Shown here: positions 1 to 64,000 of the stretch, piece after piece
Position numbering within the stretch: position 1 is the stretch's first letter
How the letters are laid out: every line of letters starts with the position of its first letter
Source: Escherichia phage vB_EcoM_EC001
DNA length: 64,000 nt
Sequence record: MN445185.1
Strand: one strand, 5' to 3'
Notes under the pieces: model-generated
Told to the model about the DNA's origin: nothing
Seen by the model: the letters and a program-made list of their open reading frames with translations, nothing else
Databases searched by the model: none
Position numbers and translations under genes: made by a program

Positions 1-260
1 AAATCTTTGTTACCCTCGGTATCGAACGTCCAAAATCAACAGCTTATCCGGTATCGGTTGCCAGTGTGATTCAGGAACTGGGCAAAATGCAGGAGCAGAC
101 TGTCGAAGTGAAAATCGACGAAGAGCAAATGCAGATTGTTGCGCAGGTACAGAAAACTCTGAACCTGGATAAACTGTACGCTGAAATCCGCAAGCTGCCG
201 AAAAAGAAACGTACTGCTGCCACAATCAAAGCAATGGTCCGCGACATCATCGGCAAATAA
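1..260 (+). CDS. hypothetical protein, 5'-truncated by window edge (frame open from position 3; track ORF starts at GTG 66)
   Basis: No in-frame stop between position 3 and 260; followed by strong terminator hairpin. Confidence 0.45.
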   Translation, partial: IFVTLGIERPKSTAYPVSVASVIQELGKMQEQTVEVKIDEEQMQIVAQVQKTLNLDKLYAEIRKLPKKKRTAATIKAMVRDIIGK

Positions 261-280
261 TGCGATAAAAAATAAAAGCC

Positions 281-318
281 TACCTACTCCCTTGGGAGTA
301 GGTAGTTCTTTTTTTCTT
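281..318. terminator. bidirectional rho-independent terminator
   Basis: Perfect 12-bp stem CTACCTACTCCC/GGGAGTAGGTAG, TT loop, T-tract downstream and A-tract upstream; between convergent genes. Confidence 0.8.
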
Positions 319-941
319 TAATTTGTTAACCCGTTATCTTTCAGGATTTTCAACATCGCATCATTCAACGCCTGCAGTTCTTGATTCTGCTTAGTGAGTG
401 TTGCAACTTGTTCTGTCAGAGGAACCTGCTCACGGATTTTGGCTTTACGCACCGCTTCCATTTGCAAGTGTTCTTCTTCCGTCACCGTCCCTTCGTAATC
501 CATCGATGTGATGTCCACACGTGCATCGATTCCTAAACCGCGTTCTAAGATGCTTTTCAGGTCGTTCGTTAGCAGTGTGACATCGACGTATTCGGGTATT
601 AATGCCAGGTCAATAACCACCACATTGCGTCTATAATTTAACCCGTTCAGTCCAGGATACGTCTCAATGTACGTATCAGGCAACTCGTAGACTTGACCGT
701 CCCTCGACTTTAATGTTACAATCGAGGCTTCGACATTAGCGTCGCTGATATAGTCGTCACGAGTTAGGCCGACAGGTTTATAATACTTGTTATAAACGTC
801 AATATTATTACGTTGGAGTTTCGGAAAGTTCTGTACCGCGTCAACACGGTAAATCACTTTATCTGGCAACGTATAAGGTGCCTTAACCTTGAACAACCCC
901 TCAAGGTTAACCTGAGGCGTGTTAGGCAACAGTTGTGCCAT
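318..941 (-). CDS. hypothetical protein (207 aa)
   Basis: Long ORF co-oriented and adjacent to 952..2331; no recognisable motif. Confidence 0.6.
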   Translation of the reverse strand: MAQLLPNTPQVNLEGLFKVKAPYTLPDKVIYRVDAVQNFPKLQRNNIDVYNKYYKPVGLTRDDYISDANVEASIVTLKSRDGQVYELPDTYIETYPGLNGLNYRRNVVVIDLALIPEYVDVTLLTNDLKSILERGLGIDARVDITSMDYEGTVTEEEHLQMEAVRKAKIREQVPLTEQVATLTKQNQELQALNDAMLKILKDNGLTN

Positions 942-951
942 TTAACCCTCC

Positions 952-2331
952 TTAGGCTTTTGGCTCTGCCGCAGGAACATCCCAAATGGCCTTACGGGCC
1001 AAGACACGATATTCCACGTTATCGAATTCGAAGACGTAGAAGTAAACGTTAGGATCAACGTCGTCTACGAGCTTCACGATATCCAACGGGGTGGAGTGCG
1101 GATGGTACTCTTCGGCTGCAATTAACGCCTGGAAGAACAGATCCAACCACTCGGTGGTTTTCTTCGACATTCTCGCAATATCCGCATTATTAGTGCCGAT
1201 TAATGCGTAGTCAGGAATTGTGTCATGCAGGGTCGTTTTGCGTGAATCGTTTTCAGGGCCAGCGATAACCACGGCGTTCAACGATTTATAGATGGACGGT
1301 AAATCCGTTACATCGGTAGTTGGAATCGAGATCGCTCCACTATTTTTTTCCGTAATGGTTTGAACAGTCCACTCCCCAAATCGGGAGATTGCTTTGACCC
1401 AGAAATCATATGGGAGAATCGGCGAGTATAATGCCGCAACATCTTCCTCATTTGGAATCCCACGAATTGACCAACCGGGAACAATTGTGAACTTGGTGGT
1501 CGTAAAGATTTCTGGGAACACTTTGACACCCAACGCCACAGTAAAACTGGAGTTTGCCAAAATGTAATCACGTAACGCTTGTTTAATCCTGCTCGGGTTA
1601 CGACCCGCGCGTCCGTAGATGATAGCCGACATCGGTATCGGTAAGGTGGAGTCAAAGTCTTCCTGGTCGTGCCAAGTATAGATGTTAGTAATCAGGCTAG
1701 TGTACGGATAACCGTCAGCTAATTCGTTAATCTTATTATGGTGATCCGGAAGGTTGAACCCTTCCATTGCCTTTTCGACTACAGATTTCACAGCCAAGAA
1801 AGTATCAACCGGTAATATCGGCATTTGGACTTCAATTTCAAATCCAGTATAGTCCTGATTGAAATCTTCATCAGCAAACCAGAGAATAATCTGGTTATTT
1901 ACATCAGACGGGTCTTCGACTTTATCTGCTGTGGTTTCAAGTTTCCAACTGACCCAACGTGGGAACCAGTTACTGTTAGTCTGAATCATCGCGCCAGACT
2001 GAACACCGCTGATGACACTATTAAATTGCCCCAACAGCAAACGCTGGAATTCAACTTCGTCGTTTCTTAAGTTGCCCAGGATAGACTGTTGGTAGATCCA
2101 TTGGGAAACAGTAAGAACGTGGTCGCTAAAGACGGCCGGGGTCTTAATAGGCAACTCGTCACGTTTAGAAGTAAAAGCAACCAGTTCCACCTGCAGATTT
2201 TCTTTAGTAAAATACTGCTTGCTTTTAGCGAACGAATATGACAGCTCAGACAACTCACCTACCGGAGCGGTGTTGCCAGGGCCATTATCAATCAGAGCCG
2301 CTATTTGAATAAAGCCTTGTAAATCATACAT
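952..2331 (-). CDS. hypothetical protein (459 aa)
   Basis: Long ORF, ATG start; no recognisable catalytic motif. Confidence 0.65.
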   Translation of the reverse strand: MYDLQGFIQIAALIDNGPGNTAPVGELSELSYSFAKSKQYFTKENLQVELVAFTSKRDELPIKTPAVFSDHVLTVSQWIYQQSILGNLRNDEVEFQRLLLGQFNSVISGVQSGAMIQTNSNWFPRWVSWKLETTADKVEDPSDVNNQIILWFADEDFNQDYTGFEIEVQMPILPVDTFLAVKSVVEKAMEGFNLPDHHNKINELADGYPYTSLITNIYTWHDQEDFDSTLPIPMSAIIYGRAGRNPSRIKQALRDYILANSSFTVALGVKVFPEIFTTTKFTIVPGWSIRGIPNEEDVAALYSPILPYDFWVKAISRFGEWTVQTITEKNSGAISIPTTDVTDLPSIYKSLNAVVIAGPENDSRKTTLHDTIPDYALIGTNNADIARMSKKTTEWLDLFFQALIAAEEYHPHSTPLDIVKLVDDVDPNVYFYVFEFDNVEYRVLARKAIWDVPAAEPKA

Positions 2332-2349
2332 AATTAAAAACTCTCCGAG

Positions 2350-2865
2350 GTGAGCATGATAGCATCAGTTTTCAAACTGCTTCCATTCTTACAGATGCTG
2401 TGGGAAGCATTTAAACCGGGCGAGGGGGAGAAAGTAACACGAGCCGGGAAGATAGTGACACTAGTGATAGTGGCACTGGTCGCGTTCTCTGCATTTGTCT
2501 CATATGCCTATATTGTTCAATACCACACACTGGTTAGCGTCCAATCGCGTACTCAGTATCTGGAGATATCCTATAAGGAGCTAAAAGAGAAGTCCGATCA
2601 TGGCGAAGTGGAGAACAATAAGCTGTACGATCGTCTCTTCACATGCCTGGGTTCTCGATCGCCATATGATGGTACCAAATCTCCAACAGGGACAGGCACT
2701 GGGGCCGCGGTTCCGCCTGAAGAACTCAAGCCGGTAACACCACAGGCACCGTTAAATCCGTCTAGCCCGCCTGCCAAGAAACACCAGGCGGCTTCTCGCC
2801 CAGTGGGGTCGCAGGCGGCAAACGATTTCCGACAGGAGATTATCAAGACGCTTAATAATCCATGA
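2350..2865 (+). CDS. membrane-anchored protein (one TM helix, coiled-coil-like segment, Pro-rich C-terminus); possible i-spanin
   Basis: Hydrophobic segment KIVTLVIVALVAFSAFVSYAYIV; GTG at 2350 or ATG at 2356; SD-like site upstream; function is inference. Confidence 0.5.
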   Translation: MSMIASVFKLLPFLQMLWEAFKPGEGEKVTRAGKIVTLVIVALVAFSAFVSYAYIVQYHTLVSVQSRTQYLEISYKELKEKSDHGEVENNKLYDRLFTCLGSRSPYDGTKSPTGTGTGAAVPPEELKPVTPQAPLNPSSPPAKKHQAASRPVGSQAANDFRQEIIKTLNNP

Positions 2866-2874
2866 GGAGCATAC

Positions 2875-3354
2875 ATGAAGTTATTTTTGGTGGCGATACT
2901 GGTGCTATTGTTGACAGGATGCCCTGGGGTCATCCGTCACGTAGACCCAGATTACTCCTCAACCGGAGATTGGCCTTTTCGTCCTTTAGAACACCCACCA
3001 GTATATAACGGTGGGAACAGTCCTGAGGCGAAAAAGCTGGCAGGGAAAATGTTTGTTGCGGATGTGAACGCTTATGCTTATTACGTTTATCTGTACGCTA
3101 AGTCAGTAAACAACTATGCAGAAGCTAAAGGGTGGCACACCCCGATGACCGCACCGCTTTGTGAAGAGTTTATTCGCCCCACTCTTCATGGTATACCCTC
3201 CGGGATATATCTCGACCCTGGTTCTCGTAGCCCTCAAGACATTAGTCGTGATTTGTCACGACAGATTAAGTCTCTCATTCGCAGCTATCGCGAAGACAGA
3301 GAGTCTTTTAATCGTGCCTACGAACGGCACAAAAGTAGTTGCCTTGTGCAATGA
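2875..3354 (+). CDS. lipoprotein (159 aa); possible o-spanin or superinfection-exclusion lipoprotein
   Basis: N-terminus MKLFLVAILVLLLTGC is a signal peptide with lipobox L-T-G-C; GAGGAG SD 8 nt upstream. Confidence 0.6.
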   Translation: MKLFLVAILVLLLTGCPGVIRHVDPDYSSTGDWPFRPLEHPPVYNGGNSPEAKKLAGKMFVADVNAYAYYVYLYAKSVNNYAEAKGWHTPMTAPLCEEFIRPTLHGIPSGIYLDPGSRSPQDISRDLSRQIKSLIRSYREDRESFNRAYERHKSSCLVQ

Positions 3355-3358
3355 AAAC

Positions 3359-3397
3359 TCCCTCTTACCTTCGGGTAAGAGGGGATTTCCTTTTTTA
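3359..3397 (+). terminator. rho-independent terminator
   Basis: Stem TCCCTCTTACC/GGTAAGAGGGGA with TTCG loop followed by T-tract. Confidence 0.75.
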
Positions 3398-3442
3398 CGT
3401 TAATAGTCAATAGTGTGATATATAATCTCGTGGAGAGTTGAA

Positions 3443-4162
3443 ATGACCTATCCTAAAATTCTGCCTGTTTTAACGCCCACCGTTGTTGTTGGGACGGACT
3501 TAGAGACCCTGGCTTTACGTCCAGATGCCTACATCTTAACGTTGGCAAACGTGGCATTCGATGTTCCGACAATGAAAATGATCGGTTCATGTTACCACAA
3601 AATCGACCCCAATGATGCAAAAGCAAAAGAAATCTTCTACATCGATCCACAAACGGTCGGTTATTGGGAAGGTAAAGGCGACCCCGAATACGCACCGAGC
3701 GAGAAAGCACGTATTGAAGCGTTTTCTGGGACCACACCACTGCCAGAAGCACTGTGGGCGGCCAAAAAATGGTTGGATGATCTGGGCAACGTGAAAATGG
3801 TTATCACCATGCGCGGTCCCGATTTCGATGCTCCAATTCTGATGAACGCATTTGCACAGTGCGATATCCCGCCGGGCAAGTACCGCAAGTTTTCTATTTT
3901 GGACTCTGACCGGACTGCAGAACGTATTGCATATGCGTTTGGCTTGGAACCTAACTGGCACGCAGAAGCCCACCACTGGACCCGTGGCAAAGAAGCGTAC
4001 GAGCATAACGCTAACTTTGATGCTGCGAAGGAAGCGTATTCTACGGCACGCATCTATCATTTGGCCCTGGTCGCGCGTACGTACGGCTTCGAACGCATGT
4101 TAGAAGCCCACCGCGAAATGTGCACAGGTGAATACATTCCACCGCAGTTGCGAGGAGAATAA
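3443..4162 (+). CDS. DEDDh-family 3'-5' exonuclease (DnaQ-like), putative
   Basis: Exo I-like VVVGTDLETLAL, Exo II-like GPDFDAPIL, Exo III-like HNANFDAAKEAY; motif-level only. Confidence 0.5.
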   Translation: MTYPKILPVLTPTVVVGTDLETLALRPDAYILTLANVAFDVPTMKMIGSCYHKIDPNDAKAKEIFYIDPQTVGYWEGKGDPEYAPSEKARIEAFSGTTPLPEALWAAKKWLDDLGNVKMVITMRGPDFDAPILMNAFAQCDIPPGKYRKFSILDSDRTAERIAYAFGLEPNWHAEAHHWTRGKEAYEHNANFDAAKEAYSTARIYHLALVARTYGFERMLEAHREMCTGEYIPPQLRGE

Positions 4163-5676
4163 TGAAAGACGTCGACGTAGCGGTTATTTATACCGATGGT
4201 AGTCATACTGAGTCCCCGAAAGGTTCGGGGGCTGGTATTCATGGTTATTTATTCAACAACGGAGATTTGGAAGACAGTCAGGCTTATAGCCATCCGGGTG
4301 TTTCAGAACGGATTACCACTGTTGGATACAAAAAAGTGCCGCAGGATGTGAAGTGTCCGGAGTTGCCGGACACCGTTCAATTTGTCGACGCCGTTATTCC
4401 CGTTCCGAAAGAGTTCTACTCAGATGTGGGCGAGTTAATCGCCTTCATCACGTTGTTTGAGAACGCACCCTTCCGCGCGAAGAACTATATTATCTACGTG
4501 GATGCCAGTTATGTTGTAAACACTTTTAACGAGTGGATAGACGGCTGGCATAAACGTGGTTGGGTTCGTGCTGACGGTACTCCGCTGGCGAACAAAGAAC
4601 TTATTGTTCGTATCTGGGAAATCAAACAGCAGATGAAAAAAGAAGGACGGGGTGTTAAGGTTATCAAAATCAAAGGACACTCCGGCCACTACGGTAACGA
4701 CCGGGCGGACGAATTGGCTAGAAAAGGTTCAGCTATCACAGCGACCAACGACGGCGTTCCATATCAGCCGTACTGGTCGAAGGATGAGTTGCCTGCATCC
4801 GCGGAACCCGAGCCCATCGCCGCTGGGATGAACCTTGCGGCATATCCGCCGATTTGTACGGTTAAATATTGCTATCCGTTGGTGAACGAGGACCATCCTA
4901 CTGTAAAAGTGAAAGATGAAACTTTCTATTACATGTTTGGTGGCAACCATGCAAAGAACAAGGACGACTTGGTGTTTATTGGGAAAATGATTCCTGATGC
5001 ACACTTTTCCGTAATGTTCACTAAACAACCGTGGGATAACATCTACACGATTGTAAACAACCACGCCGCCCTGGCATGGAAAGATACACCGAAGATGCGG
5101 CAGTATGATCCAATCGGCGTTGTTAACAATGAGTTCGTTAAACGTAAGAAGTTCGTTGACGTGGCAGGTGATGGATTACCAGCAGACAAGATGCATTTCA
5201 GTGGAGAAGATTCCAACGTCTGGTTCTTTGAAGACCTGGCCATCTCCAGAATGCTTCGCCCACCCTTATTGTCGTACCGTGCGCTGGATATTCGTGACGA
5301 ACTCGCTACAACGTTGCGTGATGTTCTGCATCAGGAAAAGGGTTATGTCTTAAACGATATTACCGACTTGCTATTCGACGACAAAGGTAAACCTGTCAAG
5401 GAATACTACCGCAGCGTCGATAAGTCAATAACGTTAAAGATTGACTTTCCGATGGGTAAACGACCTGTCTCGGTTATTTTGACGCGTGGTATCGATATTC
5501 CATCGCGTACGGAAATCAACCGTATTAAAGAACCGGAAGGCCGTTATTACATCGCGGTGTGTCGTCCTGAAAAATACTACATCCGTTACTTCTTAATCTA
5601 TATCGGTAAAGAGTATCATGGGTTGTGGTGTGCGTATTACGCAAACCGTCGCATACTGCGAGAAGAAGAGGTGTAA
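4162..5676 (+). CDS. RNase HI-like domain fused to ~280-aa C-terminal domain of unknown function
   Basis: TDGS, GELIAFI, DASYVV, WIDGWHKRGW and KGHSGHYGNDRADELARKG match the E. coli RNase HI catalytic motifs (from memory); start overlaps upstream stop (TAATG). Confidence 0.7.
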   Translation: MKDVDVAVIYTDGSHTESPKGSGAGIHGYLFNNGDLEDSQAYSHPGVSERITTVGYKKVPQDVKCPELPDTVQFVDAVIPVPKEFYSDVGELIAFITLFENAPFRAKNYIIYVDASYVVNTFNEWIDGWHKRGWVRADGTPLANKELIVRIWEIKQQMKKEGRGVKVIKIKGHSGHYGNDRADELARKGSAITATNDGVPYQPYWSKDELPASAEPEPIAAGMNLAAYPPICTVKYCYPLVNEDHPTVKVKDETFYYMFGGNHAKNKDDLVFIGKMIPDAHFSVMFTKQPWDNIYTIVNNHAALAWKDTPKMRQYDPIGVVNNEFVKRKKFVDVAGDGLPADKMHFSGEDSNVWFFEDLAISRMLRPPLLSYRALDIRDELATTLRDVLHQEKGYVLNDITDLLFDDKGKPVKEYYRSVDKSITLKIDFPMGKRPVSVILTRGIDIPSRTEINRIKEPEGRYYIAVCRPEKYYIRYFLIYIGKEYHGLWCAYYANRRILREEEV

Positions 5677-5677
5677 C

Positions 5678-6418
5678 ATGTTGCGAGTCGTGAGTGAATC
5701 GCTCACGCTCCACACACAAAGTCTGATTAACTGTGTGGAGCAATACGGATGGATGTCATGGATGGCAACGAACCGTGAGTTCGGTGCTGCGCCCATGGAA
5801 GATTACGACGTGTTGTACAAGTGGGGATTTGAAGCGGCTTGTGATGTTGTGGCAGAGCTGGTTACTGAAACAATTGCGCGTTACAATGCAAGATGTGATG
5901 AACCGATGCCTAAACAAGTCCCGCCGCAAATACCTCCGCTACCGACAATCGATCGTGAGCAGTGTCGAATCTGGACAATGGAAGAGTTGTACGACGAACA
6001 CGTTAGAATGCTGAAACCGAACGAGCTAATAACCGGTGCGTTGAACTGGTTCTTACATCGTTTCTGGACAGAGTTGGTCGATGTGGCGGGTGACGAAGAT
6101 AATTGTTCTCAGGTTATTTGGTACGATCGAGCGATGTTTCATCGCAGTCTTAAAGATCGCAGTCTCTGCAACCTGTATATTGTTGACCCGTGTGAAGACA
6201 TTGTAAGGGTGGCAGAAGGTAACTCTTATTCGGACTTGGTGATGCCTGTGGTAGAAAAACCGATGGGTATTTTCCTGCAGGGAGACGCTTGGGTTTTAAC
6301 GGATGATATCTCGGGCTACCTGCTGGACCCGGATGACATTCACTCGGACGAACCTGACACCATCGAGTATTTTCACTTTACAGAACAGGCAGCACGCTTC
6401 TTGCATCTCTTAAAGTAA
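5678..6418 (+). CDS. hypothetical protein (246 aa)
   Basis: ATG at 5678 with SD GAAGAGG, 1 nt after upstream stop; track ORF from 5618 overlaps the preceding gene. Confidence 0.6.
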   Translation: MLRVVSESLTLHTQSLINCVEQYGWMSWMATNREFGAAPMEDYDVLYKWGFEAACDVVAELVTETIARYNARCDEPMPKQVPPQIPPLPTIDREQCRIWTMEELYDEHVRMLKPNELITGALNWFLHRFWTELVDVAGDEDNCSQVIWYDRAMFHRSLKDRSLCNLYIVDPCEDIVRVAEGNSYSDLVMPVVEKPMGIFLQGDAWVLTDDISGYLLDPDDIHSDEPDTIEYFHFTEQAARFLHLLK

Positions 6419-6420
6419 TC

Positions 6421-6442
6421 TGAGATAGATATTATCTACAGG
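6421..6442 (+). promoter_or_regulatory. candidate phage promoter, AT-rich motif family A (TGAGATAGATATTATCTACAGG)
   Basis: Intergenic, ~30 nt upstream of the 6472 start; shares CTSAGAYAKATATTAYCT core with sites at 14950 and 46607. Confidence 0.4.
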
Positions 6443-6471
6443 GACGTAACCTTAAGGAGAATTTATTCACG

Positions 6472-7206
6472 ATGCTTAAAGTCGAAGTGCCAGTGCTTTT
6501 AAACCTCACGCCCCAGTTCTTTGAAGCGTTGTTCGAAAAGCATTGGCCCGCGTTCGCGAAGAACGAACTAAAGGATAACCCACAGTGGTATCCTCTGCGC
6601 GATGAATTCAAGTATACAGCCATCAACGTCTGTATAGAAGTCTTCACTGCGTGGTTACAAGAGATGTACGACTGCATCAACACCGAACGGCTGTTCACGC
6701 TAGAACATGTAGAGATTAATGTTGTTGACGTCTACGAAGGTTACTCCTACGAAGAAGGCATTACTGCCACGGGGTTAAGCCAGCAAGACGTTGAAGAACA
6801 AATCTTTGCGTGGATCGAGTGGTTCACGGAAAAGTTGATGCTGGCTGATTTTGTCACGCAGGTGGAAGATGTATTCATCCCAATGTACGAGCGGTTAGCT
6901 GAGATACGTCGTAACCATCGACTGCTCGGTTACTGGTATGACACTTATACCACCTCCTCAACACTGTGGTCTTCCGCTACTGCCGCTTTTGGCATAACTG
7001 AAGGCGATTACGATGTCGTTCATTCTGGCCCTTGGCAGTACGGTTTCGGCACACTGTGGCACGAACTGACCGATGTCATGTGTCTGGACTTTTATCTCTG
7101 TGAAGGTAAGTTTTACACGGATAACTGCGTGAGCCAAATTCCGAATGGTGCGACGGTGGTGATGTGTCGCATCCGTAAAGAAGTCTCTAAGAAACTAAAC
7201 TACTGA
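6472..7206 (+). CDS. hypothetical acidic protein (244 aa)
   Basis: Long ORF with SD AAGGAGA upstream. Confidence 0.6.
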   Translation: MLKVEVPVLLNLTPQFFEALFEKHWPAFAKNELKDNPQWYPLRDEFKYTAINVCIEVFTAWLQEMYDCINTERLFTLEHVEINVVDVYEGYSYEEGITATGLSQQDVEEQIFAWIEWFTEKLMLADFVTQVEDVFIPMYERLAEIRRNHRLLGYWYDTYTTSSTLWSSATAAFGITEGDYDVVHSGPWQYGFGTLWHELTDVMCLDFYLCEGKFYTDNCVSQIPNGATVVMCRIRKEVSKKLNY

Positions 7207-7219
7207 AGGAGTATTTAAC

Positions 7220-7591
7220 ATGACGCAAGACGAATTTGAAACACTGGTTAAACAATACTTTAAAGAAGGGACTATTCTGTACATAGTCGCACCCGAGAGC
7301 GAAAACTGGTTGACGTTATCGTCGCGGGTAACCACCCTACGCGGCCCAGTTTCTCAAGAAATAAGACAGATGGCTCGTATAGTTCGAGATACCGCCATCC
7401 AGGGCGGTAAAGTCGTCAGCTTCTCCCACCTCTCTCCGATCGGCCACTCTAACTTAGAAACCGAAGTTGATGTGGTTGCAACCGTCGGTTTCGATTTAGA
7501 CGGCTCCCCAGGCACTAGCCTTGTTGCCATTAAGAAATGGCGTGGATACGATGCGATTCCATCGCCGGGGGTTTGGCCAGCTACCAGCTAA
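7220..7591 (+). CDS. hypothetical protein (123 aa)
   Basis: ORF with SD AAGGAG and TATTTAAC spacer before ATG. Confidence 0.55.
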   Translation: MTQDEFETLVKQYFKEGTILYIVAPESENWLTLSSRVTTLRGPVSQEIRQMARIVRDTAIQGGKVVSFSHLSPIGHSNLETEVDVVATVGFDLDGSPGTSLVAIKKWRGYDAIPSPGVWPATS

Positions 7592-7601
7592 TGGGGGCGG
7601 T

Positions 7602-8009
7602 ATGTTAAAGGTGTATAGCGAGTCATTGATGGACTTGCAAGAGTATCTAAAGCATGTGGAAATTAACGGCAACCGAGGAATGATATACTCCATGGTTGTC
7701 GAGATTTTAATTAAAATCGTGCTTGTTTCATTCCACGTGGCAGAAAATGGCACTGCTGTACCAGGCGATGTTTATAAAGGTGTTATTAAACATCTTAGCG
7801 ACCGCTACAGTTGTTTACGTGAACCGGATATCTTTAATGAGGTGCAACGTGTTGTGTTGCTTATCCTCGACAACCGTGGAGACTTGGCGTTCAAGCTTGC
7901 GCGTGAATTGGCAGACACGTCACAGCACGGTGGACAACTGAAATATAACGTTGTGGATCTCGTAGCGTGCAGATACTGGTATACGCAGCCCGAGTTAAGT
8001 AACTTTTAA
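7602..8009 (+). CDS. hypothetical protein (136 aa)
   Basis: ATG at 7602 just after upstream stop; track ORF from 7521 overlaps the preceding gene. Confidence 0.5.
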   Translation: MLKVYSESLMDLQEYLKHVEINGNRGMIYSMVVEILIKIVLVSFHVAENGTAVPGDVYKGVIKHLSDRYSCLREPDIFNEVQRVVLLILDNRGDLAFKLARELADTSQHGGQLKYNVVDLVACRYWYTQPELSNF

Positions 8010-8019
8010 GGAGCATTAG

Positions 8020-8559
8020 ATGCAAATCGTAATTGACTTCGCTCTGTCGGAGTCGAGACGTCAGCTAGATGAAATTCTGTTAGGATTAAAACGTGACGTG
8101 GAATTTGAACTTCACGATGCGTTGGCCGTCCACGAAAATCGTTTGTCTGACGAAATAGGTTCGGGTGTAGATGTGACTATCTGTGACACTGGGGATATGG
8201 TAAATCAGCTTATTGAACGTATGTTCACGCGGCTGCGTAACATTCTGAACTATCCCCATCGTTTTGAACTGGTAGAAGGGACGGACCAAATCACCGACTT
8301 ATTGAGTGAAGCCTTTGATAAGGTCGGTGAGTCTCTGGCGGGGTTACATCAAGAGAACCTGGGCGAGACATACGTTGCTGTGGTCATTAACGGGCAATCA
8401 TCGAACGTCACGGACACGGTAACATGGTCTGATATCGTTGACCAGCCAATCATTGACAAAATCACCAAGTTGTATCGTGATGCGGAAATGAAGGTGCTGG
8501 CTATCTGTCGTCGTGAACTACTGTATCTCGGCGAGAAATATGGGAAACCTGCTGAATGA
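8020..8559 (+). CDS. hypothetical protein (179 aa)
   Basis: ORF with SD AAGGAG upstream. Confidence 0.6.
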   Translation: MQIVIDFALSESRRQLDEILLGLKRDVEFELHDALAVHENRLSDEIGSGVDVTICDTGDMVNQLIERMFTRLRNILNYPHRFELVEGTDQITDLLSEAFDKVGESLAGLHQENLGETYVAVVINGQSSNVTDTVTWSDIVDQPIIDKITKLYRDAEMKVLAICRRELLYLGEKYGKPAE

Positions 8560-9098
8560 AAATATTCATTGATTTACTCGATGACGAATTTCGCGAAATA
8601 TTTCCAGCGGCGTTGTTCGAGTTTAAACGCAAGTGTGAAGACTATCTAATACCGAAGAATATCGATCGTCAGCACCTCGCCGGGCTTATCTCTGCGGCGT
8701 ACGTCAACATCGCGGTAAATGAAGTTCATCAACTCGCCCAGCGTATTGCGTGTTTCGAATACAACGACGAAGACATTGAAGACGGCTTCCTGCAGTCTAA
8801 GATGGGTCGCTTCTCACTCGAACTCAAGACCGATGAAGTTATTGATAAGGTCGGTAAAGCGTTTGATGAAATGAAAGACATCGAAATGATGATTAAAATG
8901 TCTGGACCGGAAGCTGGGCCGTTGAAAGAAGCGTGGGAAAATCTCAACCGCGAAGGGTATAAAAAGATGTATATGGAGGAGTTCACCACTATGCTACGTC
9001 ATCTCGAAGCGCAGATCTGGGAGCATATCGTTTCACGTCTGAAAGAAATACTGATTGTGGTCGAACCAATGCAGCCCATCACTATTGGCAATTTCTAG
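8556..9098 (+). CDS. hypothetical protein (180 aa)
   Basis: ATGA start/stop overlap with upstream gene (translational coupling). Confidence 0.6.
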   Translation: MKIFIDLLDDEFREIFPAALFEFKRKCEDYLIPKNIDRQHLAGLISAAYVNIAVNEVHQLAQRIACFEYNDEDIEDGFLQSKMGRFSLELKTDEVIDKVGKAFDEMKDIEMMIKMSGPEAGPLKEAWENLNREGYKKMYMEEFTTMLRHLEAQIWEHIVSRLKEILIVVEPMQPITIGNF

Positions 9099-9102
9099 TT
9101 AA

Positions 9103-9135
9103 ACGGACACTCTTCGGGGTGTCCGTAGTTTTATT
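9103..9135 (+). terminator. rho-independent terminator
   Basis: Hairpin ACGGACAC..GTGTCCGT followed by T-rich tract. Confidence 0.65.
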
Positions 9136-9149
9136 TTAATCGACCATTA
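9136..9149 (+). promoter_or_regulatory. conserved 14-mer TTAATCGACCATTA (motif family B), candidate phage promoter or 5' leader element
   Basis: Exact 14-mer 17 nt upstream of ATG 9167; identical copies at 46667 and 47536, each 17-19 nt before a start codon. Confidence 0.45.
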
Positions 9150-9166
9150 ATCTAAAGGAGTATTAA

Positions 9167-10090
9167 ATGGACAGCTTTCTTTTTGATTTGGCAGAATCGG
9201 TAAATGTAGATGTAATCGGTATGCGCGAATCCCCGAGTAATTTCTTAAACGGTCTTACTAAAATCGACGAACGTGTGAAATCCAGAAGTGGAGATCCCGC
9301 CATCATCGAGCAATACGCAATAGCCCATTGTGGCGAGATAGGCCAGCACTTTATACCGATTGAGGCGTTCCTAAAGAACTGCTTCGCCGAAGAATGCACC
9401 GCAGACTTCCTGTCTCTTGCCTACGGCTGGCGATACGGGGGTATCCAAATGGAATTTGATCTTAATATTTTTGAACAAGTTCTACTTGGCGACGTTCTCA
9501 CTGAGATACCACGCAGCTGGATAGACAAGATTCCCGGTTGGGCCGTCTCCTTTTCAGTGTGCTATCGCGCTAAAGATATCGGTATCCAAGAAAAGACTTA
9601 CGTTTTCGGTCGGCGAATGTTTAAAGGGAAAGATTGTTTAACAATGATGATTTTTGGAAAACGTATCGAGGGGGAAACCTTTGAAATCGTGGACGTGGGT
9701 GACGGCTTTGTATCCTTGCGTGTGGCGGAAACTGGTACGCCGGCCAATGAGAAAACGTTACGCATTGTCGGCGCTACCATGTTTACATTCTCACTGATCC
9801 CGCACAACCCTACACCCGTCAAACTGAGACAATTAACTGGAAAGAAACGTATCGCCAATTACCACATTGAACCAAAATCTAAACCGACTGTCCTCTCCAC
9901 CGTAAAAGCACAAAGCGAGTATCTTGAAGAATTTGATACTGATACGGAGAAAAGAACACAAGGTAGCAGATGTGCGCATATGCGTCGTGCACACTGGTGT
10001 ACTTACTGGCTCGGTCCACGTGACGGGAATCGGACAAAGATTTTGAAATGGATACCGCCGACATTTGTCAACGGTTCTAAATGCAAATAA
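9167..10090 (+). CDS. hypothetical protein (307 aa)
   Basis: Long ORF with SD AAAGGAG upstream. Confidence 0.65.
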   Translation: MDSFLFDLAESVNVDVIGMRESPSNFLNGLTKIDERVKSRSGDPAIIEQYAIAHCGEIGQHFIPIEAFLKNCFAEECTADFLSLAYGWRYGGIQMEFDLNIFEQVLLGDVLTEIPRSWIDKIPGWAVSFSVCYRAKDIGIQEKTYVFGRRMFKGKDCLTMMIFGKRIEGETFEIVDVGDGFVSLRVAETGTPANEKTLRIVGATMFTFSLIPHNPTPVKLRQLTGKKRIANYHIEPKSKPTVLSTVKAQSEYLEEFDTDTEKRTQGSRCAHMRRAHWCTYWLGPRDGNRTKILKWIPPTFVNGSKCK

Positions 10091-10099
10091 AATAAAGCC

Positions 10100-10150
10100 T
10101 ACCCACTCCCCTTATGGGAGTGGGTAATGCTTATTTTTTTTTTATTTTTT
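10100..10150. terminator. bidirectional rho-independent terminator
   Basis: Stem TACCCACTCCC/GGGAGTGGGTA with long T-tract and upstream A-tract; stem nearly identical to the terminator at 281-318. Confidence 0.8.
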
Positions 10151-10897
10151 GTTTGCTTTCAGGGTCTTGAGGCGATCACCGGTTACGTTCAGGCATTCTG
10201 TCAGTTCATTAATCTGTTTCATAAACAGTCCGAACAGCTCAACCCAGTCAGCACCCATGTCAGCCATTTTCACTAACTCTGCCGCCACATTAGGATGGAC
10301 TTGTGAATTAGAGATAATGTCTACAGAGACGTTGATGCTTTCAACTGTACGGTCAATACTTTTCTGAAGTTTCTTAGTCACTTCCAGGTTCAGCGCTTTG
10401 GCACGATTAAATGCAACATCGATCTCGCCCGCGCTGTGGTAGGTCTTTTCAATCGGACGCTGGTCAATGACGTTGTTGGTATACGACTTCGCCAGTTTCT
10501 CAACCAGATCTTTTGGATTGATATTTTTCAGCGGGTAGTTCAGGTCTTTGAACTTAAACCCAATCGGCAGAGTTAACATGCCCAGGTCATGGGTCATCGC
10601 ACCGAAACGTTTATCGATGGGTGTTAAAACCCCTTCCTGAATCTTCTGGAGCACAGCCCATACAGATTCCAACCGTTCTATGTGGTCCATCACATACGTG
10701 TTGAAGCCCGGAGGTACGGGTACAAGCATTCCGGTAAAGTTTAAAAACTTCTCTTGCTGCATCCACTTGGACACATCAGACATGTCGTCATAGGTGGTCA
10801 GCGCGAGTTCCTGTTGAGAGCCGCTAAAGGCTTTAGGCAGAATCGTGGATGCTTTGGCAACAAAGCCCGACAACGCTGCAAGTGGATTAACATTCAT
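10142..10897 (-). CDS. hypothetical protein (251 aa), isolated reverse-strand gene
   Basis: Long ORF antisense to flanking + operons, with its own upstream intergenic region 10898-10995. Confidence 0.6.
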   Translation of the reverse strand: MNVNPLAALSGFVAKASTILPKAFSGSQQELALTTYDDMSDVSKWMQQEKFLNFTGMLVPVPPGFNTYVMDHIERLESVWAVLQKIQEGVLTPIDKRFGAMTHDLGMLTLPIGFKFKDLNYPLKNINPKDLVEKLAKSYTNNVIDQRPIEKTYHSAGEIDVAFNRAKALNLEVTKKLQKSIDRTVESINVSVDIISNSQVHPNVAAELVKMADMGADWVELFGLFMKQINELTECLNVTGDRLKTLKANKK

Positions 10898-10995
10898 TCT
10901 ATCAACCTCGAATATATAAGGGATTGGGCTACATAGTAAGTCTTTTACGTATCACCCAAACCTTATGTACGAGAACTGCATAAAGGTAACATCTG

Positions 10996-11295
10996 ATGAG
11001 AATCAAATTACTGACTCGCGCTTTAACCTCTCGTATCGAACCTGAGATTTACACCACCCCGACGAAGAAGAATACCGATGGTAGTCCGATCGTGGTTGGT
11101 AAAATCCTGAACGTGACCACTCGTGCTGATGGTCAGCGCGTTCTTGAAATCGAAATCGACGAACGTAACCGTAACCGCTTCAAAAGCATTTCTAACATCA
11201 ATCCTAAGGATGACAACCAAGTCACCGAGTGGGCAGAAGTGCATTTCGAAGTTTGGCATAAACGTCGTCTGTTACTCCCACTGAAAAAACGCTAA
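10996..11295 (+). CDS. hypothetical protein (99 aa)
   Basis: ORF immediately upstream of and co-oriented with the recombinase-like gene. Confidence 0.5.
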   Translation: MRIKLLTRALTSRIEPEIYTTPTKKNTDGSPIVVGKILNVTTRADGQRVLEIEIDERNRNRFKSISNINPKDDNQVTEWAEVHFEVWHKRRLLLPLKKR

Positions 11296-11310
11296 TTGAC
11301 GGAGCGCTAA

Positions 11311-12804
11311 ATGGCAGGTCCAGCTAAACAAGTCATGGGTGAAGTGATTCGCCCTCGTTTTAACGTATATACCATCATGGACCACGCTCTCGGTAACTAC
11401 GAGCGCGGGGAAGATGGTTTGTACTACCTCAACGGTGGTTTTGCCCACATCATGGGCTTCGCAGGTCGTGGGAACACCTTTAAGTCTACCTTATTAGACT
11501 TCTGCATTTTCATGATTCTGCAACGTTATAATGCGGCCTGGGGATCGAAATACGATACCGAAGTTACGGCAGCATTAAGTCGTCTGGAAACGGGGTATAT
11601 CTCCGCTGCGAAAGCAAACGGATTAGAAGTATCACCAACAGGCGGCGTGCTGGACCTGATCCACGAAGGTCGTTACAACATGGTTGGCTCGGATATCATG
11701 GCGGGTGAGGAGTATTACTCTGCTTATATCCGTGACGAAGTCGAAAAACGTTTCAAAGAGTACATGGCTGGTAAGGCACGCGAAACACCGTTCCCGGACC
11801 CAATCCGTCGCTCTGCGAAAAAGATTCTCGACCCGTGGTTGTACTCGATTGACTCCCTGTCCGAATGGCACACCTCTTCTCTGGAAGAGAAACATGCCAA
11901 ATCAGAAGTCGGTGATTCTGAACAGAACATCCTGAACGCCCACGATGCGTTGCAGAAATCGAACATGATGAGCCGTTGGCCGTCTGCGTTTGCGCGTGGT
12001 GGTTTCTATATGGGCTTCGTTGCTCAGTTGGCCGACGATGCGGGTAAAGCAATGGCGGCAGGTGGCCGTGGTGGACCGAAGGCGAACGGTAAACTGTTGG
12101 ACGATGCAGGCGATGATCTGAAGTTTGCGGGTATCCCGCGCCGTCAGTTGTCGTTCTTAACTAACTCCCTGCTGGTTGCAACCAAGTCTGGTGAGTTGAA
12201 GCAGGATCAGACTTACAACGCGAAGACCGGTGTAAACGAAGAGAAATACCCGACTGCGCGTTCGAAAGCAATGAATGCTTCGGTGAACGACCTGAAAGAA
12301 ATTGTTTTCACGCAGTACCGTGCGAAGGGTGGTCACACAGGCGTTAAGTTCAAAATGGTCTTCTCGCAGGAGATGGGTCTGCTTTATCACCTCTCTCTGT
12401 GGCATTACCTGAGCGACACACTGAAAGATGAATGGGGCTACAAACGTAGTGGTGCTAACTATACCCTCGATTTGCTACCTGGTACATCTTTCATGCGTAC
12501 CACGATTCGCGACATGTGTGACAGCAACCCGCGTTTGCGCCGTGCGTTGGAAATCACCGCCGCATTAGCGTACATGCAGAATAACTACCACCGACTGGAA
12601 ATGAAATACCATCTCTCACCGGCGGAGCTTTATAAAGTTATCGACGAAAAGTGGGACTGGAATGAAATTCTGGACAATACAGTGGAATACTGGATGTTCA
12701 AGGATCAGGAAGTCAAAGGTGGTAAGCGTTGCTTAACAGCAATGTCATTACTGGCGATGGCCGTGGATGGTCTGGAACCTAAGTTCTTGACTAAGAAGAA
12801 ATAA
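11311..12804 (+). CDS. putative RecA/UvsX-like recombinase ATPase (497 aa)
   Basis: GGFAHIMGFAGRGNTFKSTLLDFCIFMILQRY resembles the T4 UvsX P-loop region GGMQSGLLILAGPSKSFKSNFGLT..YMRQY (from memory), followed by KYDTE versus YDSE; no canonical GK[ST] and no clear Walker B. Confidence 0.35.
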   Translation: MAGPAKQVMGEVIRPRFNVYTIMDHALGNYERGEDGLYYLNGGFAHIMGFAGRGNTFKSTLLDFCIFMILQRYNAAWGSKYDTEVTAALSRLETGYISAAKANGLEVSPTGGVLDLIHEGRYNMVGSDIMAGEEYYSAYIRDEVEKRFKEYMAGKARETPFPDPIRRSAKKILDPWLYSIDSLSEWHTSSLEEKHAKSEVGDSEQNILNAHDALQKSNMMSRWPSAFARGGFYMGFVAQLADDAGKAMAAGGRGGPKANGKLLDDAGDDLKFAGIPRRQLSFLTNSLLVATKSGELKQDQTYNAKTGVNEEKYPTARSKAMNASVNDLKEIVFTQYRAKGGHTGVKFKMVFSQEMGLLYHLSLWHYLSDTLKDEWGYKRSGANYTLDLLPGTSFMRTTIRDMCDSNPRLRRALEITAALAYMQNNYHRLEMKYHLSPAELYKVIDEKWDWNEILDNTVEYWMFKDQEVKGGKRCLTAMSLLAMAVDGLEPKFLTKKK

Positions 12805-12807
12805 GCA

Positions 12808-12834
12808 TGGGCGGGGCAACCCGCCTGTTTTTTC
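12808..12834 (+). terminator. rho-independent terminator
   Basis: GGCGGGG-CAA-CCCGCC hairpin followed by TGTTTTTT. Confidence 0.7.
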
Positions 12835-12849
12835 CCCTGAGGATTAGCG

Positions 12850-13125
12850 ATGCGTTATCAGAAAGATATTGTAGAGCGTCTGTGTCTGGGTCTCGCTGGT
12901 ATTAGCCAGGAACTTAGCACCGCGTTCCATAACGAGTTCTCAGCACCGCGACATGCACTGTCTGAATTTAGTCATCAGGTAAATGCCCATTACGGCAACC
13001 TGATTAATGATAAACCGAAGGTTGATGCGGTCGGTGTGCCTGAACACAATGAAGATATCCCGTACTGGATTGAAGACCTGGAACGTGTGGTTCTTCCAGT
13101 GCTCCGTGAGAGGATGAAAAAATGA
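12850..13125 (+). CDS. hypothetical protein (91 aa)
   Basis: ORF with SD GAGGA upstream; coupled to next gene. Confidence 0.5.
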   Translation: MRYQKDIVERLCLGLAGISQELSTAFHNEFSAPRHALSEFSHQVNAHYGNLINDKPKVDAVGVPEHNEDIPYWIEDLERVVLPVLRERMKK

Positions 13126-13790
13126 GATTAGACCCGGCACGGCGAAAAAAAGCAGAAGCTTATGCTTTACAGTTACTGAACTTAGTTGACCCGACCGGGA
13201 TTAACGCGGAAGCTGCCAAGCGCGCTTTCTCACGAATGTCTGACGAAGAGTTCAATCGTCTGCGCGAAGGGTTGCCTGTTTACAACCCAACTGGCGGCAA
13301 GGTCAAAATTGACCATATGCGCAATATTAAAATTTGCGAAGCGATGGGACTGAGCTTGTGTCAGCGCCTGTGGCTCACGGAACCGAAAACCGGTATCCTA
13401 CAACGTACCCGTTACCCCCATTTAGTCTTCCGCCTGCCTGCACGTCGCCAGACGCAGATGCAAGAGAAGAAAATGGCGGTGGCGAAGAACGATAAAGTCC
13501 GCGATAAACTCTCAGGTCAGGTAGTAGGTCCTTCCAAAGCTTCGGGTGTTTCGTTTCCAGAAGCCTACATCATGTACTCGGATGGACACGACTCAACGCT
13601 CCAGGAGTTCCTGTGGGCGCGTGGTGGTAACGATACGTTACAACGTGCGTTCTATCAATCGCTACGGCAAACCGGTAAAGGTCGCATCAACCTGGAAGGG
13701 GCTGAGCGTACCAGTTCAAAAGCGCCGCGTACATGGTCTTCGTACTTTAAAGCAATGCACATCGGTAACAACTTAGGACGCCCGGAATGA
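13122..13790 (+). CDS. hypothetical protein (222 aa)
   Basis: ATGA overlap with upstream stop. Confidence 0.55.
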   Translation: MRLDPARRKKAEAYALQLLNLVDPTGINAEAAKRAFSRMSDEEFNRLREGLPVYNPTGGKVKIDHMRNIKICEAMGLSLCQRLWLTEPKTGILQRTRYPHLVFRLPARRQTQMQEKKMAVAKNDKVRDKLSGQVVGPSKASGVSFPEAYIMYSDGHDSTLQEFLWARGGNDTLQRAFYQSLRQTGKGRINLEGAERTSSKAPRTWSSYFKAMHIGNNLGRPE

Positions 13791-14515
13791 GATTAGGACG
13801 CCGTTTCTTAGTCGATATCGACACAATCTTCGATACACGAATTGGTTGGGCGAAAGTGTTGCAGCCTGATGTATTAGAGAAGCTTGATTTAGAAGTGTAT
13901 CGGATGCGGTTCACAGATGCGTGGGCCGAAGTGGTAGGAATTCAGGACTGGAATAAAAAGTTCGCGGAGCGTGATAAACGCGCGTTGCAGAACGCGCAGC
14001 CAACAGAAATGTTGCTTACGCTAAAGAACGAAGTACAGGCAATGTTAATGACGATACAGATGCACGCTCCTATCGAGCGACCTGTCTTAACGTTTAACCT
14101 GTGGCCATACGCTGATCTCGATGATGAAGAACGTCATGCGTTTTTGGAAGAACTGCGTTACTACTATAACGAAGTGCAAGTAGACGTCGTTGTTATTCCT
14201 CACAGCGATCTTACACCAGGGCGACTTGCTTCGGCGTGGGACGGTTGGATAATGTACGATTGGTATCCGTGGATAGAACAACACGCGAACCATTTCCAGA
14301 AACCGATTCCGGATTTTACGATTACCCGACCGAGTATGCTGACCAGCGAATTAACGGAAGAAGCAATCGCGCAAATAAAAAGAGATAAGGTGAACCCCTT
14401 TAAGGAGTCCACCCGTTTTCTTGCTCAATACGTCGGTACTGACGTAAAGGACACTGCGCTGTTTAGTCTTCGTCGTCATCAGCAGGACGACGACTCGCAA
14501 ACGCAGACGCCATGA
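13787..14515 (+). CDS. hypothetical protein (242 aa)
   Basis: ATGA overlap with upstream stop; 3' end overlaps the convergent ORF 14463..14933. Confidence 0.55.
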   Translation: MRLGRRFLVDIDTIFDTRIGWAKVLQPDVLEKLDLEVYRMRFTDAWAEVVGIQDWNKKFAERDKRALQNAQPTEMLLTLKNEVQAMLMTIQMHAPIERPVLTFNLWPYADLDDEERHAFLEELRYYYNEVQVDVVVIPHSDLTPGRLASAWDGWIMYDWYPWIEQHANHFQKPIPDFTITRPSMLTSELTEEAIAQIKRDKVNPFKESTRFLAQYVGTDVKDTALFSLRRHQQDDDSQTQTP

Positions 14516-14933
14516 TCTGGTCAACGTCAATCTTTTCGCCTACTGGTGCCAACTCACCTTCTTTCGGAGGCCGTACTGCGGCAATCTGTGGGACGGTGGG
14601 TTGGTATCCGTTATTTAAATCTTCTTCATCGTCGTGACGTTTGATACCAACGCCTGCACGAGTCATTAAGAAGCCGTTTAAACTGTTGGCCAAATCTTGA
14701 GTCGCCTCAGCGCCTTTCTCAGCAGCTTTAATTTTCCGCTTCGTCATGACCTGTTTGTCGATGCCGTTGATTAGGCGTTCGATTCGGTCGACGGCTTTTA
14801 AGTCTTTGTGTACTTCACCGTCGTTCACCATATCTGTGACGAGCTTAACGCGTAGCTGTTGTGTTTGGCGGAGAAGCGAATCTTCGTTGTCCACATCTCC
14901 GTCGAACGCTTGGTATTTCACTTCTTCGCTCAT
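14463..14933 (-). CDS. hypothetical acidic protein (156 aa) with acidic C-terminal tail (ADDDED)
   Basis: ORF on minus strand; overlaps the 3' end of the + gene by ~50 nt, so one of the two ends may be mis-set. Confidence 0.45.
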   Translation of the reverse strand: MSEEVKYQAFDGDVDNEDSLLRQTQQLRVKLVTDMVNDGEVHKDLKAVDRIERLINGIDKQVMTKRKIKAAEKGAEATQDLANSLNGFLMTRAGVGIKRHDDEEDLNNGYQPTVPQIAAVRPPKEGELAPVGEKIDVDQIMASAFASRRPADDDED

Positions 14934-14949
14934 GGGATAACCTCATCTC

Positions 14950-14979
14950 AAAAAGAACTCAGACAGATATTATCTATCC
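14950..14979 (+). promoter_or_regulatory. candidate phage promoter, AT-rich motif family A (AAAAAGAACTCAGACAGATATTATCTATCC)
   Basis: In divergent intergenic region, ~30 nt upstream of the 15010 start; near-identical to the 46607 site. Confidence 0.45.
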
Positions 14980-15009
14980 GAGACAACATCTCATAATAGG
15001 ATAACACCT

Positions 15010-15540
15010 ATGCTTTTTAAATGGCTTTCAACACTCCTGCGTCGTAAGGCTGTAGAAGCTCGCAGACGCTCTTTGGAGGCTGAGTTTCATAAGAATACCC
15101 ATAACACCCTGCACAGAGTGATGGTGGGCTTAGAACTCATTACAGAGCCTCTGGAATATAATGGGAAAGAATACCTTCCTTTTTCATTACGTGGACAACT
15201 CGAATTACGTATTCGAGATTTTGACACGTTGGTGGAGCGATTGGAATTCTTCATTTCTGAGTATAACCGTGTATCCAGTAGCAACATTCCCAATCAACGT
15301 TGGTTAGAGTTGCCTGAGGCAATCGATAGAAAAGGAGAGAGTTCAGAACCACGATGGCTTGATCATTATTTCGGTGCATCCGATCCTGAAGTCGCGCGCG
15401 ATAAACTGCGCACAGTCTTCGCTATGTTAGAACTGTATCAGCGTGCATTTGATAAACAAACACCCGAACAGGATACGCTGTTTAATCAAACCGCACATAT
15501 CTTCCGCGAGTTAGAAGTGATAGTGGAACACTATCTCTAA
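15010..15540 (+). CDS. hypothetical protein (176 aa)
   Basis: First gene of a 5-gene + operon. Confidence 0.55.
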   Translation: MLFKWLSTLLRRKAVEARRRSLEAEFHKNTHNTLHRVMVGLELITEPLEYNGKEYLPFSLRGQLELRIRDFDTLVERLEFFISEYNRVSSSNIPNQRWLELPEAIDRKGESSEPRWLDHYFGASDPEVARDKLRTVFAMLELYQRAFDKQTPEQDTLFNQTAHIFRELEVIVEHYL

Positions 15541-15573
15541 CTTTTAATCTATTCCCTTGTAACAAGGTGATGT

Positions 15574-16452
15574 ATGGATGATGAGAAAAAGCCGCCGCTG
15601 AATAGCACACGCGAGCAAATTTGGCACGGTACGCCACCGGCGTCAGATTCCAGCTACCCGTTAAGGAAAGCTTATTGGAATCTGGTTAAGTTGATGGGTA
15701 TTAGCGACGGGATATGGAAAGACCTTATCCGTCAACATGTCAACGACCCGGAGTATCTGAAACAGTTTCGTGACAGCAAACTGACCACGATGACCGACCG
15801 CGTTAACCGGCTGAACACCTCACTTACGGGTGGTTCGGTACGTAACCTGACAGTCGATTTTACGTGGAAACGTTTCATCGAGGGATTAGTTATCCTGGAG
15901 ATGCAAACGCTAACAGTCACCCTGCTGACTAAGCGGGGAAGCTTTGACACGAAGTGTTTTGTATTCGACAGTACGTTTGTGCGTGAGGACTTCATTAAGA
16001 ACTTACGTAATGAGAACAGGAAGAAGCGTAAAGAGCGTTTCGAGCATCCCGCATCTTACGACGTTAACGAGTATGTCGCGAACATCGACCACACTATCGA
16101 ACATGTGATGAAGCACATTCTCCTGCGTTTAATCTACAAAGTTATTCGTGGGTATAAAATCGATGGTGATAAACTGGAACGGTGGACGACGAACTACGTC
16201 AACAACCCTAAGTTGTGCCCAGGCACATCATCCAAACGTGGGGACAGACGAAACAACATGAAACAGGCGATGCGTCACACCGAGGCAATCACCTGGCGTT
16301 GGTTTCTAATAATCTTACAAGCGCTGGACGTACGTGAGTTCGAAATCACTTTCAAAGTTCGCCATCGTAGTGGTAGAGAATATGAGGTCAGCGACAACGT
16401 TCCGTTAGCGACGTATAGATTCTGGAGTTCCAATGAAACTGAACAACCTTGA
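15574..16452 (+). CDS. hypothetical protein (292 aa)
   Basis: Long ORF. Confidence 0.6.
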   Translation: MDDEKKPPLNSTREQIWHGTPPASDSSYPLRKAYWNLVKLMGISDGIWKDLIRQHVNDPEYLKQFRDSKLTTMTDRVNRLNTSLTGGSVRNLTVDFTWKRFIEGLVILEMQTLTVTLLTKRGSFDTKCFVFDSTFVREDFIKNLRNENRKKRKERFEHPASYDVNEYVANIDHTIEHVMKHILLRLIYKVIRGYKIDGDKLERWTTNYVNNPKLCPGTSSKRGDRRNNMKQAMRHTEAITWRWFLIILQALDVREFEITFKVRHRSGREYEVSDNVPLATYRFWSSNETEQP

Positions 16453-17707
16453 TGGGATTACCAACCAGATAAGCAACACAACGGGCGCAATAGAGAACAA
16501 AGTTAACGATGTTCAAAACCGTGTCCAGTCAACGATTGGTAATGCCGAGCGCGGTATTGAAAGTGCTCAAAATTTGTACAATAACGTAACCGCCAAAGCA
16601 GGGGAAACTTTCGACAAGATCTCCAACATTGGCAACACGATAAGTGAGAAATTTGGTAACGTGTTCGGGGGTGGCGACCAAGTCACGGTAGGTGGTAAAA
16701 AGGCAGCAGGTTCAGCGGCTTCCGGAGTATCGCCGCCACAACGTGTGCCTACTTTTGCTTCCAACACGAAAGAAGCGCTGCCAGTTATCGATCCACAGAA
16801 GCGCGATGTGTCCGAACCCTTTCAGAAGGTAAACCAGGAAGGGAAAACTGCACTGAGCTATCTCTCACCGGGCGGCGCAGGTAGTCTGTTAAGTAAGGGA
16901 TGGGATACACTGACTGATCTTCGCGATAGCGCTTTAAGCGCGGTCGGGACAGATTATGCGTCAGTGAAAGCTCGCCTGGAGTCCACGATGAACATCGCGG
17001 GACAGCTTGCCAAACTGCCGGGTGAGGTACAGCGTGAAATCGGTAACTACGTCGATATGGCCAATAGCGCCAAGTGGCAAGTCACCGCACTGATTGACGA
17101 TGTTACGCACACGTTTGATAGCTTTAAGGACCTGGACGACTTCTTGTCTATCGACGGGATCATTGATAGCTTTACGGGCGGGAGTGGGAATTTCTCCTCG
17201 CTGGATATCAACACCTCGTCTGCATTGATATACGGTATGTCCACAAAGCTCAATCAATACGGTCTGCCGAATCGCATCGATCCGATGATTCAGGCTATCA
17301 CCGATCCTATTGCACAACAAGCGTTGTACGGCGAACTGATGATACAGGCTGCGGCGTCGGGTAATCTCAATTCTGTTGAGTATTACTTGCCTAAACTACA
17401 GCCAGGCCAAGGTGCTGAGATTGCAGATACTGTTATTCAGAATCTTCTGATGAACCTTAACGTTGAGCCGGGGGTGGGTTACAGCACCTACGGTCAGCGA
17501 CTGCTGACGTTGTTTAAAGCGCTTAATCCAAACTGGGATATCTCTAAAACGAATCCTGGAATGGTTGAGCTTAAGCTTTACACATACGCCAACAGTAATG
17601 CGATTCAAGCACTCCTGACCACCGAGAAACGTCCGTACGTTATCGCCGGTGGTAGTGTCCAATATCAGTCTGCCAGTACGCTGGTGCAGAGCTATTTCGC
17701 CTTGTAA
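16433..17707 (+). CDS. hypothetical Asn/Gly/Ser-rich protein (424 aa)
   Basis: Long ORF; 20-nt overlap with upstream gene, SD TGGAG. Confidence 0.6.
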   Translation: MKLNNLDGITNQISNTTGAIENKVNDVQNRVQSTIGNAERGIESAQNLYNNVTAKAGETFDKISNIGNTISEKFGNVFGGGDQVTVGGKKAAGSAASGVSPPQRVPTFASNTKEALPVIDPQKRDVSEPFQKVNQEGKTALSYLSPGGAGSLLSKGWDTLTDLRDSALSAVGTDYASVKARLESTMNIAGQLAKLPGEVQREIGNYVDMANSAKWQVTALIDDVTHTFDSFKDLDDFLSIDGIIDSFTGGSGNFSSLDINTSSALIYGMSTKLNQYGLPNRIDPMIQAITDPIAQQALYGELMIQAAASGNLNSVEYYLPKLQPGQGAEIADTVIQNLLMNLNVEPGVGYSTYGQRLLTLFKALNPNWDISKTNPGMVELKLYTYANSNAIQALLTTEKRPYVIAGGSVQYQSASTLVQSYFAL

Positions 17708-17716
17708 GGTACCTCT

Positions 17717-18568
17717 ATGTCGAAAGATGAAGGTAAGTTTTTGCGTAGTGCGTTGGAACGTCTACGTGTCGATGGTGCATCGGTGGATGCTTTGGCGGCT
17801 GCTTTTGGGTTTACGTTGCCCGCCTCGGTAGAAGCCACATATCCTGTTTTACGTCCCATCCTACCACCAGAAGAAAAGGAAGCCTTTGTACGCTATTTAC
17901 TGCGTATGGGTTACCAGAGTACCTTGGTGGATATCACGCCGTCTACAGACGGTCTGAATCACTTCAACATCTATTCGCAGGGGCGAACTGAGATAGGTCG
18001 GATGGCGAGTAACTTCTATGCTCGCCCTGGTGAGTATTTTGTTACCCCCCACGGACCTTTCCGGACGCTCGAAGGTTATTATCATTACCTGCGTATTCTG
18101 GATTACTTAATGCGTGAAATTGATAACCGCACTTTGGTGATGGAATTTGATATCATGCGACAGGCAGTGAACACCTGGCCTGATATTGAGAAGTTGCGTG
18201 CACTAGATGGCACCGACTGTATCCGGCTAGGTCGTAATCTGAAAGCGGAAATCTACGGAGGAACCAGTTATAAGCCCGGTTCATTTACCCCGGTTACAGA
18301 AAGCCGTTTTATCCATGCGCTGGTAAATAAACTCTTTATACTGTCGGTCGACGGGACATCGTTAGGTAATGTATTTGCAGAGATTCTGCGAGCACGTATC
18401 CCGCTTAAGCATTATTACATGATGCAAGGGCGTAAGATATTCCCAGCACACTGGGACTGGCTACCAAATCTGATTGAGATGATAGCTGAACATATCGATC
18501 CTGAGGACAGTACGTTTGATCGAACCGAACTTTTGAAGAAACTAGGAATCGATGATGGGACTATTTGA
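17717..18568 (+). CDS. hypothetical protein (283 aa)
   Basis: Long ORF. Confidence 0.6.
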   Translation: MSKDEGKFLRSALERLRVDGASVDALAAAFGFTLPASVEATYPVLRPILPPEEKEAFVRYLLRMGYQSTLVDITPSTDGLNHFNIYSQGRTEIGRMASNFYARPGEYFVTPHGPFRTLEGYYHYLRILDYLMREIDNRTLVMEFDIMRQAVNTWPDIEKLRALDGTDCIRLGRNLKAEIYGGTSYKPGSFTPVTESRFIHALVNKLFILSVDGTSLGNVFAEILRARIPLKHYYMMQGRKIFPAHWDWLPNLIEMIAEHIDPEDSTFDRTELLKKLGIDDGTI

Positions 18569-19214
18569 TATTCTCAAAAACTTAGACGAGCAGCAGGAAA
18601 AAGAAGTCATTACTGTTGCGCGTGAGTCCATCTCTACGGAGAAGGAACGTGAGTATTGCATGTGGGTTAAGCCCACTGAAGAAGGTTGGCAATGGCTGTT
18701 TGGTCAGACAGGCGAAACCTTCCTGGATGTCATTATGCCGGTCCTTAACGGCAAACGTCGTGTGCGGTTGTCCACCGATAAAACTGCGGTCTTAACGTTA
18801 AAACGACAAGCATCTGATGGTCGTATCGAAGAGAACTCGGATATCGGGTTTGCCTCGGGTCTGACCTTCTACGAAGATGGCAATCTTGCACATCTCGTGC
18901 GTCGTATCAAACTCGAACCAGGTGAACTGGCAGAGCAAGGTGCGAAGCATTGGGATATCGACTTGTTCTTTAAACTGGCAGGTCACCCAGTTATCGAATC
19001 GCAGGCAGGTTTCGAAGACCTTGTCAACGAACTGCGCGACTCCACGACATTCGGCGAGTGGGTAAAAGTCGAACTGGAAGTTGAGCGATTTGAGCTGACG
19101 TCTATCAAGGACGTATTGCCGTTTGCAGTAGAAGACGCTATTCCAGGCAACCCGTCGGATGCGGAGTCCCAGTTAGTTATTTCGAACTACTGGGATAATG
19201 AAACCCGCATCTAA
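18552..19214 (+). CDS. hypothetical protein (220 aa)
   Basis: Long ORF overlapping upstream stop. Confidence 0.6.
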   Translation: MMGLFDILKNLDEQQEKEVITVARESISTEKEREYCMWVKPTEEGWQWLFGQTGETFLDVIMPVLNGKRRVRLSTDKTAVLTLKRQASDGRIEENSDIGFASGLTFYEDGNLAHLVRRIKLEPGELAEQGAKHWDIDLFFKLAGHPVIESQAGFEDLVNELRDSTTFGEWVKVELEVERFELTSIKDVLPFAVEDAIPGNPSDAESQLVISNYWDNETRI

Positions 19215-19218
19215 GTCG

Positions 19219-19255
19219 TGCCCTCTCCTTCGGGAGAGGGTATCTTTATTTTTTA
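19219..19255 (+). terminator. rho-independent terminator
   Basis: CCCTCTCC-TTCG-GGAGAGGG hairpin plus T-tract. Confidence 0.8.
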
Positions 19256-19272
19256 TCTTAAGGAGTATGTAA

Positions 19273-19635
19273 ATGCAAATCGGCTTCTTCTTTAATCGTC
19301 ACGGAATCGTGTTTGTTTGTGGTGTTCCGGATAGTGACGGGAGACGTGTACGCACGTTAGAACTCGACGAAACATCTATGGTCGAGTGGAAAGAGAAACT
19401 TGCTCCCTTCGCAGAAGGTAAGTTTCAACTGCTGCAGCTCTACACGCAAGCTGCATCACCACGCGTTGCTTTCTCCCGACTTGGAGACGGCGAAGACACC
19501 ACACATCTGGTTATCTTCAGTGGGCAGCCTGGTCGTGTATTGAGCGAATTATTGATGGGATTCAATCCGCCTAGCAAGCCCAGGATGAATACGTACAATG
19601 TGCACGACAGTAGCCAAATTCTTATTCTTCGATAA
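19273..19635 (+). CDS. hypothetical protein (120 aa)
   Basis: ORF with SD AAGGAG upstream. Confidence 0.5.
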   Translation: MQIGFFFNRHGIVFVCGVPDSDGRRVRTLELDETSMVEWKEKLAPFAEGKFQLLQLYTQAASPRVAFSRLGDGEDTTHLVIFSGQPGRVLSELLMGFNPPSKPRMNTYNVHDSSQILILR

Positions 19636-19683
19636 TTTACGGCCACGGCTGTACGTATGTAAAAGACCTCAAGGAGAACTATA

Positions 19684-20103
19684 ATGAACAATATCGCGTT
19701 TGAAAAAGGCGTTGGGTTACTTCTGAACAACACCATCGTCGCTGGCACTAATAACGCTAACTGGGAAGCGTTAGCGCAACGTCTCAAAGACAAGCCTGTG
19801 AAGATTGTGGTAACGAGCGAGCTGCCGTTAAACGGCACGATGGCGGACTGTGGTCCAATGTTTGCGGCGTTTAACATCGACTATGATTGCGGTTCCGCTT
19901 TCTTACAAAACGCCGCGTTACGTAGCCGTCTGTACAGCTGGCGTTTGCTGGGTCCGGTAAGTAAAGCCGCAGGTCAAATGGTTAACCAGGGCACACCGAT
20001 GTCGGGTGTAGAAGACCAGACTATCGCCGTTGTCGTTTCTCGCGCAACCGGCCAGCTTAACTTTGCAATCTGCTACGCGTATCAGGAGGAAGAGTATGCT
20101 TAG
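19684..20103 (+). CDS. hypothetical protein (139 aa)
   Basis: ORF with SD AAGGAGA upstream. Confidence 0.5.
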   Translation: MNNIAFEKGVGLLLNNTIVAGTNNANWEALAQRLKDKPVKIVVTSELPLNGTMADCGPMFAAFNIDYDCGSAFLQNAALRSRLYSWRLLGPVSKAAGQMVNQGTPMSGVEDQTIAVVVSRATGQLNFAICYAYQEEEYA

Positions 20104-20956
20104 TATTATTCAGCAGACTCAGGCGGTTGATGATTGGTACCGGCAAGCGAAGATTTACCAATACGGGACACGCGAGCAGCAGCTAGCCAAGTTCTATCGC
20201 ACATTAGGCGACGTCGCTGAAGGTGTGCAGAAGATGGACAACTTGAAAGTGGCGGCGGCCATGGGTCGCTCTCTTTGGGCGTTCGTTGGTCTGTTGCACT
20301 TCGGCAAGCACACGAACGTGGGAGATTTCGTTATTCCACTGGATGCAGCTATAAAAGACCGCACCACGGGAAACACCAAAGAGTTCCGTCTTCATAACCT
20401 TTTTGTTGTTGCCACCGAAGTGGTTGGACTCATATTGCAAGATGAGCACGAGCCCCACAGCTACGTTACCGAGCTGCATAGTTTGGCGCGACAATACCGA
20501 ATGTTGGCGCGTATCTGCGGCCTGGAATTCGGCCGTGTAATATACAACGGACATCGTGTGCTAATCAACACGAAAGGTGAAATGAACGGCATCGGGTTGT
20601 TTGTTCCCGCGTCTGATGATTTTACTGGCGATAAATTGCCTGGTTCTAGACAGATGTCTGGGCCAGCCATCTGTCTGATGTTCCAGACTGTCCTGGACAG
20701 TTGTGTCGCTACGCACCTTGCGCCCTATTGCCACCGGCCGTTTAAACGCGACGAGTTGCCGACAATCAATGCTGCACTCGCAACTACGTTAAACGAACTG
20801 CTGGACAAATATGTTCGTGACTCAGTGCGCTGGAATCGTATCCTGTTCGAACGTGTACCTGAAATAACCGCAGCCTACACAGATGGCGGTGTGAATGTGG
20901 TGATGAATGATGATCTACTTTACTTATTTGAAAGCTTAAAGAGGGATAGTATCTAA
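20096..20956 (+). CDS. hypothetical protein (286 aa), coupled to thymidylate synthase
   Basis: ATG at 20096 with SD AGGAGGA; stop overlaps the thymidylate synthase start (TAATG); MazG-like pyrophosphatase considered but motif match is weak. Confidence 0.5.
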
Positions 20957-21987
20957 TGAAGCAATACCTTGAAACGATGCAGAATATTCTGGATGAAGGG
21001 CATGTTAAAGGCGACCGTACTGGAACAGGGACGCTCTCCGTCTTTGGTCGCCAAATGCGTTTTGATTTGCGCAAAGGTTTCCCGCTAGTCACGACTAAAA
21101 AACTCCACCTGCGTTCTATTATTCACGAACTGCTGTGGTTCCTTAGTGGCGATACCAACACCAAATATCTGGAAGATAACGGCGTTACCATTTGGCGGGA
21201 GTGGCAAGATGAAAATGGGAACCTTGGCCCCCTGTATGGGGAACAGTGGAGACGTTGGAAAGATGTGAAACTGGTGCCTAAGAAAAATGCAGCTTTACTC
21301 GAGAAACTGCAAGATGCAGGATACGTGGATTATGGCGACGCGGACGACGGTTCACAAATGTTCGATGCGCGTGTACTTCTGAAAGAGCACGACCAAATCT
21401 CTAAGGTGATTGACCAACTGCGTAACGATCCTGACAGTCGCCGTATTATTGTCAGCGCATGGAATGTGGGTGAGTTGGATCAAATGGCGTTAGCTCCGTG
21501 TCATGCGTTCTTTCAGTTCTACACTCGTGAGCTGTCTATCGACGAGCGGGTGAATTGGGCAGAAGATAACGATAACGAACTCTGGTCTGATTATGTCCAC
21601 AGCACGTACGTACCCGCACCTAAGCGATTAGAGTGGTTGGATAAAGCCAACGTGCCAACCCGTATGTTGTCTTGTCAGCTGTATGCACGTTCCCAAGACT
21701 TCTTCCTGGGAACACCGTTCAACATCGCGTCTTACGCATTACTCGTGCACATGGTAGCTCAACAAGTTAACATGGTGCCAGGCGATTTCGTTTGGAGCGG
21801 CGGTGACGTGCATCTGTACTCCAACCATCTGGAGCAGGCCAAGCTGCAGCTGACGCGTGAACCTTTACCTTTGCCGAAACTGGTCATCAAACGTAAACCG
21901 GAATCTATCTTCGGTTATAAGTTCGATGATTTTGAGATCCAGGATTACGTATCACACGACCCAATTAAAGCGCCTGTCGCTATCTAA
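20956..21987 (+). CDS. thyA: thymidylate synthase (ThyA family) with two insertions relative to E. coli ThyA
   Basis: N-terminus [31 protein letters not shown], active-site [12 protein letters not shown]-terminus [25 protein letters not shown] all near-identical to E. coli ThyA (from memory). Confidence 0.92.
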
Positions 21988-21999
21988 ATAGGAGCGTTT

Positions 22000-22536
22000 A
22001 TGGTTGACAACGTCGTTCCATTCAAACCTAAAGTGGTGGTTGCTACGGACGAACCGCCGTTTATTCCTGTCAATGGACAGAAGATCATCGAGTTTCCAGA
22101 CGAGCATCGTGGGCAATTGCACGTTCCACAACCGGACGGGACGATGAAAGCTATCGGTTTCCCGATAGCTGAACAAGAATGGTGGACGCTTCTGGCCATC
22201 CAGATGATGTCGCGTGGTCTGGGTGTGTCTACGGAACCTGTCGTTCGCATTAATACCGACCCGTATATCCACGAACAAGGCAGTTGGATGGAACGACGTC
22301 GGACAATGGAGATGCAGATTAGCAAAGAAACGCTTTTGCAAATCGCCGAGTCCACGCCCTTTATCCTGACCTCATCTTTTAACGGGGATATGGATGAAGA
22401 CCTCTACATGCACCTTTCAGGCTTAGCAGCTGAACACCGCATTGCAGAAGAAGAGCCTATCTATACCGAAGCGATGATTATCCATCCGACTGGCTTAGAA
22501 GGTGATACCTTTAAACTGATTTGGGTGGAGCTATGA
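22000..22536 (+). CDS. hypothetical protein (178 aa)
   Basis: ORF with SD AGGAG upstream. Confidence 0.55.
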   Translation: MVDNVVPFKPKVVVATDEPPFIPVNGQKIIEFPDEHRGQLHVPQPDGTMKAIGFPIAEQEWWTLLAIQMMSRGLGVSTEPVVRINTDPYIHEQGSWMERRRTMEMQISKETLLQIAESTPFILTSSFNGDMDEDLYMHLSGLAAEHRIAEEEPIYTEAMIIHPTGLEGDTFKLIWVEL

Positions 22537-22784
22537 CTGACCGACTCAGTAAAACAATTCGACTACCACAACAGCGTAATGTTCGCAAAGGCGATGTTTT
22601 CACGGCGGAAGAATGGGTTGCATTAAAGGCCCTGTTCCCGGACGAAACCGATTCACATGTCGTCCAAATGGCATTGAAAGAGTTTGCAAAGAACGCTCCT
22701 GAAATGCTGCTGCGTAAGAAAGAAGAAGAACTGAATATGCTCCGTAACAGCGTAGACGTTCTCTTTAAAACAATGGAGAAATAA
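22533..22784 (+). CDS. hypothetical small protein (83 aa)
   Basis: ATGA overlap with upstream stop. Confidence 0.45.
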   Translation: MTDRLSKTIRLPQQRNVRKGDVFTAEEWVALKALFPDETDSHVVQMALKEFAKNAPEMLLRKKEEELNMLRNSVDVLFKTMEK

Positions 22785-22785
22785 G

Positions 22786-23553
22786 ATGATGAAACTCTTT
22801 GCGTTCTCCGATGAATTCTACACAGTGGAATTCGACGACTACGAATACGGGTTATTAGGGGCCGTCGACATGGAGGACGCTAAACGGCAGCTTCCTACTA
22901 GCGAAATAGAAATCATTGAGATTGGGGAAACTAATCTTAGTGAGATTTTGATGCTGGGGCGGCGACCACGACCTGCGGAACCTGAGCAGGAAAGAGAGCA
23001 AGCGCAAGCGATTTGTCTGGTTTATGAGCCGATAGACCCTGCAGCGATAGCGAAGGTAGTCGATACGTTACGGCCACAGATTGGCGTCGCGATTGAAAAT
23101 TATCGCTGGGCTCGTTTCTCGGGCGACACGCCGATATTTTCGAATAAGCACTGGTTGTTATGTATCAACGACGACACGATAATGGTACCGTTAACAGGGG
23201 AGAAGAATTTTGAAGATAACTTCGTCCCTGGCGAAGAGTCTGTTATCTTCGAGTATAGCCATGTCATCGGAAAGCCGAGCTTCTACCAAGTTCTGATTGA
23301 TGTCTTGACTCACGTCGGTCGAACCATCGAATACCACTACTGGGCACGCCAGGCGCGTTCTAAATGGTTCTCGTTGACGTACGTCGAAGGTTGGGAACGT
23401 GTTGTTGAAAAGATTGACGGGCGCTATGAGCAGATATGGTTCCTGAACCCGGCATTCCGTGAAGAATTACCCGCATGGGTAAAAGAAGAGGCGAGCAAGC
23501 TGACGGTTGGCTTTACTAAGCAGGGCGCGCCGTATATGGTTAACTACAAATAA
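22786..23553 (+). CDS. hypothetical protein (255 aa)
   Basis: Long ORF immediately after upstream stop. Confidence 0.6.
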   Translation: MMKLFAFSDEFYTVEFDDYEYGLLGAVDMEDAKRQLPTSEIEIIEIGETNLSEILMLGRRPRPAEPEQEREQAQAICLVYEPIDPAAIAKVVDTLRPQIGVAIENYRWARFSGDTPIFSNKHWLLCINDDTIMVPLTGEKNFEDNFVPGEESVIFEYSHVIGKPSFYQVLIDVLTHVGRTIEYHYWARQARSKWFSLTYVEGWERVVEKIDGRYEQIWFLNPAFREELPAWVKEEASKLTVGFTKQGAPYMVNYK

Positions 23554-23564
23554 GGTGAAAACAG

Positions 23565-24044
23565 ATGTCTATAACTCGGATCGATTATCGTGCCGTGGTA
23601 AAAGAACTGTCCAAAGGTCTTATCGAACTGGACTCCGATGAAGCCCGTAGCTGTGGCTTTTTACCGCATATTGCACTGAGTGAGTTCCGCACTATCCGCT
23701 ATGGAGCTGGTCGTCAGAAAGGCGTTACAACACACGCTGTTGATATGTCAGCAAAGTTCCACGGCAGCGTTCTGTATCTGGTTCACAACGAAGCATTACG
23801 GAGCGAAGTGGTGGAGAAATTCCATGAAAAAGCCGCTGGGAACGGTTGGTTGACCGTACACTGTAACTACTTGCCCGAGGGTTGGAAACGCGCGACGGGT
23901 GCTGGTATATCCGGCTACGAGAAATTCGGCTTGGTTATTGTCGACGAAGCGGGTTTCTTCTTCAACAAGTTCAGTTACGATAAAATCTATCGCAGTCTGG
24001 TCGACGTAGTAACGCCAGACGTTGTGATACACCTGATTAATTAA
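23565..24044 (+). CDS. hypothetical protein (159 aa) with Walker-B-like LVIVDEAG
   Basis: Contains GAGRQKGVTT (non-canonical P-loop-like) and LVIVDEAG; too degenerate to assign. Confidence 0.45.
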   Translation: MSITRIDYRAVVKELSKGLIELDSDEARSCGFLPHIALSEFRTIRYGAGRQKGVTTHAVDMSAKFHGSVLYLVHNEALRSEVVEKFHEKAAGNGWLTVHCNYLPEGWKRATGAGISGYEKFGLVIVDEAGFFFNKFSYDKIYRSLVDVVTPDVVIHLIN

Positions 24045-24056
24045 GTAGAGGAAAAT

Positions 24057-24245
24057 ATGGCTGGAGAACTCGGTCGTGGGCAAGCCACAACGTTCATGTA
24101 TCGTGATGGGTTAGGTGCGGATGTAAACATGTCTCCGGATGACGAGATGGTTATCCCTGGACTTGACCCGGACGCAGGTGTGGAAGGTGGCGTCGACCCG
24201 TCGAAAGACGACGACAACTGCACCGGTGGTGCGTGCAAGATTTAA
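24057..24245 (+). CDS. hypothetical small acidic protein (62 aa)
   Basis: Short ORF with SD GAGGA upstream, directly before a terminator. Confidence 0.35.
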   Translation: MAGELGRGQATTFMYRDGLGADVNMSPDDEMVIPGLDPDAGVEGGVDPSKDDDNCTGGACKI

Positions 24246-24253
24246 AATACGTA

Positions 24254-24290
24254 TTAGGGTGTCCATATGGACACCCTACTTATTTTTTTG
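24254..24290 (+). terminator. rho-independent terminator
   Basis: AGGGTGTCC-ATAT-GGACACCCT hairpin plus T-tract. Confidence 0.8.
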
Positions 24291-24307
24291 TTTAAGGAGC
24301 TATCAAA

Positions 24308-25249
24308 ATGGGCGAACGTTTCATTATCCAGATTCCGTATAACGTTATTGTTGAACCTAACCAGTACCTGGCACAGATTAATGAGCTTCTGGCTGGATTC
24401 TGCCAACGTCAGTTTGTTAAACCGTGGTCCTTTGAGAAACTGTACACCCTGTGCGTGAACAGTGAAACCGGTCACACTTACGTCGAAGGTAAAGTCTTCA
24501 CAGGCGACCAGCGTTTGGAAATAAATGATTTCGAAATGCCGTGGACGTTGGAAGGTGTCGAGTATCGTGGTACGGTTGATCGTCCGCGTTACGTACCTTT
24601 GTACACCATCCCACAATGTATTACTAACGTTATGGGTTGGTCTAAAGCGCGTGGTATTCTGGATAACGGCGTCTGGTATAGCCAAGCCACCAAACTCTAC
24701 GAAGAAGACGGTGAAGCGGCAACCGGTATCAGTAAAAACAAACGCCGTTACATCATGGACGGTATCGGTGATGCTCTGGTCGTGCTGGTTAACTTGATGG
24801 AACTCATTAAGTTTGACTCAACCGATATCACCACATACGTCAACGACGCACGTTCAAAGAAACCACACGCCGGGAACAGTCATTACCTGTTCCACAAAAT
24901 GCGTTTCCATCTTACTTGTGCAGTTGATTATATCTGGGATCAGGCAGGCATCGACTCAGCTAAGCAACTCGAATATAAACACTTCGAGAACAGCGACGCG
25001 GTAATGATCGAATGTCACTTCGCGCAGATGGTCGAATACGCCAATGCGCTGGCTAATGCGTACGATATGACTCTGGAACAGTGCTTCTCCTTGGCGTGGG
25101 ATGAAATCAAAGACCGTAAGGGTTTCCTGAATGCGGACGGTATCTTCGTTAAAGAAGCAGACATGACTGCTGCTGAAATCGAAGTAAACGGTTCCCTTAC
25201 TGTAAAAGATGAGGCGTTTACCGATGGCGAAGAAACTGTTCACGGTTGA
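24308..25249 (+). CDS. hypothetical protein (313 aa)
   Basis: Long ORF with SD AAGGAG upstream. Confidence 0.6.
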   Translation: MGERFIIQIPYNVIVEPNQYLAQINELLAGFCQRQFVKPWSFEKLYTLCVNSETGHTYVEGKVFTGDQRLEINDFEMPWTLEGVEYRGTVDRPRYVPLYTIPQCITNVMGWSKARGILDNGVWYSQATKLYEEDGEAATGISKNKRRYIMDGIGDALVVLVNLMELIKFDSTDITTYVNDARSKKPHAGNSHYLFHKMRFHLTCAVDYIWDQAGIDSAKQLEYKHFENSDAVMIECHFAQMVEYANALANAYDMTLEQCFSLAWDEIKDRKGFLNADGIFVKEADMTAAEIEVNGSLTVKDEAFTDGEETVHG

Positions 25250-25646
25250 TTACGATGAATACGCTGATCGTTTACTGGTCAACAATATCGTCTGGGAAGA
25301 CCACGGTCTAATGCCATGGCATCTGAAATTCCTAGCGGAGCGTTCAGAACAATGCGGTGGTTTGGAGTTCGTACTTACCGACACACCAATTCCGGTACCT
25401 CACATTGCGCCGGTAGAAAATTTGTACTTCTTCGATGCTAATGTGAAGTTATTACAGCAGGTACTCTATACGCATGATTGGCGTGGCGGTTGTCAGTTCC
25501 CAGAGAACGTTTTAAAGCTCTCTGAACGCTTCGGCACCGACATTGCGTACTGTCAAACGTTCCCAAAAGACTTGGGACGAAACAGCGTGGTGCTGTGGTA
25601 TTACCCTCCGGTAGAAGATATCGTAAAAGTGATTATCGAACGCTAA
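25224..25646 (+). CDS. hypothetical protein (140 aa)
   Basis: ORF overlapping the upstream gene end; ATG at 25209 or 25224. Confidence 0.5.
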   Translation: MAKKLFTVDYDEYADRLLVNNIVWEDHGLMPWHLKFLAERSEQCGGLEFVLTDTPIPVPHIAPVENLYFFDANVKLLQQVLYTHDWRGGCQFPENVLKLSERFGTDIAYCQTFPKDLGRNSVVLWYYPPVEDIVKVIIER

Positions 25647-25702
25647 AAAATAAAAGCAAACGAGTACCCCGTTAGGGGTACTCGCATTACTTATTTTTTT
25701 TG
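25645..25702. terminator. bidirectional rho-independent terminator
   Basis: GAGTACCCC-GTTA-GGGGTACTC hairpin flanked by A-tract and T-tract, between convergent operons. Confidence 0.8.
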
Positions 25703-26254
25703 TTACGCTTGAGCCATGTCGGAAATGTCATAAACCAGACCATTCAACTCAGTAACGGTAATCAGTTTACTGATATCGACACCATCGCTCGGAACTTCGG
25801 TCAAATAAACCTCAACCGTACCTGTCCACGCCAGCGACTTTCCATTGAAACGCAGATTGTGTTTCGTGGAGGAAGTCATTGATTCTGTCGCGTAAATCTC
25901 GGTTGCGTCGATTAACCAATTGTATTTGGTTCGCAGCAAGGGAACAAGATCGGCAGCAGTCGACACGCCGGTGCCATCGACAGACAACACGACGTTCTCA
26001 AACAAATGAGCTACGTCCAATCGACGATAAGTAAGACCCATCTTACCGAACGTACCCTTCTCAATGATACCAGAAACATCAAGGTTGGTGTTCAGTCTGG
26101 TGTATTGCTCTGGGTCAGGATCGGCTGCGGTGATGTGTGCCGGGTTACCGAACGACAATTTATCGATGGTCACGCCCTTACCAGTCAGTCCAGGATTCTG
26201 AGACATGATGAGATCGTAAACCAACTCTTTTGCGGTTTTTCCAAATAAACTCAT
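25703..26254 (-). CDS. hypothetical protein (183 aa), last gene of the giant-protein operon
   Basis: ORF co-oriented and downstream of 26277..28538. Confidence 0.55.
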   Translation of the reverse strand: MSLFGKTAKELVYDLIMSQNPGLTGKGVTIDKLSFGNPAHITAADPDPEQYTRLNTNLDVSGIIEKGTFGKMGLTYRRLDVAHLFENVVLSVDGTGVSTAADLVPLLRTKYNWLIDATEIYATESMTSSTKHNLRFNGKSLAWTGTVEVYLTEVPSDGVDISKLITVTELNGLVYDISDMAQA

Positions 26255-26276
26255 AATGCGCTACCTCTGTGGTGTA

Positions 26277-28538
26277 CTATCGCGCTTGTGGTAGGAAAAT
26301 GTTCGCGATTTGTCGTGCTGGTATGATATCTAACGCGGCGTTGACGATGCTGCCCTGTGACCAGGCACTTGCCCAGTTCTGCGCCCAGATAGACGCGTTG
26401 ATTTTAGCCTGCGCGATGCCGTTGGTACGCTCGTAAAGCGTGGCAGCGCCCAACACAGACATAAATTCACTGAACTTGTTATCATCATCAAACACACCAA
26501 TATCAGTTACAATCGGCATGTACATAACACGCGACAGGTCACGAATAGTTACCTGTATATCACACGACAACGGCAGACCGTCAGCACGCCAACCTAAACC
26601 ACCTGTACCGAACTGGAGACTCAGGTTAGTTACCATGGCGTTACGCATGGAATAACGACCGCGAGAATAGCACTCCAGATAGAACGGGTGTGTAAACGAT
26701 TGTTTACCGGTTGCTAACGGACAAACTGCCGCTAACCAGAACGACAACGGGACAATCAGATCCTGGAACACATCTAAGTCGTTACCCGACCAACAGCGAA
26801 GGGGAATGCTTAGCGAGATATCGTCACCTGAGGTGTCTGAGGAGTCCCACACTTCCGGGAAGTCAATCACTGACGAGTTGTACAGCGACATAATCCCTGA
26901 TAAATGCAAGAAATCGAGTGCGCCTGTAAAGGCGGACTTCAACCCAGTAATGAGACCATCGACTGCGTCGAAACCAGTCTTACCACCAGAGAGGTTTACT
27001 TCCAAAGAACGTGCTTTCTGTGTGGCGGAGTTAACCGTGCCAGAGATTTCAGGTTCTTTGGTGGTGTTGGAGAACGAACGCCCTACGGTATCACGTCCAT
27101 CAACACGCCAAGTAATCCACTGCGAACCATTGCGTATCTCCGAAGCGATGTTCGAAGTTAACCCATCCATAGCGCCTTCTAAAATATCGATATAGTCTTT
27201 GAAGACGCTACCGACAGATTCTTTCTGGCCTTGGTCCATCCAGTTTTCAATCTTCCCAATGTCGAGATTATTCTCATCCATTGAGTTTGCTTCGGTCTGA
27301 CTTTTAGCAACCTGAGCCTGGTTCTTTTCAACCTGTGCCATACGCTCGGCAAGCTTTTTACGTTGCGCATCACCTTCGTTTTCGAAGTTTTCAGCCTTAC
27401 CCCCTTGTGACTGAGCATCCTGAATGCTGCCGTTCATCCCTGCTACCAGTTCGTCTTCTTTGTTGTCGACGTTTTCAAAACCAGCATCGTACCCTTTACC
27501 GGCTTTGGCTACGTATTCAAGGTTACGTAAAGAAACCTCGTACTGCGCAGCTTTCTCCAAATGGGTTGTTGAGTACGTCGCTTCCAGATAGAAGTTTCGC
27601 AAACGACGAGCCATGTCCTCTTCGTTACTCGACTCTTTACGAATTTTATCGATGGTTTTCGCCTGGTAGTTGGCTAATGTTTGGTAGCGGTTAATCATTC
27701 GATAGATATCGAACTCACCATCAGCTGTCCAGATTTCTGGCAGCATGGAGTACCACTCTTTGCGGTCGCCGTTGTACTTATTAGCAGTACCGCCTTTCTC
27801 AGACCCATCTACAGCATTAGCAAGCTGGAAAGTCCCTAACACACCCGTTGGCACCAATCGGCGATAAACTAACTGGGTGTTGACCATATTCTGCACAGCG
27901 CGCAGATACAAGTGCATTGTCGGTTTCACGTAGTAGTAGCGAGAAGTCTGCTTGTTCAGCACCATCTTCAACATACGTGGTGTAATTAGAATAACCGCAA
28001 AGGCAACCGTACCTACTGCGGCCCATATTGCTGCGGCGGCAACATACGTCCCCATCGCACGTAACATACCTGGGTAGTCACCTGTGCGTGCCAGATACGC
28101 TAGGTTGGAATCGTACATATTCGCGAAGAATGCAGCTACCCCGATATATCGAGGTTTACCGAAACGACAATGAAGATAAAAACTGTTTTGGTTAATAGCT
28201 TCGTAATAGAAAGTCCCTAGACGATAGGAACCACGTTGGTCTTGACCTTTAACGTACTTTGAGTACGAGCCACGACCTGCATCGGGTTGTGCAAAAGCAC
28301 CTGTTGAACTCGGATCAGCAAACATCGTAAACTGCGGCGGCGCATTTAACGCTTGCGAACCACCCATCGTGGTATCTTCAAACGAGAGCATCGCGTTAGA
28401 GTAACGACGCAAACCCAGGAAGCGCTCATCGCGCTGTGCGGTTGTACCGCCAAACAGGCCGGTTACCCATCCTGAATCTTTTAGTTGTCTTGCTTCCACG
28501 TAAAACCTCTCTGTAAGATGATTAGGGGGTGTTGCCAC
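26277..28538 (-). CDS. putative virion internal/ejection protein (753 aa) with one TM segment
   Basis: Long ORF directly downstream of the SLT giant gene; hydrophobic segment TYVAAAAIWAAVGTVAFAVILITP; function is inference from context. Confidence 0.5.
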   Translation of the reverse strand: MATPPNHLTERFYVEARQLKDSGWVTGLFGGTTAQRDERFLGLRRYSNAMLSFEDTTMGGSQALNAPPQFTMFADPSSTGAFAQPDAGRGSYSKYVKGQDQRGSYRLGTFYYEAINQNSFYLHCRFGKPRYIGVAAFFANMYDSNLAYLARTGDYPGMLRAMGTYVAAAAIWAAVGTVAFAVILITPRMLKMVLNKQTSRYYYVKPTMHLYLRAVQNMVNTQLVYRRLVPTGVLGTFQLANAVDGSEKGGTANKYNGDRKEWYSMLPEIWTADGEFDIYRMINRYQTLANYQAKTIDKIRKESSNEEDMARRLRNFYLEATYSTTHLEKAAQYEVSLRNLEYVAKAGKGYDAGFENVDNKEDELVAGMNGSIQDAQSQGGKAENFENEGDAQRKKLAERMAQVEKNQAQVAKSQTEANSMDENNLDIGKIENWMDQGQKESVGSVFKDYIDILEGAMDGLTSNIASEIRNGSQWITWRVDGRDTVGRSFSNTTKEPEISGTVNSATQKARSLEVNLSGGKTGFDAVDGLITGLKSAFTGALDFLHLSGIMSLYNSSVIDFPEVWDSSDTSGDDISLSIPLRCWSGNDLDVFQDLIVPLSFWLAAVCPLATGKQSFTHPFYLECYSRGRYSMRNAMVTNLSLQFGTGGLGWRADGLPLSCDIQVTIRDLSRVMYMPIVTDIGVFDDDNKFSEFMSVLGAATLYERTNGIAQAKINASIWAQNWASAWSQGSIVNAALDIIPARQIANIFLPQAR

Positions 28539-28547
28539 CCCCTACGA

Positions 28548-31500
28548 TTAGCTTGCTTTCCGACTTACGTTTAACGACGGTGTCGGTTGGGTTATTTCCT
28601 GCCTGCGTGCAGCTGAGCCCGGAGGAGCCACATTTGCCGCTTGCTGGATACTACCACCCCGTGTGTCGTTTGCCGCTCTCGGATTTGATTTCAAAATATC
28701 ACGAATCTCTTTCAAGTAATCGCGAGACTGAATCAGTACCTTGAGCTGCTGAACATCTATCGGGTCACCATTCAGCGTTGGCGTCGATGCTGTAGCATCA
28801 GAAGTTGGGGCGGCAACTGGACGAGCTGCTGCGTTAACCTGCGCTTCCGCGCCTGCTTTCACTTTAGCAACATCCGTTGCAGACAATCCTTCTGCTGCAG
28901 CTTGCGACGCTACGGTTTCGGCTGTTGTTGAGGCATCGGATGTTCCGGAACCACCTGTAGTTGGTGTAGGTGCTGCTGGTCCTACATTACCTGCGGCGGT
29001 AGCCATTGCATCTTGTGCCGCCATGGCCCCTTTCTGCGTCAATGCGTCATCACGACGATTAGCATTATCTGCCGGCAGGTTATCTGCTGGCGACAGACTC
29101 GGATCATTAGCGGCCGGTGCACCCATTGCTGCTGCCGGGTTGGTTGGTGAATTAGGCGACAAGCCTGCAACCATATCCTTCGTCTTACTCGGATCGGCAG
29201 CGACTTCGTTGGCAGAAATTGCGCCCATACGGCGGTTCAGTTCCTGAATAACCCCATCCACGCTACGTATACGACCGTTGCTGTAGAAGACGTTGGCATT
29301 CCCTCTCAATATTGCGGATGTAATCCCAGGAGCACTCGATGCCGCCATATTCGGATTACGCTTCCATGCTTCCAGGAATTTCTTACCGCCGCCCGCACCC
29401 AGGAAGTGATACAGATAAGCCACGGCTGGAGGTGGTGCTTTACCACCCAGGTCACGCTGTGCTTGTTGGATGTTGTCACGAATGAACTGTACACCCAATA
29501 TAGCATTCGCCCACGGGTCCATCTGGTTAACACGCGGAATACCGAACTTCCGCGAATACCCCTTCATCATCCCGTCCCACGTACCGTCAATAAACTGGAA
29601 CAACCCAGACGCCGAAGCATACGGGTTTTTAGCGGTGTAGTTAAATCCGGACTCCGCCTTAGCCATTGCTAACGCCACTGCAGGTGGCACGCCCATCATG
29701 TTCGCCGCATCGGTAATCAATGCTTTGATATTCGGAACGTTCAACGCACCCTTTCTACCCAACATTTCTATCGGGTATTTTTCAGCCAGTGACTTATAAT
29801 CACCGTCTTTCACATCACTCAGGTTAATCGAAGACGAACCAGTGGTCATTGCAGCGTAGTTCCGCACACCACCAACCGCATCGACGACTTGACCCAAGTT
29901 ACCCGGCACACCACCACTCGTACCCGATGGAATGTAGCCTGAGGCGCGAGCACCGTCAGATGACAAAGAATCTCCCGAACTGATGTTCGAGTCTTCTTCA
30001 TCTTCATCGGTGACTTCCAGAGAACTGCGGTTCTTGTTACGATCCTTCCAGCGCGCACGCTTGCCATTATTTCTAATGGCTTTAATCATGTTACGCACGG
30101 CAAGGTCAGCTTCTTTTGACAACAGCTTCAGCGTTTCCAGCTCGGCTTTAATAGACGATGGGTTCGTGTTAGCCTCACCCCCTAATGGGTTGATATTCAC
30201 TTCCCACACCGACTGTCTTATACCACCTTTCAAGCTGTAGGCTGTTGACATCATCAAGCTGATTTCGTACAGGTAACCACCAGTCAGCTTCAAGTTCAGC
30301 GGATCGGCTGTTGGCAGGTAACGCTTCACCCCAACCAAATACGTCATGAATACCGGTAAGAAACGGTCAAAGAACCACCGCTTCAAACGATCTTCTTTCG
30401 GTGTACCGATAGCGTCTGGAACCATCGAGGCGATTGCTTTCTTCCAATCTCCTTTGTAGCTTGCGGTTTTCACGTCAATGTCTTTGATGACGTTCTTCTC
30501 GAATACCGTGATCAACGTGCGGGTGGCGTTATCGATGGTGGTAAAGCCGTAAGTCTTCCAACGCACCGATTCCATCGCATTCATGTCTTTCTGGTCGAGC
30601 ACCGCATTCCAGTCTACCTGAATCTGAACCTGCTCTGTTCCGTCTTCCCAACCCTCTACCTTCGCCAGATTTTTATTACGTTCGTTATCCAACTGTCCAA
30701 GTTTGTTGATAGCTTCATCAACGCCCGCGGACTTAATCCCCTCCACGGCCGGTGCCATTCCGTACTTACGTGCTTTCTTATCGTCCATTCTGGACTTGAT
30801 TGCACGCTCGACTTCATTCTGCACTTCCATAACCTCTTCACCGCTCAAGAACTCCTTCGGTGTAAAGGTTACAACGTCCCAAGCTTTCGAGAAGAAACCT
30901 TGGTTGACTTTGCGTGGGTCTGTTAACGAAGAGAACGCTTTTGCATCCTTAGTCATCTTCATTTTGTTGAAGAGAGTCAGCATGTCCTCTTTCGATACTT
31001 TCTTCGCATCGCCGACGTCAGCCAACTGGATACTGTTCGGCATTGACTTCAGTGCCGTAATCCAGCGGAGATAAATCGGAATAAAGCGCTGAAGCATAAA
31101 CGCTTGGAAGGCCAACATCTCGCCTTTTTCCTCAACGTTAATACCGAACCCTTCAGCTAGCTTCTGAACGTCTTTTCCACTTAGCCCGCGGAGACTGGCT
31201 TGGCCATCTTCCGCGTAAGACACATACTCACGCAATGCGTCTTCTAAGTAACGCGCTTTCGCCCCGTCGTCCGACGACCACTTATCGTAATCACGGAAAC
31301 CGTACTGAGCTAAACGCATCTTATCCAGGTACTGGGTATAGGTAGTCGTTGCAATCCTGTACGCGGCGTAACCAGCCGCAGCGATCGCACCACCGATAAG
31401 AATTGCCGGCCAACCCACCGCAGTCACGACGGCAGATGCCGCAGTTGCCACAGCGGACACCGCGGGTGCCGCCAAACGGGTTACTGCGAACTTACCGACA

Positions 31501-34500
31501 TTCCACGCAGCCTTACCTAAAAGACCTACTGGTTTTAACACGCCCCATTTCGTGATAGAACCGAGTATATTACCCACAGTTCCCAAGATACTGACGATGG
31601 GACCGATGATAGGTAAGCTTTTCACCATATCCCACAGACCGCCAGATTTCCCTTTGGAGCCCTGCGCTTTCTCTTTCTTCTCCTTACGTTTCTCACGCCA
31701 ACGTTTGAAGAAGTTAAGGTAATCGCGTTTTTCATCACCTTCAGGCGGCTTGTTACGTTTACCGAACTTCGCAAACATGGTGCGAATAATGCCATCGTCA
31801 CCACCTGCACGGGATACTGATTCGCGCATGGTGTTAAACCATGACATCTCTTGCAAGCCAATCATTCGGTCCAAGCGTTCGAATAACCTTGCGCCTGCAG
31901 ACTTGGCGGCATTCTTCCCTTTGTTAATAACCCTCCCTGCTGCATCACGGGCGGTCTCAAGGTCTTCCTTCGCATCGCCGTAGACTTTACGGCCAGAAAG
32001 GCCACCTTTCGCGTTCAAATGGCTGCGATAAAACTCAGCAACATCATCGTCGCGTCCAGCCAACCGACGTTCAACTTCGTAACGTGTAGCAATGTCGTGT
32101 CGTGCTCCACGATATCCATCGAGCATATCCCCAGCCCGGCCTCGGAAACCACTGAACCAACCACGCAGGCGGTCACGTCCACGACCAAAGAACGCTTTTG
32201 TTCTTGACCAACGTCCACCAAAACGTTCAGACAGTGACGCTTTCGCGCGATCATACGCCCCGCGTACTGCACGACCGATCGTACTACCGCCACCCCCGAC
32301 GCCCTTCTCCATTTCCTCTGTCCAACTTTCGTCTTCCGGATCTCCCGGTAAACGTTGGTTCAACAGTTTATAGATACGGATAAGGATGTGGTTGGTTTTC
32401 TTGCCGGTTGATGAGAAGAGACTGAAACCACCGCCCCCACCATCTTTACGGCCTTTCCACCAACGCGTCAGTGGGTTGTCGGTAATCATGTCTTTCAGAC
32501 GATCGACACCACGTTTCGCAAAACCGAGCACTTTACCCGGTAAGCTCGTTACACGGTTGAACGCTTTCTGGAGACGTGTCTTTTCTTCGCCTTCCGGAAT
32601 CTCGTTCAGCCAGTCCTTAATCTTACCAACGATGCTGCCCGCTTTCGGTGACAGGAAATCCAGGAACCTTTTCGGTAGCTTAGCCACCTTATTAAAGCCT
32701 AAGCCAATCTTACTGGCCAGACCTTGGGTCAGTGCTTGGATTTTCCCGCCTTTATAGTAGCGGAGTTTACCCGCAGCGGCTAAGTCAGCGGCTGCTAATA
32801 TCAGATTACCTGCGGAGTCAACAATATCACTCCCCAGCTTGATGTCGTCCAGCGTTTTCAGCTGAACCATTTTACCATCAATGACCTGATAGTATTCTCC
32901 AGCTTCCAGACGTGCACCTTGCAGAACAACATTACCGTGGTCATCGTAAACGTCACGGATACCCAGTAGTCCTTTACCGAAAGAGCTTACCGCTTCAAAG
33001 CCACCACGGACACTACCGCTGATAAGGCCACGCATCCGGGTTAAGAAACCAGGACCTTCTCCGCCACCCATTCCTGCGACTTTACCGCGTGCCCAGCCAC
33101 CGAACTGGTTCAGTTTATTCCAGGCACCCTTAACACCACGTTTCGCAAAGCCACCGATTCCTGCTGCGGTGTCGAACAACACACCACCCCAACGACGAAT
33201 AAGCCCATCTTCACCGATGATAATACGACGGCGTTTACCGCCACCGCTACCACCACCAGGACGAGGTGGTCCCATCTCTTCGTCACCAGAACCAGCACCC
33301 CCTGCTAACGAAGCCAGGAGAACCCCTTCTTCGTCCATACTTCTGACGTGTTCCAGAATTTTCTGGAGGGTGTCACTGTTGTTATTACCCCGAATCGCTT
33401 CGATGATGCCGTCAAAGTTATTCCGTGGCGCTTCTTCGCCGCGGTTACGTTGACTCAACAATTCAACAAAGTTAGTCGAGGTTTCACCGTAGAGAACTGC
33501 GGCTAACTGCCGAGGCGACATTCCGCGGCCTTTACCACCGCCACGTAAAGCCGGCGGCAACGACGTGTCATCGGCACCACCATTTACCCCTTGGTTCATT
33601 CGGCGCAGATAGTCGCCTAACGCCGAACCGTTTTGCAGCTTACGTTGAATCTCCTGCTCACGAGTCAACGCACGACCGCTGCGTGTCTTACCCATTGCCA
33701 AGTCATTAAACAAGGTATAGGGATCGGACAGGTCTTTATCCACGCCGAAAGTGTCACTCTTCGCGTCGTAGTTAAAGATACCCGCATCGCGCAATGCTCG
33801 CTCACCGTAAATATTCACCGCCTCGTCGATAATTGCCTGACGTTGGGTGATAGATGACTGCACTGTGGAGATTTTGCGGGCCAGCTCGTTACTTAATTCG
33901 TTGCTACCGCCGACCAAGCTATCAGAATGCCCCTGTAACGCTTCCTTAATGCGTTCTGCGGCGTTTCCTGGCATATACCGATGAAGATGCATCGGGTCTT
34001 TCAGAATCGCTTCTACGTCGAATGCGCGGCCCTGCGAGGCTCGCGACTCGATATAGTCGGCGAGATGCTGTCGATCCTTCTGCGAGAGCGTTTTGCCGCG
34101 GTCAACAAAATCCACAGTGCTGTTAATGGAATTTTGGAGACGCAGGCGTTGTTCATCGTTTGCAACCGCCTTGCGTACGCGGTTACCGACCACTTTGCGG
34201 TCTACGAAACCACGGCTGGTGATGTCATATTCCAGGTCGGCATGTTCGCCATAGCCACGACGGACAGATTTGTTAATCTCTGCCAGCCAGGCAGGAATAA
34301 CTTCAACCAGGCTAAGATATGCTTTACGGTCAAACTTCGCCGAACGGCTTAACGTTTCGCCATTACGCTCGTCAAGGAAGGCTTTCTCGCGGTTTAGCGG
34401 TTGGACAATACCGAGTTCATTCAATACCCGGAACAAATCCGCCAACGGCCCTTGCGTTTCGCCTGCGATAGCTGAGTTCGAGATAGAGGAAAGATTACCA

Positions 34501-35669
34501 AAGGTGAACGCGCCTTTCTGCAGGCGTTTCATGACCTCTGGATTTTTCTCCATCTCCTCACGAGTCCATTTCTGGAGTTTCTCGATTTGTGGGCCGAGTA
34601 GTTTCTTCGCAAGGAATCCGCTACCCCACGCAGTTGCTTTATCACGAGCATTTGTTTTGCGACGTTCAGCAGTCAACGAAGAGCTGTCGCTCATGCCGAA
34701 ATCGTCTTCAACACCCATGCCGAGAACAGACTCTAACAAACCACGACCTTCGCCAAATATACCAGAAATCTTCTTCTTGGTATTTTCGCGAATCATGTCC
34801 ATAAACCCGTCAGCATAACGCAACGGGTTCATCCATTCCGCAGCCTGGCGTTTAACGTTCGCCCAACGGACTTCTGAGAAATCTTCCTTCGCGTAATCCG
34901 GCAATGCCGTGTTCTTCACGATGGCTTCTAAAGCAGGCGTATTACGATCGAACTCCGACTGCTTCATCTTCACGATGTCTTGGATGGCAAACAGGGTACG
35001 GTATTGCAGTTCGAGTTTCTTACGCTCGATGTTTAAGAATACCCCACGGCTTAACCCGGTTAGCAGGTTAATGTCTTTCGCCATCCCAATCATGGTTTGG
35101 TGCATTGCATCCGCACGCATCTCTTTGATGCTGTCGCGGAGCTTATCCTCTACCATGCGGTCCTGCAGCTGACGTTGTTCATCGGCATCCTTTGGCACAC
35201 CTGAGAATACGTCGCCCAGTTCACGATCCATCAATGCCTGATTCGGATCGTAGTTCTGGTAATCTAACTGGTCAGATTTTGACCACTTGTCGATGCGCTT
35301 AGTAACTGCATCCGGCAAGTATTTCTTCATCGTCGGACCGAGTTGGCGCGCTTGCATCTTCAGCGTGCGCTCGGTCTTCACAAGCTCCCCTTTCGTATGG
35401 GCGTAAATGTCCTTTGCTGCAGCTGCCGCTGACTGATAGCCCTCGTATGCATCAGCTGCCGGCTTAGGCATCCCCTTGAGGATAACTTGGTCGCGTTTCC
35501 CTTCTGGCCAGATAGTTGACAACGCCGACTTCCTGGCAACATTCAGGGTACTGAGTATCGGGCTTCGTTTTTTCTCGTCTTTGGGACGGGGTGGTTCACC
35601 GAAATCATCCCAGTCGTCGAGTCTATCTAAATCGATATCATCGAAACCGTCTTTGCCTCTTTTTGCCAT
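28548..35669 (-). CDS. giant virion protein (2373 aa) with lytic transglycosylase (SLT) domain near the C-terminus, internal TM/Ala-rich segment and Gly-rich tracts
   Basis: Uninterrupted 7.1-kb ORF; SLT signature AMAKAESGFNYTAKNPYASASGLFQFIDGTWDGM encoded around 29280-29680; hydrophobic AVSAVATAASAVVTAVGWPAILIGGAIAAAGYAAY. Confidence 0.85.
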   Translation of the reverse strand: MAKRGKDGFDDIDLDRLDDWDDFGEPPRPKDEKKRSPILSTLNVARKSALSTIWPEGKRDQVILKGMPKPAADAYEGYQSAAAAAKDIYAHTKGELVKTERTLKMQARQLGPTMKKYLPDAVTKRIDKWSKSDQLDYQNYDPNQALMDRELGDVFSGVPKDADEQRQLQDRMVEDKLRDSIKEMRADAMHQTMIGMAKDINLLTGLSRGVFLNIERKKLELQYRTLFAIQDIVKMKQSEFDRNTPALEAIVKNTALPDYAKEDFSEVRWANVKRQAAEWMNPLRYADGFMDMIRENTKKKISGIFGEGRGLLESVLGMGVEDDFGMSDSSSLTAERRKTNARDKATAWGSGFLAKKLLGPQIEKLQKWTREEMEKNPEVMKRLQKGAFTFGNLSSISNSAIAGETQGPLADLFRVLNELGIVQPLNREKAFLDERNGETLSRSAKFDRKAYLSLVEVIPAWLAEINKSVRRGYGEHADLEYDITSRGFVDRKVVGNRVRKAVANDEQRLRLQNSINSTVDFVDRGKTLSQKDRQHLADYIESRASQGRAFDVEAILKDPMHLHRYMPGNAAERIKEALQGHSDSLVGGSNELSNELARKISTVQSSITQRQAIIDEAVNIYGERALRDAGIFNYDAKSDTFGVDKDLSDPYTLFNDLAMGKTRSGRALTREQEIQRKLQNGSALGDYLRRMNQGVNGGADDTSLPPALRGGGKGRGMSPRQLAAVLYGETSTNFVELLSQRNRGEEAPRNNFDGIIEAIRGNNNSDTLQKILEHVRSMDEEGVLLASLAGGAGSGDEEMGPPRPGGGSGGGKRRRIIIGEDGLIRRWGGVLFDTAAGIGGFAKRGVKGAWNKLNQFGGWARGKVAGMGGGEGPGFLTRMRGLISGSVRGGFEAVSSFGKGLLGIRDVYDDHGNVVLQGARLEAGEYYQVIDGKMVQLKTLDDIKLGSDIVDSAGNLILAAADLAAAGKLRYYKGGKIQALTQGLASKIGLGFNKVAKLPKRFLDFLSPKAGSIVGKIKDWLNEIPEGEEKTRLQKAFNRVTSLPGKVLGFAKRGVDRLKDMITDNPLTRWWKGRKDGGGGGFSLFSSTGKKTNHILIRIYKLLNQRLPGDPEDESWTEEMEKGVGGGGSTIGRAVRGAYDRAKASLSERFGGRWSRTKAFFGRGRDRLRGWFSGFRGRAGDMLDGYRGARHDIATRYEVERRLAGRDDDVAEFYRSHLNAKGGLSGRKVYGDAKEDLETARDAAGRVINKGKNAAKSAGARLFERLDRMIGLQEMSWFNTMRESVSRAGGDDGIIRTMFAKFGKRNKPPEGDEKRDYLNFFKRWREKRKEKKEKAQGSKGKSGGLWDMVKSLPIIGPIVSILGTVGNILGSITKWGVLKPVGLLGKAAWNVGKFAVTRLAAPAVSAVATAASAVVTAVGWPAILIGGAIAAAGYAAYRIATTTYTQYLDKMRLAQYGFRDYDKWSSDDGAKARYLEDALREYVSYAEDGQASLRGLSGKDVQKLAEGFGINVEEKGEMLAFQAFMLQRFIPIYLRWITALKSMPNSIQLADVGDAKKVSKEDMLTLFNKMKMTKDAKAFSSLTDPRKVNQGFFSKAWDVVTFTPKEFLSGEEVMEVQNEVERAIKSRMDDKKARKYGMAPAVEGIKSAGVDEAINKLGQLDNERNKNLAKVEGWEDGTEQVQIQVDWNAVLDQKDMNAMESVRWKTYGFTTIDNATRTLITVFEKNVIKDIDVKTASYKGDWKKAIASMVPDAIGTPKEDRLKRWFFDRFLPVFMTYLVGVKRYLPTADPLNLKLTGGYLYEISLMMSTAYSLKGGIRQSVWEVNINPLGGEANTNPSSIKAELETLKLLSKEADLAVRNMIKAIRNNGKRARWKDRNKNRSSLEVTDEDEEDSNISSGDSLSSDGARASGYIPSGTSGGVPGNLGQVVDAVGGVRNYAAMTTGSSSINLSDVKDGDYKSLAEKYPIEMLGRKGALNVPNIKALITDAANMMGVPPAVALAMAKAESGFNYTAKNPYASASGLFQFIDGTWDGMMKGYSRKFGIPRVNQMDPWANAILGVQFIRDNIQQAQRDLGGKAPPPAVAYLYHFLGAGGGKKFLEAWKRNPNMAASSAPGITSAILRGNANVFYSNGRIRSVDGVIQELNRRMGAISANEVAADPSKTKDMVAGLSPNSPTNPAAAMGAPAANDPSLSPADNLPADNANRRDDALTQKGAMAAQDAMATAAGNVGPAAPTPTTGGSGTSDASTTAETVASQAAAEGLSATDVAKVKAGAEAQVNAAARPVAAPTSDATASTPTLNGDPIDVQQLKVLIQSRDYLKEIRDILKSNPRAANDTRGGSIQQAANVAPPGSAARRQEITQPTPSLNVSRKAS

Positions 35670-35698
35670 AATGTTTCTTCCAATTCAGGAGCTTAAAA

Positions 35699-37312
35699 GT
35701 GAGAAAGCTAAACTGGGTTGACTTTTACTTGTTAAACGTCAACAAGTCCCTGGTGTCGCATTTAAAACCAGTTACAACAACAGACACCTTTCAGGGACTG
35801 ACGAAAAACTTTCACCCTGAAGGACTGTATTCAACCGAAATTTTTGGCCTCACAGGGAGCGAAGCACGAGACTCAACGTTCTCGTACATTGATATCAAAC
35901 TGGATATCATTTCGCCGACCGTTTGTTTGGCATTGTTCCAGCTGAAACAGCTGTACGAAGAAATCTGTTCCGGGAAGCGATTCGCTATCTGGAATGAGAA
36001 AGAAAAAGATTTCGAGCCGGCTCTGCCCAGTGATAAAGGTGCAGACACCGGCTTCAACTTCTTCCTACGCTACTACGAACAACTGACGCCAGGACGCAAC
36101 GAATCAATGCGTCGCGACGAGACAGTCGATTTCTTCAATAAGTTCCGTCCGGTCAGTCTCAGCCGCTATGTGCTGGTTCTACCTGCGGGATTACGTGATT
36201 TGGTCATTCGTCAGGATGGCCGCGACCAAGAAGAAGAGATTGGCGGACTCTACCGCCGTCTGATTTCTCTGGCACGTGCAGTCCCCGACCGCAGTACGCG
36301 AACGGAACTGACTGACCCGGTTCGCTGGAAGCTCCAACAAACCTTTAATGACATCTGGATGTACTTCTTCAACATCCAAGACGGTAAAGGTGGTTTTGCG
36401 CGTCGTAAAGTGACGTCACGTAAGTTAATGAACGGTACGCGTAACGTACTGTCTTCATTCTCAACCGGTTCCAAGGTCATGGGTCGCGAAGATGCGATTC
36501 GTCCAACGGATACCCGTATCGGTTTGTACCAAACCCTGAAGGCGTTACTGCCTGTGGCTCAATACCACATCCGTGAACGTTACCTCAGTAACATCCGGGC
36601 AGGGGATGGCAACTTATACGGCGTTAACACCAAAACACTCAAGCGTGAGTTCCTGGAAGTCTCCGGGCGGGTGTATGACCTTTTCACTACCGACGATGGC
36701 ATCGAAACACTCATCAACAGAATGGAAGCGCGCGAGCTTCGACATAAACCGCTGATGATTGATCCGGACCATTACGTGGCATTAATCTACCAAGACAAAC
36801 GCAGCTTCAAAATCTTTTACGATATTGAAGACCTGCCGGAAGGACGTGACCGTAAGCTTGTCCGCGGACTGAGCTTAGCGGAACTCCTCTATTTGTCAGG
36901 TTACGATATTTGGAATGACTACTTCTCGTTCATCACGCGTTATCCGGTTACGGGACGCGGTTCGACTTACTCCTCGACCATAAGATTGGAGACCACCACT
37001 TCTTCCCTCTATTTGCATGAACTGGAAGACGATTGGGTCACGTTAAAAGAGAAGGGTGCAATTAGCTTCCCTGATCGTACCGTGAAAACCTTTGTGGAAT
37101 CCATGGCACCACATCCATCCCGATTAGGTGGATTGGGTGGTGACTACGATGGTGACACCGGCTCAGCAAACTGCCCGATGTCAACCGAAGCGCTCGAGGA
37201 AAATCGGAAGTGGGTCAGTTCGAAAAACTACTGGTTTGCAACAGACGGCAGTTTCAAAATCAATCCGGTTAACAACGTGATTAAAAGAACGACTGCTGCG
37301 CTGTTGAAATGA
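35699..37312 (+). CDS. multisubunit RNA polymerase beta-prime-like subunit, N-terminal catalytic fragment (537 aa)
   Basis: GGDYDGDTGSANCPMSTEALEE aligns residue-for-residue with the beta-prime catalytic loop [22 protein letters not shown] (three Asp, P+12, E+16, A+17, E+20), E. coli sequence from memory; GTG start with SD AGGAGC. Confidence 0.6.
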   Translation: MRKLNWVDFYLLNVNKSLVSHLKPVTTTDTFQGLTKNFHPEGLYSTEIFGLTGSEARDSTFSYIDIKLDIISPTVCLALFQLKQLYEEICSGKRFAIWNEKEKDFEPALPSDKGADTGFNFFLRYYEQLTPGRNESMRRDETVDFFNKFRPVSLSRYVLVLPAGLRDLVIRQDGRDQEEEIGGLYRRLISLARAVPDRSTRTELTDPVRWKLQQTFNDIWMYFFNIQDGKGGFARRKVTSRKLMNGTRNVLSSFSTGSKVMGREDAIRPTDTRIGLYQTLKALLPVAQYHIRERYLSNIRAGDGNLYGVNTKTLKREFLEVSGRVYDLFTTDDGIETLINRMEARELRHKPLMIDPDHYVALIYQDKRSFKIFYDIEDLPEGRDRKLVRGLSLAELLYLSGYDIWNDYFSFITRYPVTGRGSTYSSTIRLETTTSSLYLHELEDDWVTLKEKGAISFPDRTVKTFVESMAPHPSRLGGLGGDYDGDTGSANCPMSTEALEENRKWVSSKNYWFATDGSFKINPVNNVIKRTTAALLK

Positions 37313-37330
37313 TACCCATAAGGCACATGT

Positions 37331-40300
37331 ATGATTTTTCTGAAACAGTTTAACCAGCGCTTTACCGTGCGCAAGACCGATGAGTTCGGTCGTCCGCGTA
37401 TTATCCCGCTGGAGAAGCTCCAGCTCCCACGTGGTTCTATCTACCACACCATCGATTTAGACCAGGTGGTTTTAGCGCCGCCGTTAACCACACCGTGTTT
37501 TGGCCAGCTGGAAAAACCGGCGATGATTCGCCACCACTTCCAGCTGCCTGAAGACGGCATTATTGGCCACCCGCGTAAGAAACCGGTTGTTGGCCAAGAA
37601 CGTCAAATCTTCCAGTACCATCGTAACAACCGTCGTATTCGTCGCATGATTGAAGACGGCGTGGTACGTTCAGATCCGAAAGTGCTGCTCATCGAAAACT
37701 ACACCCCGATGCTGCCGCATTATTTCTACCCTGATACTCTGATGTCCTGGTACGAACGTCTGCACAACATTCAGCTGCTGATAACTAACCAGATGAAAAC
37801 TGACTCACGTGAGTACATGCGTCAGAACTACTACATCATCGAACTGGGTAACGTACTGCCTTCTTTCGATCGTTTTAAAATGACGTATAACGATCGTGTT
37901 AAAACCAAACTGGAGCGCTTTAAGGACTTTAATCTCCTGTGGTTACTGGAACTGTTCGGTTGGGCTTACGGCGATCAGCAAGCAACACTGTTTGACGGCA
38001 TGGACATGAACCAGCTGTCACGTGTGAACTTTATCTTCACGCACAACGGTGGTTTTACATCCATGAACATGGGTGTAATTGAAAGAATGCGTAAGTCTGC
38101 CGGCGGTCGTTTGACTGACGTGCAGATGGGCAGAATGTTCTACCGTACACTGACTACGGTGATGACCACACCGCCGTCTACCGACTACGAAGATGACGAG
38201 TTCGTTACACCGGAAGGGGACGAACGCGTACATCTGGGAGAGGACGACGATGTTGTTGAAGCCGTTGCCAGTAAACCGGAAGAAACCCTCGATATCGTCG
38301 ACGATGAAGCAACACAAAGCGACAACGTTGACGATATATTGAACGATCATGAGTTCGATGAGAAAGAAGATCTGGTCATCGAAGCGCCGAAAGAAGATGT
38401 CAAACCAACCACCATCGTCGTAGAACGCACCATCCCACACGATGCTGTGATTAAACAGGAAGTTGAGCGCCTGGCAGAAGCGGGCCGCGTCACCGCCAAA
38501 GCGTATCAGTTCCTGAACGAATCTTCTAAACGTTTCGTAAACTTACCCAACCCGTACAATCCTAAAGAGACGTACGGCGAAGGTCTGACCATCGATCCGA
38601 AGAAACTCGAAGTTAAAGCCGAGCCTAAGAAGATTGAACGCTTAGTTACGGATGAAGCCTGGGCGGAAAATACCACCGACCAAATCATTCGTCAGTACAA
38701 CCAGGAAATCTTCCCGAAAGATATTCTGGGGGCAGTAGCGTCATCTCAGCGTCTCGGTTTGGCGATTCACAATCACACTGTTGAGAAAGAGATTTCCGTT
38801 ACCGGGAATATCGAACACCACACGTTGCGTATTCAGCCGATTGGCGGAGAACCAACCACGGTACGTTTCTCAATTCCTGCATTAACCGAAGACGGTACTT
38901 GGGTTGCAAATGGTGTGGAATATACAATGCGTCGTCAGCGTGTTGATCTTCCTATCCGTAAAGTGTCCCACGATACTGTAGCGTTAACCACTGCCTACGG
39001 GAAGAACTTTGTCCGTCGCAGTGATAAAGTCGTCAATGATTACGGACGTTGGCTCACTAACGCGATTATTACTCGCGCGGTCGATCCAAAGAACACCGAA
39101 ATCACTGATGCAAAACTGGCGAATGTGTTCGATCCGCTGTCTAAACTGCCGCGTCAATATACCGAAGTGGCGCGTCGTGTAGCAGCGTTCAACGCAATTG
39201 GGTACCAATGGAGCTTTGACATTAAACAGAAAGCGGCATTCTTTAACGAAGGGCAACTGGCAGACGCGGACCGTGTCGAGCTGGTACCTGTGGCGAAGAA
39301 ACCGCGGAGTCATGTCATCGTCGGTATGGATAAAAACTCCCAGCTTTATCGAGTGGATAAGGATAAGACCGAACCACTGGGTACACTCGCCGAGGTCTTT
39401 GGCGTGGACACCTCTAAGGCTCCACGAGAAATGACCGAACTGTCACTGATGGGCAAATCAATCTCGCTGGGCTTTGTGTTTTCGTACTATCTCGGGTTAA
39501 CCGGGATGTTGAAACACTTTGGTATCAGTTACGAGGTTCTCTCTGTCGGACAACGTATCGATAAAGGTCAGTTCGACTCCATCATTCGTCTCCAGGATGC
39601 GAAAATTGCAATTGTCTGCGAGAACGATCAACAGAGGATGATTGTCAACGGCTTAGACCGTTACATCAAACACTTTACCACGTATACCGAGTCGGAAGTT
39701 GACCGGGAAGACATTTATCTGAACCTGTTACGCGATGCAGATGGGCTAACACCACGCTACATCAAAGAGCTGAAACTGATGCGAACCGCATTTGTTGATG
39801 ACATGCACGCGCGTATCCTCAGGAAAATGGGCGAGCCGGAAACCTTTATCGGCTTACTGGAGCGTTCTAACGAACTGCTGCAGACGGACCACACGTTACC
39901 GGAAATTAACGGTGACGAAATGATGTTCATCGGGAACCAACGTATTTCGTATCACATCTACACCGCGATGGTGCGGGCGATGCGTAACTACAACAACGCG
40001 CCTAACTCGAATCGTAAGTTTGAGTTGACGCAGGACATGGTGTGGGGTGCGATTAACTCCGACCCGTCTGTTCTGCTGGCTCCTGGCGCAAACCCGGTAC
40101 AGAACATCAAAGAAAAAGATGTTGTTACCATGGGCGGTACAGGCGGTCGTAACCGCAAAACCATGGTATACAGTACCCGTGAATTCCAACCGAGCGACCT
40201 GGGGATTATCTCCGGTAACACGGTCGATAACGGCGACGTAGGTATCACCGCCTTTGCAACAAACAATCCGCGTTACGACACCGTGGACGGCACGACCTTT

Positions 40301-41536
40301 AAAAAGGACCTCGATAAACTGAAGCCAGGTGAGGCACTGTCATTTATTGATGGCTTGGTGCCGGATACCCTGATGGACGATGCTAAGCGTCAGAACTTCG
40401 TTGGGATTCAATTCGGTTCTGCGACCAGTTGTGTTGGCGCAACCACCACACCGTATCGTACCGAGCAAGAAAAGTTCGTGGCACACCGTACTTCTGTGAA
40501 GCACGCACGCGTAATCGATAAACCAGGCAAGATTGTGGAGGTTCTTAACGACCACGTTAAAATCAAATACGACGACGGAGAGGAAGAAGCTTTCCCACTG
40601 GGCCGTTGGTTCGGTCCACACGAAGGGACTTACTACCCACACACCCTGGTAACGAAATGGAAGCGCGGAGATAAACTCCCTGCCGGTGCCGTTATCACGT
40701 ACAACGAACAACACTTTGAACCAGACATCTACGATCCAACGCAGGTCAGCTTTAAAAACGGGATACTGGCAACTGTCGCTTTGATTGAAGGGGAAGAAGT
40801 AATTGAGGACTCCAACGCCATTAGTGAGCGGTTCGCTGCTAAGGCTGAAGCCGATGTTACCAAACTCAAAGAAGTCACAATGACGTTTACCCAGAACCTG
40901 TTGGAGATGGTAAAAGAAGGGGACCACGTAGACGTGGATTCAATTCTATGCACCTTCACCGACAACCTGACCGGCGATATGAGCGGGTTCAGTAAAGAAG
41001 CAGCGGAAACGCTGCGTGAGTTAAGCTCCTTTGCACCACGCTCTGGTGTTCGTGGGTTTATCGACAAAATCGAAGTGGTTTACCACGGCGAGGTGGAAGA
41101 TATGACCCCGTCTTTGGCGGAGATGGTTCGTAAATACGACCGTATACGTCGGAAGACTGCGCTGGCTCTCAAACGTGACGAGCCGAAGGACGGTCGAGTC
41201 AACGGTGATTTTCGTGTTGAGGGGGTGCCGTTAGCGTACAATAGCCTGTGTGTCCGATTCTACATCACACACCGGGTAGAGATGGCAGCAGCGGATAAGA
41301 TGGTTATTGCTAACCAGCTGAAAACGACGGTTCAGGAAGTGATGTATGGAACCAACAAAACGGAAGACGGGCAGGAACTCGACATTATCTTTGGTCGTGA
41401 TTCCGTCGACGCACGTATCGTGGGTTCTATCATGCGCATCGGAACCACCAACGCTGTCGGGTATCGTGGTGGGGAGAATATCGGACGCATCTTAGATGGT
41501 GAAGACGTCCCAGCCTTGCCGGCTAAAATCAACTAA
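37331..41536 (+). CDS. multisubunit RNA polymerase beta-like subunit (1401 aa), divergent
   Basis: C-terminal AADKMVIANQLKTTVQ..EDGQELDIIFGRDSVDARIVGSIMRIG resembles E. coli beta [39 protein letters not shown] (from memory); adjacent to the beta-prime-like gene. Confidence 0.5.
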   Translation: MIFLKQFNQRFTVRKTDEFGRPRIIPLEKLQLPRGSIYHTIDLDQVVLAPPLTTPCFGQLEKPAMIRHHFQLPEDGIIGHPRKKPVVGQERQIFQYHRNNRRIRRMIEDGVVRSDPKVLLIENYTPMLPHYFYPDTLMSWYERLHNIQLLITNQMKTDSREYMRQNYYIIELGNVLPSFDRFKMTYNDRVKTKLERFKDFNLLWLLELFGWAYGDQQATLFDGMDMNQLSRVNFIFTHNGGFTSMNMGVIERMRKSAGGRLTDVQMGRMFYRTLTTVMTTPPSTDYEDDEFVTPEGDERVHLGEDDDVVEAVASKPEETLDIVDDEATQSDNVDDILNDHEFDEKEDLVIEAPKEDVKPTTIVVERTIPHDAVIKQEVERLAEAGRVTAKAYQFLNESSKRFVNLPNPYNPKETYGEGLTIDPKKLEVKAEPKKIERLVTDEAWAENTTDQIIRQYNQEIFPKDILGAVASSQRLGLAIHNHTVEKEISVTGNIEHHTLRIQPIGGEPTTVRFSIPALTEDGTWVANGVEYTMRRQRVDLPIRKVSHDTVALTTAYGKNFVRRSDKVVNDYGRWLTNAIITRAVDPKNTEITDAKLANVFDPLSKLPRQYTEVARRVAAFNAIGYQWSFDIKQKAAFFNEGQLADADRVELVPVAKKPRSHVIVGMDKNSQLYRVDKDKTEPLGTLAEVFGVDTSKAPREMTELSLMGKSISLGFVFSYYLGLTGMLKHFGISYEVLSVGQRIDKGQFDSIIRLQDAKIAIVCENDQQRMIVNGLDRYIKHFTTYTESEVDREDIYLNLLRDADGLTPRYIKELKLMRTAFVDDMHARILRKMGEPETFIGLLERSNELLQTDHTLPEINGDEMMFIGNQRISYHIYTAMVRAMRNYNNAPNSNRKFELTQDMVWGAINSDPSVLLAPGANPVQNIKEKDVVTMGGTGGRNRKTMVYSTREFQPSDLGIISGNTVDNGDVGITAFATNNPRYDTVDGTTFKKDLDKLKPGEALSFIDGLVPDTLMDDAKRQNFVGIQFGSATSCVGATTTPYRTEQEKFVAHRTSVKHARVIDKPGKIVEVLNDHVKIKYDDGEEEAFPLGRWFGPHEGTYYPHTLVTKWKRGDKLPAGAVITYNEQHFEPDIYDPTQVSFKNGILATVALIEGEEVIEDSNAISERFAAKAEADVTKLKEVTMTFTQNLLEMVKEGDHVDVDSILCTFTDNLTGDMSGFSKEAAETLRELSSFAPRSGVRGFIDKIEVVYHGEVEDMTPSLAEMVRKYDRIRRKTALALKRDEPKDGRVNGDFRVEGVPLAYNSLCVRFYITHRVEMAAADKMVIANQLKTTVQEVMYGTNKTEDGQELDIIFGRDSVDARIVGSIMRIGTTNAVGYRGGENIGRILDGEDVPALPAKIN

Positions 41537-41538
41537 TG

Positions 41539-41562
41539 TAGGGCGGGTCGCTCCCGCCCGGT
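41539..41562 (+). terminator. GC hairpin, possible terminator or RNA stability element
   Basis: GGGCGGG-TCGCTC-CCGCCC hairpin after the 1401-aa gene; weak T-tract. Confidence 0.35.
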
Positions 41563-41583
41563 AAATAAACTCCGGAGTTAATA

Positions 41584-41877
41584 ATGGGAATTTTAGATAC
41601 GCTCAAGCAGCAGCATGGGATTCCGGTGGGCCGTAATAGCACGAATCCGGAAACGGAAGGTTATTCCCCACAGCAACGCATGAACTTTGTTGTTCTGGGC
41701 AATGCGGTTGAATTGGCCACCGAAATTATTCACGGACTGCTGAAGGGCAGCAATGGCCTGTCTGACCGCATGGGCGATCAGCGTTTGCTGAAACGAGACA
41801 TCGCTGATATGGTGGGTGCGCGCATTACTGGTCGCATCCAGGATTCCATCAGCACCAAAAACGGGGGTCAGGCATGA
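41584..41877 (+). CDS. hypothetical protein (97 aa)
   Basis: ORF with SD GGAG upstream; coupled to next gene. Confidence 0.5.
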   Translation: MGILDTLKQQHGIPVGRNSTNPETEGYSPQQRMNFVVLGNAVELATEIIHGLLKGSNGLSDRMGDQRLLKRDIADMVGARITGRIQDSISTKNGGQA

Positions 41878-43349
41878 TCAACTTATATTCACTTAATGCT
41901 GTCACCAACGCAATGAAACTGGCGAAACAACACCAGATTCGTTTGGATGCTGACGTTGACAGTCCTGTTGGTCTACTGACAAAAGCGACTACGCAGCAGA
42001 GCGTTTTCGATACACAGATAACTGACGAAGAGTTCTTCCAGTCTCTGCCGGATATCACTGCACTGAAAACGCCGCAGTCCGGAACAGGCGAAGCGTCTGT
42101 AATCGCAGACACCGCAGCGGGTCCAGAAACGCTGAACGTCGAAGACCACGAACCAACGCTGTTTGAACTGAAGCGTATGGCTATCCAGCGTTGTCAGGGT
42201 ATGCTTGACTTTGCCCGTAACGTTATTCAGCCGTTTGTTCAACTGGTTATCCAAAACAACCAGGGTATTGAAAACCAGGCAGTTAGCGAAGAGTGGGCAC
42301 TCGTACCTGCAGGTATGGACCCGGCGCTGAACTCCCCGGTGGTACAGGCGTTAATTGATTCGGTAGAAAACCCGCTGGGTAATGGTACTACGCATCCCGC
42401 AGTTAAAGCCAACGTCCCTGCCGATATCGAACTGCCAGAAACTGGCAGCAAAGCATACGACGATCTGGTTAAAGAACTGTTGAATGCGCTGGGTTGGAAT
42501 ATCAACGAAGCCGTTCGCAACATGCTCGAAGGGAACATGCTCTCTCCGGTAAGCGACCAGGCACCACACAACCTGAAACGCAACATTCTGTTTATGCTGC
42601 TTTCTGGCTACTACCTGGAAATGCCGTGGAAAGACTCTGGTCTGAATAGCGGGCAGTGGAAAGCACAGATGCTGCCATTGCATTACAGCTATATCGGGTG
42701 GGTTTACGCCTACACCCAGAACATCGTTACCCGCATCAAGACCGGTAACATTGTCTTCGGATACGACAACGTTGAGAAGAAAGTGTATATCTGCCAGGAA
42801 GTTATGGATGACTATCTGGAAAAAGGCGGTAGCGTTGAAGCGTTACTGGGCGCTATTTACCAACTGGACGAAGGTGACACCAATGTCTCCACGCGTGTAG
42901 CTTCACTGTTGGAAAAACAGAAAGACTACATCGCTGCCTGGAGCCACCGTTCCGCGATTCAGCGTGCTAAGCTCGATAGCAATTGGGTAACACGCAATCG
43001 CCAGTCACTGAAACAAGCGTTTAACGTGGCTATCGATGCGACCGATCCTGAACTGTTCTGGCGTGGACAGGACGGTCAGGTAGCAACGCCGGAGTTCGTT
43101 AAGAAATCAACGGCAAGCTTCATCGATTCGTTCTTCACAACCGACACCACAGACATCACTGAGTTCGTTATCAAGGTCTCCGCGACTGAGGTCTTCGGTG
43201 AATACGAACTGTCCAAGCTGATGCTGGATATTCATCGTGGTATGATTGCTAACCGTCAGCCTGACGAGGTGGCGACCGACTGGATGATTAACTACGTCCT
43301 GGATTGGATTTGTGGCGGTGTGGTTATTTCTGTACCGAGCAAAGTTTAA
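41874..43349 (+). CDS. hypothetical protein (491 aa)
   Basis: Long ORF, ATGA overlap with upstream stop. Confidence 0.6.
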   Translation: MINLYSLNAVTNAMKLAKQHQIRLDADVDSPVGLLTKATTQQSVFDTQITDEEFFQSLPDITALKTPQSGTGEASVIADTAAGPETLNVEDHEPTLFELKRMAIQRCQGMLDFARNVIQPFVQLVIQNNQGIENQAVSEEWALVPAGMDPALNSPVVQALIDSVENPLGNGTTHPAVKANVPADIELPETGSKAYDDLVKELLNALGWNINEAVRNMLEGNMLSPVSDQAPHNLKRNILFMLLSGYYLEMPWKDSGLNSGQWKAQMLPLHYSYIGWVYAYTQNIVTRIKTGNIVFGYDNVEKKVYICQEVMDDYLEKGGSVEALLGAIYQLDEGDTNVSTRVASLLEKQKDYIAAWSHRSAIQRAKLDSNWVTRNRQSLKQAFNVAIDATDPELFWRGQDGQVATPEFVKKSTASFIDSFFTTDTTDITEFVIKVSATEVFGEYELSKLMLDIHRGMIANRQPDEVATDWMINYVLDWICGGVVISVPSKV

Positions 43350-43358
43350 TAAAGAGAG

Positions 43359-44087
43359 GTGGTCGTGAGCGCCATTGAAACAGCACGTCGTGACGCGACG
43401 AAAATTCATGCAGATTTAGTGGACCAAGGCACGGCCACCATCACCAAAGGGGGATGTTACATTTACATCCCTGTTGGCTTCGTGGCTAAAGAGCTGGCGG
43501 TAATTTCTTCGCAAGTCGAAATCGTCGGCATTTTCGCTATCTCCACTGACCGCAAAACCTACGGGGTATCGAACGTCACGACGTTCATTGAAATTACCCC
43601 GTCGGCGTTTGAGGAAATTGATGTTCAGGGTGTGCCGTATTACGAGTTCCGTTTTGACCCCGGCACGGTGGTGTTCCCCAACCGAATGCTGCAAGTGCTC
43701 TCCTCGCCAGTCTACAACATCGCTTCGTACATCTACGACTTCGGAAACCGGCCTTTCTGGTACACCGCAGTAGATGACGCTGAGCTATTGTCTGACACTA
43801 AGACGTGGAACGGCTTTACGGTCTTTAACGACCAGATCACCGCTGACTGTTATGCTGCCCACACACAGCGTAAGGTTGGCGACCCGCGGACGTATTTCCG
43901 CTACACCCTGAAAAAAGACAGCGATTTGATGAATCGGGTGCAGTTTATTCCGCTGCGTTCAGGTTCATTGAACAAAACTTCCCGGTTGGCCAAGATTGCA
44001 GATGTGGAACTGAAACAGGGTATCCGTTCTGCACTCCAGGTCGATCCGGTACGTGCAGAGCCACTCGAGGATTTGTATATGAGGTAA
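43359..44087 (+). CDS. hypothetical protein (242 aa)
   Basis: Long ORF. Confidence 0.55.
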   Translation: MVVSAIETARRDATKIHADLVDQGTATITKGGCYIYIPVGFVAKELAVISSQVEIVGIFAISTDRKTYGVSNVTTFIEITPSAFEEIDVQGVPYYEFRFDPGTVVFPNRMLQVLSSPVYNIASYIYDFGNRPFWYTAVDDAELLSDTKTWNGFTVFNDQITADCYAAHTQRKVGDPRTYFRYTLKKDSDLMNRVQFIPLRSGSLNKTSRLAKIADVELKQGIRSALQVDPVRAEPLEDLYMR

Positions 44088-44149
44088 CTGAGGTAGGGTT
44101 ATTGTACGTCCCCAATAACCCGCTTCGGTAATAACAACTGGGGAAACCA

Positions 44150-44953
44150 ATGGAAAACTTGTCACTACGTTATAACTGCGTGGCACTCGCTGGGGTCAAT
44201 AAAGGGGCAACGCTAAAGAAAGATGCGGACGGATATTACTACGTCCTGTTAGGTGCATTGAATATTTTCAACTCTGAGAATATTTACTACGCCTATAACG
44301 AGTCAAAACATGTCTTCGAGCGCTCTAACGTTTTCATGCGTAAAGTTTTAGCGGGGAATCTCTTCGGTGAAGAAGACCATCCGCAATACGAACAAGGCAT
44401 GAGCGAAGCCCAGTGGATCGAACGTAACGAATGGATCGAAACGCGTAACGTGTGTATGCACATTCGCGAAGTAGAAGTGAAGCCGACTGACCAGATGTGT
44501 AACGGTCTGCCGGTGATGGAAATCTGGGGTTGGATTAAACCTAACCGTGAACGTGGTCCGCTTCTGGCGGAAGCACTAGAGAACCCACATCAGAACGTGT
44601 GTTTCTCACTGCGTGCTATCGTTCGTGAAGGTCGTCTGGGTACGACAATCGTACGCCGCATCGATAAACTGGTCACCTTTGACTGGGTTATTGAAGATGG
44701 CCTGCAAATCTGTAACAAATACTCTGCGATTCAACGCGGTAGTAAAGTGGCACAGGAATCTACTCGCACTTACGTCGACCGCCCTATCAGTCGTCAAGTG
44801 TTGGAAGACATCCTGTACAATCCGACAACGACCAGCGCTGTTGCCACTGAGTCCCGTCGTGGCGCTCTCCAGCAACTCGCGCAGGAATACCTGCAGCTGG
44901 CTCCGAAAGTGTCCAATCTGCGGGTAATGGGCATGGGTGTAAGGAGCTGGTAA
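44150..44953 (+). CDS. hypothetical protein (267 aa)
   Basis: Long ORF. Confidence 0.6.
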   Translation: MENLSLRYNCVALAGVNKGATLKKDADGYYYVLLGALNIFNSENIYYAYNESKHVFERSNVFMRKVLAGNLFGEEDHPQYEQGMSEAQWIERNEWIETRNVCMHIREVEVKPTDQMCNGLPVMEIWGWIKPNRERGPLLAEALENPHQNVCFSLRAIVREGRLGTTIVRRIDKLVTFDWVIEDGLQICNKYSAIQRGSKVAQESTRTYVDRPISRQVLEDILYNPTTTSAVATESRRGALQQLAQEYLQLAPKVSNLRVMGMGVRSW

Positions 44954-44956
44954 AAA

Positions 44957-45586
44957 ATGGCAGAACATATCGACCCGTCATTAGAGCGGTGGTGTGAACG
45001 CCAGATGCCGCACGTCGCCAAAAAGTTGACGTTACGTAAACTGACTGAACAGCCGCTGCATTTAAGCAAGTGTAAGATACCGACGTTTTCGCCGCGTATC
45101 CCACTTTCGTGCGCGCCAGATGAAGACAAGACCGTGCCCAGAATTTGCTGCTCGGTAGATTTAGAGCGAGCGATTAAGGGTGCACGTCACAACTTCTCTG
45201 CAATCGAAATACCCACACGATTGTATCTTTACGGTTTTGATGAGCGTGATGTAGCGCAGCCTTCGGTCAACCTGACGCAGGAACCGAATCGGGCGGGTGA
45301 AGTATGGATTGTACCACACCGCATGTCGAACTGGGATATCAAACCGACTTACCTGGGCGAGATGCGGTTGTCAGAACTTCGCAACGGCGGCCATGTTTTT
45401 GTCTATCACTTAAGTTTCGGACAAGATGTGCGCCTGTCTACCAGTCAACTGCTGAAAGCCGGCGAATTTTATCGACTGATTATCAGCGTCAACTGGGAGC
45501 GCGGTGAAGTTAAGGTCTCGGAGGCGGTCGCCACTGCGCGTACTGCTTTTGATAACGCACTGAACGAATACGTCGTTTCACCGTAG
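44957..45586 (+). CDS. hypothetical protein (209 aa)
   Basis: Long ORF immediately after upstream stop. Confidence 0.55.
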   Translation: MAEHIDPSLERWCERQMPHVAKKLTLRKLTEQPLHLSKCKIPTFSPRIPLSCAPDEDKTVPRICCSVDLERAIKGARHNFSAIEIPTRLYLYGFDERDVAQPSVNLTQEPNRAGEVWIVPHRMSNWDIKPTYLGEMRLSELRNGGHVFVYHLSFGQDVRLSTSQLLKAGEFYRLIISVNWERGEVKVSEAVATARTAFDNALNEYVVSP

Positions 45587-45641
45587 TGCTTAGTTCGTGG
45601 TCTGCAAATCACAACTAAAAACCACTACAGTAGGGGGACGC

Positions 45642-45941
45642 ATGAAGGTCGTTAACATCGCAATACCTCCGACCCTTCGTTGTTTGACGCCGGAAGAACT
45701 GAAAGCGTTAGCGATCTACGCTATCCAAGGAAAGGCTGGTAAAGAAGTGCTTGCCGAAATCTTATCGGAACGTTTTGATACAAAACGCAAGATTAATAAC
45801 ATCATCTCCGGAATCGCGTCGCTAGATATCATGGCACTCTATTGCGACATTAAAGAGGCTGGAGTGACAATCGACTATCGCCGTACTTACTTTCTACTCA
45901 CTGAGCCGTATCGTTCGAATATGGCAATAAAGCAGATGTAA
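45642..45941 (+). CDS. hypothetical protein (99 aa)
   Basis: ATG at 45642 with SD AGGGGGA; track ORF from 45597. Confidence 0.45.
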   Translation: MKVVNIAIPPTLRCLTPEELKALAIYAIQGKAGKEVLAEILSERFDTKRKINNIISGIASLDIMALYCDIKEAGVTIDYRRTYFLLTEPYRSNMAIKQM

Positions 45942-45994
45942 TTTTTTACATGACGTTGGTTTCATGTGTTGGGGAACAAAATAAGGACAAGAAG

Positions 45995-46543
45995 ATGTTT
46001 TATCTGGATAGCGATGGCGTTTTTGCACGCTGGCGTAAATACGTTTTATCCACACATTTTCCCGGAATGACGATTAAAGAGTTTAACGCACTACCTGAAC
46101 TCCGTCGCCGTAGTTTGGTTCGTTCGATGTATCAGAACGATCCTGACTTGTTTTACAAACTCGAACCAATTGAGGGTGTAGAGCGAATCCTGGAAACGGT
46201 AGATAGACTTTGCGACAGTTGGGCAATACTCACCTCTGGGTCAGAAGATCACTACGACCACCAATTGGTCGTGGATTCAAAACAACGGTGGTTCATGAAG
46301 CACTTTGGGGTACCAGCTGACAAAGTCATCGTCACCGAAAGTTCAGGGCAGAAGAAAGCTTACGCCTCGCGAGGTAATTTGCTTGTCGACGATTATGGTC
46401 GTAACTGTCGAGAATGGATTTTGCAAGGTGGCGCGGCGATATGGTCGCGAACTGAAGAACCGAACATTGATGGCATTTGCCTCCAGTGTGAAGCGTTCTA
46501 CAATGACCCGATTAGTCACTCGGGGACACTACTGCAAGTCTAA
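45995..46543 (+). CDS. HAD-superfamily phosphatase, likely 5'(3')-deoxyribonucleotidase-type
   Basis: N-terminal FYLDSDGVFA (HAD motif I DxDG), ILTSGS (motif II), LLVDDYGRN (motif IV-like). Confidence 0.5.
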   Translation: MFYLDSDGVFARWRKYVLSTHFPGMTIKEFNALPELRRRSLVRSMYQNDPDLFYKLEPIEGVERILETVDRLCDSWAILTSGSEDHYDHQLVVDSKQRWFMKHFGVPADKVIVTESSGQKKAYASRGNLLVDDYGRNCREWILQGGAAIWSRTEEPNIDGICLQCEAFYNDPISHSGTLLQV

Positions 46544-46553
46544 GCTCCACTAG

Positions 46554-46596
46554 GCTCATCCTATCTTCGGATACGGGTGAGTCTTTTTATTTTATT
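46554..46596 (+). terminator. rho-independent terminator
   Basis: CTCATCCTATC-TTCG-GATACGGGTGAG hairpin (one G-U pair) followed by T-tract. Confidence 0.7.
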
Positions 46597-46606
46597 AATT
46601 GCATTC

Positions 46607-46635
46607 AAAAAGAACTGAGATATATATTACTTAGG
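46607..46635 (+). promoter_or_regulatory. candidate phage promoter, AT-rich motif family A (AAAAAGAACTGAGATATATATTACTTAGG)
   Basis: Intergenic; contains TATATTAC; same architecture as the 14950 site. Confidence 0.45.
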
Positions 46636-46666
46636 TGAGCGTTACACGTTAACGCTTTAATCGACC

Positions 46667-46680
46667 ATTACCCAGAAGGA
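46667..46680 (+). promoter_or_regulatory. conserved 14-mer TTAATCGACCATTA (motif family B)
   Basis: Exact copy 19 nt upstream of ATG 46690 (via SD AGAAGGAG). Confidence 0.45.
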
Positions 46681-46689
46681 GTATTTACA

Positions 46690-47088
46690 ATGACTAACCA
46701 ACTACGCCAAGACCCGTTTGTTGCCATGATGCTTTGTGCTAAAGCCGAGAGCAACGAAGCCGATTTAATTCGTCTGTTGACTGATGACGAATACCTTATC
46801 GCTGAGCGCGATAAACGTTTAAAAGAACTCTACAAGCCAGAAACCGGTGAATCGCTCGACAATCAAGACGCCTGGAAGTTTCTTATTCTCATTGCTGATG
46901 AAAAGTGGCGAGCAGAAAATCCCATCGTCTGTGATATTACAGACCTACCGTACAAATACGGCGGACTCATCACCAGCGACCTGCATCTTAAAGCGTACTT
47001 TGATGGCGAAGCAATACAAGAGCTGCAAGATGTTCTTATTACAGCAACGAACACTTTGAGACGTTTGCGCGCTGAGCAGCTGATCTGA
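46690..47088 (+). CDS. hypothetical protein (132 aa)
   Basis: ORF with strong SD; preceded by the family B motif. Confidence 0.55.
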   Translation: MTNQLRQDPFVAMMLCAKAESNEADLIRLLTDDEYLIAERDKRLKELYKPETGESLDNQDAWKFLILIADEKWRAENPIVCDITDLPYKYGGLITSDLHLKAYFDGEAIQELQDVLITATNTLRRLRAEQLI

Positions 47089-47142
47089 TCTCTCAAAAAT
47101 AACGAATCGTACAAATCCTTTGACTGTGTAGGAAGGAATAAA

Positions 47143-47532
47143 ATGAAAATCGCAGAGGGGTTAGTAGATGCGTGCAGAGATCCATTTACGCTATGGGTTC
47201 TTTGTGGCTTGCGCCGAGACGATCGTTTCGGTGAGTTTGTTCGAAATCCAGATGCTTTACTAAGCTTCGTAGAAAGCGAGGAGAAGCGTTTAGAGGAGAT
47301 TAAGGAGGAAAGTAGTACCCTTACACCAGATATGGTGGTTTATAGCCGTATGACGTCACACAGGTGGCGTACGACCCATCGGCTGAAGGGAACCTCAATG
47401 AAGGAATTGATTGAAGGGTTATCAAAGGCGCTTTCGTCTGATAACATTATCTGGCCGGTGATGTATACCAACGAAGACCACTCTGATAACGTGAAGGTTA
47501 CACTGACACGTTGTTATCACACATTCTCGTAG
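47143..47532 (+). CDS. hypothetical protein (129 aa)
   Basis: ORF with SD AGGAAGGA upstream. Confidence 0.5.
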   Translation: MKIAEGLVDACRDPFTLWVLCGLRRDDRFGEFVRNPDALLSFVESEEKRLEEIKEESSTLTPDMVVYSRMTSHRWRTTHRLKGTSMKELIEGLSKALSSDNIIWPVMYTNEDHSDNVKVTLTRCYHTFS

Positions 47533-47535
47533 TAG

Positions 47536-47549
47536 TTAATCGACCATTA
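47536..47549 (+). promoter_or_regulatory. conserved 14-mer TTAATCGACCATTA (motif family B)
   Basis: Exact copy 17 nt upstream of ATG 47567. Confidence 0.45.
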
Positions 47550-47566
47550 TCGTAAGGAATATTTAC

Positions 47567-48238
47567 ATGCAGGGCACTGAACTCAACAAACTTTGGGAAA
47601 AACTGGTTCGTCAATTCCGCGACTTCTATCGTTATACCGATAGTGCGCATCGCATGGATCACATCAACTCAGTTAAATCAAATGCAATTCGTATCGCGTA
47701 TATGCTTGGGCAAACCGAACACCTGAAGCTGATACTGATTGCGGTGGCAGCTCATGATATCTTCTCTACCAAAGAAGACCGTGCGTCTCACCACATCAAA
47801 GGGTATAGCTGGATACTGGATAACAAACCAGTGCTCAAACGTAAGTATAAACTTACCGATGATGAATGTTTGACGATTGCCCATGCAGTCTTAGAACACC
47901 GCAGTTCTCACAAAGGGAACTACAACGGGATTGTCTCTGAGATAGTTGCCGCAGCTGACCGTGGTATACCGTCTGTAGATGACGTGAGCAATTACATGCA
48001 CCGTTCTTATCTGTTTGCCCGTGAGCAGGGTAAAAGTAAAGGTGATGCAAAATTCCATGCCGTTGGTCATGTCCAACAGAAGTTCGGACGCAACGGTGTT
48101 AGTAATGTCCCTAGTTGGTACGGTACGCTCTTCGCAGAGCGCATTCTGGAACGCAGGGATTTCGTGGAGCAGCTAGATATTAGCTATTTCACAGATACCA
48201 TTATCGACGACCTCGAAGCTCGTCTTTCACACGATTAA
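47567..48238 (+). CDS. HD-domain phosphohydrolase, putative
   Basis: AHRMDH..(30 aa)..IAVAAHDIFS fits the H..HD metal-binding signature. Confidence 0.5.
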   Translation: MQGTELNKLWEKLVRQFRDFYRYTDSAHRMDHINSVKSNAIRIAYMLGQTEHLKLILIAVAAHDIFSTKEDRASHHIKGYSWILDNKPVLKRKYKLTDDECLTIAHAVLEHRSSHKGNYNGIVSEIVAAADRGIPSVDDVSNYMHRSYLFAREQGKSKGDAKFHAVGHVQQKFGRNGVSNVPSWYGTLFAERILERRDFVEQLDISYFTDTIIDDLEARLSHD

Positions 48239-48264
48239 TCACACTGACCTTAAGGAATATTAAG

Positions 48265-48753
48265 ATGGCTGAAGTAACTTCAATGAAAGCACTGCACAAA
48301 CTGATCGCTGAACTGGACACGCCGGCAGCAACCCTGTCCGAAGACCTGGCGCTGAACGCTGACCCGCTGGTTAAGATTTACGAAGAAACACTCCCCGTAA
48401 CGAAAGTTGGGGATGTGGACTATCGCTTCACACTGGAAGACGCTGACGCTCTGCGACAGCACGACGCAAACTTCACTGAACTGTTCGGTGGCGTTGCCGG
48501 TGGTCTGATTGCTGACCGTGCAAAAGCGGATAGCGAAATCGGTGCACTGGACTTAACGCTCGATATCGGCAACGCAGCATTCTCTACCGTGTTCTCTCGC
48601 CCGGTTACTGAAAACCCAACTCAGAAAGAATGGGCAGCGTCCATCTCTTACGGTTTCGGTTCTCCGAAGTCTAAAGCGTTGGAAGGCAAGCTGCGTAAAG
48701 AGTTTGCCAAGTCCATGATGGCAACCGATGAAGAAGACGAAGACGACGAATAA
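48265..48753 (+). CDS. hypothetical protein (162 aa) with strongly acidic C-terminal tail (TDEEDEDDE)
   Basis: ORF with SD AAGGAATA upstream. Confidence 0.55.
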   Translation: MAEVTSMKALHKLIAELDTPAATLSEDLALNADPLVKIYEETLPVTKVGDVDYRFTLEDADALRQHDANFTELFGGVAGGLIADRAKADSEIGALDLTLDIGNAAFSTVFSRPVTENPTQKEWAASISYGFGSPKSKALEGKLRKEFAKSMMATDEEDEDDE

Positions 48754-48956
48754 TGATTCCGTCCAGCCCAAAGGAACTCGCTGAGCTACTCGGGGCTAAA
48801 GCGGAATGTCATCCTAATGTGAATCCCGCTACTGGGTTACGTTGGGATGGCACCCTTGCGTCACACGAGGAAATCGGTCTCACCGTCACCTTCCCTAAAC
48901 CTATGCCGAAGCCGCTGCAGTTAGAAGGGCTTGCTTCGCTATACGGTCGGAAGTAG
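48753..48956 (+). CDS. hypothetical small protein (67 aa)
   Basis: TAATG overlap with upstream stop. Confidence 0.4.
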   Translation: MIPSSPKELAELLGAKAECHPNVNPATGLRWDGTLASHEEIGLTVTFPKPMPKPLQLEGLASLYGRK

Positions 48957-48963
48957 TAAACAA

Positions 48964-48998
48964 TGGGGTGGTCTTATGACTGCCCTATTTTTTTTTTG
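48964..48998 (+). terminator. rho-independent terminator (stem with G-U pairs)
   Basis: GGGTGGTC-TTAT-GACTGCCC hairpin followed by a T-tract of ten. Confidence 0.55.
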
Positions 48999-49012
48999 AT
49001 TTTGGAGCTACA

Positions 49013-49555
49013 ATGAAGCAACTTAATACTCTCGGTCAGGACGATATCAAACCGATTCCATCTGATATGAAACGTGAAGACATTATCCGCCACATCAATC
49101 AGATCGGCGACGTGTTTACGTTGTCCATGAAAGCTATACTGGAAGATGCTTTCGAAACCATTGCCGAATATCCGGTTGAGATTATTCCGCACACCATCAA
49201 CGGCTACCAGCGTTTTCTCGACACGATCACCAAAGGTAGTAGCGGTCGTATTATCGCAGGTTTTATCATCCGCTTTAAGTGCCTGTTGCAAGTAGAGCTG
49301 GGCGACGATGTACTCCGTCGGCTGGAACACGAACTCATTAGCATGTCCGCCAACGACATTCTCGCGGCAGAATCAGGGCAAGGTTATAAAGACGGGATGT
49401 CTCTCTGGAAGATTGCCCACCCTGACTTGGGCGATGTTCAACCACCGTCTGAATTCGATGTGCTCGTAACCTATCTGTTATTGCTGCAAATCAAGAACTT
49501 GCTGATTCGTGCCAATGCGCAGCGTGAAATCGATGCTGGCCAACCGAAAAAATAA
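49013..49555 (+). CDS. hypothetical protein (180 aa)
   Basis: ORF with SD GGAGC upstream. Confidence 0.55.
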   Translation: MKQLNTLGQDDIKPIPSDMKREDIIRHINQIGDVFTLSMKAILEDAFETIAEYPVEIIPHTINGYQRFLDTITKGSSGRIIAGFIIRFKCLLQVELGDDVLRRLEHELISMSANDILAAESGQGYKDGMSLWKIAHPDLGDVQPPSEFDVLVTYLLLLQIKNLLIRANAQREIDAGQPKK

Positions 49556-49604
49556 AACGTACCTCTCTCCAAATGGAGAGAGGTAACGCTTGTTTTTTTT
49601 TTGT
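49546..49604. terminator. bidirectional rho-independent terminator
   Basis: CCTCTCTCC-AAAT-GGAGAGAGG hairpin with long T-tract and upstream A-tract, between convergent genes. Confidence 0.8.
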
Positions 49605-49605
49605 C

Positions 49606-50481
49606 TTAGCGCATCTGGTTGGCCATCTGCTCGTCGGAGACAGAGTTGTAACCACCTGGGGTTGCGTTGACGTCCGGGTTGATACCGTCGGTCTGCTGAG
49701 ACGGAGTAAGCCACAGTTTGCGTTCGTAAGGACGCAGACCGTACAGCTTCATACGATCCAGCTCTTTCGCAGCGGCCTGCATCGGACCCCAACCTGTCCA
49801 TTGCTGGGAGGTAAAGGCGATTGACAGTTCGTTAATCTGCGGACCAGTGTTGGTTTCACGCTCACCGATATCCTGACCGGCGGTTTCCGGAATCATGTTC
49901 GTTAACCACCACGCATTCTGCGGTTTACGCTGATATGCATCCGGTTCGATGAACAGCACGGTCATGCTGTACATATCCGGCAGGTGGTCAGGAACGTTCG
50001 GGTTGATTGCGGCCAGGCCTGGGTGACCAGTCTGGGGATCGCAAACACCGTAAACCAGCCACGCCCACAGCATGTTCTGGTACACCTTCCCGAGTTTATC
50101 CGGGGTGGTGAAGGTAACAGAGGACAGTGCTTCCGTTACCAGACCAGCTTCATACTGGGTGCGGTTGTTACGGCCCTGCTGAGTTTCAACAGCCGCATGG
50201 CTCAGGGTTTTATCCAGGCCAGTAATCTCGGAGTGAACCTCGATAAAGGACTTGATAGCCTGACGCCACATCTGCGGGTTCGGCATGTAATCCACCCAAC
50301 GAGGGAATTCCATGACGCGCGCAATGACATTACGACGCAGACGAGAGGCGTTAGTAACGAACTTGCCAACCTGTCCAACCGGGCCGTTTTGGCCCGAGGA
50401 GAACGCGTTGACCATATCGTACTGGCCGCCGTCGACGTGCAGACCCTGATCAGGCAAAATGAGACGATCTTTGATTGCCAT
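49606..50481 (-). CDS. hypothetical structural protein (291 aa), possible tail tube
   Basis: ORF directly downstream of the 681-aa gene; function inferred only from size and order. Confidence 0.3.
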   Translation of the reverse strand: MAIKDRLILPDQGLHVDGGQYDMVNAFSSGQNGPVGQVGKFVTNASRLRRNVIARVMEFPRWVDYMPNPQMWRQAIKSFIEVHSEITGLDKTLSHAAVETQQGRNNRTQYEAGLVTEALSSVTFTTPDKLGKVYQNMLWAWLVYGVCDPQTGHPGLAAINPNVPDHLPDMYSMTVLFIEPDAYQRKPQNAWWLTNMIPETAGQDIGERETNTGPQINELSIAFTSQQWTGWGPMQAAAKELDRMKLYGLRPYERKLWLTPSQQTDGINPDVNATPGGYNSVSDEQMANQMR

Positions 50482-50484
50482 CTA

Positions 50485-52530
50485 TTAGCTCTCCCGACGG
50501 TAAACTTTGATAGTGGTGTTGAACTGGGTGAGCAGCACACCGCCTTCAGCGATCAGGTCCAGCGTCACAGAGTAACCATTGGATTTATCGTCTGCAGTGA
50601 AGTACGCCTTCGGAGTGACGACAGCAACGTTATCGAGACGGCCTTCCAGACGTTCGATAATTTTGTTCTCAATCATCTTCGCACGTTCATCATCCGTCAT
50701 GGCCGCTTCGCCAGACATGTCCGCCCATACACGGTCGGAAACACGATAGACGTAGGTCATCATGAAGTTGAACAGGGCGTTGTTCAGTACAGAACGATCT
50801 TCGCTGTAGATTGACTGAATCGCCGGAATGAACAAGCGATAGTAGTCGTAGGAACGGGCAGTGATCAGCGACACATCCCAGTCAGACGCATACACTTCGT
50901 TGCCTTTCCACGGCATACTCAGGTCAGTCAGATCTTCGATAATCGTCAGTTCGCCACGGCTGAAACGATAAGCCGGTTTTGCACGACCGTCGCCTGCACC
51001 CAGGTACTTCGAGAAGAAGTTCGCCAGGGAGTAGTTCATCGGAACAGGCTTCTTGTAGGAAGAGTTCTTGATGAACGCCGATTGGCCGGTGACCATACCA
51101 CGTGCAGCCGGAGTGCCGTAATAGGCAGATTCCGGTACCGCTGTGATCAATTCGATCAGGGCGATTTTTGCACTTTCTTCTGTCTGCTCATCGTTACGGC
51201 CTTGGCTGTAAACGTGAGTCGCCAGCGTCAAGAAGGTGTTACGTGAACGACCGATGAAGTTCACGAGCGCAGCTTTAGTATCGAAGCTAAAGCCAGAGTC
51301 CCAGAAACAACCCAGCGAGTATTTCAGCTCGTTGTCGTAACGGACTTTACCGCCATCCGGGAACAGCAGCATTTCACGGCGAACGAGTTCGTCGTAAACG
51401 TCGTTGTTCATGGTACCATCGCTACCACCTTGCAGGTAGTGGATGTTGGATGCGGAGAACACAACTTTACCGGTTTCAGTAGCCGGGTTTACCTGAAGAC
51501 CATCGTAAGGCTGGCCCAGTAAATCATAGCCGCCAAAGATGTCAACCATATACGGGTCAGCAGGCGCATCAGTTGTGATAGCGGCCTGAGCCAAGCCCAG
51601 TACAGTTTCCAGGTTCTCGCGATACAGATAGAACTGCTCGAAAGGACCATAATCTGGCAGCTCGCCAATGTCAGGCATCGTCTGACGATATGCATCCGCA
51701 ACAACAACTTCGAAGTCGAGTTGCGTTCTCATCGGCTGATAGTATGCATCGGGCTTAAAGCTAAAATTGATGCTACTCATGCCAGTGAGAGTTTTCCACA
51801 CTACCGGAGAAGTCACGCCTGCCAGGGTTTCGAACCATTGCAGGGTGTAAACACGACCACCGACTTCATTTTGATAGGAGGAGGTCAGAGCCGGGCTGGA
51901 TTTCTCGCTGAGTGGGATCATTTTGAAACCGAAACCGTTGACGTCAGCACCCGCATACGGGCCTGCGATATCGAACAACGGATACAGCTTCGATTTCGTG
52001 CCGCCTTCGCCAGTCATCGTCCCGTCGATAACCACACCTGCGCCGATGGCCGGGGTAGTTTCGTCGATTACGACAGAACGGAAGACGATTACCAAACCGT
52101 CAACTTGTTCTTTGATCTTGGGCTTGCCCGAGTTGTCGTACTGAACGATCCCGTTGCTGTCGCGTTCGTAGGACGGAACTTTCGTTTCGAGTACGTCGGC
52201 GAATACGCGAACACTTGCGGTTTTCGCATCTTCAGGGATCAAGCGCTGATACATACACTCGTTTGCGTTAGCGTTCAACATCGCCTGATAGGGCGTGTTG
52301 AACGTCGCGTAGGGGCCTCGCAAGTCAAAGACATTGCGACCAAGCAGAGACAGTGCATTATCCCCGGTTAACGGGAACGCCTCGTTGTCTACCCCGCGCG
52401 CGGCAAAGGTGAAGATCAGCGGCTTATGAATTGCGTCACCCGTAGGGGTACGCACAAGCTCGGGGACAGAGTTATCCTGCCAACCTTGCTTGTTATTCAA
52501 CGGCGCGCCGTTTCGTGGAATAAAAGTCAT
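50485..52530 (-). CDS. hypothetical structural protein (681 aa), possible tail sheath or large capsid protein
   Basis: Long ORF adjacent to the terminase-side structural block; no diagnostic motif, assignment by size and context. Confidence 0.3.
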   Translation of the reverse strand: MTFIPRNGAPLNNKQGWQDNSVPELVRTPTGDAIHKPLIFTFAARGVDNEAFPLTGDNALSLLGRNVFDLRGPYATFNTPYQAMLNANANECMYQRLIPEDAKTASVRVFADVLETKVPSYERDSNGIVQYDNSGKPKIKEQVDGLVIVFRSVVIDETTPAIGAGVVIDGTMTGEGGTKSKLYPLFDIAGPYAGADVNGFGFKMIPLSEKSSPALTSSYQNEVGGRVYTLQWFETLAGVTSPVVWKTLTGMSSINFSFKPDAYYQPMRTQLDFEVVVADAYRQTMPDIGELPDYGPFEQFYLYRENLETVLGLAQAAITTDAPADPYMVDIFGGYDLLGQPYDGLQVNPATETGKVVFSASNIHYLQGGSDGTMNNDVYDELVRREMLLFPDGGKVRYDNELKYSLGCFWDSGFSFDTKAALVNFIGRSRNTFLTLATHVYSQGRNDEQTEESAKIALIELITAVPESAYYGTPAARGMVTGQSAFIKNSSYKKPVPMNYSLANFFSKYLGAGDGRAKPAYRFSRGELTIIEDLTDLSMPWKGNEVYASDWDVSLITARSYDYYRLFIPAIQSIYSEDRSVLNNALFNFMMTYVYRVSDRVWADMSGEAAMTDDERAKMIENKIIERLEGRLDNVAVVTPKAYFTADDKSNGYSVTLDLIAEGGVLLTQFNTTIKVYRRES

Positions 52531-52587
52531 GGAACGTCTCCATATATTCGTCTTAAAGACCTGATGGTCATACTAAGGATCATACTC

Positions 52588-53493
52588 ATGGCACTCGAAA
52601 ACGCTTACAGCGGTAATCCCTTTAATGCACTTGACCTTACTCGCACCAAGGCAGACCTGGAATTAGCCCGTAAACTTAACCAAACTGTCTCACAGTCCGA
52701 TGAAGTTCATTACGTTGTTGAGACCGCTGATGTAAAACCGTTTCCTTTGCCGATTGTTATCGGCGACGACGTTTATGTATACGCAGCCACGTTTACCACG
52801 CTGGATAAGACCAACGAGCTAAAAATACGAAACCCAGTCGAACACGCATTGCGTCTCGACCAGGCTCGCTGGGAATTGGTGTGGAAACGGAGTAATGGTA
52901 AGCTTGCTGCACTGATGGCACAGATGCCCTACCACCATGAGATTTTCAGCAAATGGGTGTCGGATGCGATTACCCACACGTTTGCACTTGCTCCATATCA
53001 AAGTGGGCAAATCAAAGCGTTGGCTGCATTGTTCTCTGTGGGACAGTTCTATAATCACGTCGAAGATGATGTGAAAGCTTTACGTTTGCAGCAGATGCTG
53101 GAGCAACAATTAGGCTTACCTGCGGAACTGTTTGAATCAGTGACAGGCCACACAGAATATCTTTTCCCGCGTAATATCGCAGAATTCGTCGAAATGGTGC
53201 AGGCTGCAGATATCACTCCGCGGGTGCGTGACCTGAGCATTCTGTCTCTGCAGCAGATGTTGAATACCAGCTTCTTCGGGGTGAGTTATGAAAAACAACT
53301 CGCTACCAGCGCCATCGAATATCCGCCTAGTCTCTTCGTTATGATTAAGGCTTGTCTGGATAATAACATGTTTAACCGCAGTCGGTTAGGTGGGATTGTG
53401 AAGAAGTCAGACACCGCTAAGAAACGCGATAAGTTTGAATTCACCTACAACCTTCTGATGAATCAAAACACCAAACCACTGAACATCAAGTAA
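52588..53493 (+). CDS. hypothetical protein (301 aa)
   Basis: ATG at 52588 with SD TAAGGA; track ORF from 52426 would overlap the divergent gene start. Confidence 0.55.
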   Translation: MALENAYSGNPFNALDLTRTKADLELARKLNQTVSQSDEVHYVVETADVKPFPLPIVIGDDVYVYAATFTTLDKTNELKIRNPVEHALRLDQARWELVWKRSNGKLAALMAQMPYHHEIFSKWVSDAITHTFALAPYQSGQIKALAALFSVGQFYNHVEDDVKALRLQQMLEQQLGLPAELFESVTGHTEYLFPRNIAEFVEMVQAADITPRVRDLSILSLQQMLNTSFFGVSYEKQLATSAIEYPPSLFVMIKACLDNNMFNRSRLGGIVKKSDTAKKRDKFEFTYNLLMNQNTKPLNIK

Positions 53494-53503
53494 GAGGCCC
53501 ACT

Positions 53504-56017
53504 ATGGAGAACTGGCTGGTCGCTCACGCCGTTAAAAATGCGTGGCAGCGTCCGTACCTCGATGGGGTGTTGAACATTGCGCCTTTTCGATTAACTGAAA
53601 AGACCGGAGCGATCGGGTTTTTCAAGCACGGGCGTAATCCGATTCCTTTACCGGGCGAGGGGTGGTGGCACGCGTTTGTAATTGACAAGCTCCACCTCAA
53701 CTACGGCAACTTGAGTATCCCTCCTGAGCGCTGGAAGAAACTTACTACGTGTGTAAATAACTTCCATGCGTGGATGCAGGTGTACAACGAAGATGGGACA
53801 ATTATCCCGTCGAACTCTGTGTATTTCTGGCGGACACTCTCTGGTCAGATTTACATGGCGATTCCGCAAACGGAACGCTACAAGTGGTTAGACGACACAC
53901 CATGTTATCTACGCATTTATGCCGGTAATGATGGCGGCGAAAACGCTCCTGTTGTTAAACCGACATTCATCGAACCGTATAATCCGCCGAACCCACAACA
54001 GATCCAGATCGTCTTAGACCGTTATAATCTGTTGAAAGGCCAGAAAATCGGCTATGTCGATTTCTGGGTAAACGGAAAGATGATTGCTAATCCTAAGCCC
54101 GCGGATATCAAAGCATGGGATGATGTTGAAATTCGTGTCGACGGCCGCATTCGTCGTGTAATTGAATACCGTTGTGGGGATTTGCAAACGTTCTACTCAA
54201 CGCTTGACCAAACACGAAAATACCTGCTGCACATTCCAAAAGGGGATGGCATTTGGATTTTCAACAACGACTGTGAAATTCAGTTGTTGTGGAAAGGCGA
54301 AGGGCGTTACTACCACCGCCACCGTCATCAGGCCGTGCGTCAATTGACGTGGAACGATATATCGATTCCGTCGATGCGGATTTCGAAATACCGCACCGCT
54401 TTCACTAACCCAATGAATGATATCGACGAACTAACGATTCGTTTATTGATACGTGACGATTTCCTTGACCTGAAGCCACTGTATAACTCCACCCACACGC
54501 ACGACCTCTATCGTCTTAGTGACGAGCAGATCATCGGTGCGATGGTGGGGGCAAACTCCAACGTACCAGAGTGGACCGCAGCAGCGCTCGAGGAATCGGC
54601 AGCGAATCGGTTAGCGGCAGCCAAACTCCGGAACATCACACGCGATCTCTGCACTGATGCGTACGGCTACAATGCCGCCGCACGTTACAGTGCCGACACT
54701 CCACAGCGTCTGGAACTTACATCCGGTGGCTATCGCGGTACCTTGCCCGACTTACTGGCAACGCTGTCAACTGTATACGAGTACGATGCCGATGGGTTGC
54801 TGTTAGAACATCACCGTAATGCAGGCTACGATGTTTACATCCCTCGCAATCCAGAAGCACGAATCATCGAGGCTATTGCGGGTGAAGTCTCGGATGCGGT
54901 GAAGATTGTTGACAACGCTCCTGACTTTGAAATTGAGCCAGGTTCAAACGTTGGGCTGTGGATTCGAATGGTCATCGGGGAAGTTCCAACCAACGACTAC
55001 TACAAAGCCGAGGAAGGAACGGATTATACTCGCGACGGAAATAAAATCACCTGGACCGTAGATCGGACACGACGTCACCCGACAGTGATTTACGACGACT
55101 TCCATCTGTTCTTCGAAGTGGATGTTAAGGTGTCGGAAGGCCAGATACGTATTCCGATTGTAGCACGCAACCAAGACGGGCAGCAGCGCACGCTGTGGCT
55201 ACCGATGGAAACGGTTGAAGTATGGTTGAACAACCACCCACTGGTGCACGGTATCGATTACCACACCCGCTGGCCGGAAATTGTGGTGGTTTGTAAAGCG
55301 TGGATGGCGGACGGGGATACAAATAAAGTCTCGGTGCGTTGTCGTGGTGTGACCGGTGAACTCCGTATTCCTAAACATGGTTTCGTGTCAAGCGGACTGC
55401 TGTCTAATAACAGCCAGTTTGATTGCCGTGACGACAAAGTGATTCGTGTCGTGGGTGGCGGTTCACTGCTATTGCGTGACGAAGTCGTGTTCCGTGAAGA
55501 CAACACTGTAGGTGTTGACATCGTGCAAGACGGGTTCCCATACTCGGTCGACGATCCGACTATTCCGTTGCGGACGCTGGTAAGCGGCGATACGTACGAC
55601 TTGCGCGACACTGCCCGTGATTTGGACACACGCGTCGAGGCTTACCTGTCTAACTGGTTCCCGACACCTCCGCCGGTTAACCCGGTACCGTTGCCGTATC
55701 TGTATCACCTCTATTCGCCAACCCTGAACAAAATCTTGTGGGACTACTTGCAAGGTATTCTGATTCTGCGGGAAGACGATCCAGAGTATCGTATCTCGAC
55801 GTCACAGCTGGATGACATCATGGAGCGTTATAAAGACCTCCTCCCGTTTGACCCGGCCTACATCGGTTACGATAAAGCGTTTGTGAAACTGCATCCGCAC
55901 GTGAAGTACGAAACGGTAGAAATCAACGAACTTGGCTTTGCCTTCTTAGACCGCGTCAATGAACGTTATCTGAATGGCGAAGTGCAGCTTAATCAGTATC
56001 TGATAATCAAGGGTTAA
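53504..56017 (+). CDS. hypothetical large protein (837 aa), possibly virion-associated
   Basis: Long ORF in the block upstream of the terminase. Confidence 0.6.
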   Translation: MENWLVAHAVKNAWQRPYLDGVLNIAPFRLTEKTGAIGFFKHGRNPIPLPGEGWWHAFVIDKLHLNYGNLSIPPERWKKLTTCVNNFHAWMQVYNEDGTIIPSNSVYFWRTLSGQIYMAIPQTERYKWLDDTPCYLRIYAGNDGGENAPVVKPTFIEPYNPPNPQQIQIVLDRYNLLKGQKIGYVDFWVNGKMIANPKPADIKAWDDVEIRVDGRIRRVIEYRCGDLQTFYSTLDQTRKYLLHIPKGDGIWIFNNDCEIQLLWKGEGRYYHRHRHQAVRQLTWNDISIPSMRISKYRTAFTNPMNDIDELTIRLLIRDDFLDLKPLYNSTHTHDLYRLSDEQIIGAMVGANSNVPEWTAAALEESAANRLAAAKLRNITRDLCTDAYGYNAAARYSADTPQRLELTSGGYRGTLPDLLATLSTVYEYDADGLLLEHHRNAGYDVYIPRNPEARIIEAIAGEVSDAVKIVDNAPDFEIEPGSNVGLWIRMVIGEVPTNDYYKAEEGTDYTRDGNKITWTVDRTRRHPTVIYDDFHLFFEVDVKVSEGQIRIPIVARNQDGQQRTLWLPMETVEVWLNNHPLVHGIDYHTRWPEIVVVCKAWMADGDTNKVSVRCRGVTGELRIPKHGFVSSGLLSNNSQFDCRDDKVIRVVGGGSLLLRDEVVFREDNTVGVDIVQDGFPYSVDDPTIPLRTLVSGDTYDLRDTARDLDTRVEAYLSNWFPTPPPVNPVPLPYLYHLYSPTLNKILWDYLQGILILREDDPEYRISTSQLDDIMERYKDLLPFDPAYIGYDKAFVKLHPHVKYETVEINELGFAFLDRVNERYLNGEVQLNQYLIIKG

Positions 56018-56019
56018 TC

Positions 56020-57663
56020 ATGGCGAAGATTGCGTCCAAATTAATCGACAAGGATCGCGGGTTCGAAGTCTGGGACCCGAGTGAATTGTACGAACCAAAC
56101 AAACCAACAGGTTACGTACCTAACCCACGCGACCTCATCGTGAACGACATGACCTCCGGATTTGACCGTGTGGTTAGCGTAAACTATTCGGTACCGTCGT
56201 GGGAAACAGAACCGTTCGGCGGCGTTGGTGTGGCAAACCAAGACGGGCGTCTTAATGGCCACTACCCATTACGCTCTGACAGATATCGCGTCTACGTGGA
56301 CAGCACCAAACTTCCACCGACGATGGTTATCGATGATGCCGTCACTTTCAACGGTCCCGATATCGACGGTGTGCGTATCTTGCGTGGGTCATCTGTAAAC
56401 GATGATGCGGAAATCCTGTCTGGTTATTACAAAGACGGGGTTCTGAAAAAGAACTATCTGCCGGTGCAGACTATCAGTGCGGCTGACGCAGAAACTGTGG
56501 TGAAGCAAGCGATTCCTGGGAGCTGTCTGGCTGAAGTCAGTAACGGCGAAGAGTGTACCTTCCTGGTTTACTCTGACACCGGTAACGTTGTTCAGATCGC
56601 TCACGGTCACATCATCAAGACCAATCTGGTGATGGCGCAAGAGACTCCGTCTCGCACTGTGCTAGGTATTAAACTGGTTTCACCGTTCCTGGTAGACGAC
56701 AATGGTACTACGCTGACGCTGCCGATTAACATCCCGCTGGAATCTATTCCGCTGTGGTGTGACATCCAGTACAGCGACGGAACCAAACGCCTACCTATCG
56801 ATGGTTCGCGTGTGAAGTTTAACGGTCTGCGTAACTCTGGTGCTCACGACACATTCTACATTGCGTCAAACGCCGGTAATGAGTTACCTTGCCAGTTAAG
56901 CTATCAGTTGGCTCGCGGTGAAACCTACGGTGGTACTGACATTGTTAAAGATACAATTGTCAAAGACTACACCGCTGTAACCGAAACAGTCGATGGTGCT
57001 TATTCCATGAAGCTGTTTGTGGTTCCGCGTTGGTTGGATGCGAACCGTGGCTATCGTCTGTCGTTCCTGTTGTACAACCTGACTCGCGGCCAAGTCTACG
57101 ACGCGACCGCAAACATCCAGTACACCACAGGGACTACTTTCGACCCACTATTGATGGGTGTGAAACAGCGTCTGAATGTGCAGGTGGATATCAGCAAAGT
57201 AAATCCACAATTCCGCGCATTCATCCAGGCGCAGTCTTTCGCCATCACGTTAGTGAACCCAGGTAACGAGTTGAATACCAACTTCCTTATCGAATACCTG
57301 CCTGATGGGCTGGTCTACGGTAATGAAATTTGGGCGGAGTTCAAATACTCTAACGTCAACTACTCCACGCTGAACCTTCGTTGTGGTTGTGCCTCTAAAG
57401 CCGAGTGGCTTAAAGCGTTGTACGAGCCGGTTTATCCACTCTACGATCGTCGTAATGAATCTGAGGCTCCCGAGCCTACACACTTTGAGGTGCATGTCGG
57501 TGGTAAGGTTTACACCCACAGCATCGATGAGTGGTTAAATGAGCAAACGGTAGATTATCGTATCGCTCTGGACGATTCGTTAGTTATTCGCTGGATTCGT
57601 CGCACTCCTACGGATACGCTTAACCTCGCGGCTACGCCAATGCTGGCGCACCACATCGAGTAA
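56020..57663 (+). CDS. hypothetical protein (547 aa), possibly virion-associated
   Basis: Long ORF immediately after upstream stop. Confidence 0.6.
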   Translation: MAKIASKLIDKDRGFEVWDPSELYEPNKPTGYVPNPRDLIVNDMTSGFDRVVSVNYSVPSWETEPFGGVGVANQDGRLNGHYPLRSDRYRVYVDSTKLPPTMVIDDAVTFNGPDIDGVRILRGSSVNDDAEILSGYYKDGVLKKNYLPVQTISAADAETVVKQAIPGSCLAEVSNGEECTFLVYSDTGNVVQIAHGHIIKTNLVMAQETPSRTVLGIKLVSPFLVDDNGTTLTLPINIPLESIPLWCDIQYSDGTKRLPIDGSRVKFNGLRNSGAHDTFYIASNAGNELPCQLSYQLARGETYGGTDIVKDTIVKDYTAVTETVDGAYSMKLFVVPRWLDANRGYRLSFLLYNLTRGQVYDATANIQYTTGTTFDPLLMGVKQRLNVQVDISKVNPQFRAFIQAQSFAITLVNPGNELNTNFLIEYLPDGLVYGNEIWAEFKYSNVNYSTLNLRCGCASKAEWLKALYEPVYPLYDRRNESEAPEPTHFEVHVGGKVYTHSIDEWLNEQTVDYRIALDDSLVIRWIRRTPTDTLNLAATPMLAHHIE

Positions 57664-57671
57664 CAAACCTT

Positions 57672-57695
57672 CCTCCACCCCTTCGGGGGTGGAGG
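57672..57695 (+). terminator. stable GC hairpin without U-tract (attenuator or processing/stability element)
   Basis: CCTCCACCCC-TTCG-GGGGTGGAGG perfect 10-bp stem; right arm overlaps the terminase SD region. Confidence 0.4.
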
Positions 57696-57707
57696 TATGG
57701 AGATTGT

Positions 57708-59819
57708 ATGATACTGCGAAAAAACGATTGGCGACACTATCCGGGGGCGATTGTTGACGATGTCACACCAAACGTGCACTTCCTTCAGTTCGCCACAACA
57801 CTACAAGGATTAGGTGTCCAGCATTGGTACGTCCACCTGGCATTACACAATCCCGAACTCCGTGGTGTTGATCCATTTAGCCCGGATTTAACACTCGAAC
57901 AAAAAGCGATGATTGTTACGGAGTGTGCGGAAAACCCATGGTACTTCTTCCGTGAGTGTGTCCGGGTCCCTGCGGATGGTGTAAAGAACGGGATGCCGTT
58001 TCGTCTAGACCGCGGTAACTTTTCGATGTATTGGATTTTCTTCAACAACATCGACGCCGCTATCGAGTTTCTCCGTCAGCATGGTAAAACTGTCGGGATG
58101 TCCGCATTGCTATTGTGGCTGATGCGCTTCCTGGAGAACTCACGTACGATTCTTATCACGAAGGGTCCTGCCCTGCGTGAAGAAACTATCAACAAAATGA
58201 AACAACTGCGTAACGCGTTACCGGATTATCTCTGGCCTCATCACCCAGACGATCCTGATAACCGTGAGACATTTGCATGTCTAGCGCAGGGTAACAAACT
58301 TATCACCGGCATCGGTCAAAACGATAAGGAAGCTGCGAACGGGGTAGGCCGTGGACTCACAGCCGGACGCCTGTTCTCGGATGAAGGACCGTTTACCAAC
58401 AACATCCACCATATCCTCCCTGCTGCACTAGCATCGGGTACCGCGGCGCGTCGTATTAACGAAGCCGAAGGTGTTCCATACGGCAACGTCTTCGCAACAA
58501 CGCCTGGGGATTTGGCGACAGAAGAAGGCGAGTACATGTACAGCCTGATGACGTCGGGGATTTCGTGGGATGAACGGTATATCGACATTCCGACTCGTGC
58601 ACAACTGATTGACATGATTCGCAAAGGCTCTACTGCGAAGATTCCACGTATCATGTTCTACGTGAAATACAACCACCGCCAACTCGGTACCACGGACGAA
58701 GAACTCGCAGATATGATTGCGAACGCCCCAGGTACACTAGACCAAATCCGCCGTGACTTCGGTGGTGAATGGACAACCGGTGGTTACAACAAACCGTTCT
58801 CAGGCGATGATGCAAGACGTATGAACGACTCGCGTGTTCGTGCGGCGCAGAAAATTATCTCTGCTTCCAACTACGTAACGGATTGGTATTACACTGAAGA
58901 ACAGATGCTGGTTAAAATGCAAGACCGCCACATCATCGGTTTGGATACTTCCGAAGCCGTTGGACGTGACGCCATTGCCATGTCAATCGTCAACTCTGTC
59001 ACTGCCGAATATGCCGGCAAGCTCACCGTGAACGAAACAAACGTCATCGGGTTTGCGATTCACTTAGCAGACTTCATGATCGAATATCCGAACACGGTAC
59101 TCATTCTGGAACGACGGTCTACCGGCTCCTCGGTAGCAGATGCCATCATACTGCAGCTGCAATCTAAGGTTCGCGATTTGCATCGTCGTTTGTACGTGAA
59201 AGTGACCCAGGATTACTCAAGGAACGATGAACTTTACAAAGAGTTCCATCGTGGCCCTGTGGGCAGTCCAGAGCGCTTCTGGGACAAATTCCGTAAATAC
59301 ATCGGTTTCTCAACCGACCAGGATAAACGCCGTAAGTTGTATGGTGAAGTATTTACCACGGCGTTGCGTCTTTCTGCGGACTTACTGCGGTCAGGCGAAT
59401 TGATCGACCAAATCCTCGGTCTCGTCGAACGAAACGGGCGCATAGACCACCGTGCATCCGGTCACGATGACCTGGTAATATCCTGGCTTCTGGCAATGTG
59501 GTTACTTCTGTTCGGCAACAACTTAGGCCACTACGGTATAAGTAACAGCCGACTGATGATGCGCAACCGCAATATGCTCGGGGGCATGGCAGGTGAATTC
59601 GATGAAGAGGCTGCAGTCGAGGAAGAAGAAAAGCAACAACAACTGATGGGGCAAATTGAAACGATGATTAGACAGAGTCAAGTTGTAGCCGACCCGGTAC
59701 AACAGCTCATGTACAAGAATCGTATTCAAGCGCTCGTCTCTCAACTCAACACTGACGTTCGTAACGTCGCATCGATGGAAAGCTTGAAAGAGCTAATCCA
59801 ACGACAGAGGATGAAGTGA
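57708..59819 (+). CDS. terL: terminase large subunit
   Basis: Walker A-like LRQHGKTVGMS, then a C-terminal Asp-containing segment HIIGLDTSEAVGRDAIAMSIVN consistent with a terminase nuclease domain; size 703 aa. Confidence 0.7.
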   Translation: MILRKNDWRHYPGAIVDDVTPNVHFLQFATTLQGLGVQHWYVHLALHNPELRGVDPFSPDLTLEQKAMIVTECAENPWYFFRECVRVPADGVKNGMPFRLDRGNFSMYWIFFNNIDAAIEFLRQHGKTVGMSALLLWLMRFLENSRTILITKGPALREETINKMKQLRNALPDYLWPHHPDDPDNRETFACLAQGNKLITGIGQNDKEAANGVGRGLTAGRLFSDEGPFTNNIHHILPAALASGTAARRINEAEGVPYGNVFATTPGDLATEEGEYMYSLMTSGISWDERYIDIPTRAQLIDMIRKGSTAKIPRIMFYVKYNHRQLGTTDEELADMIANAPGTLDQIRRDFGGEWTTGGYNKPFSGDDARRMNDSRVRAAQKIISASNYVTDWYYTEEQMLVKMQDRHIIGLDTSEAVGRDAIAMSIVNSVTAEYAGKLTVNETNVIGFAIHLADFMIEYPNTVLILERRSTGSSVADAIILQLQSKVRDLHRRLYVKVTQDYSRNDELYKEFHRGPVGSPERFWDKFRKYIGFSTDQDKRRKLYGEVFTTALRLSADLLRSGELIDQILGLVERNGRIDHRASGHDDLVISWLLAMWLLLFGNNLGHYGISNSRLMMRNRNMLGGMAGEFDEEAAVEEEEKQQQLMGQIETMIRQSQVVADPVQQLMYKNRIQALVSQLNTDVRNVASMESLKELIQRQRMK

Positions 59820-60058
59820 TGACTCAACTCTACTATGCAATCGTGATGGTAATGTGGATTTGTCTGTACTTTGGCTTACGCCACACCATCGAAGTAATAC
59901 GCATACACGCACAAAGTCACGATGTCTGCACACGCACAATGCGGCTCGGACAGATTATCTGTAGCTTTGGCGTATTGCTTATCGGTGGACTATCGACCGC
60001 GGGGCTACACGTTGTGTATACCCTACATCAAGTTGCCGTATCGGGAGCACTCGCCTGA
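59819..60058 (+). CDS. small membrane protein (about 2 TM helices)
   Basis: Hydrophobic segments YYAIVMVMWICLYFGL and ICSFGVLLIGGLSTAGL; start overlaps the terminase stop. Confidence 0.45.
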   Translation: MTQLYYAIVMVMWICLYFGLRHTIEVIRIHAQSHDVCTRTMRLGQIICSFGVLLIGGLSTAGLHVVYTLHQVAVSGALA

Positions 60059-60073
60059 ATCAACTTTAACTCG

Positions 60074-60131
60074 AAAAAATACGACGTTGCCACCTCTCCG
60101 AAACTGGAGAGGTGGCACTTTATTTTATTTC
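60074..60131. terminator. bidirectional rho-independent terminator
   Basis: GCCACCTCTCC-GAAACT-GGAGAGGTGGC hairpin with A-tract upstream and T-tract downstream. Confidence 0.8.
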
Positions 60132-61501
60132 TGCAAAGAGCGGATCAAGAAGTACAACAACAACGCATTACGCAAAGCGGCCAACGCGGCTTCATGGCGG
60201 ATATGTGTTTCACGTGCAGCCAGTTTCTCAATACGTTCACGTAACGATAACACGTACGGGTTGGGGGACTTCGAAGCCTGGTACAACGAACGCATACGCA
60301 GTAGAACCGTACTCGCATCGTTAAAGTTCAGACGAGAAGTAACAATTTCGTCGAACGCGTGCGATAGCGTGTCCTCCATGATAGCGTTAATCTCATCACG
60401 CTTTTTGCCAAGTGGTAGACTTGCAATATACGCCAGCAAAGTTTTCAGTGCCGCGGGAGATGCTTTGGGTACTAGCTCCAACACCACTTTTGCTAATTGC
60501 TCTTTGTAAAGATTGTTGATATCGTAAGACGCATCAAACAGATTCTGCTTAGCGATATCCAGTGCACCCACTTTGTCACGGATAATCGACTCGCCATCTA
60601 ACTCAATTCGGGTTGACTGCGTAATCACACGACTGTTATCACGACGCACTTTGTCCAGCACCGCGTAATAATCCTTCACGGTTTGTTTGGTACGGGTGTT
60701 CAGGTCGGTGATAAAACGCAATACCAGGTCTGGCGTATCAAAACGTTTAACCGCGTCGTAGTTTGGGTACTCCGGAGAACAGAAGTATTCTGAACGCTCC
60801 TGCATGTGCAGACCCCAGTTGCCTAAACGACGGATATCGAACTTTAACGACAACATCGAGTATGCGGCGTCGGCAGCGGCCATGTCGACCGGCTTGGGGA
60901 AGAAGTGATAATATATACTGGAGTAGAATTTGAATTGCAGAAGCGTTACTAACGATACCGCCGCGGCGTGGATTTCACGATCGGCGAATTTCGACATCAT
61001 TCGATGTAGAGTATACACCGTAGAGAGGTTATACGGATCACCCGCCACTGCCCAGTCGGTGTTAATCGTACCCGATTCTTTAATCATCTCGAACAGATAA
61101 TCTTCATCCACTTTCAAGACATCTTCAAAAAAGCGGTTACGGTCAGAATCGTAGAAACGAATGGTGTGGACGCCTAATAGATTAGACCCTAGCCACTCCA
61201 CATTGCCTTCACGTTTAAGAATGTTATCCACGTGAAGTTGAATTTGCTTTGCAAAACGACGATCGATAACGACGTGTTTAAAACATTCGTCAAACACTTT
61301 ACGTAATCGGTCATTCTTCATGGCTTCTGCAGCAACTACCAGCCCCATCGGAACGTAGCCGCCAAAACCGTAGTCGTAATACAAGCCCGTAGAATACGTG
61401 TCATCGTCGAAGAATGGGTCACGTCCGAATGATTCGACGGCAACCTTCACTCCGGTATCACGATAACAACCGGCACTGAAATCATAAACCAATTCAGACA
61501 T
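60125..61501 (-). CDS. hypothetical protein (458 aa), isolated reverse-strand gene
   Basis: Long ORF antisense to neighbours, SD upstream on minus strand. Confidence 0.6.
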   Translation of the reverse strand: MSELVYDFSAGCYRDTGVKVAVESFGRDPFFDDDTYSTGLYYDYGFGGYVPMGLVVAAEAMKNDRLRKVFDECFKHVVIDRRFAKQIQLHVDNILKREGNVEWLGSNLLGVHTIRFYDSDRNRFFEDVLKVDEDYLFEMIKESGTINTDWAVAGDPYNLSTVYTLHRMMSKFADREIHAAAVSLVTLLQFKFYSSIYYHFFPKPVDMAAADAAYSMLSLKFDIRRLGNWGLHMQERSEYFCSPEYPNYDAVKRFDTPDLVLRFITDLNTRTKQTVKDYYAVLDKVRRDNSRVITQSTRIELDGESIIRDKVGALDIAKQNLFDASYDINNLYKEQLAKVVLELVPKASPAALKTLLAYIASLPLGKKRDEINAIMEDTLSHAFDEIVTSRLNFNDASTVLLRMRSLYQASKSPNPYVLSLRERIEKLAARETHIRHEAALAALRNALLLYFLIRSLQK

Positions 61502-61525
61502 GGCGCTAAACCTCTAAAAATTTAC

Positions 61526-61549
61526 GGATATATGTTATCATACTGAGAG
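61526..61549 (-). promoter_or_regulatory. candidate promoter for the minus-strand gene (inverted family A-like AT-rich motif)
   Basis: Minus-strand reading CTCAGTATGATAACATATATCC resembles CTCAGACAGATATTATCTATCC at 14950; lies upstream of the 61501 start. Confidence 0.3.
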
Positions 61550-61573
61550 TATACCTGAAGGAGATTTTACCCA

Positions 61574-62707
61574 ATGATGAACTATGAACGTAAGCACGCG
61601 TGGCAAGAAAAGCTACGCACGGGGCAGATACATTCTGCCCAACAAGTGAAGATGTGGGTGCTGCCGCACGGCGTCATCTGCGAAACAGTCCAGGTCGGAG
61701 GATTACCTATTCTTCGAAATGGTAAATACGATTCGATGAACACGGTACTCGCACGCTTGCTGGCCGATGCAGGCATAATGGGTACCGTGATTTTATATTC
61801 AACCGCAACGATTCCTCAGAACCTTTCTCGCTGGTTAACACATTGGCTTTCCAATGACCCTAGCGAGGACGATCCTTGGCTACGTTCGATGACAGTGACA
61901 ACAATGGGTCAACGGCCGACGAAACCCCTCCCATTCCAGGTCAATGTAATTGAACCAGCTATTCTGGAAGCGGGTGAAGTGTTTGAAGCAATCAAACATC
62001 GATCTCGCGATGTTAGCATCAGTCAGTTTCTTATCGAAGCGAATGATGTGACTTACCGGCTGGAGCCTGTACGACGTATGGACGCTCGTATCGTCGACTG
62101 CACAGAGTTTGGGTATGTCTTGCGCACACAGGGCAACCACACGTTCCTGGCATCGATGCTTTCTCGCCGCGTGCAGGGACAATTAGCACACTACAAAGTG
62201 TCCCCTGCTGACCTCGTCGGTACCGACGTTAAGGTCGAATACACAATGTTTACCGAAGGGAATAGACTGTGTAATTTTAAGTCTCCGGTAGTCTATCGGA
62301 GTAAGGCACTTGATGCCTTAGGCGACCAGAATGTCCCGACATACGATGGCCCCTATCCGTTTAAATCGCAAGCATCTGCAAACCGTGCGCTCCTTACGGT
62401 AACTCGGTGTAAACGCGCAGCGATCACACTGACCGACGGGGAAATCTATGGTAAGGACACTGAGTCTGACGCAAAACTCTTTTCGTTCCGGCGTGGTGTA
62501 AAACCTGGATTGTATGCCGCAACGTTTGAAAAGGGGGATGACGTCGAGTTCTGGCAGTTCGACAGTGATTTTGCGGTAGATGCAATAGACCCAGAAGCGT
62601 TAGTGAGTGTCATCACAGACCAAATCTTTTACGCGACGGGTATGAGCCTGCTGGAAATCTTTTTAATGTACGATGCCAGATTACCTTCACAGTCAGTCAA
62701 AACGTAA
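61574..62707 (+). CDS. hypothetical protein (377 aa)
   Basis: Long ORF with SD GAAGGAG upstream. Confidence 0.6.
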   Translation: MMNYERKHAWQEKLRTGQIHSAQQVKMWVLPHGVICETVQVGGLPILRNGKYDSMNTVLARLLADAGIMGTVILYSTATIPQNLSRWLTHWLSNDPSEDDPWLRSMTVTTMGQRPTKPLPFQVNVIEPAILEAGEVFEAIKHRSRDVSISQFLIEANDVTYRLEPVRRMDARIVDCTEFGYVLRTQGNHTFLASMLSRRVQGQLAHYKVSPADLVGTDVKVEYTMFTEGNRLCNFKSPVVYRSKALDALGDQNVPTYDGPYPFKSQASANRALLTVTRCKRAAITLTDGEIYGKDTESDAKLFSFRRGVKPGLYAATFEKGDDVEFWQFDSDFAVDAIDPEALVSVITDQIFYATGMSLLEIFLMYDARLPSQSVKT

Positions 62708-62717
62708 GGAGCCTCCT

Positions 62718-63227
62718 ATGTTTACTGCGCCAACCGTGCAGGTGGGGCAAGGTCTTAACCTGGCGGTACACGACCAGCGGTTAATCGACCTCTGCGACAC
62801 AAGCATAATTACTGCGATGATGGACCATAACCCTTTAGGTGACTACGGAAATACCAGCGAGATTTTGGCTGTTGCTGCCGTCCTCCGTCGTATTTACGGT
62901 CAAATAACCATCGTAGATCTCTGTAACTTCATTGACAACCACAGAGATTTAACTAAAGGGTTGGTCGCACTTACTCAAGATGGTGTGTCAAGTTTTGACA
63001 GTTCTCTTGGTAATTTCCTAGACATCGGTTCCGGGTTCGACTCCGGGCTAATGTTCATCACTCGTGAACGCTACGTCGCCGTCTGGGAATTTCTGCAACG
63101 CATGGGTGTGCATGTTCCTGCAAAGATCATGCATTACCAAACTTACGACCTGAATATTTTCGGGGAGCCAGGGTTATGGATAAAACCAGTACACCTTGGC
63201 CTTGATGGCTATACCATCAAGTGTTAA
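62718..63227 (+). CDS. hypothetical protein (169 aa)
   Basis: ATG at 62718 with SD AAGGAGC; track ORF from 62673 overlaps upstream gene. Confidence 0.55.
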   Translation: MFTAPTVQVGQGLNLAVHDQRLIDLCDTSIITAMMDHNPLGDYGNTSEILAVAAVLRRIYGQITIVDLCNFIDNHRDLTKGLVALTQDGVSSFDSSLGNFLDIGSGFDSGLMFITRERYVAVWEFLQRMGVHVPAKIMHYQTYDLNIFGEPGLWIKPVHLGLDGYTIKC

Positions 63228-63233
63228 GTCACT

Positions 63234-63285
63234 AGGCGTACTCTCTTCGGGGAGTACGCCAATCTTATTTTTTTTGTTTTTTTAA
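63234..63285 (+). terminator. rho-independent terminator
   Basis: GGCGTACTC-TCTTCGG-GGAGTACGCC hairpin followed by long T-tract. Confidence 0.8.
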
Positions 63286-63289
63286 CCAT

Positions 63290-64000
63290 CTGATTAAAGA
63301 GGTCTAGGAAACACCAGAAAACGATTAAGTGGTCTGGATGTAGGGTAGCTCATTTTTGATAGTTTATCGTTTTCTAGGGTCAATTACGTGCGTTTTAGAG
63401 GGGGTCTTGCATCGAGTCGGTGAATTTATTTTTGTCGGGGCGAGGAAATTCAGGGAATGGGGATTCAGGATTGTATGTTTTTTAACCAGTTATTAAAAAC
63501 GCTCTAGAAAGCGCTAGAACGAGATTTATACCTGACCCAGTACACTTGGGTTCCCCCTACCGGAAAATCGCGCCAGCGGGCCGCTGAGAGCGCGAGAGAG
63601 CCATTCCCGTTTCGGTTCCGGGACGACGGTCGCGGCCGGCGACGACGATCACACGTTGGGTAGCACTTCGTGCCATGTCTGGGTGAAAACTGGATCGTTC
63701 TGTAACCGACACACACTGTCGGTTACTTACGAGTTCTTTGGGTTGTTTAACTCACTCTAAAATCCCCCTTAGGGGATAATTTAATCTAATTCTCAAAATT
63801 TCTTTTTAAAACAATCACTTAGATTGTTTTTTAGATCGATCCTGTGGATCGGGTCGAAGACCCTTTCCTTATACGCGTGCGCGTGCGCACACCCGTATCC
63901 TCCAGGATCTTTTAAAATATATAATAATATTAAATATAATAATACCTTTAGGTATTATATTTAATTATTATAATTATTTATATAAATAAATATATTAATA
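63290..64000. other. ~710-bp structured non-coding region: hairpins with ACAC loops, GC-rich island, alternating CG tract, terminal AT-rich block
   Basis: No credible ORF; perfect inverted repeat GTAACCGACA-CACAC-TGTCGGTTAC near 63700; CGATCC-TGT-GGATCG; ACGCGTGCGCGTGCGCACAC; final ~100 bp almost pure A/T with ATAATACC-TTTA-GGTATTAT. Confidence 0.6.

What the first reader, a model, noticed from the sequence alone, without database searches (positions are those of the whole stretch)
35699..41536. Divergent, apparently split multisubunit-type RNA polymerase encoded next to the giant virion protein gene
The 537-aa product carries GGDYDGDTGSANCPMSTEALEE, which aligns residue-for-residue with the universal beta-prime active-site loop [22 protein letters not shown]. 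The 1401-aa product ends with a DKM...K...EDG..DII...RIG block resembling the beta active-site region ([13 protein letters not shown]...[17 protein letters not shown]), but with the GRHGNKG signature replaced. I saw no zinc ribbon, bridge helix or trigger loop, so the remaining subunit fragments are presumably encoded elsewhere. Position next to the 2373-aa SLT protein suggests a virion-packaged RNAP as in phiKZ-like phages (from memory, not verified).
Basis: partly seen in the sequence, partly recalled or inferred. Interest (0 to 1): 0.8.

Follow-up and report, generated by a model that had tools for sequence, protein, structure and literature searches.

The report
Known jumbo-phage virion RNA polymerase genes

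Summary

- **Origin.** The window comes from a SPN3US-like Salmonella jumbo phage (Seoulvirus). The region is 98-99% identical at DNA level to more than 30 sequenced isolates.
- **Gene identity.** The 537-aa ORF is SPN3US gp240 (virion RNAP beta-prime N-terminal part; PhiKZ Gp180 ortholog). The 1401-aa ORF is SPN3US gp241 (virion RNAP beta 'N' subunit; PhiKZ gp178 ortholog).
- **537-aa protein.** The DxDGD aspartates are invariant in 48 homologs. Profile and fold searches hit phage AR9, cyanobacterial and bacterial beta-prime (E 7e-12; Foldseek 9e-16).
- **1401-aa protein.** Its last ~1045 residues are colinear with almost all of bacterial beta (HMMER 6e-11; Foldseek 2e-28). The DKM block falls exactly on [12 protein letters not shown], and both lysines are invariant.
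- **Other fragments.** The beta C-terminal gene (gp218 homolog) is at 13122-13790. The literature's beta-prime C candidate (gp244 homolog) is at 43359-44087. The middle beta-prime piece lies outside the window.
- **Virion packaging.** This rests on published mass spectrometry and amber-mutant data, not on my analysis.
- **Still unexplained.** A conserved ~280-aa N-terminal domain plus acidic linker on the beta-like subunit has no detectable relative of known structure.
- **Seen in relatives.** Group I introns interrupt these genes exactly at the catalytic motifs. The copies here are intron-less.

The parts
35699..37312 (+). Virion RNAP beta-prime N-terminal subunit (537 aa; SPN3US gp240, PhiKZ Gp180 ortholog). 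It ends just after the catalytic double-psi beta-barrel.
   Evidence: ORF. phrog_2986, E 3.6e-238. 98-99% DNA identity to SPN3US-like phages. Profile hits to PDB beta-prime: AR9 7s01_d at E 7e-12, bacterial chains at 1e-6 to 1e-9. AF2 model pLDDT 81. Foldseek top hits are all beta-prime, best 9e-16. Literature assignment beta-prime-N.
37142..37156 (+). Codons for D482-Y-D484-G485-D486, the Mg2+-binding catalytic loop (E. coli beta-prime D460/D462/D464).
   Evidence: Invariant in 48 of 48 homologs. Ungapped alignment to NADFDGD.
37331..41536 (+). Virion RNAP beta-like large subunit (1401 aa; SPN3US gp241 'beta-N', PhiKZ gp178 ortholog).
   Evidence: ORF. phrog_3148, E 0. Profile hit to Thermus beta 1iw7_C, E 6e-11, in four colinear stretches. 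hhalign against E. coli beta 515-1107, probability 92%, E 7e-7. AF2 model of residues 356-1401: pLDDT 86, pTM 0.83. Foldseek against bacterial beta, E 2e-28.
37331..38170 (+). N-terminal domain (~residues 1-280) of the beta-like subunit. It is specific to virion RNAPs and unrelated to cellular beta. Function unknown.
   Evidence: 477 cluster representatives at E<=1e-3, always at the N-terminus of beta-like proteins. Found in 193 phage records, including PhiPA3 gp211, 201phi2-1 and OBP. No PDB or Pfam match to its profile. A head-targeting role was proposed in PMC5105663.
38171..38398 (+). Acidic linker (residues ~281-356; 31 D/E in 76 residues) between the N-terminal domain and the beta-homologous body.
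   Evidence: Sequence and composition. Poorly conserved in alignment A2.
40376..40381 (+). Codons for D1016-D1017 (E. coli beta D674-D675, the HDDANR motif). In related phages this is the homing site of a group I intron. It is uninterrupted here.
   Evidence: D1016 is invariant and D1017 is present in 29/32. hhalign register. Intron at this site in L014. PhiPA3 gp210 / PhiKZ gp178 D1072 (PMC11620839). No Rfam hit in the window.
40805..40810 (+). Codons for E1159-D1160 (E. coli beta E813-D814, an active-site acidic pair).
   Evidence: Invariant in 32/32. Aligned to NFEDS by hhalign.
41294..41323 (+). Codons for D1322-K1323...K1331, the 'DKM' block. It corresponds to E. coli beta D1064-K1065...K1073 of [12 protein letters not shown].
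   Evidence: K1323 and K1331 are 32/32, D1322 is 31/32 and Q1329 is 32/32. Aligned by HMMER (domain 4) and hhalign. E. coli numbering checked.
13122..13790 (+). Beta C-terminal subunit of the same enzyme (222 aa; SPN3US gp218 homolog).
   Evidence: Position matches SPN3US_0218. phrog_3233 'RNA polymerase beta subunit', E 1.4e-93. hhalign against E. coli beta 1160-1309 is weak (E 0.0038, probability 9%) but continues exactly where the 1401-aa protein stops. A HMMER profile search of the PDB found nothing. Lost from virions with gp241 in the amber mutant.
43359..44087 (+). Candidate beta-prime C-terminal subunit (242 aa; SPN3US gp244 homolog). The assignment comes from the literature only.
   Evidence: phrog_2926 'virion structural protein'. 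Conserved synteny in metagenomic relatives. My hhalign and PDB profile searches gave no beta-prime signal. PMC5105663 reports co-dependence on gp241 for packaging and a weak HHpred match (E 0.05).
28548..35669 (-). Neighbour, not part of the enzyme: giant 2373-aa virion/tail protein with an SLT lytic transglycosylase domain (SPN3US gp239). It is transcribed divergently, and its start is 29 bp from the beta-prime-N start.
   Evidence: ORF. Pfam SLT E 1.3e-9 and phrog_3201 'tail fiber protein'. The same giant(-)/beta-prime-N/beta-N order occurs in L016.

Best explanation
The two ORFs are the two largest catalytic subunits of the virion-packaged multisubunit RNA polymerase (vRNAP) of a SPN3US-like, PhiKZ-related jumbo phage.

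The 537-aa protein is the N-terminal third of a beta-prime homolog. It supplies the DxDGD loop that binds the catalytic Mg2+. Its gene stops right after the double-psi barrel, the same split point as cyanobacterial and plastid RpoC1.

The 1401-aa protein is a beta homolog covering the lobes, fork, the second double-psi barrel and the lysine-bearing 'DKM...K' substrate-binding strand. A ~280-aa virion-RNAP-specific domain and an acidic linker precede this body.

Three smaller proteins complete the enzyme: beta-C (here at 13122-13790), beta-prime-M (outside the window) and probably beta-prime-C (here at 43359-44087). Together they form a two-barrel core without alpha, omega or sigma homologs.

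From published work on SPN3US and PhiKZ, the complex assembles in the infected cell and is incorporated into the prohead in a way that depends on the 1401-aa subunit. About 10 copies sit in each virion. It is ejected with the DNA and transcribes the early genes independently of the host polymerase.

Shown here: homology, conserved catalytic residues, fold, colinearity, gene identity and the location of the beta-C gene. Taken from the literature: packaging, essentiality and early-gene transcription.
For: Identity of the locus:
- 98-99% DNA identity over the full 5.8 kb to SPN3US and more than 30 relatives. The genes are annotated there as RNAP beta subunits 4 and 5 (SPN3US_0240 and SPN3US_0241).
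- PHROG families annotated 'RNA polymerase beta subunit' at E 3.6e-238 and E 0.

Beta-prime-N (537 aa):
- Invariant D482/D484/G485/D486.
- Profile hits to AR9 nvRNAP beta-prime (7e-12) and to bacterial, plastid and cyanobacterial beta-prime, including the catalytic loop.
- hhalign against E. coli beta-prime 218-357, E 1.8e-6.
- AF2 model pLDDT 81. The listed top 50 Foldseek PDB hits are all RNA polymerase entries, and 585 hits reach E<=1e-3 (best 9e-16).

Beta-like (1401 aa):
- Profile hit to Thermus beta, 6e-11, in four colinear stretches.
- hhalign of residues 917-1363 against E. coli beta 515-1107, E 7e-7.
- Invariant equivalents of D674/D675/R678, E813/D814, K1065/K1073 and R1106.
- AF2 model pLDDT 86, pTM 0.83. 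Foldseek matches full-length bacterial beta at 2e-28 over ~1100 columns.

Other subunits: beta-C in the window.

Virion status and function, from the literature:
- SPN3US gp240, gp241, gp218, gp42 and gp244 are detected in heads by mass spectrometry. All are lost when gp241 carries an amber mutation, and gp241 is essential (PMC5105663).
- PhiKZ Gp180 (DFDGD subunit) co-precipitates with gp178, gp80 and gp149, is present at ~10 copies per virion and is injected (PMC10612078).
- Reviews: PMC7598289 and PMC13282480.

Homologs occur in 322 phage records across PhiKZ-like jumbo phages.
Against: - Pfam models do not detect either protein.
- Single-sequence searches of the PDB are not significant. 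Recognition needs profiles or structure.
- The beta-C assignment is only weakly supported in my hands (hhalign probability 9%; no HMMER hit).
- I could not reproduce any beta-prime similarity for the gp244 homolog.
- No vRNAP of this family had been purified as of the 2020 review. Catalytic activity of this particular complex is therefore inferred from conserved residues, genetics and early-transcription data rather than measured.
- Packaging was not tested for this exact isolate.
Confidence: 0.95

Rival explanations
1. The two proteins belong to the phage's second polymerase, the non-virion RNAP (nvRNAP). That enzyme is made after infection and transcribes late genes inside the phage nucleus.
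For: Both polymerase sets are beta/beta-prime-like and split. The best PDB sequence and fold hit of the 537-aa protein is the AR9 non-virion beta-prime-N, simply because no virion RNAP structure appeared among the hits.
Against: - The genes are the direct orthologs (98-99% DNA identity) of SPN3US gp240 and gp241, which are found in virions by mass spectrometry.
- PhiKZ orthologs Gp180 and gp178 are virion subunits.
- They sit among virion genes: giant SLT protein, gp244-like head protein and the Peptidase_S80 prohead protease.
- The N-terminal extension profile does not hit any deposited phage nvRNAP chain in the PDB.
Confidence: 0.02
2. The proteins are exapted, catalytically dead polymerase relics that now serve only as structural or ejected head proteins.
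For: - Loss of gp241 or its PhiKZ homolog perturbs head composition and capsid assembly.
- The GRHGNKG signature is altered.
- No enzyme activity has been measured for any vRNAP.
Against: - Every catalytic residue I could map is invariant across homologs down to 22-37% identity: three Asp of DxDGD, the DD...R motif, the ED pair, both lysines and the R of PSRM. That pattern is not expected for a relic.
- Early PhiKZ/AR9 transcription is independent of the host RNAP and of new protein synthesis, which requires an injected polymerase.
Confidence: 0.02
3. The motif matches are chance resemblances, or the proteins are single-subunit two-barrel polymerases of the YonO or crAss type rather than beta/beta-prime homologs.
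For: Pfam finds nothing. Sequence identity to cellular subunits is only 12-14%.
Against: - The profile E-values (7e-12, 6e-11) and Foldseek E-values (9e-16, 2e-28) are far beyond chance.
- The alignments are colinear with separate beta-prime and beta chains over ~550 and ~1100 columns.
- Each protein carries only one barrel's motifs, as in multisubunit enzymes.
Confidence: 0.01

Closest known systems
Salmonella phage SPN3US virion RNAP subunits gp240 (beta-prime-N) and gp241 (beta-N) (Thomas et al. 2016, J Virol, PMC5105663)
   Same: Same genes. DNA identity is 98.2% over the whole 5.8 kb, and the 537-aa protein is 99.6% identical. Lengths, order and neighbours (gp239, gp242-245) are the same.
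   Different: Only strain-level substitutions. The window's phage is slightly closer to SPLA5c and the SPFM isolates (98.8-98.9%).
Pseudomonas phage PhiKZ vRNAP: Gp180 (DFDGD subunit) and gp178 (beta subunit), with gp80 and gp149
   Same: Orthologous subunits with the same split architecture. Both lie next to the giant SLT-type virion protein gene. They are virion-packaged and injected, at ~10 copies per virion. The N-terminal extension of the beta subunit is shared with PhiKZ-type relatives (PhiPA3, 201phi2-1, OBP).
   Different: Only ~21-24% (beta N-terminal domain; PhiPA3, 201phi2-1, OBP) and ~34% (beta-prime-N; Pseudomonas aeruginosa jumbo phages) protein identity. Gene order and orientation around the pair differ.
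Non-virion RNAPs of AR9 (PDB 7S00/7S01) and PhiKZ
   Same: Same kind of alpha-less, omega-less split beta/beta-prime core. AR9 beta-prime-N is the best sequence and fold match of the 537-aa protein. The beta-prime split site after the barrel is the same.
   Different: The nvRNAP has four core polypeptides plus a fifth promoter-specificity subunit, is not packaged, and splits beta at a different place. The N-terminal extension profile of the vRNAP beta hits no deposited nvRNAP chain.
Bacterial RNAP beta/beta-prime (E. coli RpoB/RpoC, Thermus) and the cyanobacterial/plastid split beta-prime (gamma/RpoC1)
   Same: Two-barrel catalytic core. The DxDGD, DD..R, ED and DK...K residues are conserved. 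The fold matches over the whole chains. The beta-prime-N ends where RpoC1 ends.
   Different: - 12-14% identity.
- No beta-prime zinc ribbon cysteines.
- GRHGN is replaced by (V/I)ANQL between the two lysines.
- There are extra splits and an extra ~355-aa N-terminal region on beta.
- No alpha, omega or sigma partners are known.

Membership tests
Multisubunit RNAP beta-prime (N-terminal part with double-psi barrel A) | Catalytic (N)ADFDGD-type loop with three aspartates | tested here: met
   GGDYDGD at residues 480-486. D482/D484/G485/D486 are invariant in 48/48 homologs. The loop aligns without gaps to NADFDGD.
Multisubunit RNAP beta-prime (N-terminal part with double-psi barrel A) | Significant profile similarity, colinear with beta-prime | tested here: met
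   HMMER profile against the PDB: 7s01_d at 7e-12 and bacterial beta-prime at 1e-6 to 1e-9, in two colinear stretches. hhalign against E. coli beta-prime 218-357, E 1.8e-6. Pfam single-sequence scan negative.
Multisubunit RNAP beta-prime (N-terminal part with double-psi barrel A) | Fold match to solved beta-prime | tested here: met
   AF2 pLDDT 81. Foldseek PDB: 585 hits at E<=1e-3, and the listed top 50 are all RNA polymerase entries (best 9e-16).
Multisubunit RNAP beta-prime (N-terminal part with double-psi barrel A) | N-terminal zinc ribbon (E. coli C70/C72/C85/C88) | tested here: not met
   Only three Cys (76, 90, 492), none conserved in the family. Not a universal requirement of the superfamily, so this marks divergence rather than exclusion.
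Multisubunit RNAP beta | Significant, colinear profile similarity to beta | tested here: met
   Thermus beta 1iw7_C at 6e-11, with four colinear stretches covering beta 117-880. hhalign against E. coli beta 515-1107, probability 92%, E 7e-7.
Multisubunit RNAP beta | Active-site residues: HDDANR aspartates/arginine, ED pair, two lysines of [12 protein letters not shown] | tested here: met
   D1016, R1020, E1159, D1160, K1323 and K1331 are invariant. D1017 is 29/32 and D1322 is 31/32.
Multisubunit RNAP beta | Full GRHGNKG signature | tested here: not met
   The sequence is DKMVIANQLKT, family consensus DK-x-V-x-A-N-Q-x-K. R, H, G and N are replaced and only the lysines are kept. This is a family-specific variant of the motif.
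Multisubunit RNAP beta | Fold match to solved beta | tested here: met
   AF2 model of residues 356-1401: pLDDT 86, pTM 0.83. Foldseek against bacterial beta at 2e-28 with ~1100 aligned columns.
PhiKZ-like jumbo-phage virion RNAP (vRNAP) | Orthology to experimentally defined vRNAP subunits | tested here: met
   98-99% DNA identity and identical gene order to SPN3US gp240/gp241. PHROG families. Ortholog mapping to PhiKZ Gp180/gp178.
PhiKZ-like jumbo-phage virion RNAP (vRNAP) | Physical presence in the virion head and ejection into the host | not testable with these tools
   Literature only: mass spectrometry of SPN3US wild type, tailless and amber-mutant particles; PhiKZ mCherry-Gp180 packaged and injected.
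PhiKZ-like jumbo-phage virion RNAP (vRNAP) | Five-polypeptide split core (beta-prime N/M/C, beta N/C) | tested here: inconclusive
   Beta-prime-N and beta-N are confirmed. Beta-C is present in the window but has only weak profile support. The beta-prime-C candidate is present, but I could not reproduce its homology. Beta-prime-M lies outside the window.
PhiKZ-like jumbo-phage virion RNAP (vRNAP) | Transcribes early phage genes independently of host RNAP | not testable with these tools
   Literature on PhiKZ and AR9. A sigma70-type promoter scan around the genes is below chance (3 found against 6.7 expected), which is uninformative.

The most novel reading that the evidence does not exclude
The ~280-aa N-terminal domain plus acidic linker of the beta-like subunit (37331-38398) may be the module that makes this polymerase a virion enzyme. 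It is conserved at the N-terminus of vRNAP beta subunits in at least 193 isolated phages and 477 sequence clusters. It has no detectable relative among solved structures or Pfam families. It could be the capsid-targeting and ejection signal for the whole complex, or the so-far unidentified promoter-specificity element that replaces sigma or the nvRNAP fifth subunit. My data establish only its conservation and its lack of known homologs. Thomas et al. already proposed head targeting without testing it.
Probability: 0.3. Interest if true: 0.5.

Novelty: already known. Interest (0 to 1): 0.12.

Why it matters
As a discovery it does not matter. These exact genes were annotated in 2011 and characterized genetically and proteomically in 2016. 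The enzyme class is a textbook feature of PhiKZ-like jumbo phages.

It matters as a check on the first stage. A reader with no tools correctly recognised a highly divergent split polymerase (12-14% identity to cellular subunits, invisible to Pfam) from two short motifs.

Three questions about the enzyme remain open. I found no purified or solved virion RNAP of this family, either in the papers I read or among the PDB hits. It is unknown how the enzyme recognises early promoters without a sigma-like factor. It is also unknown how a ~400-kDa complex is packed into a DNA-filled head and passed through the tail. The conserved N-terminal domain of the beta-like subunit is the obvious place to look.

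Tried and rejected
- **Pfam on both proteins.** No family hit. The only match was Helicase_Sgs1 at E 0.087, below its cut-off, which I rejected as noise.
- **Single-sequence phmmer against the PDB.** The 537-aa protein gave only E 0.53 to plastid beta-prime. The 1401-aa protein gave unrelated hits through its acidic linker. Profiles were needed.
- **Beta-C (gp218 homolog).** The HMMER profile search of the PDB gave only GFP at E 0.73, rejected. hhalign gave the right region of beta, but at probability 9%.
- **Beta-prime-C candidate (gp244 homolog).** The seven-sequence profile was too shallow (Neff 1.5). hhalign against E. coli beta-prime gave E 0.62. The PDB profile search gave a helicase loader at E 0.0079, which I regard as spurious.
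- **N-terminal domain profile (A6).** The best PDB hits were YoeB at 0.093 and an FKBP at 0.1, and Pfam hits were scattered single-member noise. All rejected.
- **Rfam on the whole window.** No family hit, so there are no introns or riboswitches in or near the genes.
- **Promoter and terminator scan of 35400-42000.** Nothing above the shuffled expectation.
- **Shorter relatives as extra protein splits.** I considered that the ~550-aa and ~1050-aa relatives of the beta-like protein were additional protein-level splits. I rejected this in the three loci checked (one QRxD case, L016; one DD case, L014; one GD|K case, L016). Each break is followed by a group I intron, and in the two cases where I read the downstream sequence (L014, and L016 after QRGD) the reading frame resumes.

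Full report
**What is in the sequence.** The window holds a 537-aa ORF (35699-37312, +, GTG start with an AGGAG ribosome-binding site 6 nt upstream). An 18-nt gap separates it from a 1401-aa ORF (37331-41536, +). Both diverge from a 2373-aa ORF on the minus strand whose start lies only 29 bp away. The quoted strings are present. GGDYDGDTGSANCPMSTEALEE is at residues 480-501 of the first protein. AADKMVIANQLKTT...EDGQELDIIFGRDSVDARIV...RIG is at residues 1320-1371 of the second. The giant neighbour has a Pfam SLT domain at residues 1983-2071.

**Where the window comes from.** Megablast of the 5.8-kb region against phage genomes gives full-length matches at 98-99% identity to more than 30 SPN3US-like Salmonella jumbo phages (genus Seoulvirus), and 60-90% to Erwinia relatives. 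In SPN3US the two ORFs are SPN3US_0240 and SPN3US_0241, annotated 'putative DNA-directed RNA polymerase beta subunit 4' and '5'. The giant gene is SPN3US_0239. PHROG families annotated 'RNA polymerase beta subunit' match end to end (E 3.6e-238 and E 0).

**Independent test of the beta-prime reading.** Pfam does not see the 537-aa protein. A single-sequence PDB search is not significant, although its best hits are plastid beta-prime at the right place. I aligned 48 homologs down to 37% identity (A1). D482, D484, G485 and D486 are invariant in that alignment.
- The A1 profile hits the beta-prime chain of the phage AR9 non-virion polymerase (7S01_d, E 7e-12).
- It also hits plastid, cyanobacterial and bacterial beta-prime (1e-9 to 1e-6) in two colinear stretches, one of them the catalytic loop.
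- hhalign aligns residues 140-253 to E. coli beta-prime 218-357 (E 1.8e-6).
- An AlphaFold2 model (mean pLDDT 81) gives 585 PDB matches at E<=1e-3. The listed top 50 are all RNA polymerase entries. They are led by AR9 beta-prime-N (9e-16) and the naturally split cyanobacterial gamma/RpoC1.

The protein ends about 50 residues after the DxDGD loop, the same split point as RpoC1, as the 2020 review notes. It has three non-conserved cysteines and therefore no zinc ribbon.

**Independent test of the beta reading.** I aligned 32 homologs of the 1401-aa protein down to 22% identity (A2).
- The A2 profile hits Thermus beta (1IW7_C, E 6e-11) in four colinear stretches spanning beta residues 117-880 of 1119. 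The fourth stretch aligns the DKM block to GDKLANRHGNKG.
- hhalign aligns residues 917-1363 to E. coli beta 515-1107 (probability 92%, E 7e-7).

In that register, with E. coli numbering checked:
- D1016/D1017/R1020 correspond to D674/D675/R678.
- E1159/D1160 correspond to E813/D814.
- D1322/K1323/K1331 correspond to D1064/K1065/K1073.
- R1362 corresponds to R1106.

All of these are invariant or nearly so in the family. The family consensus is DK-x-V-x-A-N-Q-x-K, which keeps only the two lysines. An AlphaFold2 model of residues 356-1401 is confident (pLDDT 86, pTM 0.83). It matches full-length bacterial beta chains at E 2e-28 over about 1100 columns. So the protein is not a small fragment. It carries about four fifths of beta, including the second barrel.

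**The rest of the enzyme.** Thomas et al. 2016 (PMC5105663) assign SPN3US gp240 as beta-prime-N, gp241 as beta-N, gp218 as beta-C, gp42 as beta-prime-M and gp244 as a candidate beta-prime-C.
- The gp218 homolog is in the window at 13122-13790. It matches phrog_3233 'RNA polymerase beta subunit'. Its profile aligns to E. coli beta 1160-1309, which continues where the 1401-aa protein stops, but only weakly (E 0.0038, probability 9%). HMMER against the PDB finds nothing.
- The gp244 homolog is at 43359-44087. I could not reproduce any beta-prime similarity for it with a shallow seven-sequence profile. That assignment rests on the published genetics.
- gp42 lies outside the window.

**How it works.** Homology, conserved catalytic residues, fold and gene identity are shown here. 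The following comes from the literature.
- All five proteins are found in SPN3US heads by mass spectrometry. All disappear when gp241 carries an amber mutation, and gp241 is essential.
- In PhiKZ the DFDGD subunit Gp180 co-precipitates with gp178, gp80 and gp149. It is present at about 10 copies per virion, is injected, and stays outside the phage nucleus.
- Early genes of PhiKZ and AR9 are transcribed without host polymerase or new protein synthesis.

The most likely mechanism is therefore a two-barrel core assembled from five polypeptides without alpha, omega or sigma. It is packed into the prohead through the large beta-like subunit, ejected with the DNA, and starts the early programme.

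**The only uncharacterised part.** Residues 1-280 of the beta-like subunit, and the acidic linker that follows (31 D/E in 76 residues), have no counterpart in cellular beta.
- A full HMMER scan of 1.84 billion cluster representatives finds 477 relatives, always at the extreme N-terminus of beta-like proteins.
- tblastn finds the domain in 193 phage genomes. These include PhiPA3 gp211, 201phi2-1 and OBP. No record from a Gram-positive host was among the listed organisms at this sensitivity.
- A trimmed profile (A6) matches nothing in the PDB or Pfam. It therefore also misses any deposited phage non-virion polymerase chain.

Thomas et al. proposed that this region targets the complex to the head.

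**A side result about 'splitness'.** The relatives of the beta-like protein fall into three length classes. The ~550-650-aa class ends at ...RKQRxD (residue 539 here). The ~1050-aa class ends at ...DD (residues 1016-1017 here). In the cases I checked these are introns, not protein splits.
- In L014 a group I intron (RF00028, 66 bits, E 2e-15) follows DRDD. The frame then resumes, and the next ORF aligns to residues 1035-1374 here.
- In L016, three group I introns interrupt the pair. One follows ...GLTAD, the first aspartate of DxDGD, and comes with an HNH ORF. One follows RKQRGD. One follows ...GVGD, the aspartate of the DKM block.
- The DD site is the published homing site of the PhiPA3 gp210 intron endonuclease in the PhiKZ gp178 gene (PMC11620839).

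The window has no Rfam hit at all, so both genes here are intron-less alleles.

**Verdict.** Novelty is nil, because the genes are published, annotated and 98-99% identical to a studied model phage. Interest is low. The residual open point is the function of the conserved N-terminal domain of the beta-like subunit.

Noticed in passing
L016:4922-12809; L014:3486-3813 (relatives); corresponding window sites 37142-37156, 38930-38947, 40376-40381, 41294-41299: In metagenomic relatives, group I introns (Rfam RF00028, 52-66 bits) interrupt the vRNAP genes exactly at catalytic motifs. The sites are after the first Asp of DxDGD (with an HNH ORF), after RKQRxD, after the DD of HDDANR, and after the Asp of the DKM block. 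This explains why about two thirds of the listed top 150 beta-like cluster representatives appear truncated at ~550 or ~1050 aa. The DD site is published (PhiPA3 gp210). I did not check whether the other three are described.
   Followed up: partly
L013:1762-2286 and L015:3289-4746: Directly downstream of the RKQRxD break, two relatives carry an ORF with a DUF723 domain (485 aa in L015) instead of the next exon. This is presumably an intron-borne or free-standing homing endonuclease. No Rfam intron reached threshold on these short contigs.
   Followed up: partly
window 9167-10090 (+): A 307-aa ORF (phrog_6160, unknown function, no Pfam hit) sits between the gp213 and gp214 homologs. It is absent from SPN3US. 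Among the 30 related phage records that match this stretch, only JN03 and vB_EcoM_Lh1B carry this ~1-kb segment, so it is a strain-variable accessory insertion.
   Followed up: partly
window 44150-44953 (+): The gp245 homolog is a Peptidase_S80 prohead protease (E 1e-84). The order giant SLT gene(-) / beta-prime-N / beta-N / ~480 aa / ~241 aa / S80 protease is conserved in distant metagenomic relatives (L014, L016). The vRNAP genes therefore sit in a conserved head-morphogenesis block.
   Followed up: partly
window 35670-35698: Only 29 bp separate the divergent starts of the giant SLT gene and the beta-prime-N gene. No sigma70-like promoter occurs in or near this gap (3 sites in 6.6 kb against 6.7 expected). 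Whatever promoters drive the two genes must overlap coding sequence or be of the phage's own type.
   Followed up: no
database proteins P0101, P0102, P0104, P0155, P0156, P0158, P0192-P0195 (Salmonella phages SPFM1-SPFM20): Several SPFM phage records give homologs with very high HMMER scores but BLASTP coverage of only 3-35%, and odd lengths. One representative matched the N-terminal domain in 17 separate stretches. This looks like frameshift-ridden or scrambled assemblies rather than biology.
   Followed up: no
window 43359-44087: The shallow profile of the gp244 homolog gave a marginal PDB hit to a helicase loader (8V9T_V, E 0.0079, residues 98-223) and none to beta-prime. This is probably noise, but the beta-prime-C assignment of this protein is still not independently confirmed.
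   Followed up: no

Follow-up and report, generated by a model that had tools for sequence, protein, structure and literature searches.

Two putative nucleotide-hydrolase genes stand close together in this DNA, and the question is whether they belong to a pathway that replaces a canonical nucleotide by a non-canonical one, or whether they serve a phage with ordinary thymine-containing DNA. The window, i.e., the whole analysed stretch of 64,000 nucleotides from Escherichia phage vB_EcoM_EC001, belongs to an SPN3US-like nucleus-forming jumbo phage (98.7–98.9% identity to SPN3US and SEGD1). The initial annotation had recognised a HAD-type phosphatase and an HD-domain hydrolase, and had proposed non-canonical nucleotide synthesis as only a lead, which was fitting caution. 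The two genes are as follows, the second lying ~1 kb downstream of the first.

45995..46543, + strand: HAD-superfamily, NT5C-family phosphatase, probable 5'(3')-deoxyribonucleotidase, homologue of SPN3US gp248 (Pfam, PHROG, motifs, AF2/Foldseek)
47567..48238, + strand: HD-domain metal-dependent phosphohydrolase of the YedJ/2pq7/YpgQ group, homologue of SPN3US gp251 (extended H..HD..H..H..D motif)

Judged from their sequences, both genes are real and have their catalytic residues intact. Related entries are already present in public annotation, as 'putative HD domain protein' in SPN3US, NT5C in SPFM19 and 'putative deoxyribonucleotidase' in pEa_SNUABM_43, and gp248–gp251 are unmentioned in the SPN3US literature that we have searched.

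The HAD gene encodes an NT5C-family phosphatase

The HAD protein has 182 aa and the N-terminus MFYLDSDGV. We preferred the start at 45995 over the upstream ATG at 45950 because all homologues begin at the former. The protein matches Pfam NT5C (PF06941) with 33.9 bits (cut-off 24.8, E 3.7e-8) and phrog_2643, '5'-3' deoxyribonucleotidase', at 2.8e-20. All four HAD motifs, I (DxDxV/T), II (S/T), III (K) and IV (DD), are present, and D5, D7, G8, T80, K120, D132 and D133 are invariant in the homologues (n=10, identity down to 29%). With a Pfam score above cut-off, the PHROG match and invariant catalytic motifs, the assignment as a HAD phosphatase stands.

The AF2 model (pLDDT 95) has a Rossmann-like core and a small helical cap, as in the mammalian 5'(3')-deoxyribonucleotidases cdN (cytosolic) and mdN (mitochondrial). 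Its best Foldseek matches in the PDB are human and mouse cdN (2i7d, 4yih and 2jao; E 2.5e-5 to 1.2e-4), so that the predicted fold is closest to the cdN structures. The protein shares with cdN and mdN the HAD core with its DxDG(V), T, K and DD motifs, and the aromatic 'LF..L.P' segment of the cap is also kept. However, it is only 20–24% identical to them, shorter and phage-encoded. Overall, gp248 is plausibly a dNMP phosphatase. Such an Mg-dependent enzyme would release deoxynucleosides from dNMPs, D5 forming the aspartyl-phosphate intermediate and D7 serving as the acid/base.

The HD gene belongs to a widespread phage family

The HD protein (223 aa) is a more remote case. As a single sequence it gives no match in Pfam or in a phmmer search against the PDB, and a profile of the 55-member gp251 family was required before relatives appeared. 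Pfam HD is matched by 22 of these 55 members, not including gp251 itself. The H...HD...D metal motif of gp251 is formed by H32, H63-D64 and D131, all invariant in the 55 sequences, as are H28, H75 and H111, and the protein shows the all-alpha fold of HD enzymes. Since the motif residues are invariant, the claim of an HD hydrolase also holds. In addition, R72, R112, R132, R146 and K172 are invariant or nearly so, and these basic residues would suit a polyphosphate substrate.

By both sequence and structure, the nearest relatives are small proteins of the YedJ/2pq7/YpgQ type. Only one of them is characterised, namely Bacillus subtilis YpgQ, an Mn-dependent (d)NTP pyrophosphohydrolase (PDB 5DQV) that uses a single metal and is slow, with kcat/KM of 91–281 M-1 s-1 (PMC8177086). 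Its metal ligands are H29, H58, D59 and D124, and its substrate residues H25, R136, F140 and H158 (PMC8177086). In our alignment the four ligands correspond to H32, H63, D64 and D131 of gp251, and H25, R136 and F140 correspond to H28, R146 and F150. That is, seven of the eight YpgQ residues have counterparts; the position of H158 lies beyond the alignment, also with the closer family profile (A1) searched against the PDB, and gp251 has an invariant but unaligned H164. On the other hand, the two proteins are just 17% identical, and gp251 has the additional invariant residues H75, H111 and R112 and a longer C-terminal helical region. As these three residues are absent from YpgQ, a second metal site is implied. 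The extended motif H..HD..H..H..D likewise suggests two metals in the active site of gp251; it is described as typical for HD enzymes with two metals, YqeK and the PDEs among them (PMC8177086).

H75 and H111 are shared by E. coli YedJ (PDB 3GW7) and by 2PQ7, a Thermotogales HD hydrolase. Both are uncharacterised structural-genomics proteins, so the match gives gp251 no function. Against NCBIfam NF007515, the equivalog model of E. coli YedJ, gp251 scores 23.9 bits with a cut-off of 286, and it should therefore be regarded as a distant relative rather than a YedJ orthologue.

Class I cyclic-nucleotide PDEs carry the signature HDxxH (HD(x)2H) in a catalytic domain of about 270–330 aa. We have considered gp251 as such an enzyme and rejected it: H63-D64 is followed by IFSTKEDRASHH (H63-D64-I-F-S-T), with no His at +3, and Pfam PDEase gives no match to gp251. 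Compared with the class I PDE catalytic domain, gp251 is 10–16% identical and about 100 residues shorter.

The gp251-type family comprises 651 clusters at 50% identity and is widespread, mainly in large phages. Its remote members occur in phage-like contexts, and one phage-like contig with such a member also encodes a dCTP deaminase.

The two genes appear in separate transcription units

The initial annotation had placed both genes in one forward operon. The signals in the sequence between them contradict this, since a terminator-like hairpin and a promoter-like motif separate the HAD gene from the HD gene. Two small genes that are not related to the pair, gp249 and gp250, also stand in this interval.

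46552..46596, + strand: intrinsic-terminator-like hairpin (UUCG loop) with a U-run, directly 3' of the HAD stop codon (folding)
46615..46630, + strand: promoter-like motif CTGAGATATATATTAC, predicted early (virion RNA polymerase) promoter (motif enrichment)
46637..46657, + strand: 8-bp hairpin in the leader, where the transcript is predicted to begin (folding)
46658..46670, + strand: conserved box TAATCGACCATTA, ~20 nt upstream of the gp249 start (exact copies)
46690..47088, + strand: gp249 homologue, 132 aa, no assigned function, lineage-specific insertion (phrog_27024 only, no Pfam match)
47143..47532, + strand: gp250 homologue, 129 aa, no assigned function, lineage-specific insertion (phrog_23206 only)
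47537..47549, + strand: second copy of TAATCGACCATTA, 18 nt upstream of the HD start codon
48265..48753, + strand: gp252 homologue, 162 aa, acidic C-terminus, no assigned function, in the predicted unit of the HD gene (phrog_7952 only)
48753..48956, + strand: gp253 homologue, 67 aa, no assigned function, last gene of the gp249–gp253 unit (phrog_15721 only)
48962..48997, + strand: intrinsic-terminator-like site, 12-bp stem and T8, ending the gp249–gp253 unit

The hairpin behind the HAD gene is unusually stable (dG -18.3 kcal/mol, z -5.6), and none of 200 shuffled sequences was as stable; a different hairpin with a T-run is found at the equivalent position in CR5. Because this hairpin with its U-run, and then the promoter-like motif, follow the HAD gene, the HD gene appears to belong to a separate gp249–gp253 unit. 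The gp249 gene is absent from the HAD–HD interval of CR5. Regarding gp249 and gp250 as paralogues was not upheld, the two sharing only a weak match over 42 N-terminal residues (E 0.03).

The phiKZ-like 8-mer TATATTAC was set aside, since its 3 matches in the window are no enrichment over the 1.2 expected. The longer promoter motif CTSAGANANATATTAY is enriched, with 3 matches vs 0.03 expected. Its core AGATAKATATTAY has 14 + strand copies in SPN3US (bases 1–234459) and none on the - strand, and these sites include positions upstream of the nvRNAP genes gp34/35 and gp76/77. As the same motif precedes non-virion RNA polymerase genes, the motif at 46615–46630 looks like an early promoter, and it agrees with the described early promoters of jumbo phages (PMC7598289). 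We infer from this that the HD gene is probably expressed early.

The leader may be a further mark of these promoters. When folded singly, all seven sites of the CTGAGATATATATTAC-type promoter subclass form a 6–13-bp hairpin, the sequence of which differs from site to site; folded as an alignment, they give no consensus structure because the stems are out of register. The TAATCGACCATTA box has 3 exact copies in the window, each just 5' of a + strand start codon, and 7 start-proximal copies in SPN3US.

The HAD gene, for its part, is the last in a block that also holds virion RNA polymerase and protease genes; on its strand, no early-type promoter motif occurs in the 10 kb upstream.

The two genes are distributed independently

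In CR5 and the Erwinia relatives, the HAD gene is next to the HD gene. This pairing is weak evidence, since the SPN3US, CR5 and Erwinia genomes are collinear overall. Outside this clade, each of the two genes is found without the other. Many jumbo phages have the HD gene without the HAD gene. Serratia phage PCH45 carries a gp251 family member, and the gene after it, considered as a candidate HAD gene, is not a HAD. In Shewanella phage FishSpeaker the gp248 homologue lies two genes 5' of thymidylate synthase. Near the HAD genes of pVa-21 and FishSpeaker the annotation shows no HD gene, and the HAD neighbours scanned there (two in FishSpeaker, one in pVa-21) have no Pfam match. Both this independent occurrence outside the clade and the different timing predicted for the two genes speak against a two-step pathway being obligatory.

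The thymidylate pathway is canonical

The thyA gene had been described as lying apart from the pair, and it is indeed 24 kb upstream. It is flanked on both sides by MazG-like genes, which the initial annotation had missed.

20030..20956, + strand: gp228 homologue, weak MazG relative, directly upstream of thyA (phrog_10269 1.2e-77, phrog_7855 8.4e-6; no Pfam match)
20956..21987, + strand: thymidylate synthase of canonical, E. coli-like type, gp229 homologue; two insertions, at aa 103–144 and 192–236 (Pfam 1.3e-111)
24308..25249, + strand: MazG-like nucleotide pyrophosphohydrolase, gp235 homologue (phrog_7855 8.1e-146; Pfam MazG 0.0015, below cut-off)

The phage ThyA aligns with E. coli ThyA at 411 bits, and retains the catalytic pair Cys146-His147 and the dUMP-specifying Asn177 in PFNIAS. 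With this score and these residues, it is not a hydroxymethylase-like variant. In addition, the annotation of SPN3US includes DHFR and thymidylate kinase, so that thymine should be made and not excluded. A Dam enzyme of the phage would account for any 6mA in its DNA. A domain search of 20 neighbouring products for transferases, kinases and deaminases returned 0 matches; no hydroxymethylase is found among them either, the rest of the genome being covered by GenBank annotation only. The proposed link to non-canonical nucleotide synthesis thus finds no support, as ThyA is canonical, DHFR and thymidylate kinase accompany it, and the 20 neighbours scanned include no modification-type enzyme.

A preferred reading and its alternatives

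We consider it about an even chance that the two genes encode auxiliary nucleotide hydrolases, independent of each other, in a nucleus-forming jumbo phage whose DNA contains thymine, with ThyA, DHFR and thymidylate kinase alongside. Direct support covers the protein family and fold, the intactness of the catalytic residues, the signals for transcription and the distribution of the genes. As to substrates, expression timing and physiological role, we infer the following. The gp251 protein would be a metal-dependent HD phosphohydrolase that probably uses two metals, and by analogy with YpgQ its likeliest substrates would be nucleoside polyphosphates, (d)NTPs or related compounds. The HAD gene would be transcribed as the last gene of the virion/assembly block, and the HD gene within the unit having the predicted early promoter. 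If acting in series, both enzymes could give dNTP to dNMP to deoxynucleoside. The pair would then trim or clean particular species of the pool next to ThyA, DHFR, thymidylate kinase and the MazG-like enzymes, and the chemistry of the DNA would be unchanged. The earlier suggestion of active pool manipulation is thus kept in part: gp248 is a plausible dNMP phosphatase and the window holds additional pool enzymes, but a substrate cannot be assigned to gp251 from a 17% identical YpgQ.

Among the alternatives, gp251 might be an early counter-defence or host-takeover phosphodiesterase acting on a nucleotide signal (a cyclic mono-, di- or oligonucleotide, (p)ppGpp or Ap4A), with the HAD gene as an unrelated neighbour. 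The extended motif, the predicted early promoter upstream of its unit, the spread of the family through large phages with remote members in phage-like contexts, and the many jumbo phages having the HD gene alone would all agree with such a role. Nevertheless, gp251 misses the HDxxH signature of class I PDEs, its best matches are YedJ/2pq7/YpgQ-type proteins and not PDEs, and it keeps the nucleotide-contacting residues of YpgQ. Furthermore, our literature search turned up no phage enzyme with an HD domain that breaks down signalling nucleotides or cyclic oligonucleotides, and Malone et al. reportedly observed that PCH45 remains sensitive to type III CRISPR signalling, both of which count against this role. 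We regard it as rather unlikely.

The HAD protein could also work like Dmp of phage T5, which dephosphorylates dNMPs from degraded host DNA so that the products leave the cell as nucleosides, with the HD protein in an unrelated housekeeping role. The NT5C assignment is compatible with this, and SPN3US does encode nucleases (an SbcCD-like protein and an endodeoxyribonuclease). However, the position of the HAD gene at the end of the virion RNA polymerase and protease block, together with the lack of an early-type motif in the 10 kb upstream, does not suit an early host-shutoff function, and discarding nucleotides would conflict with the phage's own genes for dTMP synthesis. This explanation has only a small chance of being right.

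Finally, the pair could drain a canonical dNTP and dNMP so that a non-canonical nucleotide replaces it in phage DNA. Hydroxymethyluracil phages combine a dTTPase/dUTPase with a dTMP nucleotidase, and the uracil-DNA phage PBS2 has a dTMPase; the likeness is a possible dNTP pyrophosphohydrolase and a dNMP phosphatase within one phage, here candidate enzymes for dNTP to dNMP and dNMP to deoxynucleoside with adjacent genes in the CR5 and Erwinia relatives, in addition to the thyA gene between two MazG-like genes and the many neighbouring genes without assigned function. Unlike in those phages, no replacement-nucleotide enzyme is found in the 20 neighbours scanned, the thymidylate pathway is canonical down to Asn177 of ThyA and the DHFR and thymidylate kinase of SPN3US, and the two genes are in separate predicted transcription units and differ in their distribution over phages. 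According to reviews, jumbo phages that encode RNAPs and form a nucleus contain thymine, and DNA modification systems are less frequent in Chimalliviridae. With these points also counted against it, base replacement is highly improbable.

Implications

At present little is altered by these results, as both genes come from well-known enzyme superfamilies and are annotated already. The outcomes are mostly negative or incremental: the lead to non-canonical DNA can be dropped for this phage, and the supposed operon resolves into two units whose predicted timing differs. A conserved leader of early promoters would aid the annotation of early genes in SPN3US-like phages.

The uncharacterised HD family is the sole lead that deserves tests. 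It is conceivable, though distinctly unlikely, that gp251-type proteins are early two-metal phage enzymes which degrade a particular host nucleotide, be it a signal in immunity or stress or a single dNTP, with the adjoining NT5C phosphatase finishing the breakdown in the SPN3US/Erwinia/CR5 clade. If true, this would be an undescribed HD-based mechanism of phage counter-defence or pool control, and a family degrading a defence signal or a specific dNTP would represent a new enzyme class in the nucleotide conflict between nucleus-forming phages and their hosts.

Genomic context of the HAD and HD genes

The region 45500-48800 shows 98.9% identity to Enterobacteria phage SEGD1 and 98.7% to Salmonella phage SPN3US, a Seoulvirus and phiKZ-like, nucleus-forming jumbo phage; 22 phage records span 80% or more of it. 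With the gene mapping taken from the SPN3US annotation (gp numbers are SPN3US gene names), the relevant genes are as follows.

43359-44087, +, ORF homologous to gp244
45995-46543, +, gp248, HAD protein
46690-47088, +, gp249
47143-47532, +, gp250
47567-48238, +, gp251, HD protein

The gp248-gp251 genes are located between the prohead protease gene gp245 (Peptidase_S80, 1e-84) on one side and the tail tube and sheath genes on the other. With the gp244 homologue (Thomas et al.), the plus-strand block ending with the HAD gene is thus made up mostly of virion RNA polymerase (vRNAP) and head-assembly genes. In the GenBank records of SPFM5, 6, 7, 8, 9, 10, 12, 14 and 15, this region matches only as numerous short pieces, up to at least 40, with broken or chimeric HAD and HD products; this suggests indel-rich assemblies rather than real variation.

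According to tblastn, the two genes are adjacent or nearly so in the SPN3US-like, Asesino, phiEaH2, Huxley, Kwan, pEa_SNUABM_4, Derbicus and CR5 genomes. In CR5 they are immediate neighbours, which makes gp249 and gp250 insertions. Since collinearity among these genomes extends over the entire neighbourhood, the adjacency is weak evidence of coupling. The HAD gene occurs without the HD gene in Vibrio phage pVa-21 (at the equivalent locus), in Shewanella phage FishSpeaker (where thyA lies two genes downstream) and in T4-like Cronobacter and Enterobacter phages, while the HD gene occurs without the HAD gene in Serratia phage PCH45, RAY-like Erwinia phages, and Aeromonas, Vibrio and Klebsiella jumbo phages. 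Neither gene is unusual: each falls into a known superfamily and already carries an annotation in public records.

The HAD protein as a predicted deoxyribonucleotidase

The HAD phosphatase proposed in the initial annotation is confirmed at the family level. The protein matches Pfam NT5C with 33.9 bits (curated cut-off 24.8) and phrog_2643, "5'-3' deoxyribonucleotidase", at 2.8e-20. Ten aligned homologues, the most distant at 29% identity, all keep HAD motifs I-IV unchanged (D5, D7, G8; T80; K120; D132, D133), and the Met encoded at 45995 is the start in all ten. By sequence, the match to the structures of the cytosolic and mitochondrial 5'(3')-deoxyribonucleotidases is weak (E ~0.008); the closest PDB structures to the AlphaFold model (pLDDT 95) are the human and mouse cytosolic enzymes. 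Based on these matches, motifs, start and predicted fold, the NT5C assignment is therefore sound. Homologues of this type are labelled "putative DNA repair exonuclease" or "DNA repair endonuclease" in Kwan, Wellington, pVa-21, vB_pir03 and BiPBO1, which looks like propagated misannotation.

Transcription signals between the HAD and HD genes

A simple terminator scan from the vRNAP genes to gp253 returned none except 48962-48997 (strong) and 49560-49585 (bidirectional), and overlooked a bulged, UUCG-looped hairpin plus U-run directly 3' of the HAD stop codon (dG -18.3, z -5.6). CR5 carries a different hairpin with a T-run at the same place. The features considered here are listed below.

9167-10090, +, 307-aa ORF (phrog_6160), absent from SPN3US
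46552-46596, bulged hairpin 3' of the HAD gene
46615-46689, composite leader; also 6420-6435 and 14958-14973, with further sites in SPN3US
49560-49585, where the gp254 and tail-tube genes converge, perfect inverted repeat of 11 bp with a T-run on each strand, resembling a bidirectional terminator

The motif CTGAGATATATATTAC lies 19 bases downstream of the HAD-gene hairpin, and its degenerate form has three matches in the window where 0.03 would be expected. SPN3US bases 1-234459, reassembled from loci for this count, contain 14 plus-strand copies of the core AGATAKATATTAY and none on the minus strand; among them are sites immediately upstream of gp34/gp35 and gp76/gp77, genes that encode subunits of the non-virion RNA polymerase (PMC5105663). 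A review describes the early vRNAP promoters of such phages as strongly conserved, AT-rich motifs of about 10 nt (PMC7598289). The composite leader runs from an AT-rich promoter-like CAGATATATATTACYTAGGTGA through a 6-13-bp hairpin, whose sequence varies from site to site, to the box TAATCGACYATTA, a Shine-Dalgarno sequence and ATG. Its motif probably represents the early (vRNAP) promoter class of SPN3US-like phages.

The hairpin and U-run followed by this promoter-like motif speak, as sequence signals, against the single forward operon suggested initially for the two genes. Because of the motif ahead of gp249, the sites near the non-virion polymerase genes and the published promoter description, we infer that gp249-gp253, the HD gene included, form an early unit. 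The virion/assembly block gp240-gp247, which the HAD gene closes, has no such motif.

In addition, the window has three exact copies of the 13-mer TAATCGACCATTA (9137-9149, 46658-46670 and 47537-47549), each 18-20 nt 5' of a plus-strand start codon, namely those of the ORF at 9167, gp249 and the HD gene. No promoter motif stands ahead of the copy preceding the HD gene. Candidate roles for the 13-mer are translational operator, RNA processing site and promoter element. The ORF at 9167 is an insertion of ~964 bp that separates the gp213 and gp214 homologues, with a hairpin, T-run and TAATCGACCATTA box on its 5' side.

Thymidylate pathway and nucleotide-pool enzymes

Three further genes belong to nucleotide metabolism.

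20030-20956, +, gp228 homologue, weak MazG relative (phrog_7855, 8e-6)
20956-21987, +, ThyA (411 bits to E. coli ThyA)
24308-25249, +, gp235 homologue, MazG-like pyrophosphohydrolase (phrog_7855, 8e-146)

ThyA keeps the catalytic Cys-His and the dUMP-specifying Asn of PFNIAS. Its conserved blocks are very close to those of E. coli ThyA, although it has 343 aa against 264, with two insertions (aa 103-144 and 192-236). Positive selection on the thymidylate synthase gene has been reported in SPFM phages (PMC6614189). Genes for DHFR, thymidylate kinase and a Dam methylase are present in SPN3US as well (PMC6614189). The gp228 and gp235 homologues, flanking thyA one on each side, are extra nucleotide-pool enzymes missing from the initial list.

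When 20 neighbouring products were scanned against Pfam and PHROG, a domain search of the kind proposed initially, no transferase, kinase or deaminase appeared; the scans revealed the MazG-like gp235 homologue and its weak relative gp228. With an E. coli-like ThyA, DHFR and thymidylate kinase, and none of these three enzyme types among the 20 products, the lead towards non-canonical nucleotide synthesis is not supported at the sequence level. The HAD and HD proteins hold as nucleotide hydrolases, not as a pointer to modified DNA.

The HD protein and its possible substrate

In single-sequence searches, the HD protein matched no Pfam family and no PDB sequence, and its match to NCBIfam YedJ was weak (23.9 bits, cut-off 286). 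An exhaustive search (E <= 0.001) gave a family of 651 clusters at 50% identity. None of H28, H32, H63, D64, H75, H111, D131 and R146 varies across 55 diverse members, of which 22 match Pfam HD; this bears out the HD-domain hydrolase of the initial annotation.

In the PDB, the family profile matches 2pq7 (1.4e-12), E. coli YedJ (1.5e-10), B. subtilis YpgQ (1.8e-3), 3djb and Lin1889. YpgQ, the sole characterised protein of this group, is a (d)NTP pyrophosphohydrolase that depends on Mn and has one metal (PMC8177086). Conserved positions of gp251 line up with the YpgQ metal ligands and with three of the four substrate residues proposed for that enzyme. Two further histidines are shared by gp251, YedJ and 2pq7, giving the H..HD..H..H..D pattern described as diagnostic of a two-metal site (PMC8177086). 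A phosphodiesterase is the main alternative for gp251; nucleoside polyphosphates are the favoured substrate. Overall, the gp251 family, probably early-expressed and enzymatically uncharacterised, is the only component meriting experiment.

Follow-up and report, generated by a model that had tools for sequence, protein, structure and literature searches.

A conserved box ahead of the ribosome-binding sites of early-operon genes in SPN3US-like jumbo phages looks more like an mRNA-level signal than a promoter

The analysed stretch (the window, 64 kb in length) belongs to a jumbo phage of the SPN3US type (Seoulvirus), with JN03 as its closest relative. It contains three copies of the exact 14-mer TTAATCGACCATTA (the box), all on the + strand, serving the ATG starts at 9167 (copy 1), 46690 (copy 2) and 47567 (copy 3). 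The copies and the features around them are as follows.

6420..6445, + strand: 'class B' early-type promoter-like site, GAGATAGATATTATCT..., of the consensus family in PMC7058600, Table 2
9103..9135, + strand: intrinsic-terminator-like hairpin with a T-rich tail, after the gp053 (RefSeq) orthologue and immediately 5' of copy 1
9136..9149, + strand: box copy 1, TTAATCGACCATTA, without an adjoining early promoter, directly 3' of the terminator-like hairpin and T-tail
9155..9160, + strand: Shine-Dalgarno sequence (SD) AAGGAG of copy 1, for the ORF starting at 9167
9167..10090, + strand: accessory ORF of 307 aa served by copy 1, phrog_6160 (no assigned function)
46617..46639, + strand: 'class A' early promoter (virion RNA polymerase type), GAGATATATATTACTTAGGTGAG, fitting the published early consensus of phiKZ, 201phi2-1 and OBP
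46638..46656, + strand: 5' hairpin at the predicted transcript start, AGCGTTA / loop CACGT / TAACGCT
46657..46670, + strand: box copy 2, within a complete module of promoter, hairpin, box, SD and ATG
46676..46681, + strand: SD AAGGAG of copy 2, for ORF 46690-47088
47536..47549, + strand: box copy 3, intercistronic, beginning 3 nt past the stop codon (47530-47532) of ORF 47143-47532
47554..47558, + strand: SD AAGGA of copy 3, for the HD-domain gene 47567-48238

The first-pass annotation had claimed three identical copies, and this was confirmed, although the middle copy lies at 46657-46670; the coordinates 46667-46680 given earlier, and with them the start of the reported finding, were 10 nt off. 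None of 100 shuffles yielded any copy of TTAATCGACCATTA, which is the sole 14-mer with at least three occurrences in the window, and matches with three mismatches are about as frequent as expected by chance (7 against 5.96) and fall within coding sequence. The gap between box and ATG is 17, 19 and 17 nt for copies 1, 2 and 3, and AAGGAG or AAGGA is found at all three, so the fixed spacing and strong SD reported earlier hold, whereas the 'perfect conservation' is in part an accident of the strain, as SPN3US has the exact 14-mer at only one of the sites.

Copies 2 and 3 belong to one operon, in which ORF 46690-47088 corresponds to RefSeq gp017 of SPN3US (gp249 in the literature). The functions of the downstream genes were considered as a clue to the role of the box and proved uninformative, since a single protein, of the Cro/C1 helix-turn-helix (HTH) type (RefSeq gp165), had Pfam matches (HTH_3 and related families), and the PHROG families have no assigned function. 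For RefSeq gp236 of SPN3US, the analysis suggests a true start 27 nt upstream of the annotated one.

Copy 2 illustrates the full arrangement in which the box occurs. All seven TATATTAC-type class A early promoters of SPN3US are followed by a 5' hairpin, the box, an SD and an ATG, the promoter-plus-hairpin module being repeated seven times in that genome, whereas about 1 of the ~12 class B promoters of SPN3US carries hairpin and box. The early-promoter motif was found at ~19 SPN3US sites in addition to 46617-46639. Other copies consist of the box alone and precede downstream cistrons of early-type operons, namely gp210 after gp211 and gp015 after gp017/gp016 (RefSeq numbering); copy 1 is likewise box-only and lies downstream in a + strand operon (ATG 6472) headed by the class B site at 6420..6445. 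SPN3US 57144 and Machina 67283 are sites without a nearby hairpin. As the ordinary optimal initiation region of the phage, AAGGAGTATT, is also found without the box, the box comes in addition to the ribosome-binding site.

SPN3US is 98-99% identical to the window and has ~12 members of the box family (consensus yWAWTCGACYATTA), in which either C or T stands at position 10 and the flanks are variable. All of them lie on the sense strand, shortly before an SD and ATG, in operons with early-type (virion RNA polymerase) promoters. The sequence TCGACYATTA occurs seven times in SPN3US, in every case in non-coding DNA, on the + strand and <=30 nt before a start codon, and 10 of the 28 occurrences of the 8-mer core fall in non-coding DNA, which constitutes 6.4% of the genome. 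In SPN3US, the G of GAC precedes the ATG by 24-27 nt at the eight clearest sites; the cores of early-type promoters are 33-104 nt away from the ATG. An iterated position weight matrix scan drifted into coding-region noise and was excluded from these counts. The family is strongly enriched in non-coding DNA and always in sense orientation.

Relatives were gathered by a scan with the promoter sequence, a query with the HD-domain protein having returned two IMG/VR loci only. The core of the box (TCGAC/GACYAT) is retained at orthologous sites in phages 68-77% identical, and in an orthologous alignment of seven lineages the promoter and TCGAC are invariant and the hairpin arms vary with pairing retained; the arms of the 5' hairpin differ among sites as well as lineages in the same covarying manner. 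The spacing between box and SD shifts in concert within each lineage, with a long form in SPN3US, phiEaH2 and Asesino and a short form in Machina, ChrisDB and Caitlin. In these sister genera the box adjoins the SD directly (Machina GACTATCGAGGA, ChrisDB GACTATCAAGGA, and likewise in Caitlin). GACTWTCGAGG occurs eight times in Machina, on the + strand and each time at a gene start, and one Machina copy of the box overlaps the stop codon of the upstream gene. The non-coding enrichment, the sense orientation, the proximity to the SD and this conservation lend good support to the earlier proposal of a functional element associated with gene starts. The 14-mer is a real conserved control sequence, found ahead of the ribosome-binding sites of early-operon genes, about a dozen of them, in giant Salmonella and Erwinia phages of the SPN3US type. 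No paper containing the box sequence or transcript-end mapping for SPN3US-like phages was found in the searchable literature, and the conserved box has not been described before.

Copy 1 adjoins a gene that is present in some genomes and absent from others. ORF 9167..10090 is absent from SPN3US and lies inside a segment (9077-10084) without an SPN3US match, and the alleles at this locus, only 40-44% identical in protein, are flanked on the left by a conserved terminator, box and SD and on the right by conserved sequence. Ahead of copy 1 the hairpin itself occupies 9103-9126 and has 10 bp; a hairpin followed by the box is likewise present at the corresponding locus of SaP7 and Asesino. Such a locus, together with the concerted changes of spacing, would suit a box that merely hitch-hikes, without a separate function, in a promoter-hairpin-box-SD block copied or homogenised by recombination, the block providing homology for the swapping of accessory genes; a documented parallel is provided by the PeSL cassettes of T4-type phages (PMC2839356). 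We regard this as quite unlikely, because box-only copies exist without promoter or hairpin, two of the seven class A modules in Machina carry no box, making the box separable from the module, and TCGAC is invariant at orthologous sites while the neighbouring hairpin and spacer diverge, which points to selection on the box itself. The concerted spacing could also reflect gene conversion of cassettes instead of selection at each site, an observation that counts against the leader operator considered below.

The first-pass annotation had noted a partial resemblance to promoters of single-subunit RNA polymerases. The T7-type promoter TAATACGACTCACTATAG and the box are superficially alike (TAAT-CGAC-...-ATTA), but T7-type promoters span ~19-23 bp with CACTATAG at -7 to +1 and a G start, and their most conserved bases differ from those of the box, which is 14 nt long, has the conserved core TCGACYAT and is followed by neither CACTATAG nor a GGG start. 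SPN3US-like phages use two multisubunit RNA polymerases, and the annotation of the 240-kb SPN3US genome (266 features) contains multisubunit beta/beta'-like subunits only and no single-subunit polymerase. As the box moreover abuts the SD in the sister genera, the resemblance is not supported. Other known classes were rejected as well. The box has no AT-rich motif of ~10 nt (TATATTAC or ATATTAT) near -10, as in early promoters of jumbo phages, and none of TATG, TACT at -22 and AACA-N6-TW, as in their known middle and late promoters, is conserved in it. A scan with the sigma-70 consensus found no promoter at any of the three copies, and any -10-like match near the box would initiate at or past the ATG.

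A promoter outside these classes is doubtful, though it is the alternative to be taken most seriously. The box may be a second promoter, of the middle or 'continuous' class, used by the non-virion multisubunit RNA polymerase and starting transcription at or just after the box, so that a very short leader would keep the genes expressed once early transcription ceases. Its orientation and its place upstream of genes suit a promoter, promoters of non-virion polymerases may be very short (TATG; AACA-N6-TW) and vary by phage, and tandem early and later promoters are known from the 'continuous' genes of AR9 and from PHIKZ054. Copy 1, SPN3US 167590 and SPN3US 165760 directly follow terminator-like hairpins with T-runs. 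The occurrence of several copies in such a position, where a promoter might be expected, and the precedent of dual promoters ahead of one gene (AR9, PHIKZ054) both speak against a leader operator. However, for 22 of the 47 SPN3US genes preceded by a terminator no promoter can be recognised, which means that read-through is common and that the argument from terminators is weak. The distance between box, SD and ATG is fixed, unlike that of recognisable promoters in the same genome, and in Machina, ChrisDB and Caitlin, where the box abuts the SD, a start at the box would leave the SD at the extreme 5' end or untranscribed. Furthermore, the box differs from the TATG-type and TTACG...TATR-type sites found at the expected places of middle and late promoters, and its link with class A, but not class B, early promoters would be odd if it were a promoter in its own right. 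A new promoter class of the SPN3US polymerase is possible as judged from sequence; the promoter option put forward earlier is not favoured, because the box matches none of the three classes known for the phage family, keeps a fixed distance to the ATG and lies inside operons that have early promoters.

Binding of a protein to the box as DNA is very unlikely. A phage DNA-binding protein, with the HTH protein gp165 (RefSeq) as the candidate, would block or modulate transcription from a box downstream of the early promoters; the HTH gene itself carries a complete module upstream, and the SPN3US form TTAATCGACCATTAA is an imperfect palindrome (12/15) of a size typical of HTH dimers. Conservation is nevertheless asymmetric, highest in the centre CGACY and lowest in the left half-site, and does not show across the family the two-fold symmetry of half-sites that marks a palindromic operator. 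The Machina, ChrisDB and Caitlin forms are non-palindromic, the HTH gene of Machina has its own leader without the box, every copy has the same orientation, and a roadblock needs no fixed distance to the SD. The IHF site consensus is WATCAR-N4-TTR; an IHF-like site was rejected, the match being partial in SPN3US and missing from the Machina form. TCGA as a methylation or restriction target was also rejected, as most Machina copies are without TCGA.

Cleavage of the RNA within the box by a sequence-specific endoribonuclease of phage or host is unlikely, though less so than a DNA operator. A cut there would part the coding region from a protective 5' hairpin or from an upstream cistron ending in a hairpin, and would time decay or activation. 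The box usually has a hairpin on its 5' side (5'-terminal or terminator-like), is predicted to be single-stranded and lies just before the SD, and SPN3US encodes annotated ribonucleases (RefSeq gp059 and gp060). The AUUA in its 3' part resembles the AU-rich preference of RNase E, which is RAUUW or RN|WUU. That preference leaves UCGAC, the most conserved part, unexplained, the purine at -2 is missing, and the Machina-type box GACUAUCGAGGA fits still less. The sites SPN3US 57144 and Machina 67283 lack the hairpin, and no nuclease can be linked to the box. The earlier options of a translational operator and a processing site both fit the anatomy better than a promoter does, while none of the three is provable by sequence.

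The box looks more like an mRNA-level signal, for translation or stability, than a promoter, and we infer that it acts at the RNA level. The reading that we prefer, tentatively and with a probability of about 0.4, is that it is an operator in the mRNA leader controlling the translation of a set of early genes. Like such operators, it occurs in the initiation regions of several mRNAs, on the sense strand and with constant spacing to the SD and AUG, and where it abuts the SD in the sister genera the space for a start site and its leader is small. The box would be transcribed within the mRNA and would form a conserved single-stranded 'upstream box' in a leader and translation-initiation cassette of about a dozen genes. 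In the full module, the TATATTAC-type promoter of the virion RNA polymerase would start the mRNA, whose first nucleotides would fold into a stabilising 5' hairpin, followed by the box and, 4-6 nt on, the SD; the same box would also stand ahead of selected internal cistrons of early operons. In the RNA it would be the recognition site of a putative trans-acting factor, probably phage-encoded, which when bound beside the SD would set ribosome access and the fate of early messages, as a translational operator or regulon mark comparable to T4 RegA or the 'upstream box' of cspA-family mRNAs.

The core of the box is predicted to be unpaired with probabilities of 0.66-0.88 at 10 of 11 sites, compared with 0.39-0.58 for the flanks, copy 1 having 0.43; the predicted accessibility is only modestly above background. 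Several RNA-level candidates were tried and rejected. For pairing with 16S rRNA, as in an epsilon-type enhancer, 48-98% of shuffled boxes were as good or better in duplex energies with E. coli 16S rRNA. The arms of a mini-hairpin UUAAU/AUUAA inside the box do not covary among sites, as judged by inspection. In genome scans for an antisense or sRNA partner, reverse-strand matches in non-coding DNA were palindromic self-matches only. Rfam gave no match at E<=1 around copies 2 and 3, and near copy 1 just weak unrelated sRNA matches over a terminator at 10063-10277. A further reading is that box and 5' hairpin together would act as a sequence tag by which a phage factor singles out some of the immediate-early messages, for example for ribosome recruitment against host mRNA or to let them out of the early infection vesicle or phage nucleus. 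We consider this a long shot; if true, nucleus-forming jumbo phages would have a post-transcriptional 'zip code' regulon, for which the family offers no described example so far.

SPN3US is the genetic model for the enterobacterial nucleus-forming jumbo phages, though its own expression signals are essentially unmapped. The box is a second conserved signal, closely tied to a single subclass of early promoters, and the compact module of promoter, 5' hairpin, box and SD, with about a dozen target genes per genome, is directly testable. An operator would point to a post-transcriptional regulator of early genes, and a promoter to a new specificity of the non-canonical multisubunit RNA polymerase. 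The box is useful for annotation and for engineering expression cassettes in SPN3US-like phages.

The early promoters of phiKZ-like phages form a consensus family (phiKZ TATATTAC; 201phi2-1 ...TATATTACDWHDGTG; OBP and N1M2 TTTCARRYAKATATTATYWAAGTG; tabulated in PMC7058600, Table 2), which is matched by 46617-46639, 5' of copy 2, and accounts for the origin of the box-containing leader. The box itself differs from them in not being AT-rich and in lying ~30 nt beyond the presumed start of transcription, and the phiKZ early promoters have no such box. According to reviews, only early promoters are predictable bioinformatically in the jumbo-phage family. The middle and late promoters known from phiKZ (middle, TACT at -22; late, TATG at the start site) and AR9 (late, AACA-N6-TW) are short phage-specific motifs of the non-canonical multisubunit polymerase without sequence similarity to the box. 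SPN3US has separate TTACG...TATR and TATGAC-like sites where middle and late promoters are expected, and their distance to the SD is not fixed, unlike that of the box. The PeSL cassettes of T4-type phages, which combine an early promoter with a stem-loop (PMC2839356), partly resemble the jumbo-phage module in being composite and in recurring where small accessory genes abound, next to genes that differ between close relatives; their promoters are sigma-70-like and their stem-loops efficient terminators, whereas the promoter of the jumbo-phage module is of the virion-polymerase type. The module also differs in that its hairpin is 5'-terminal in the transcript and that it has a third conserved part, the box, able to occur alone. 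The T4 RegA operators and the 'upstream box' of the cspA family are, like the box, short sense-strand sequences near the SD and AUG of several mRNAs, although the sequences are unrelated. The RegA sites overlap the AUG, whereas the jumbo-phage box lies 5' of the SD.

The 14-mer TTAATCGACCATTA (hereafter the box) occurs as an exact sequence three times in the window, always on the + strand, starting at 9136, 46657 and 47536. The first-pass annotation had reported these three exact copies, and all were recovered, although the coordinate of the middle copy was off by 10 nt. No other 14-mer reaches three occurrences there, and no copy of the box appeared in 100 shuffles of the window; matches with three mismatches were as numerous as expected by chance and lay in coding sequence. 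The gap between box and ATG is 17, 19 and 17 nt for copies 1, 2 and 3, with Shine-Dalgarno (SD) sites AAGGAG, AAGGAG and AAGGA, respectively. Upstream of copy 2 stand GAGATATATATTACTTAGGTGAG and, between it and the box, a 7-bp hairpin (46638-46656), and copy 3 lies two genes 3′ of copy 2, upstream of an HD-domain gene. Copies 1 and 3 have no adjoining early promoter, each lying within an operon headed by one; copy 1 is placed after the last gene of the operon headed by the class B site (see below) at 6420-6445. No sigma-70 promoter was detected at any of the three copies, the box showed no unusual complementarity to 16S rRNA, and Rfam gave no match.

Features of the window and of the SPN3US genome
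Window 9136-9149, + strand: box copy 1
Window 46657-46670, + strand: box copy 2
Window 47536-47549, + strand: box copy 3
Window 46617-46656, + strand: TATATTAC-type promoter with immediate hairpin
Window 6420-6445 and 14960-14982: class B promoter-like sites
SPN3US 4426, 56293, 65412, 94238, 113985, 165686 and 223276: TATATTAC-type promoter plus hairpin modules
SPN3US intergenic, upstream of 5534, 11544, 88449, 168900 and 181064: examples of the T-run/TTACG...TATR or TATGAC pattern

The Salmonella phage SPN3US, a phiKZ-related jumbo phage (240 kb, genus Seoulvirus), and SEGD1 are 98.5-98.8% identical to window 44000-50000, and JN03 is 99.4% identical to the region around copy 1. The alignment extends over SPN3US 177623-240413 and continues at position 1 of the SPN3US record; window 63744 corresponds to SPN3US 240413 and window 63802 to SPN3US 1, the window having about 57 additional bases (63745-63801) at this junction, and this crossing of the record ends would fit a circularly permuted genome or another record start. 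Two short segments without a megablast match to SPN3US, 20162-20956 (RefSeq gp038) and 21549-21714 (an internal part of the thymidylate synthase gene), are flanked by sequence 95-98% identical to SPN3US and suggest local mosaicism. Phages of this group have two multisubunit RNA polymerases, one virion-borne and one post-infection (PMC7598289). The whole SPN3US annotation contains several beta/beta′-like subunits and no single-subunit RNA polymerase, in agreement with the first-pass remark that none is visible in the window.

The complete SPN3US genome was searched for the box family, allowing up to three mismatches. The sites, all on the + strand, gave the consensus yWAWTCGACYATTA; a gap of 4-6 nt separates each from an AAGGAG-like SD, after which comes an ATG. 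All seven occurrences of TCGACYATTA are non-coding and lie no more than 30 nt upstream of a start codon, a genome-wide pattern that agrees with the functional element postulated at first pass; the 8-mer core TCGACYAT is in non-coding DNA, which makes up 6.4% of the genome, at 10 of its 28 occurrences. The claim of perfect conservation holds in the window but not beyond it: only one SPN3US site carries the exact 14-mer, and the orthologue of copy 2 reads ...GACTATTA, so that either C or T can stand at position 10 and the identity of the three window copies owes something to chance. A weaker site at 23829 becomes canonical once the start of RefSeq gp236 is shifted 27 nt upstream in frame; the in-frame ATG at 23859 is preceded by a GGAG SD and lies at the canonical 24 nt from the box, and the annotated start (23886) is probably 27 nt too far 3′. 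Sites with the box only show the same operon-internal pattern as in the window (RefSeq gp210 after gp211; gp015 after gp017 and gp016), and the site upstream of RefSeq gp082 has its own early-type promoter, 5′ hairpin, long terminator-like hairpin and box. The leaders at 165686-165783 and 167500-167622 contain an extra terminator-like hairpin and T-run between 5′ hairpin and box, which could be an attenuator or the source of a short early RNA of ~60-80 nt.

Two groups of early-type promoters (virion RNA polymerase type) were distinguished. Class A (CAGATATATATTACYTAGGTGAG, seven copies in SPN3US) fits the early-promoter consensus family published for phiKZ (TATATTAC), 201phi2-1, OBP and N1M2 (Table 2 in PMC7058600). 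Downstream of all seven come a hairpin, which begins within a few nucleotides of the presumed start site, and a box-like sequence; at promoters of this type, transcription starts about 10 bp 3′ of the AT-rich core (PMC7598289). Each genome has seven copies of this promoter-hairpin module, which IMG/VR shows in at least eight related lineages. A short U-run often stands 3′ of the hairpin, and the arms vary between copies and lineages with pairing kept. Class B (AGATAGATATTATCT..GTGA, partly palindromic, about 12 SPN3US sites) leads directly to the SD without hairpin or box, with one exception in SPN3US. One class B site is upstream of an operon with two annotated RNA polymerase beta subunit genes; gp35 was named as a non-virion beta′ subunit in the SPN3US paper (J Virol 2016). 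A third recurrent SPN3US pattern, a terminator T-run plus TTACG and, ~15-20 nt on, TATR or TATGAC, is positioned as expected of middle or late promoters; it resembles the middle (-22 TACT) and late (TATG) signals of phiKZ and is likely their counterpart. The 14-mer does not fit class A, class B or this third pattern.

At the orthologous site upstream of gp249 (literature numbering; RefSeq gp017), the counterpart of the gene that follows copy 2, the promoter and TCGAC are invariant in seven lineages with 68-77% overall identity, and the hairpin arms (AGCGTTA, AGATTA, AACTTGC) differ but retain pairing. A search of the complete Machina genome yielded eight + strand copies of the form WTNGACTWTCGAGGA with the SD abutting, all eight 13-15 nt upstream of ATG. 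Class A modules account for five of them; of the three isolated copies, one overlaps the upstream stop codon. Two class A modules have no box. Scanning IMG/VR with the class A promoter gave genuine modules from eight or more lineages, about 40 of them distinct; most form a hairpin directly at the predicted 5′ end or close to it. The box form varies lineage by lineage, in concert within each.

Box and SD forms by lineage
SPN3US: TCGACYATTA-N4-6-AAGGA
phiEaH2: TAATCGACCATTTAACCTAAAGGA
ChrisDB, Caitlin and an uncultured 237-kb phage: TGACYATCAAGGA
Uncultured 225-kb lineage: CGACTTGTTAA...AGGAG

The HD gene of the uncultured 225-kb lineage retains TAATCGAC-ATG-TAAGG. The phiKZ early promoters inspected lack the box, which is thus specific to the SPN3US-like clade.

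We favour, with a probability of about 0.4, the box as the leader operator of a small early regulon: it would be an SD-adjoining binding site for a putative trans-acting factor that would set translation, and hence stability, of the regulon. Several observations argue for action on the mRNA over action as a promoter. The G of GAC is 24-27 nt upstream of ATG at the eight clearest SPN3US sites, with early-type promoter cores 33-104 nt from ATG; every copy falls, in the sense orientation, within the transcript of an early-type promoter; in sister genera the box abuts the SD or runs into a stop codon; its core is predicted to be mostly unpaired; and it accompanies class A, not class B, promoters. 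Furthermore, the sequence after the SD, AAGGAGTATT, is the general optimal initiation region of the phage and is also found elsewhere without the box, so the box is an add-on to particular ribosome-binding sites. The main counter-argument is that several copies directly follow terminator-like hairpins, where a promoter might be expected. A count in SPN3US weakens it: of 47 + strand genes with a terminator ahead of them, 22 lack any recognisable promoter before ATG. We consider it doubtful that the box is a promoter of a new class, read by the non-virion polymerase. A processing site, at which the 5′ hairpin is removed or cistrons are separated, is unlikely. Apart from one HTH protein and the protein annotated with an HD domain, the products of the genes after boxes are of unknown function. 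A DNA operator for the Cro-type HTH protein is highly improbable, as the box is conserved asymmetrically and, outside Seoulvirus, has no palindromic form.

Whether or not it is a leader operator, the box appears from these comparisons to be a cis-regulatory element of early phage genes that is particular to this clade. Neither the box sequence nor transcript mapping for SPN3US-like phages was found in the literature searched, outside which lay the AR9 genome paper. That paper reportedly predicts early promoters across the family, and its figures may show the class A promoter. The review summarising the AR9 early-promoter work (PMC7598289) does not mention the box, which lies 3′ of the class A motif.

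The ORF behind copy 1 (9167-10090, 307 aa, phrog_6160, function unknown) lies in a ~1-kb segment missing from SPN3US (window 9077-10084), and among ~35 Seoulvirus genomes in the database it is intact (at least 99% protein identity) only in JN03 and Lh1B. SaP7 and Asesino carry alleles with 40-44% protein identity at this locus and retain, to the left of them, the terminator hairpin, T-run, box and SD; ChrisDB has this flank in a degenerate form. The left border of the locus is formed by terminator and box, and its right border by a bidirectional terminator (10099-10127). That the box is merely part of a recombining cassette, without function of its own, is quite improbable. Judged from the alignments, the locus looks like a gene-replacement hotspot with cassette exchange between conserved regulatory flanks, behaviour similar to that of the T4-type PeSL cassettes (PMC2839356).
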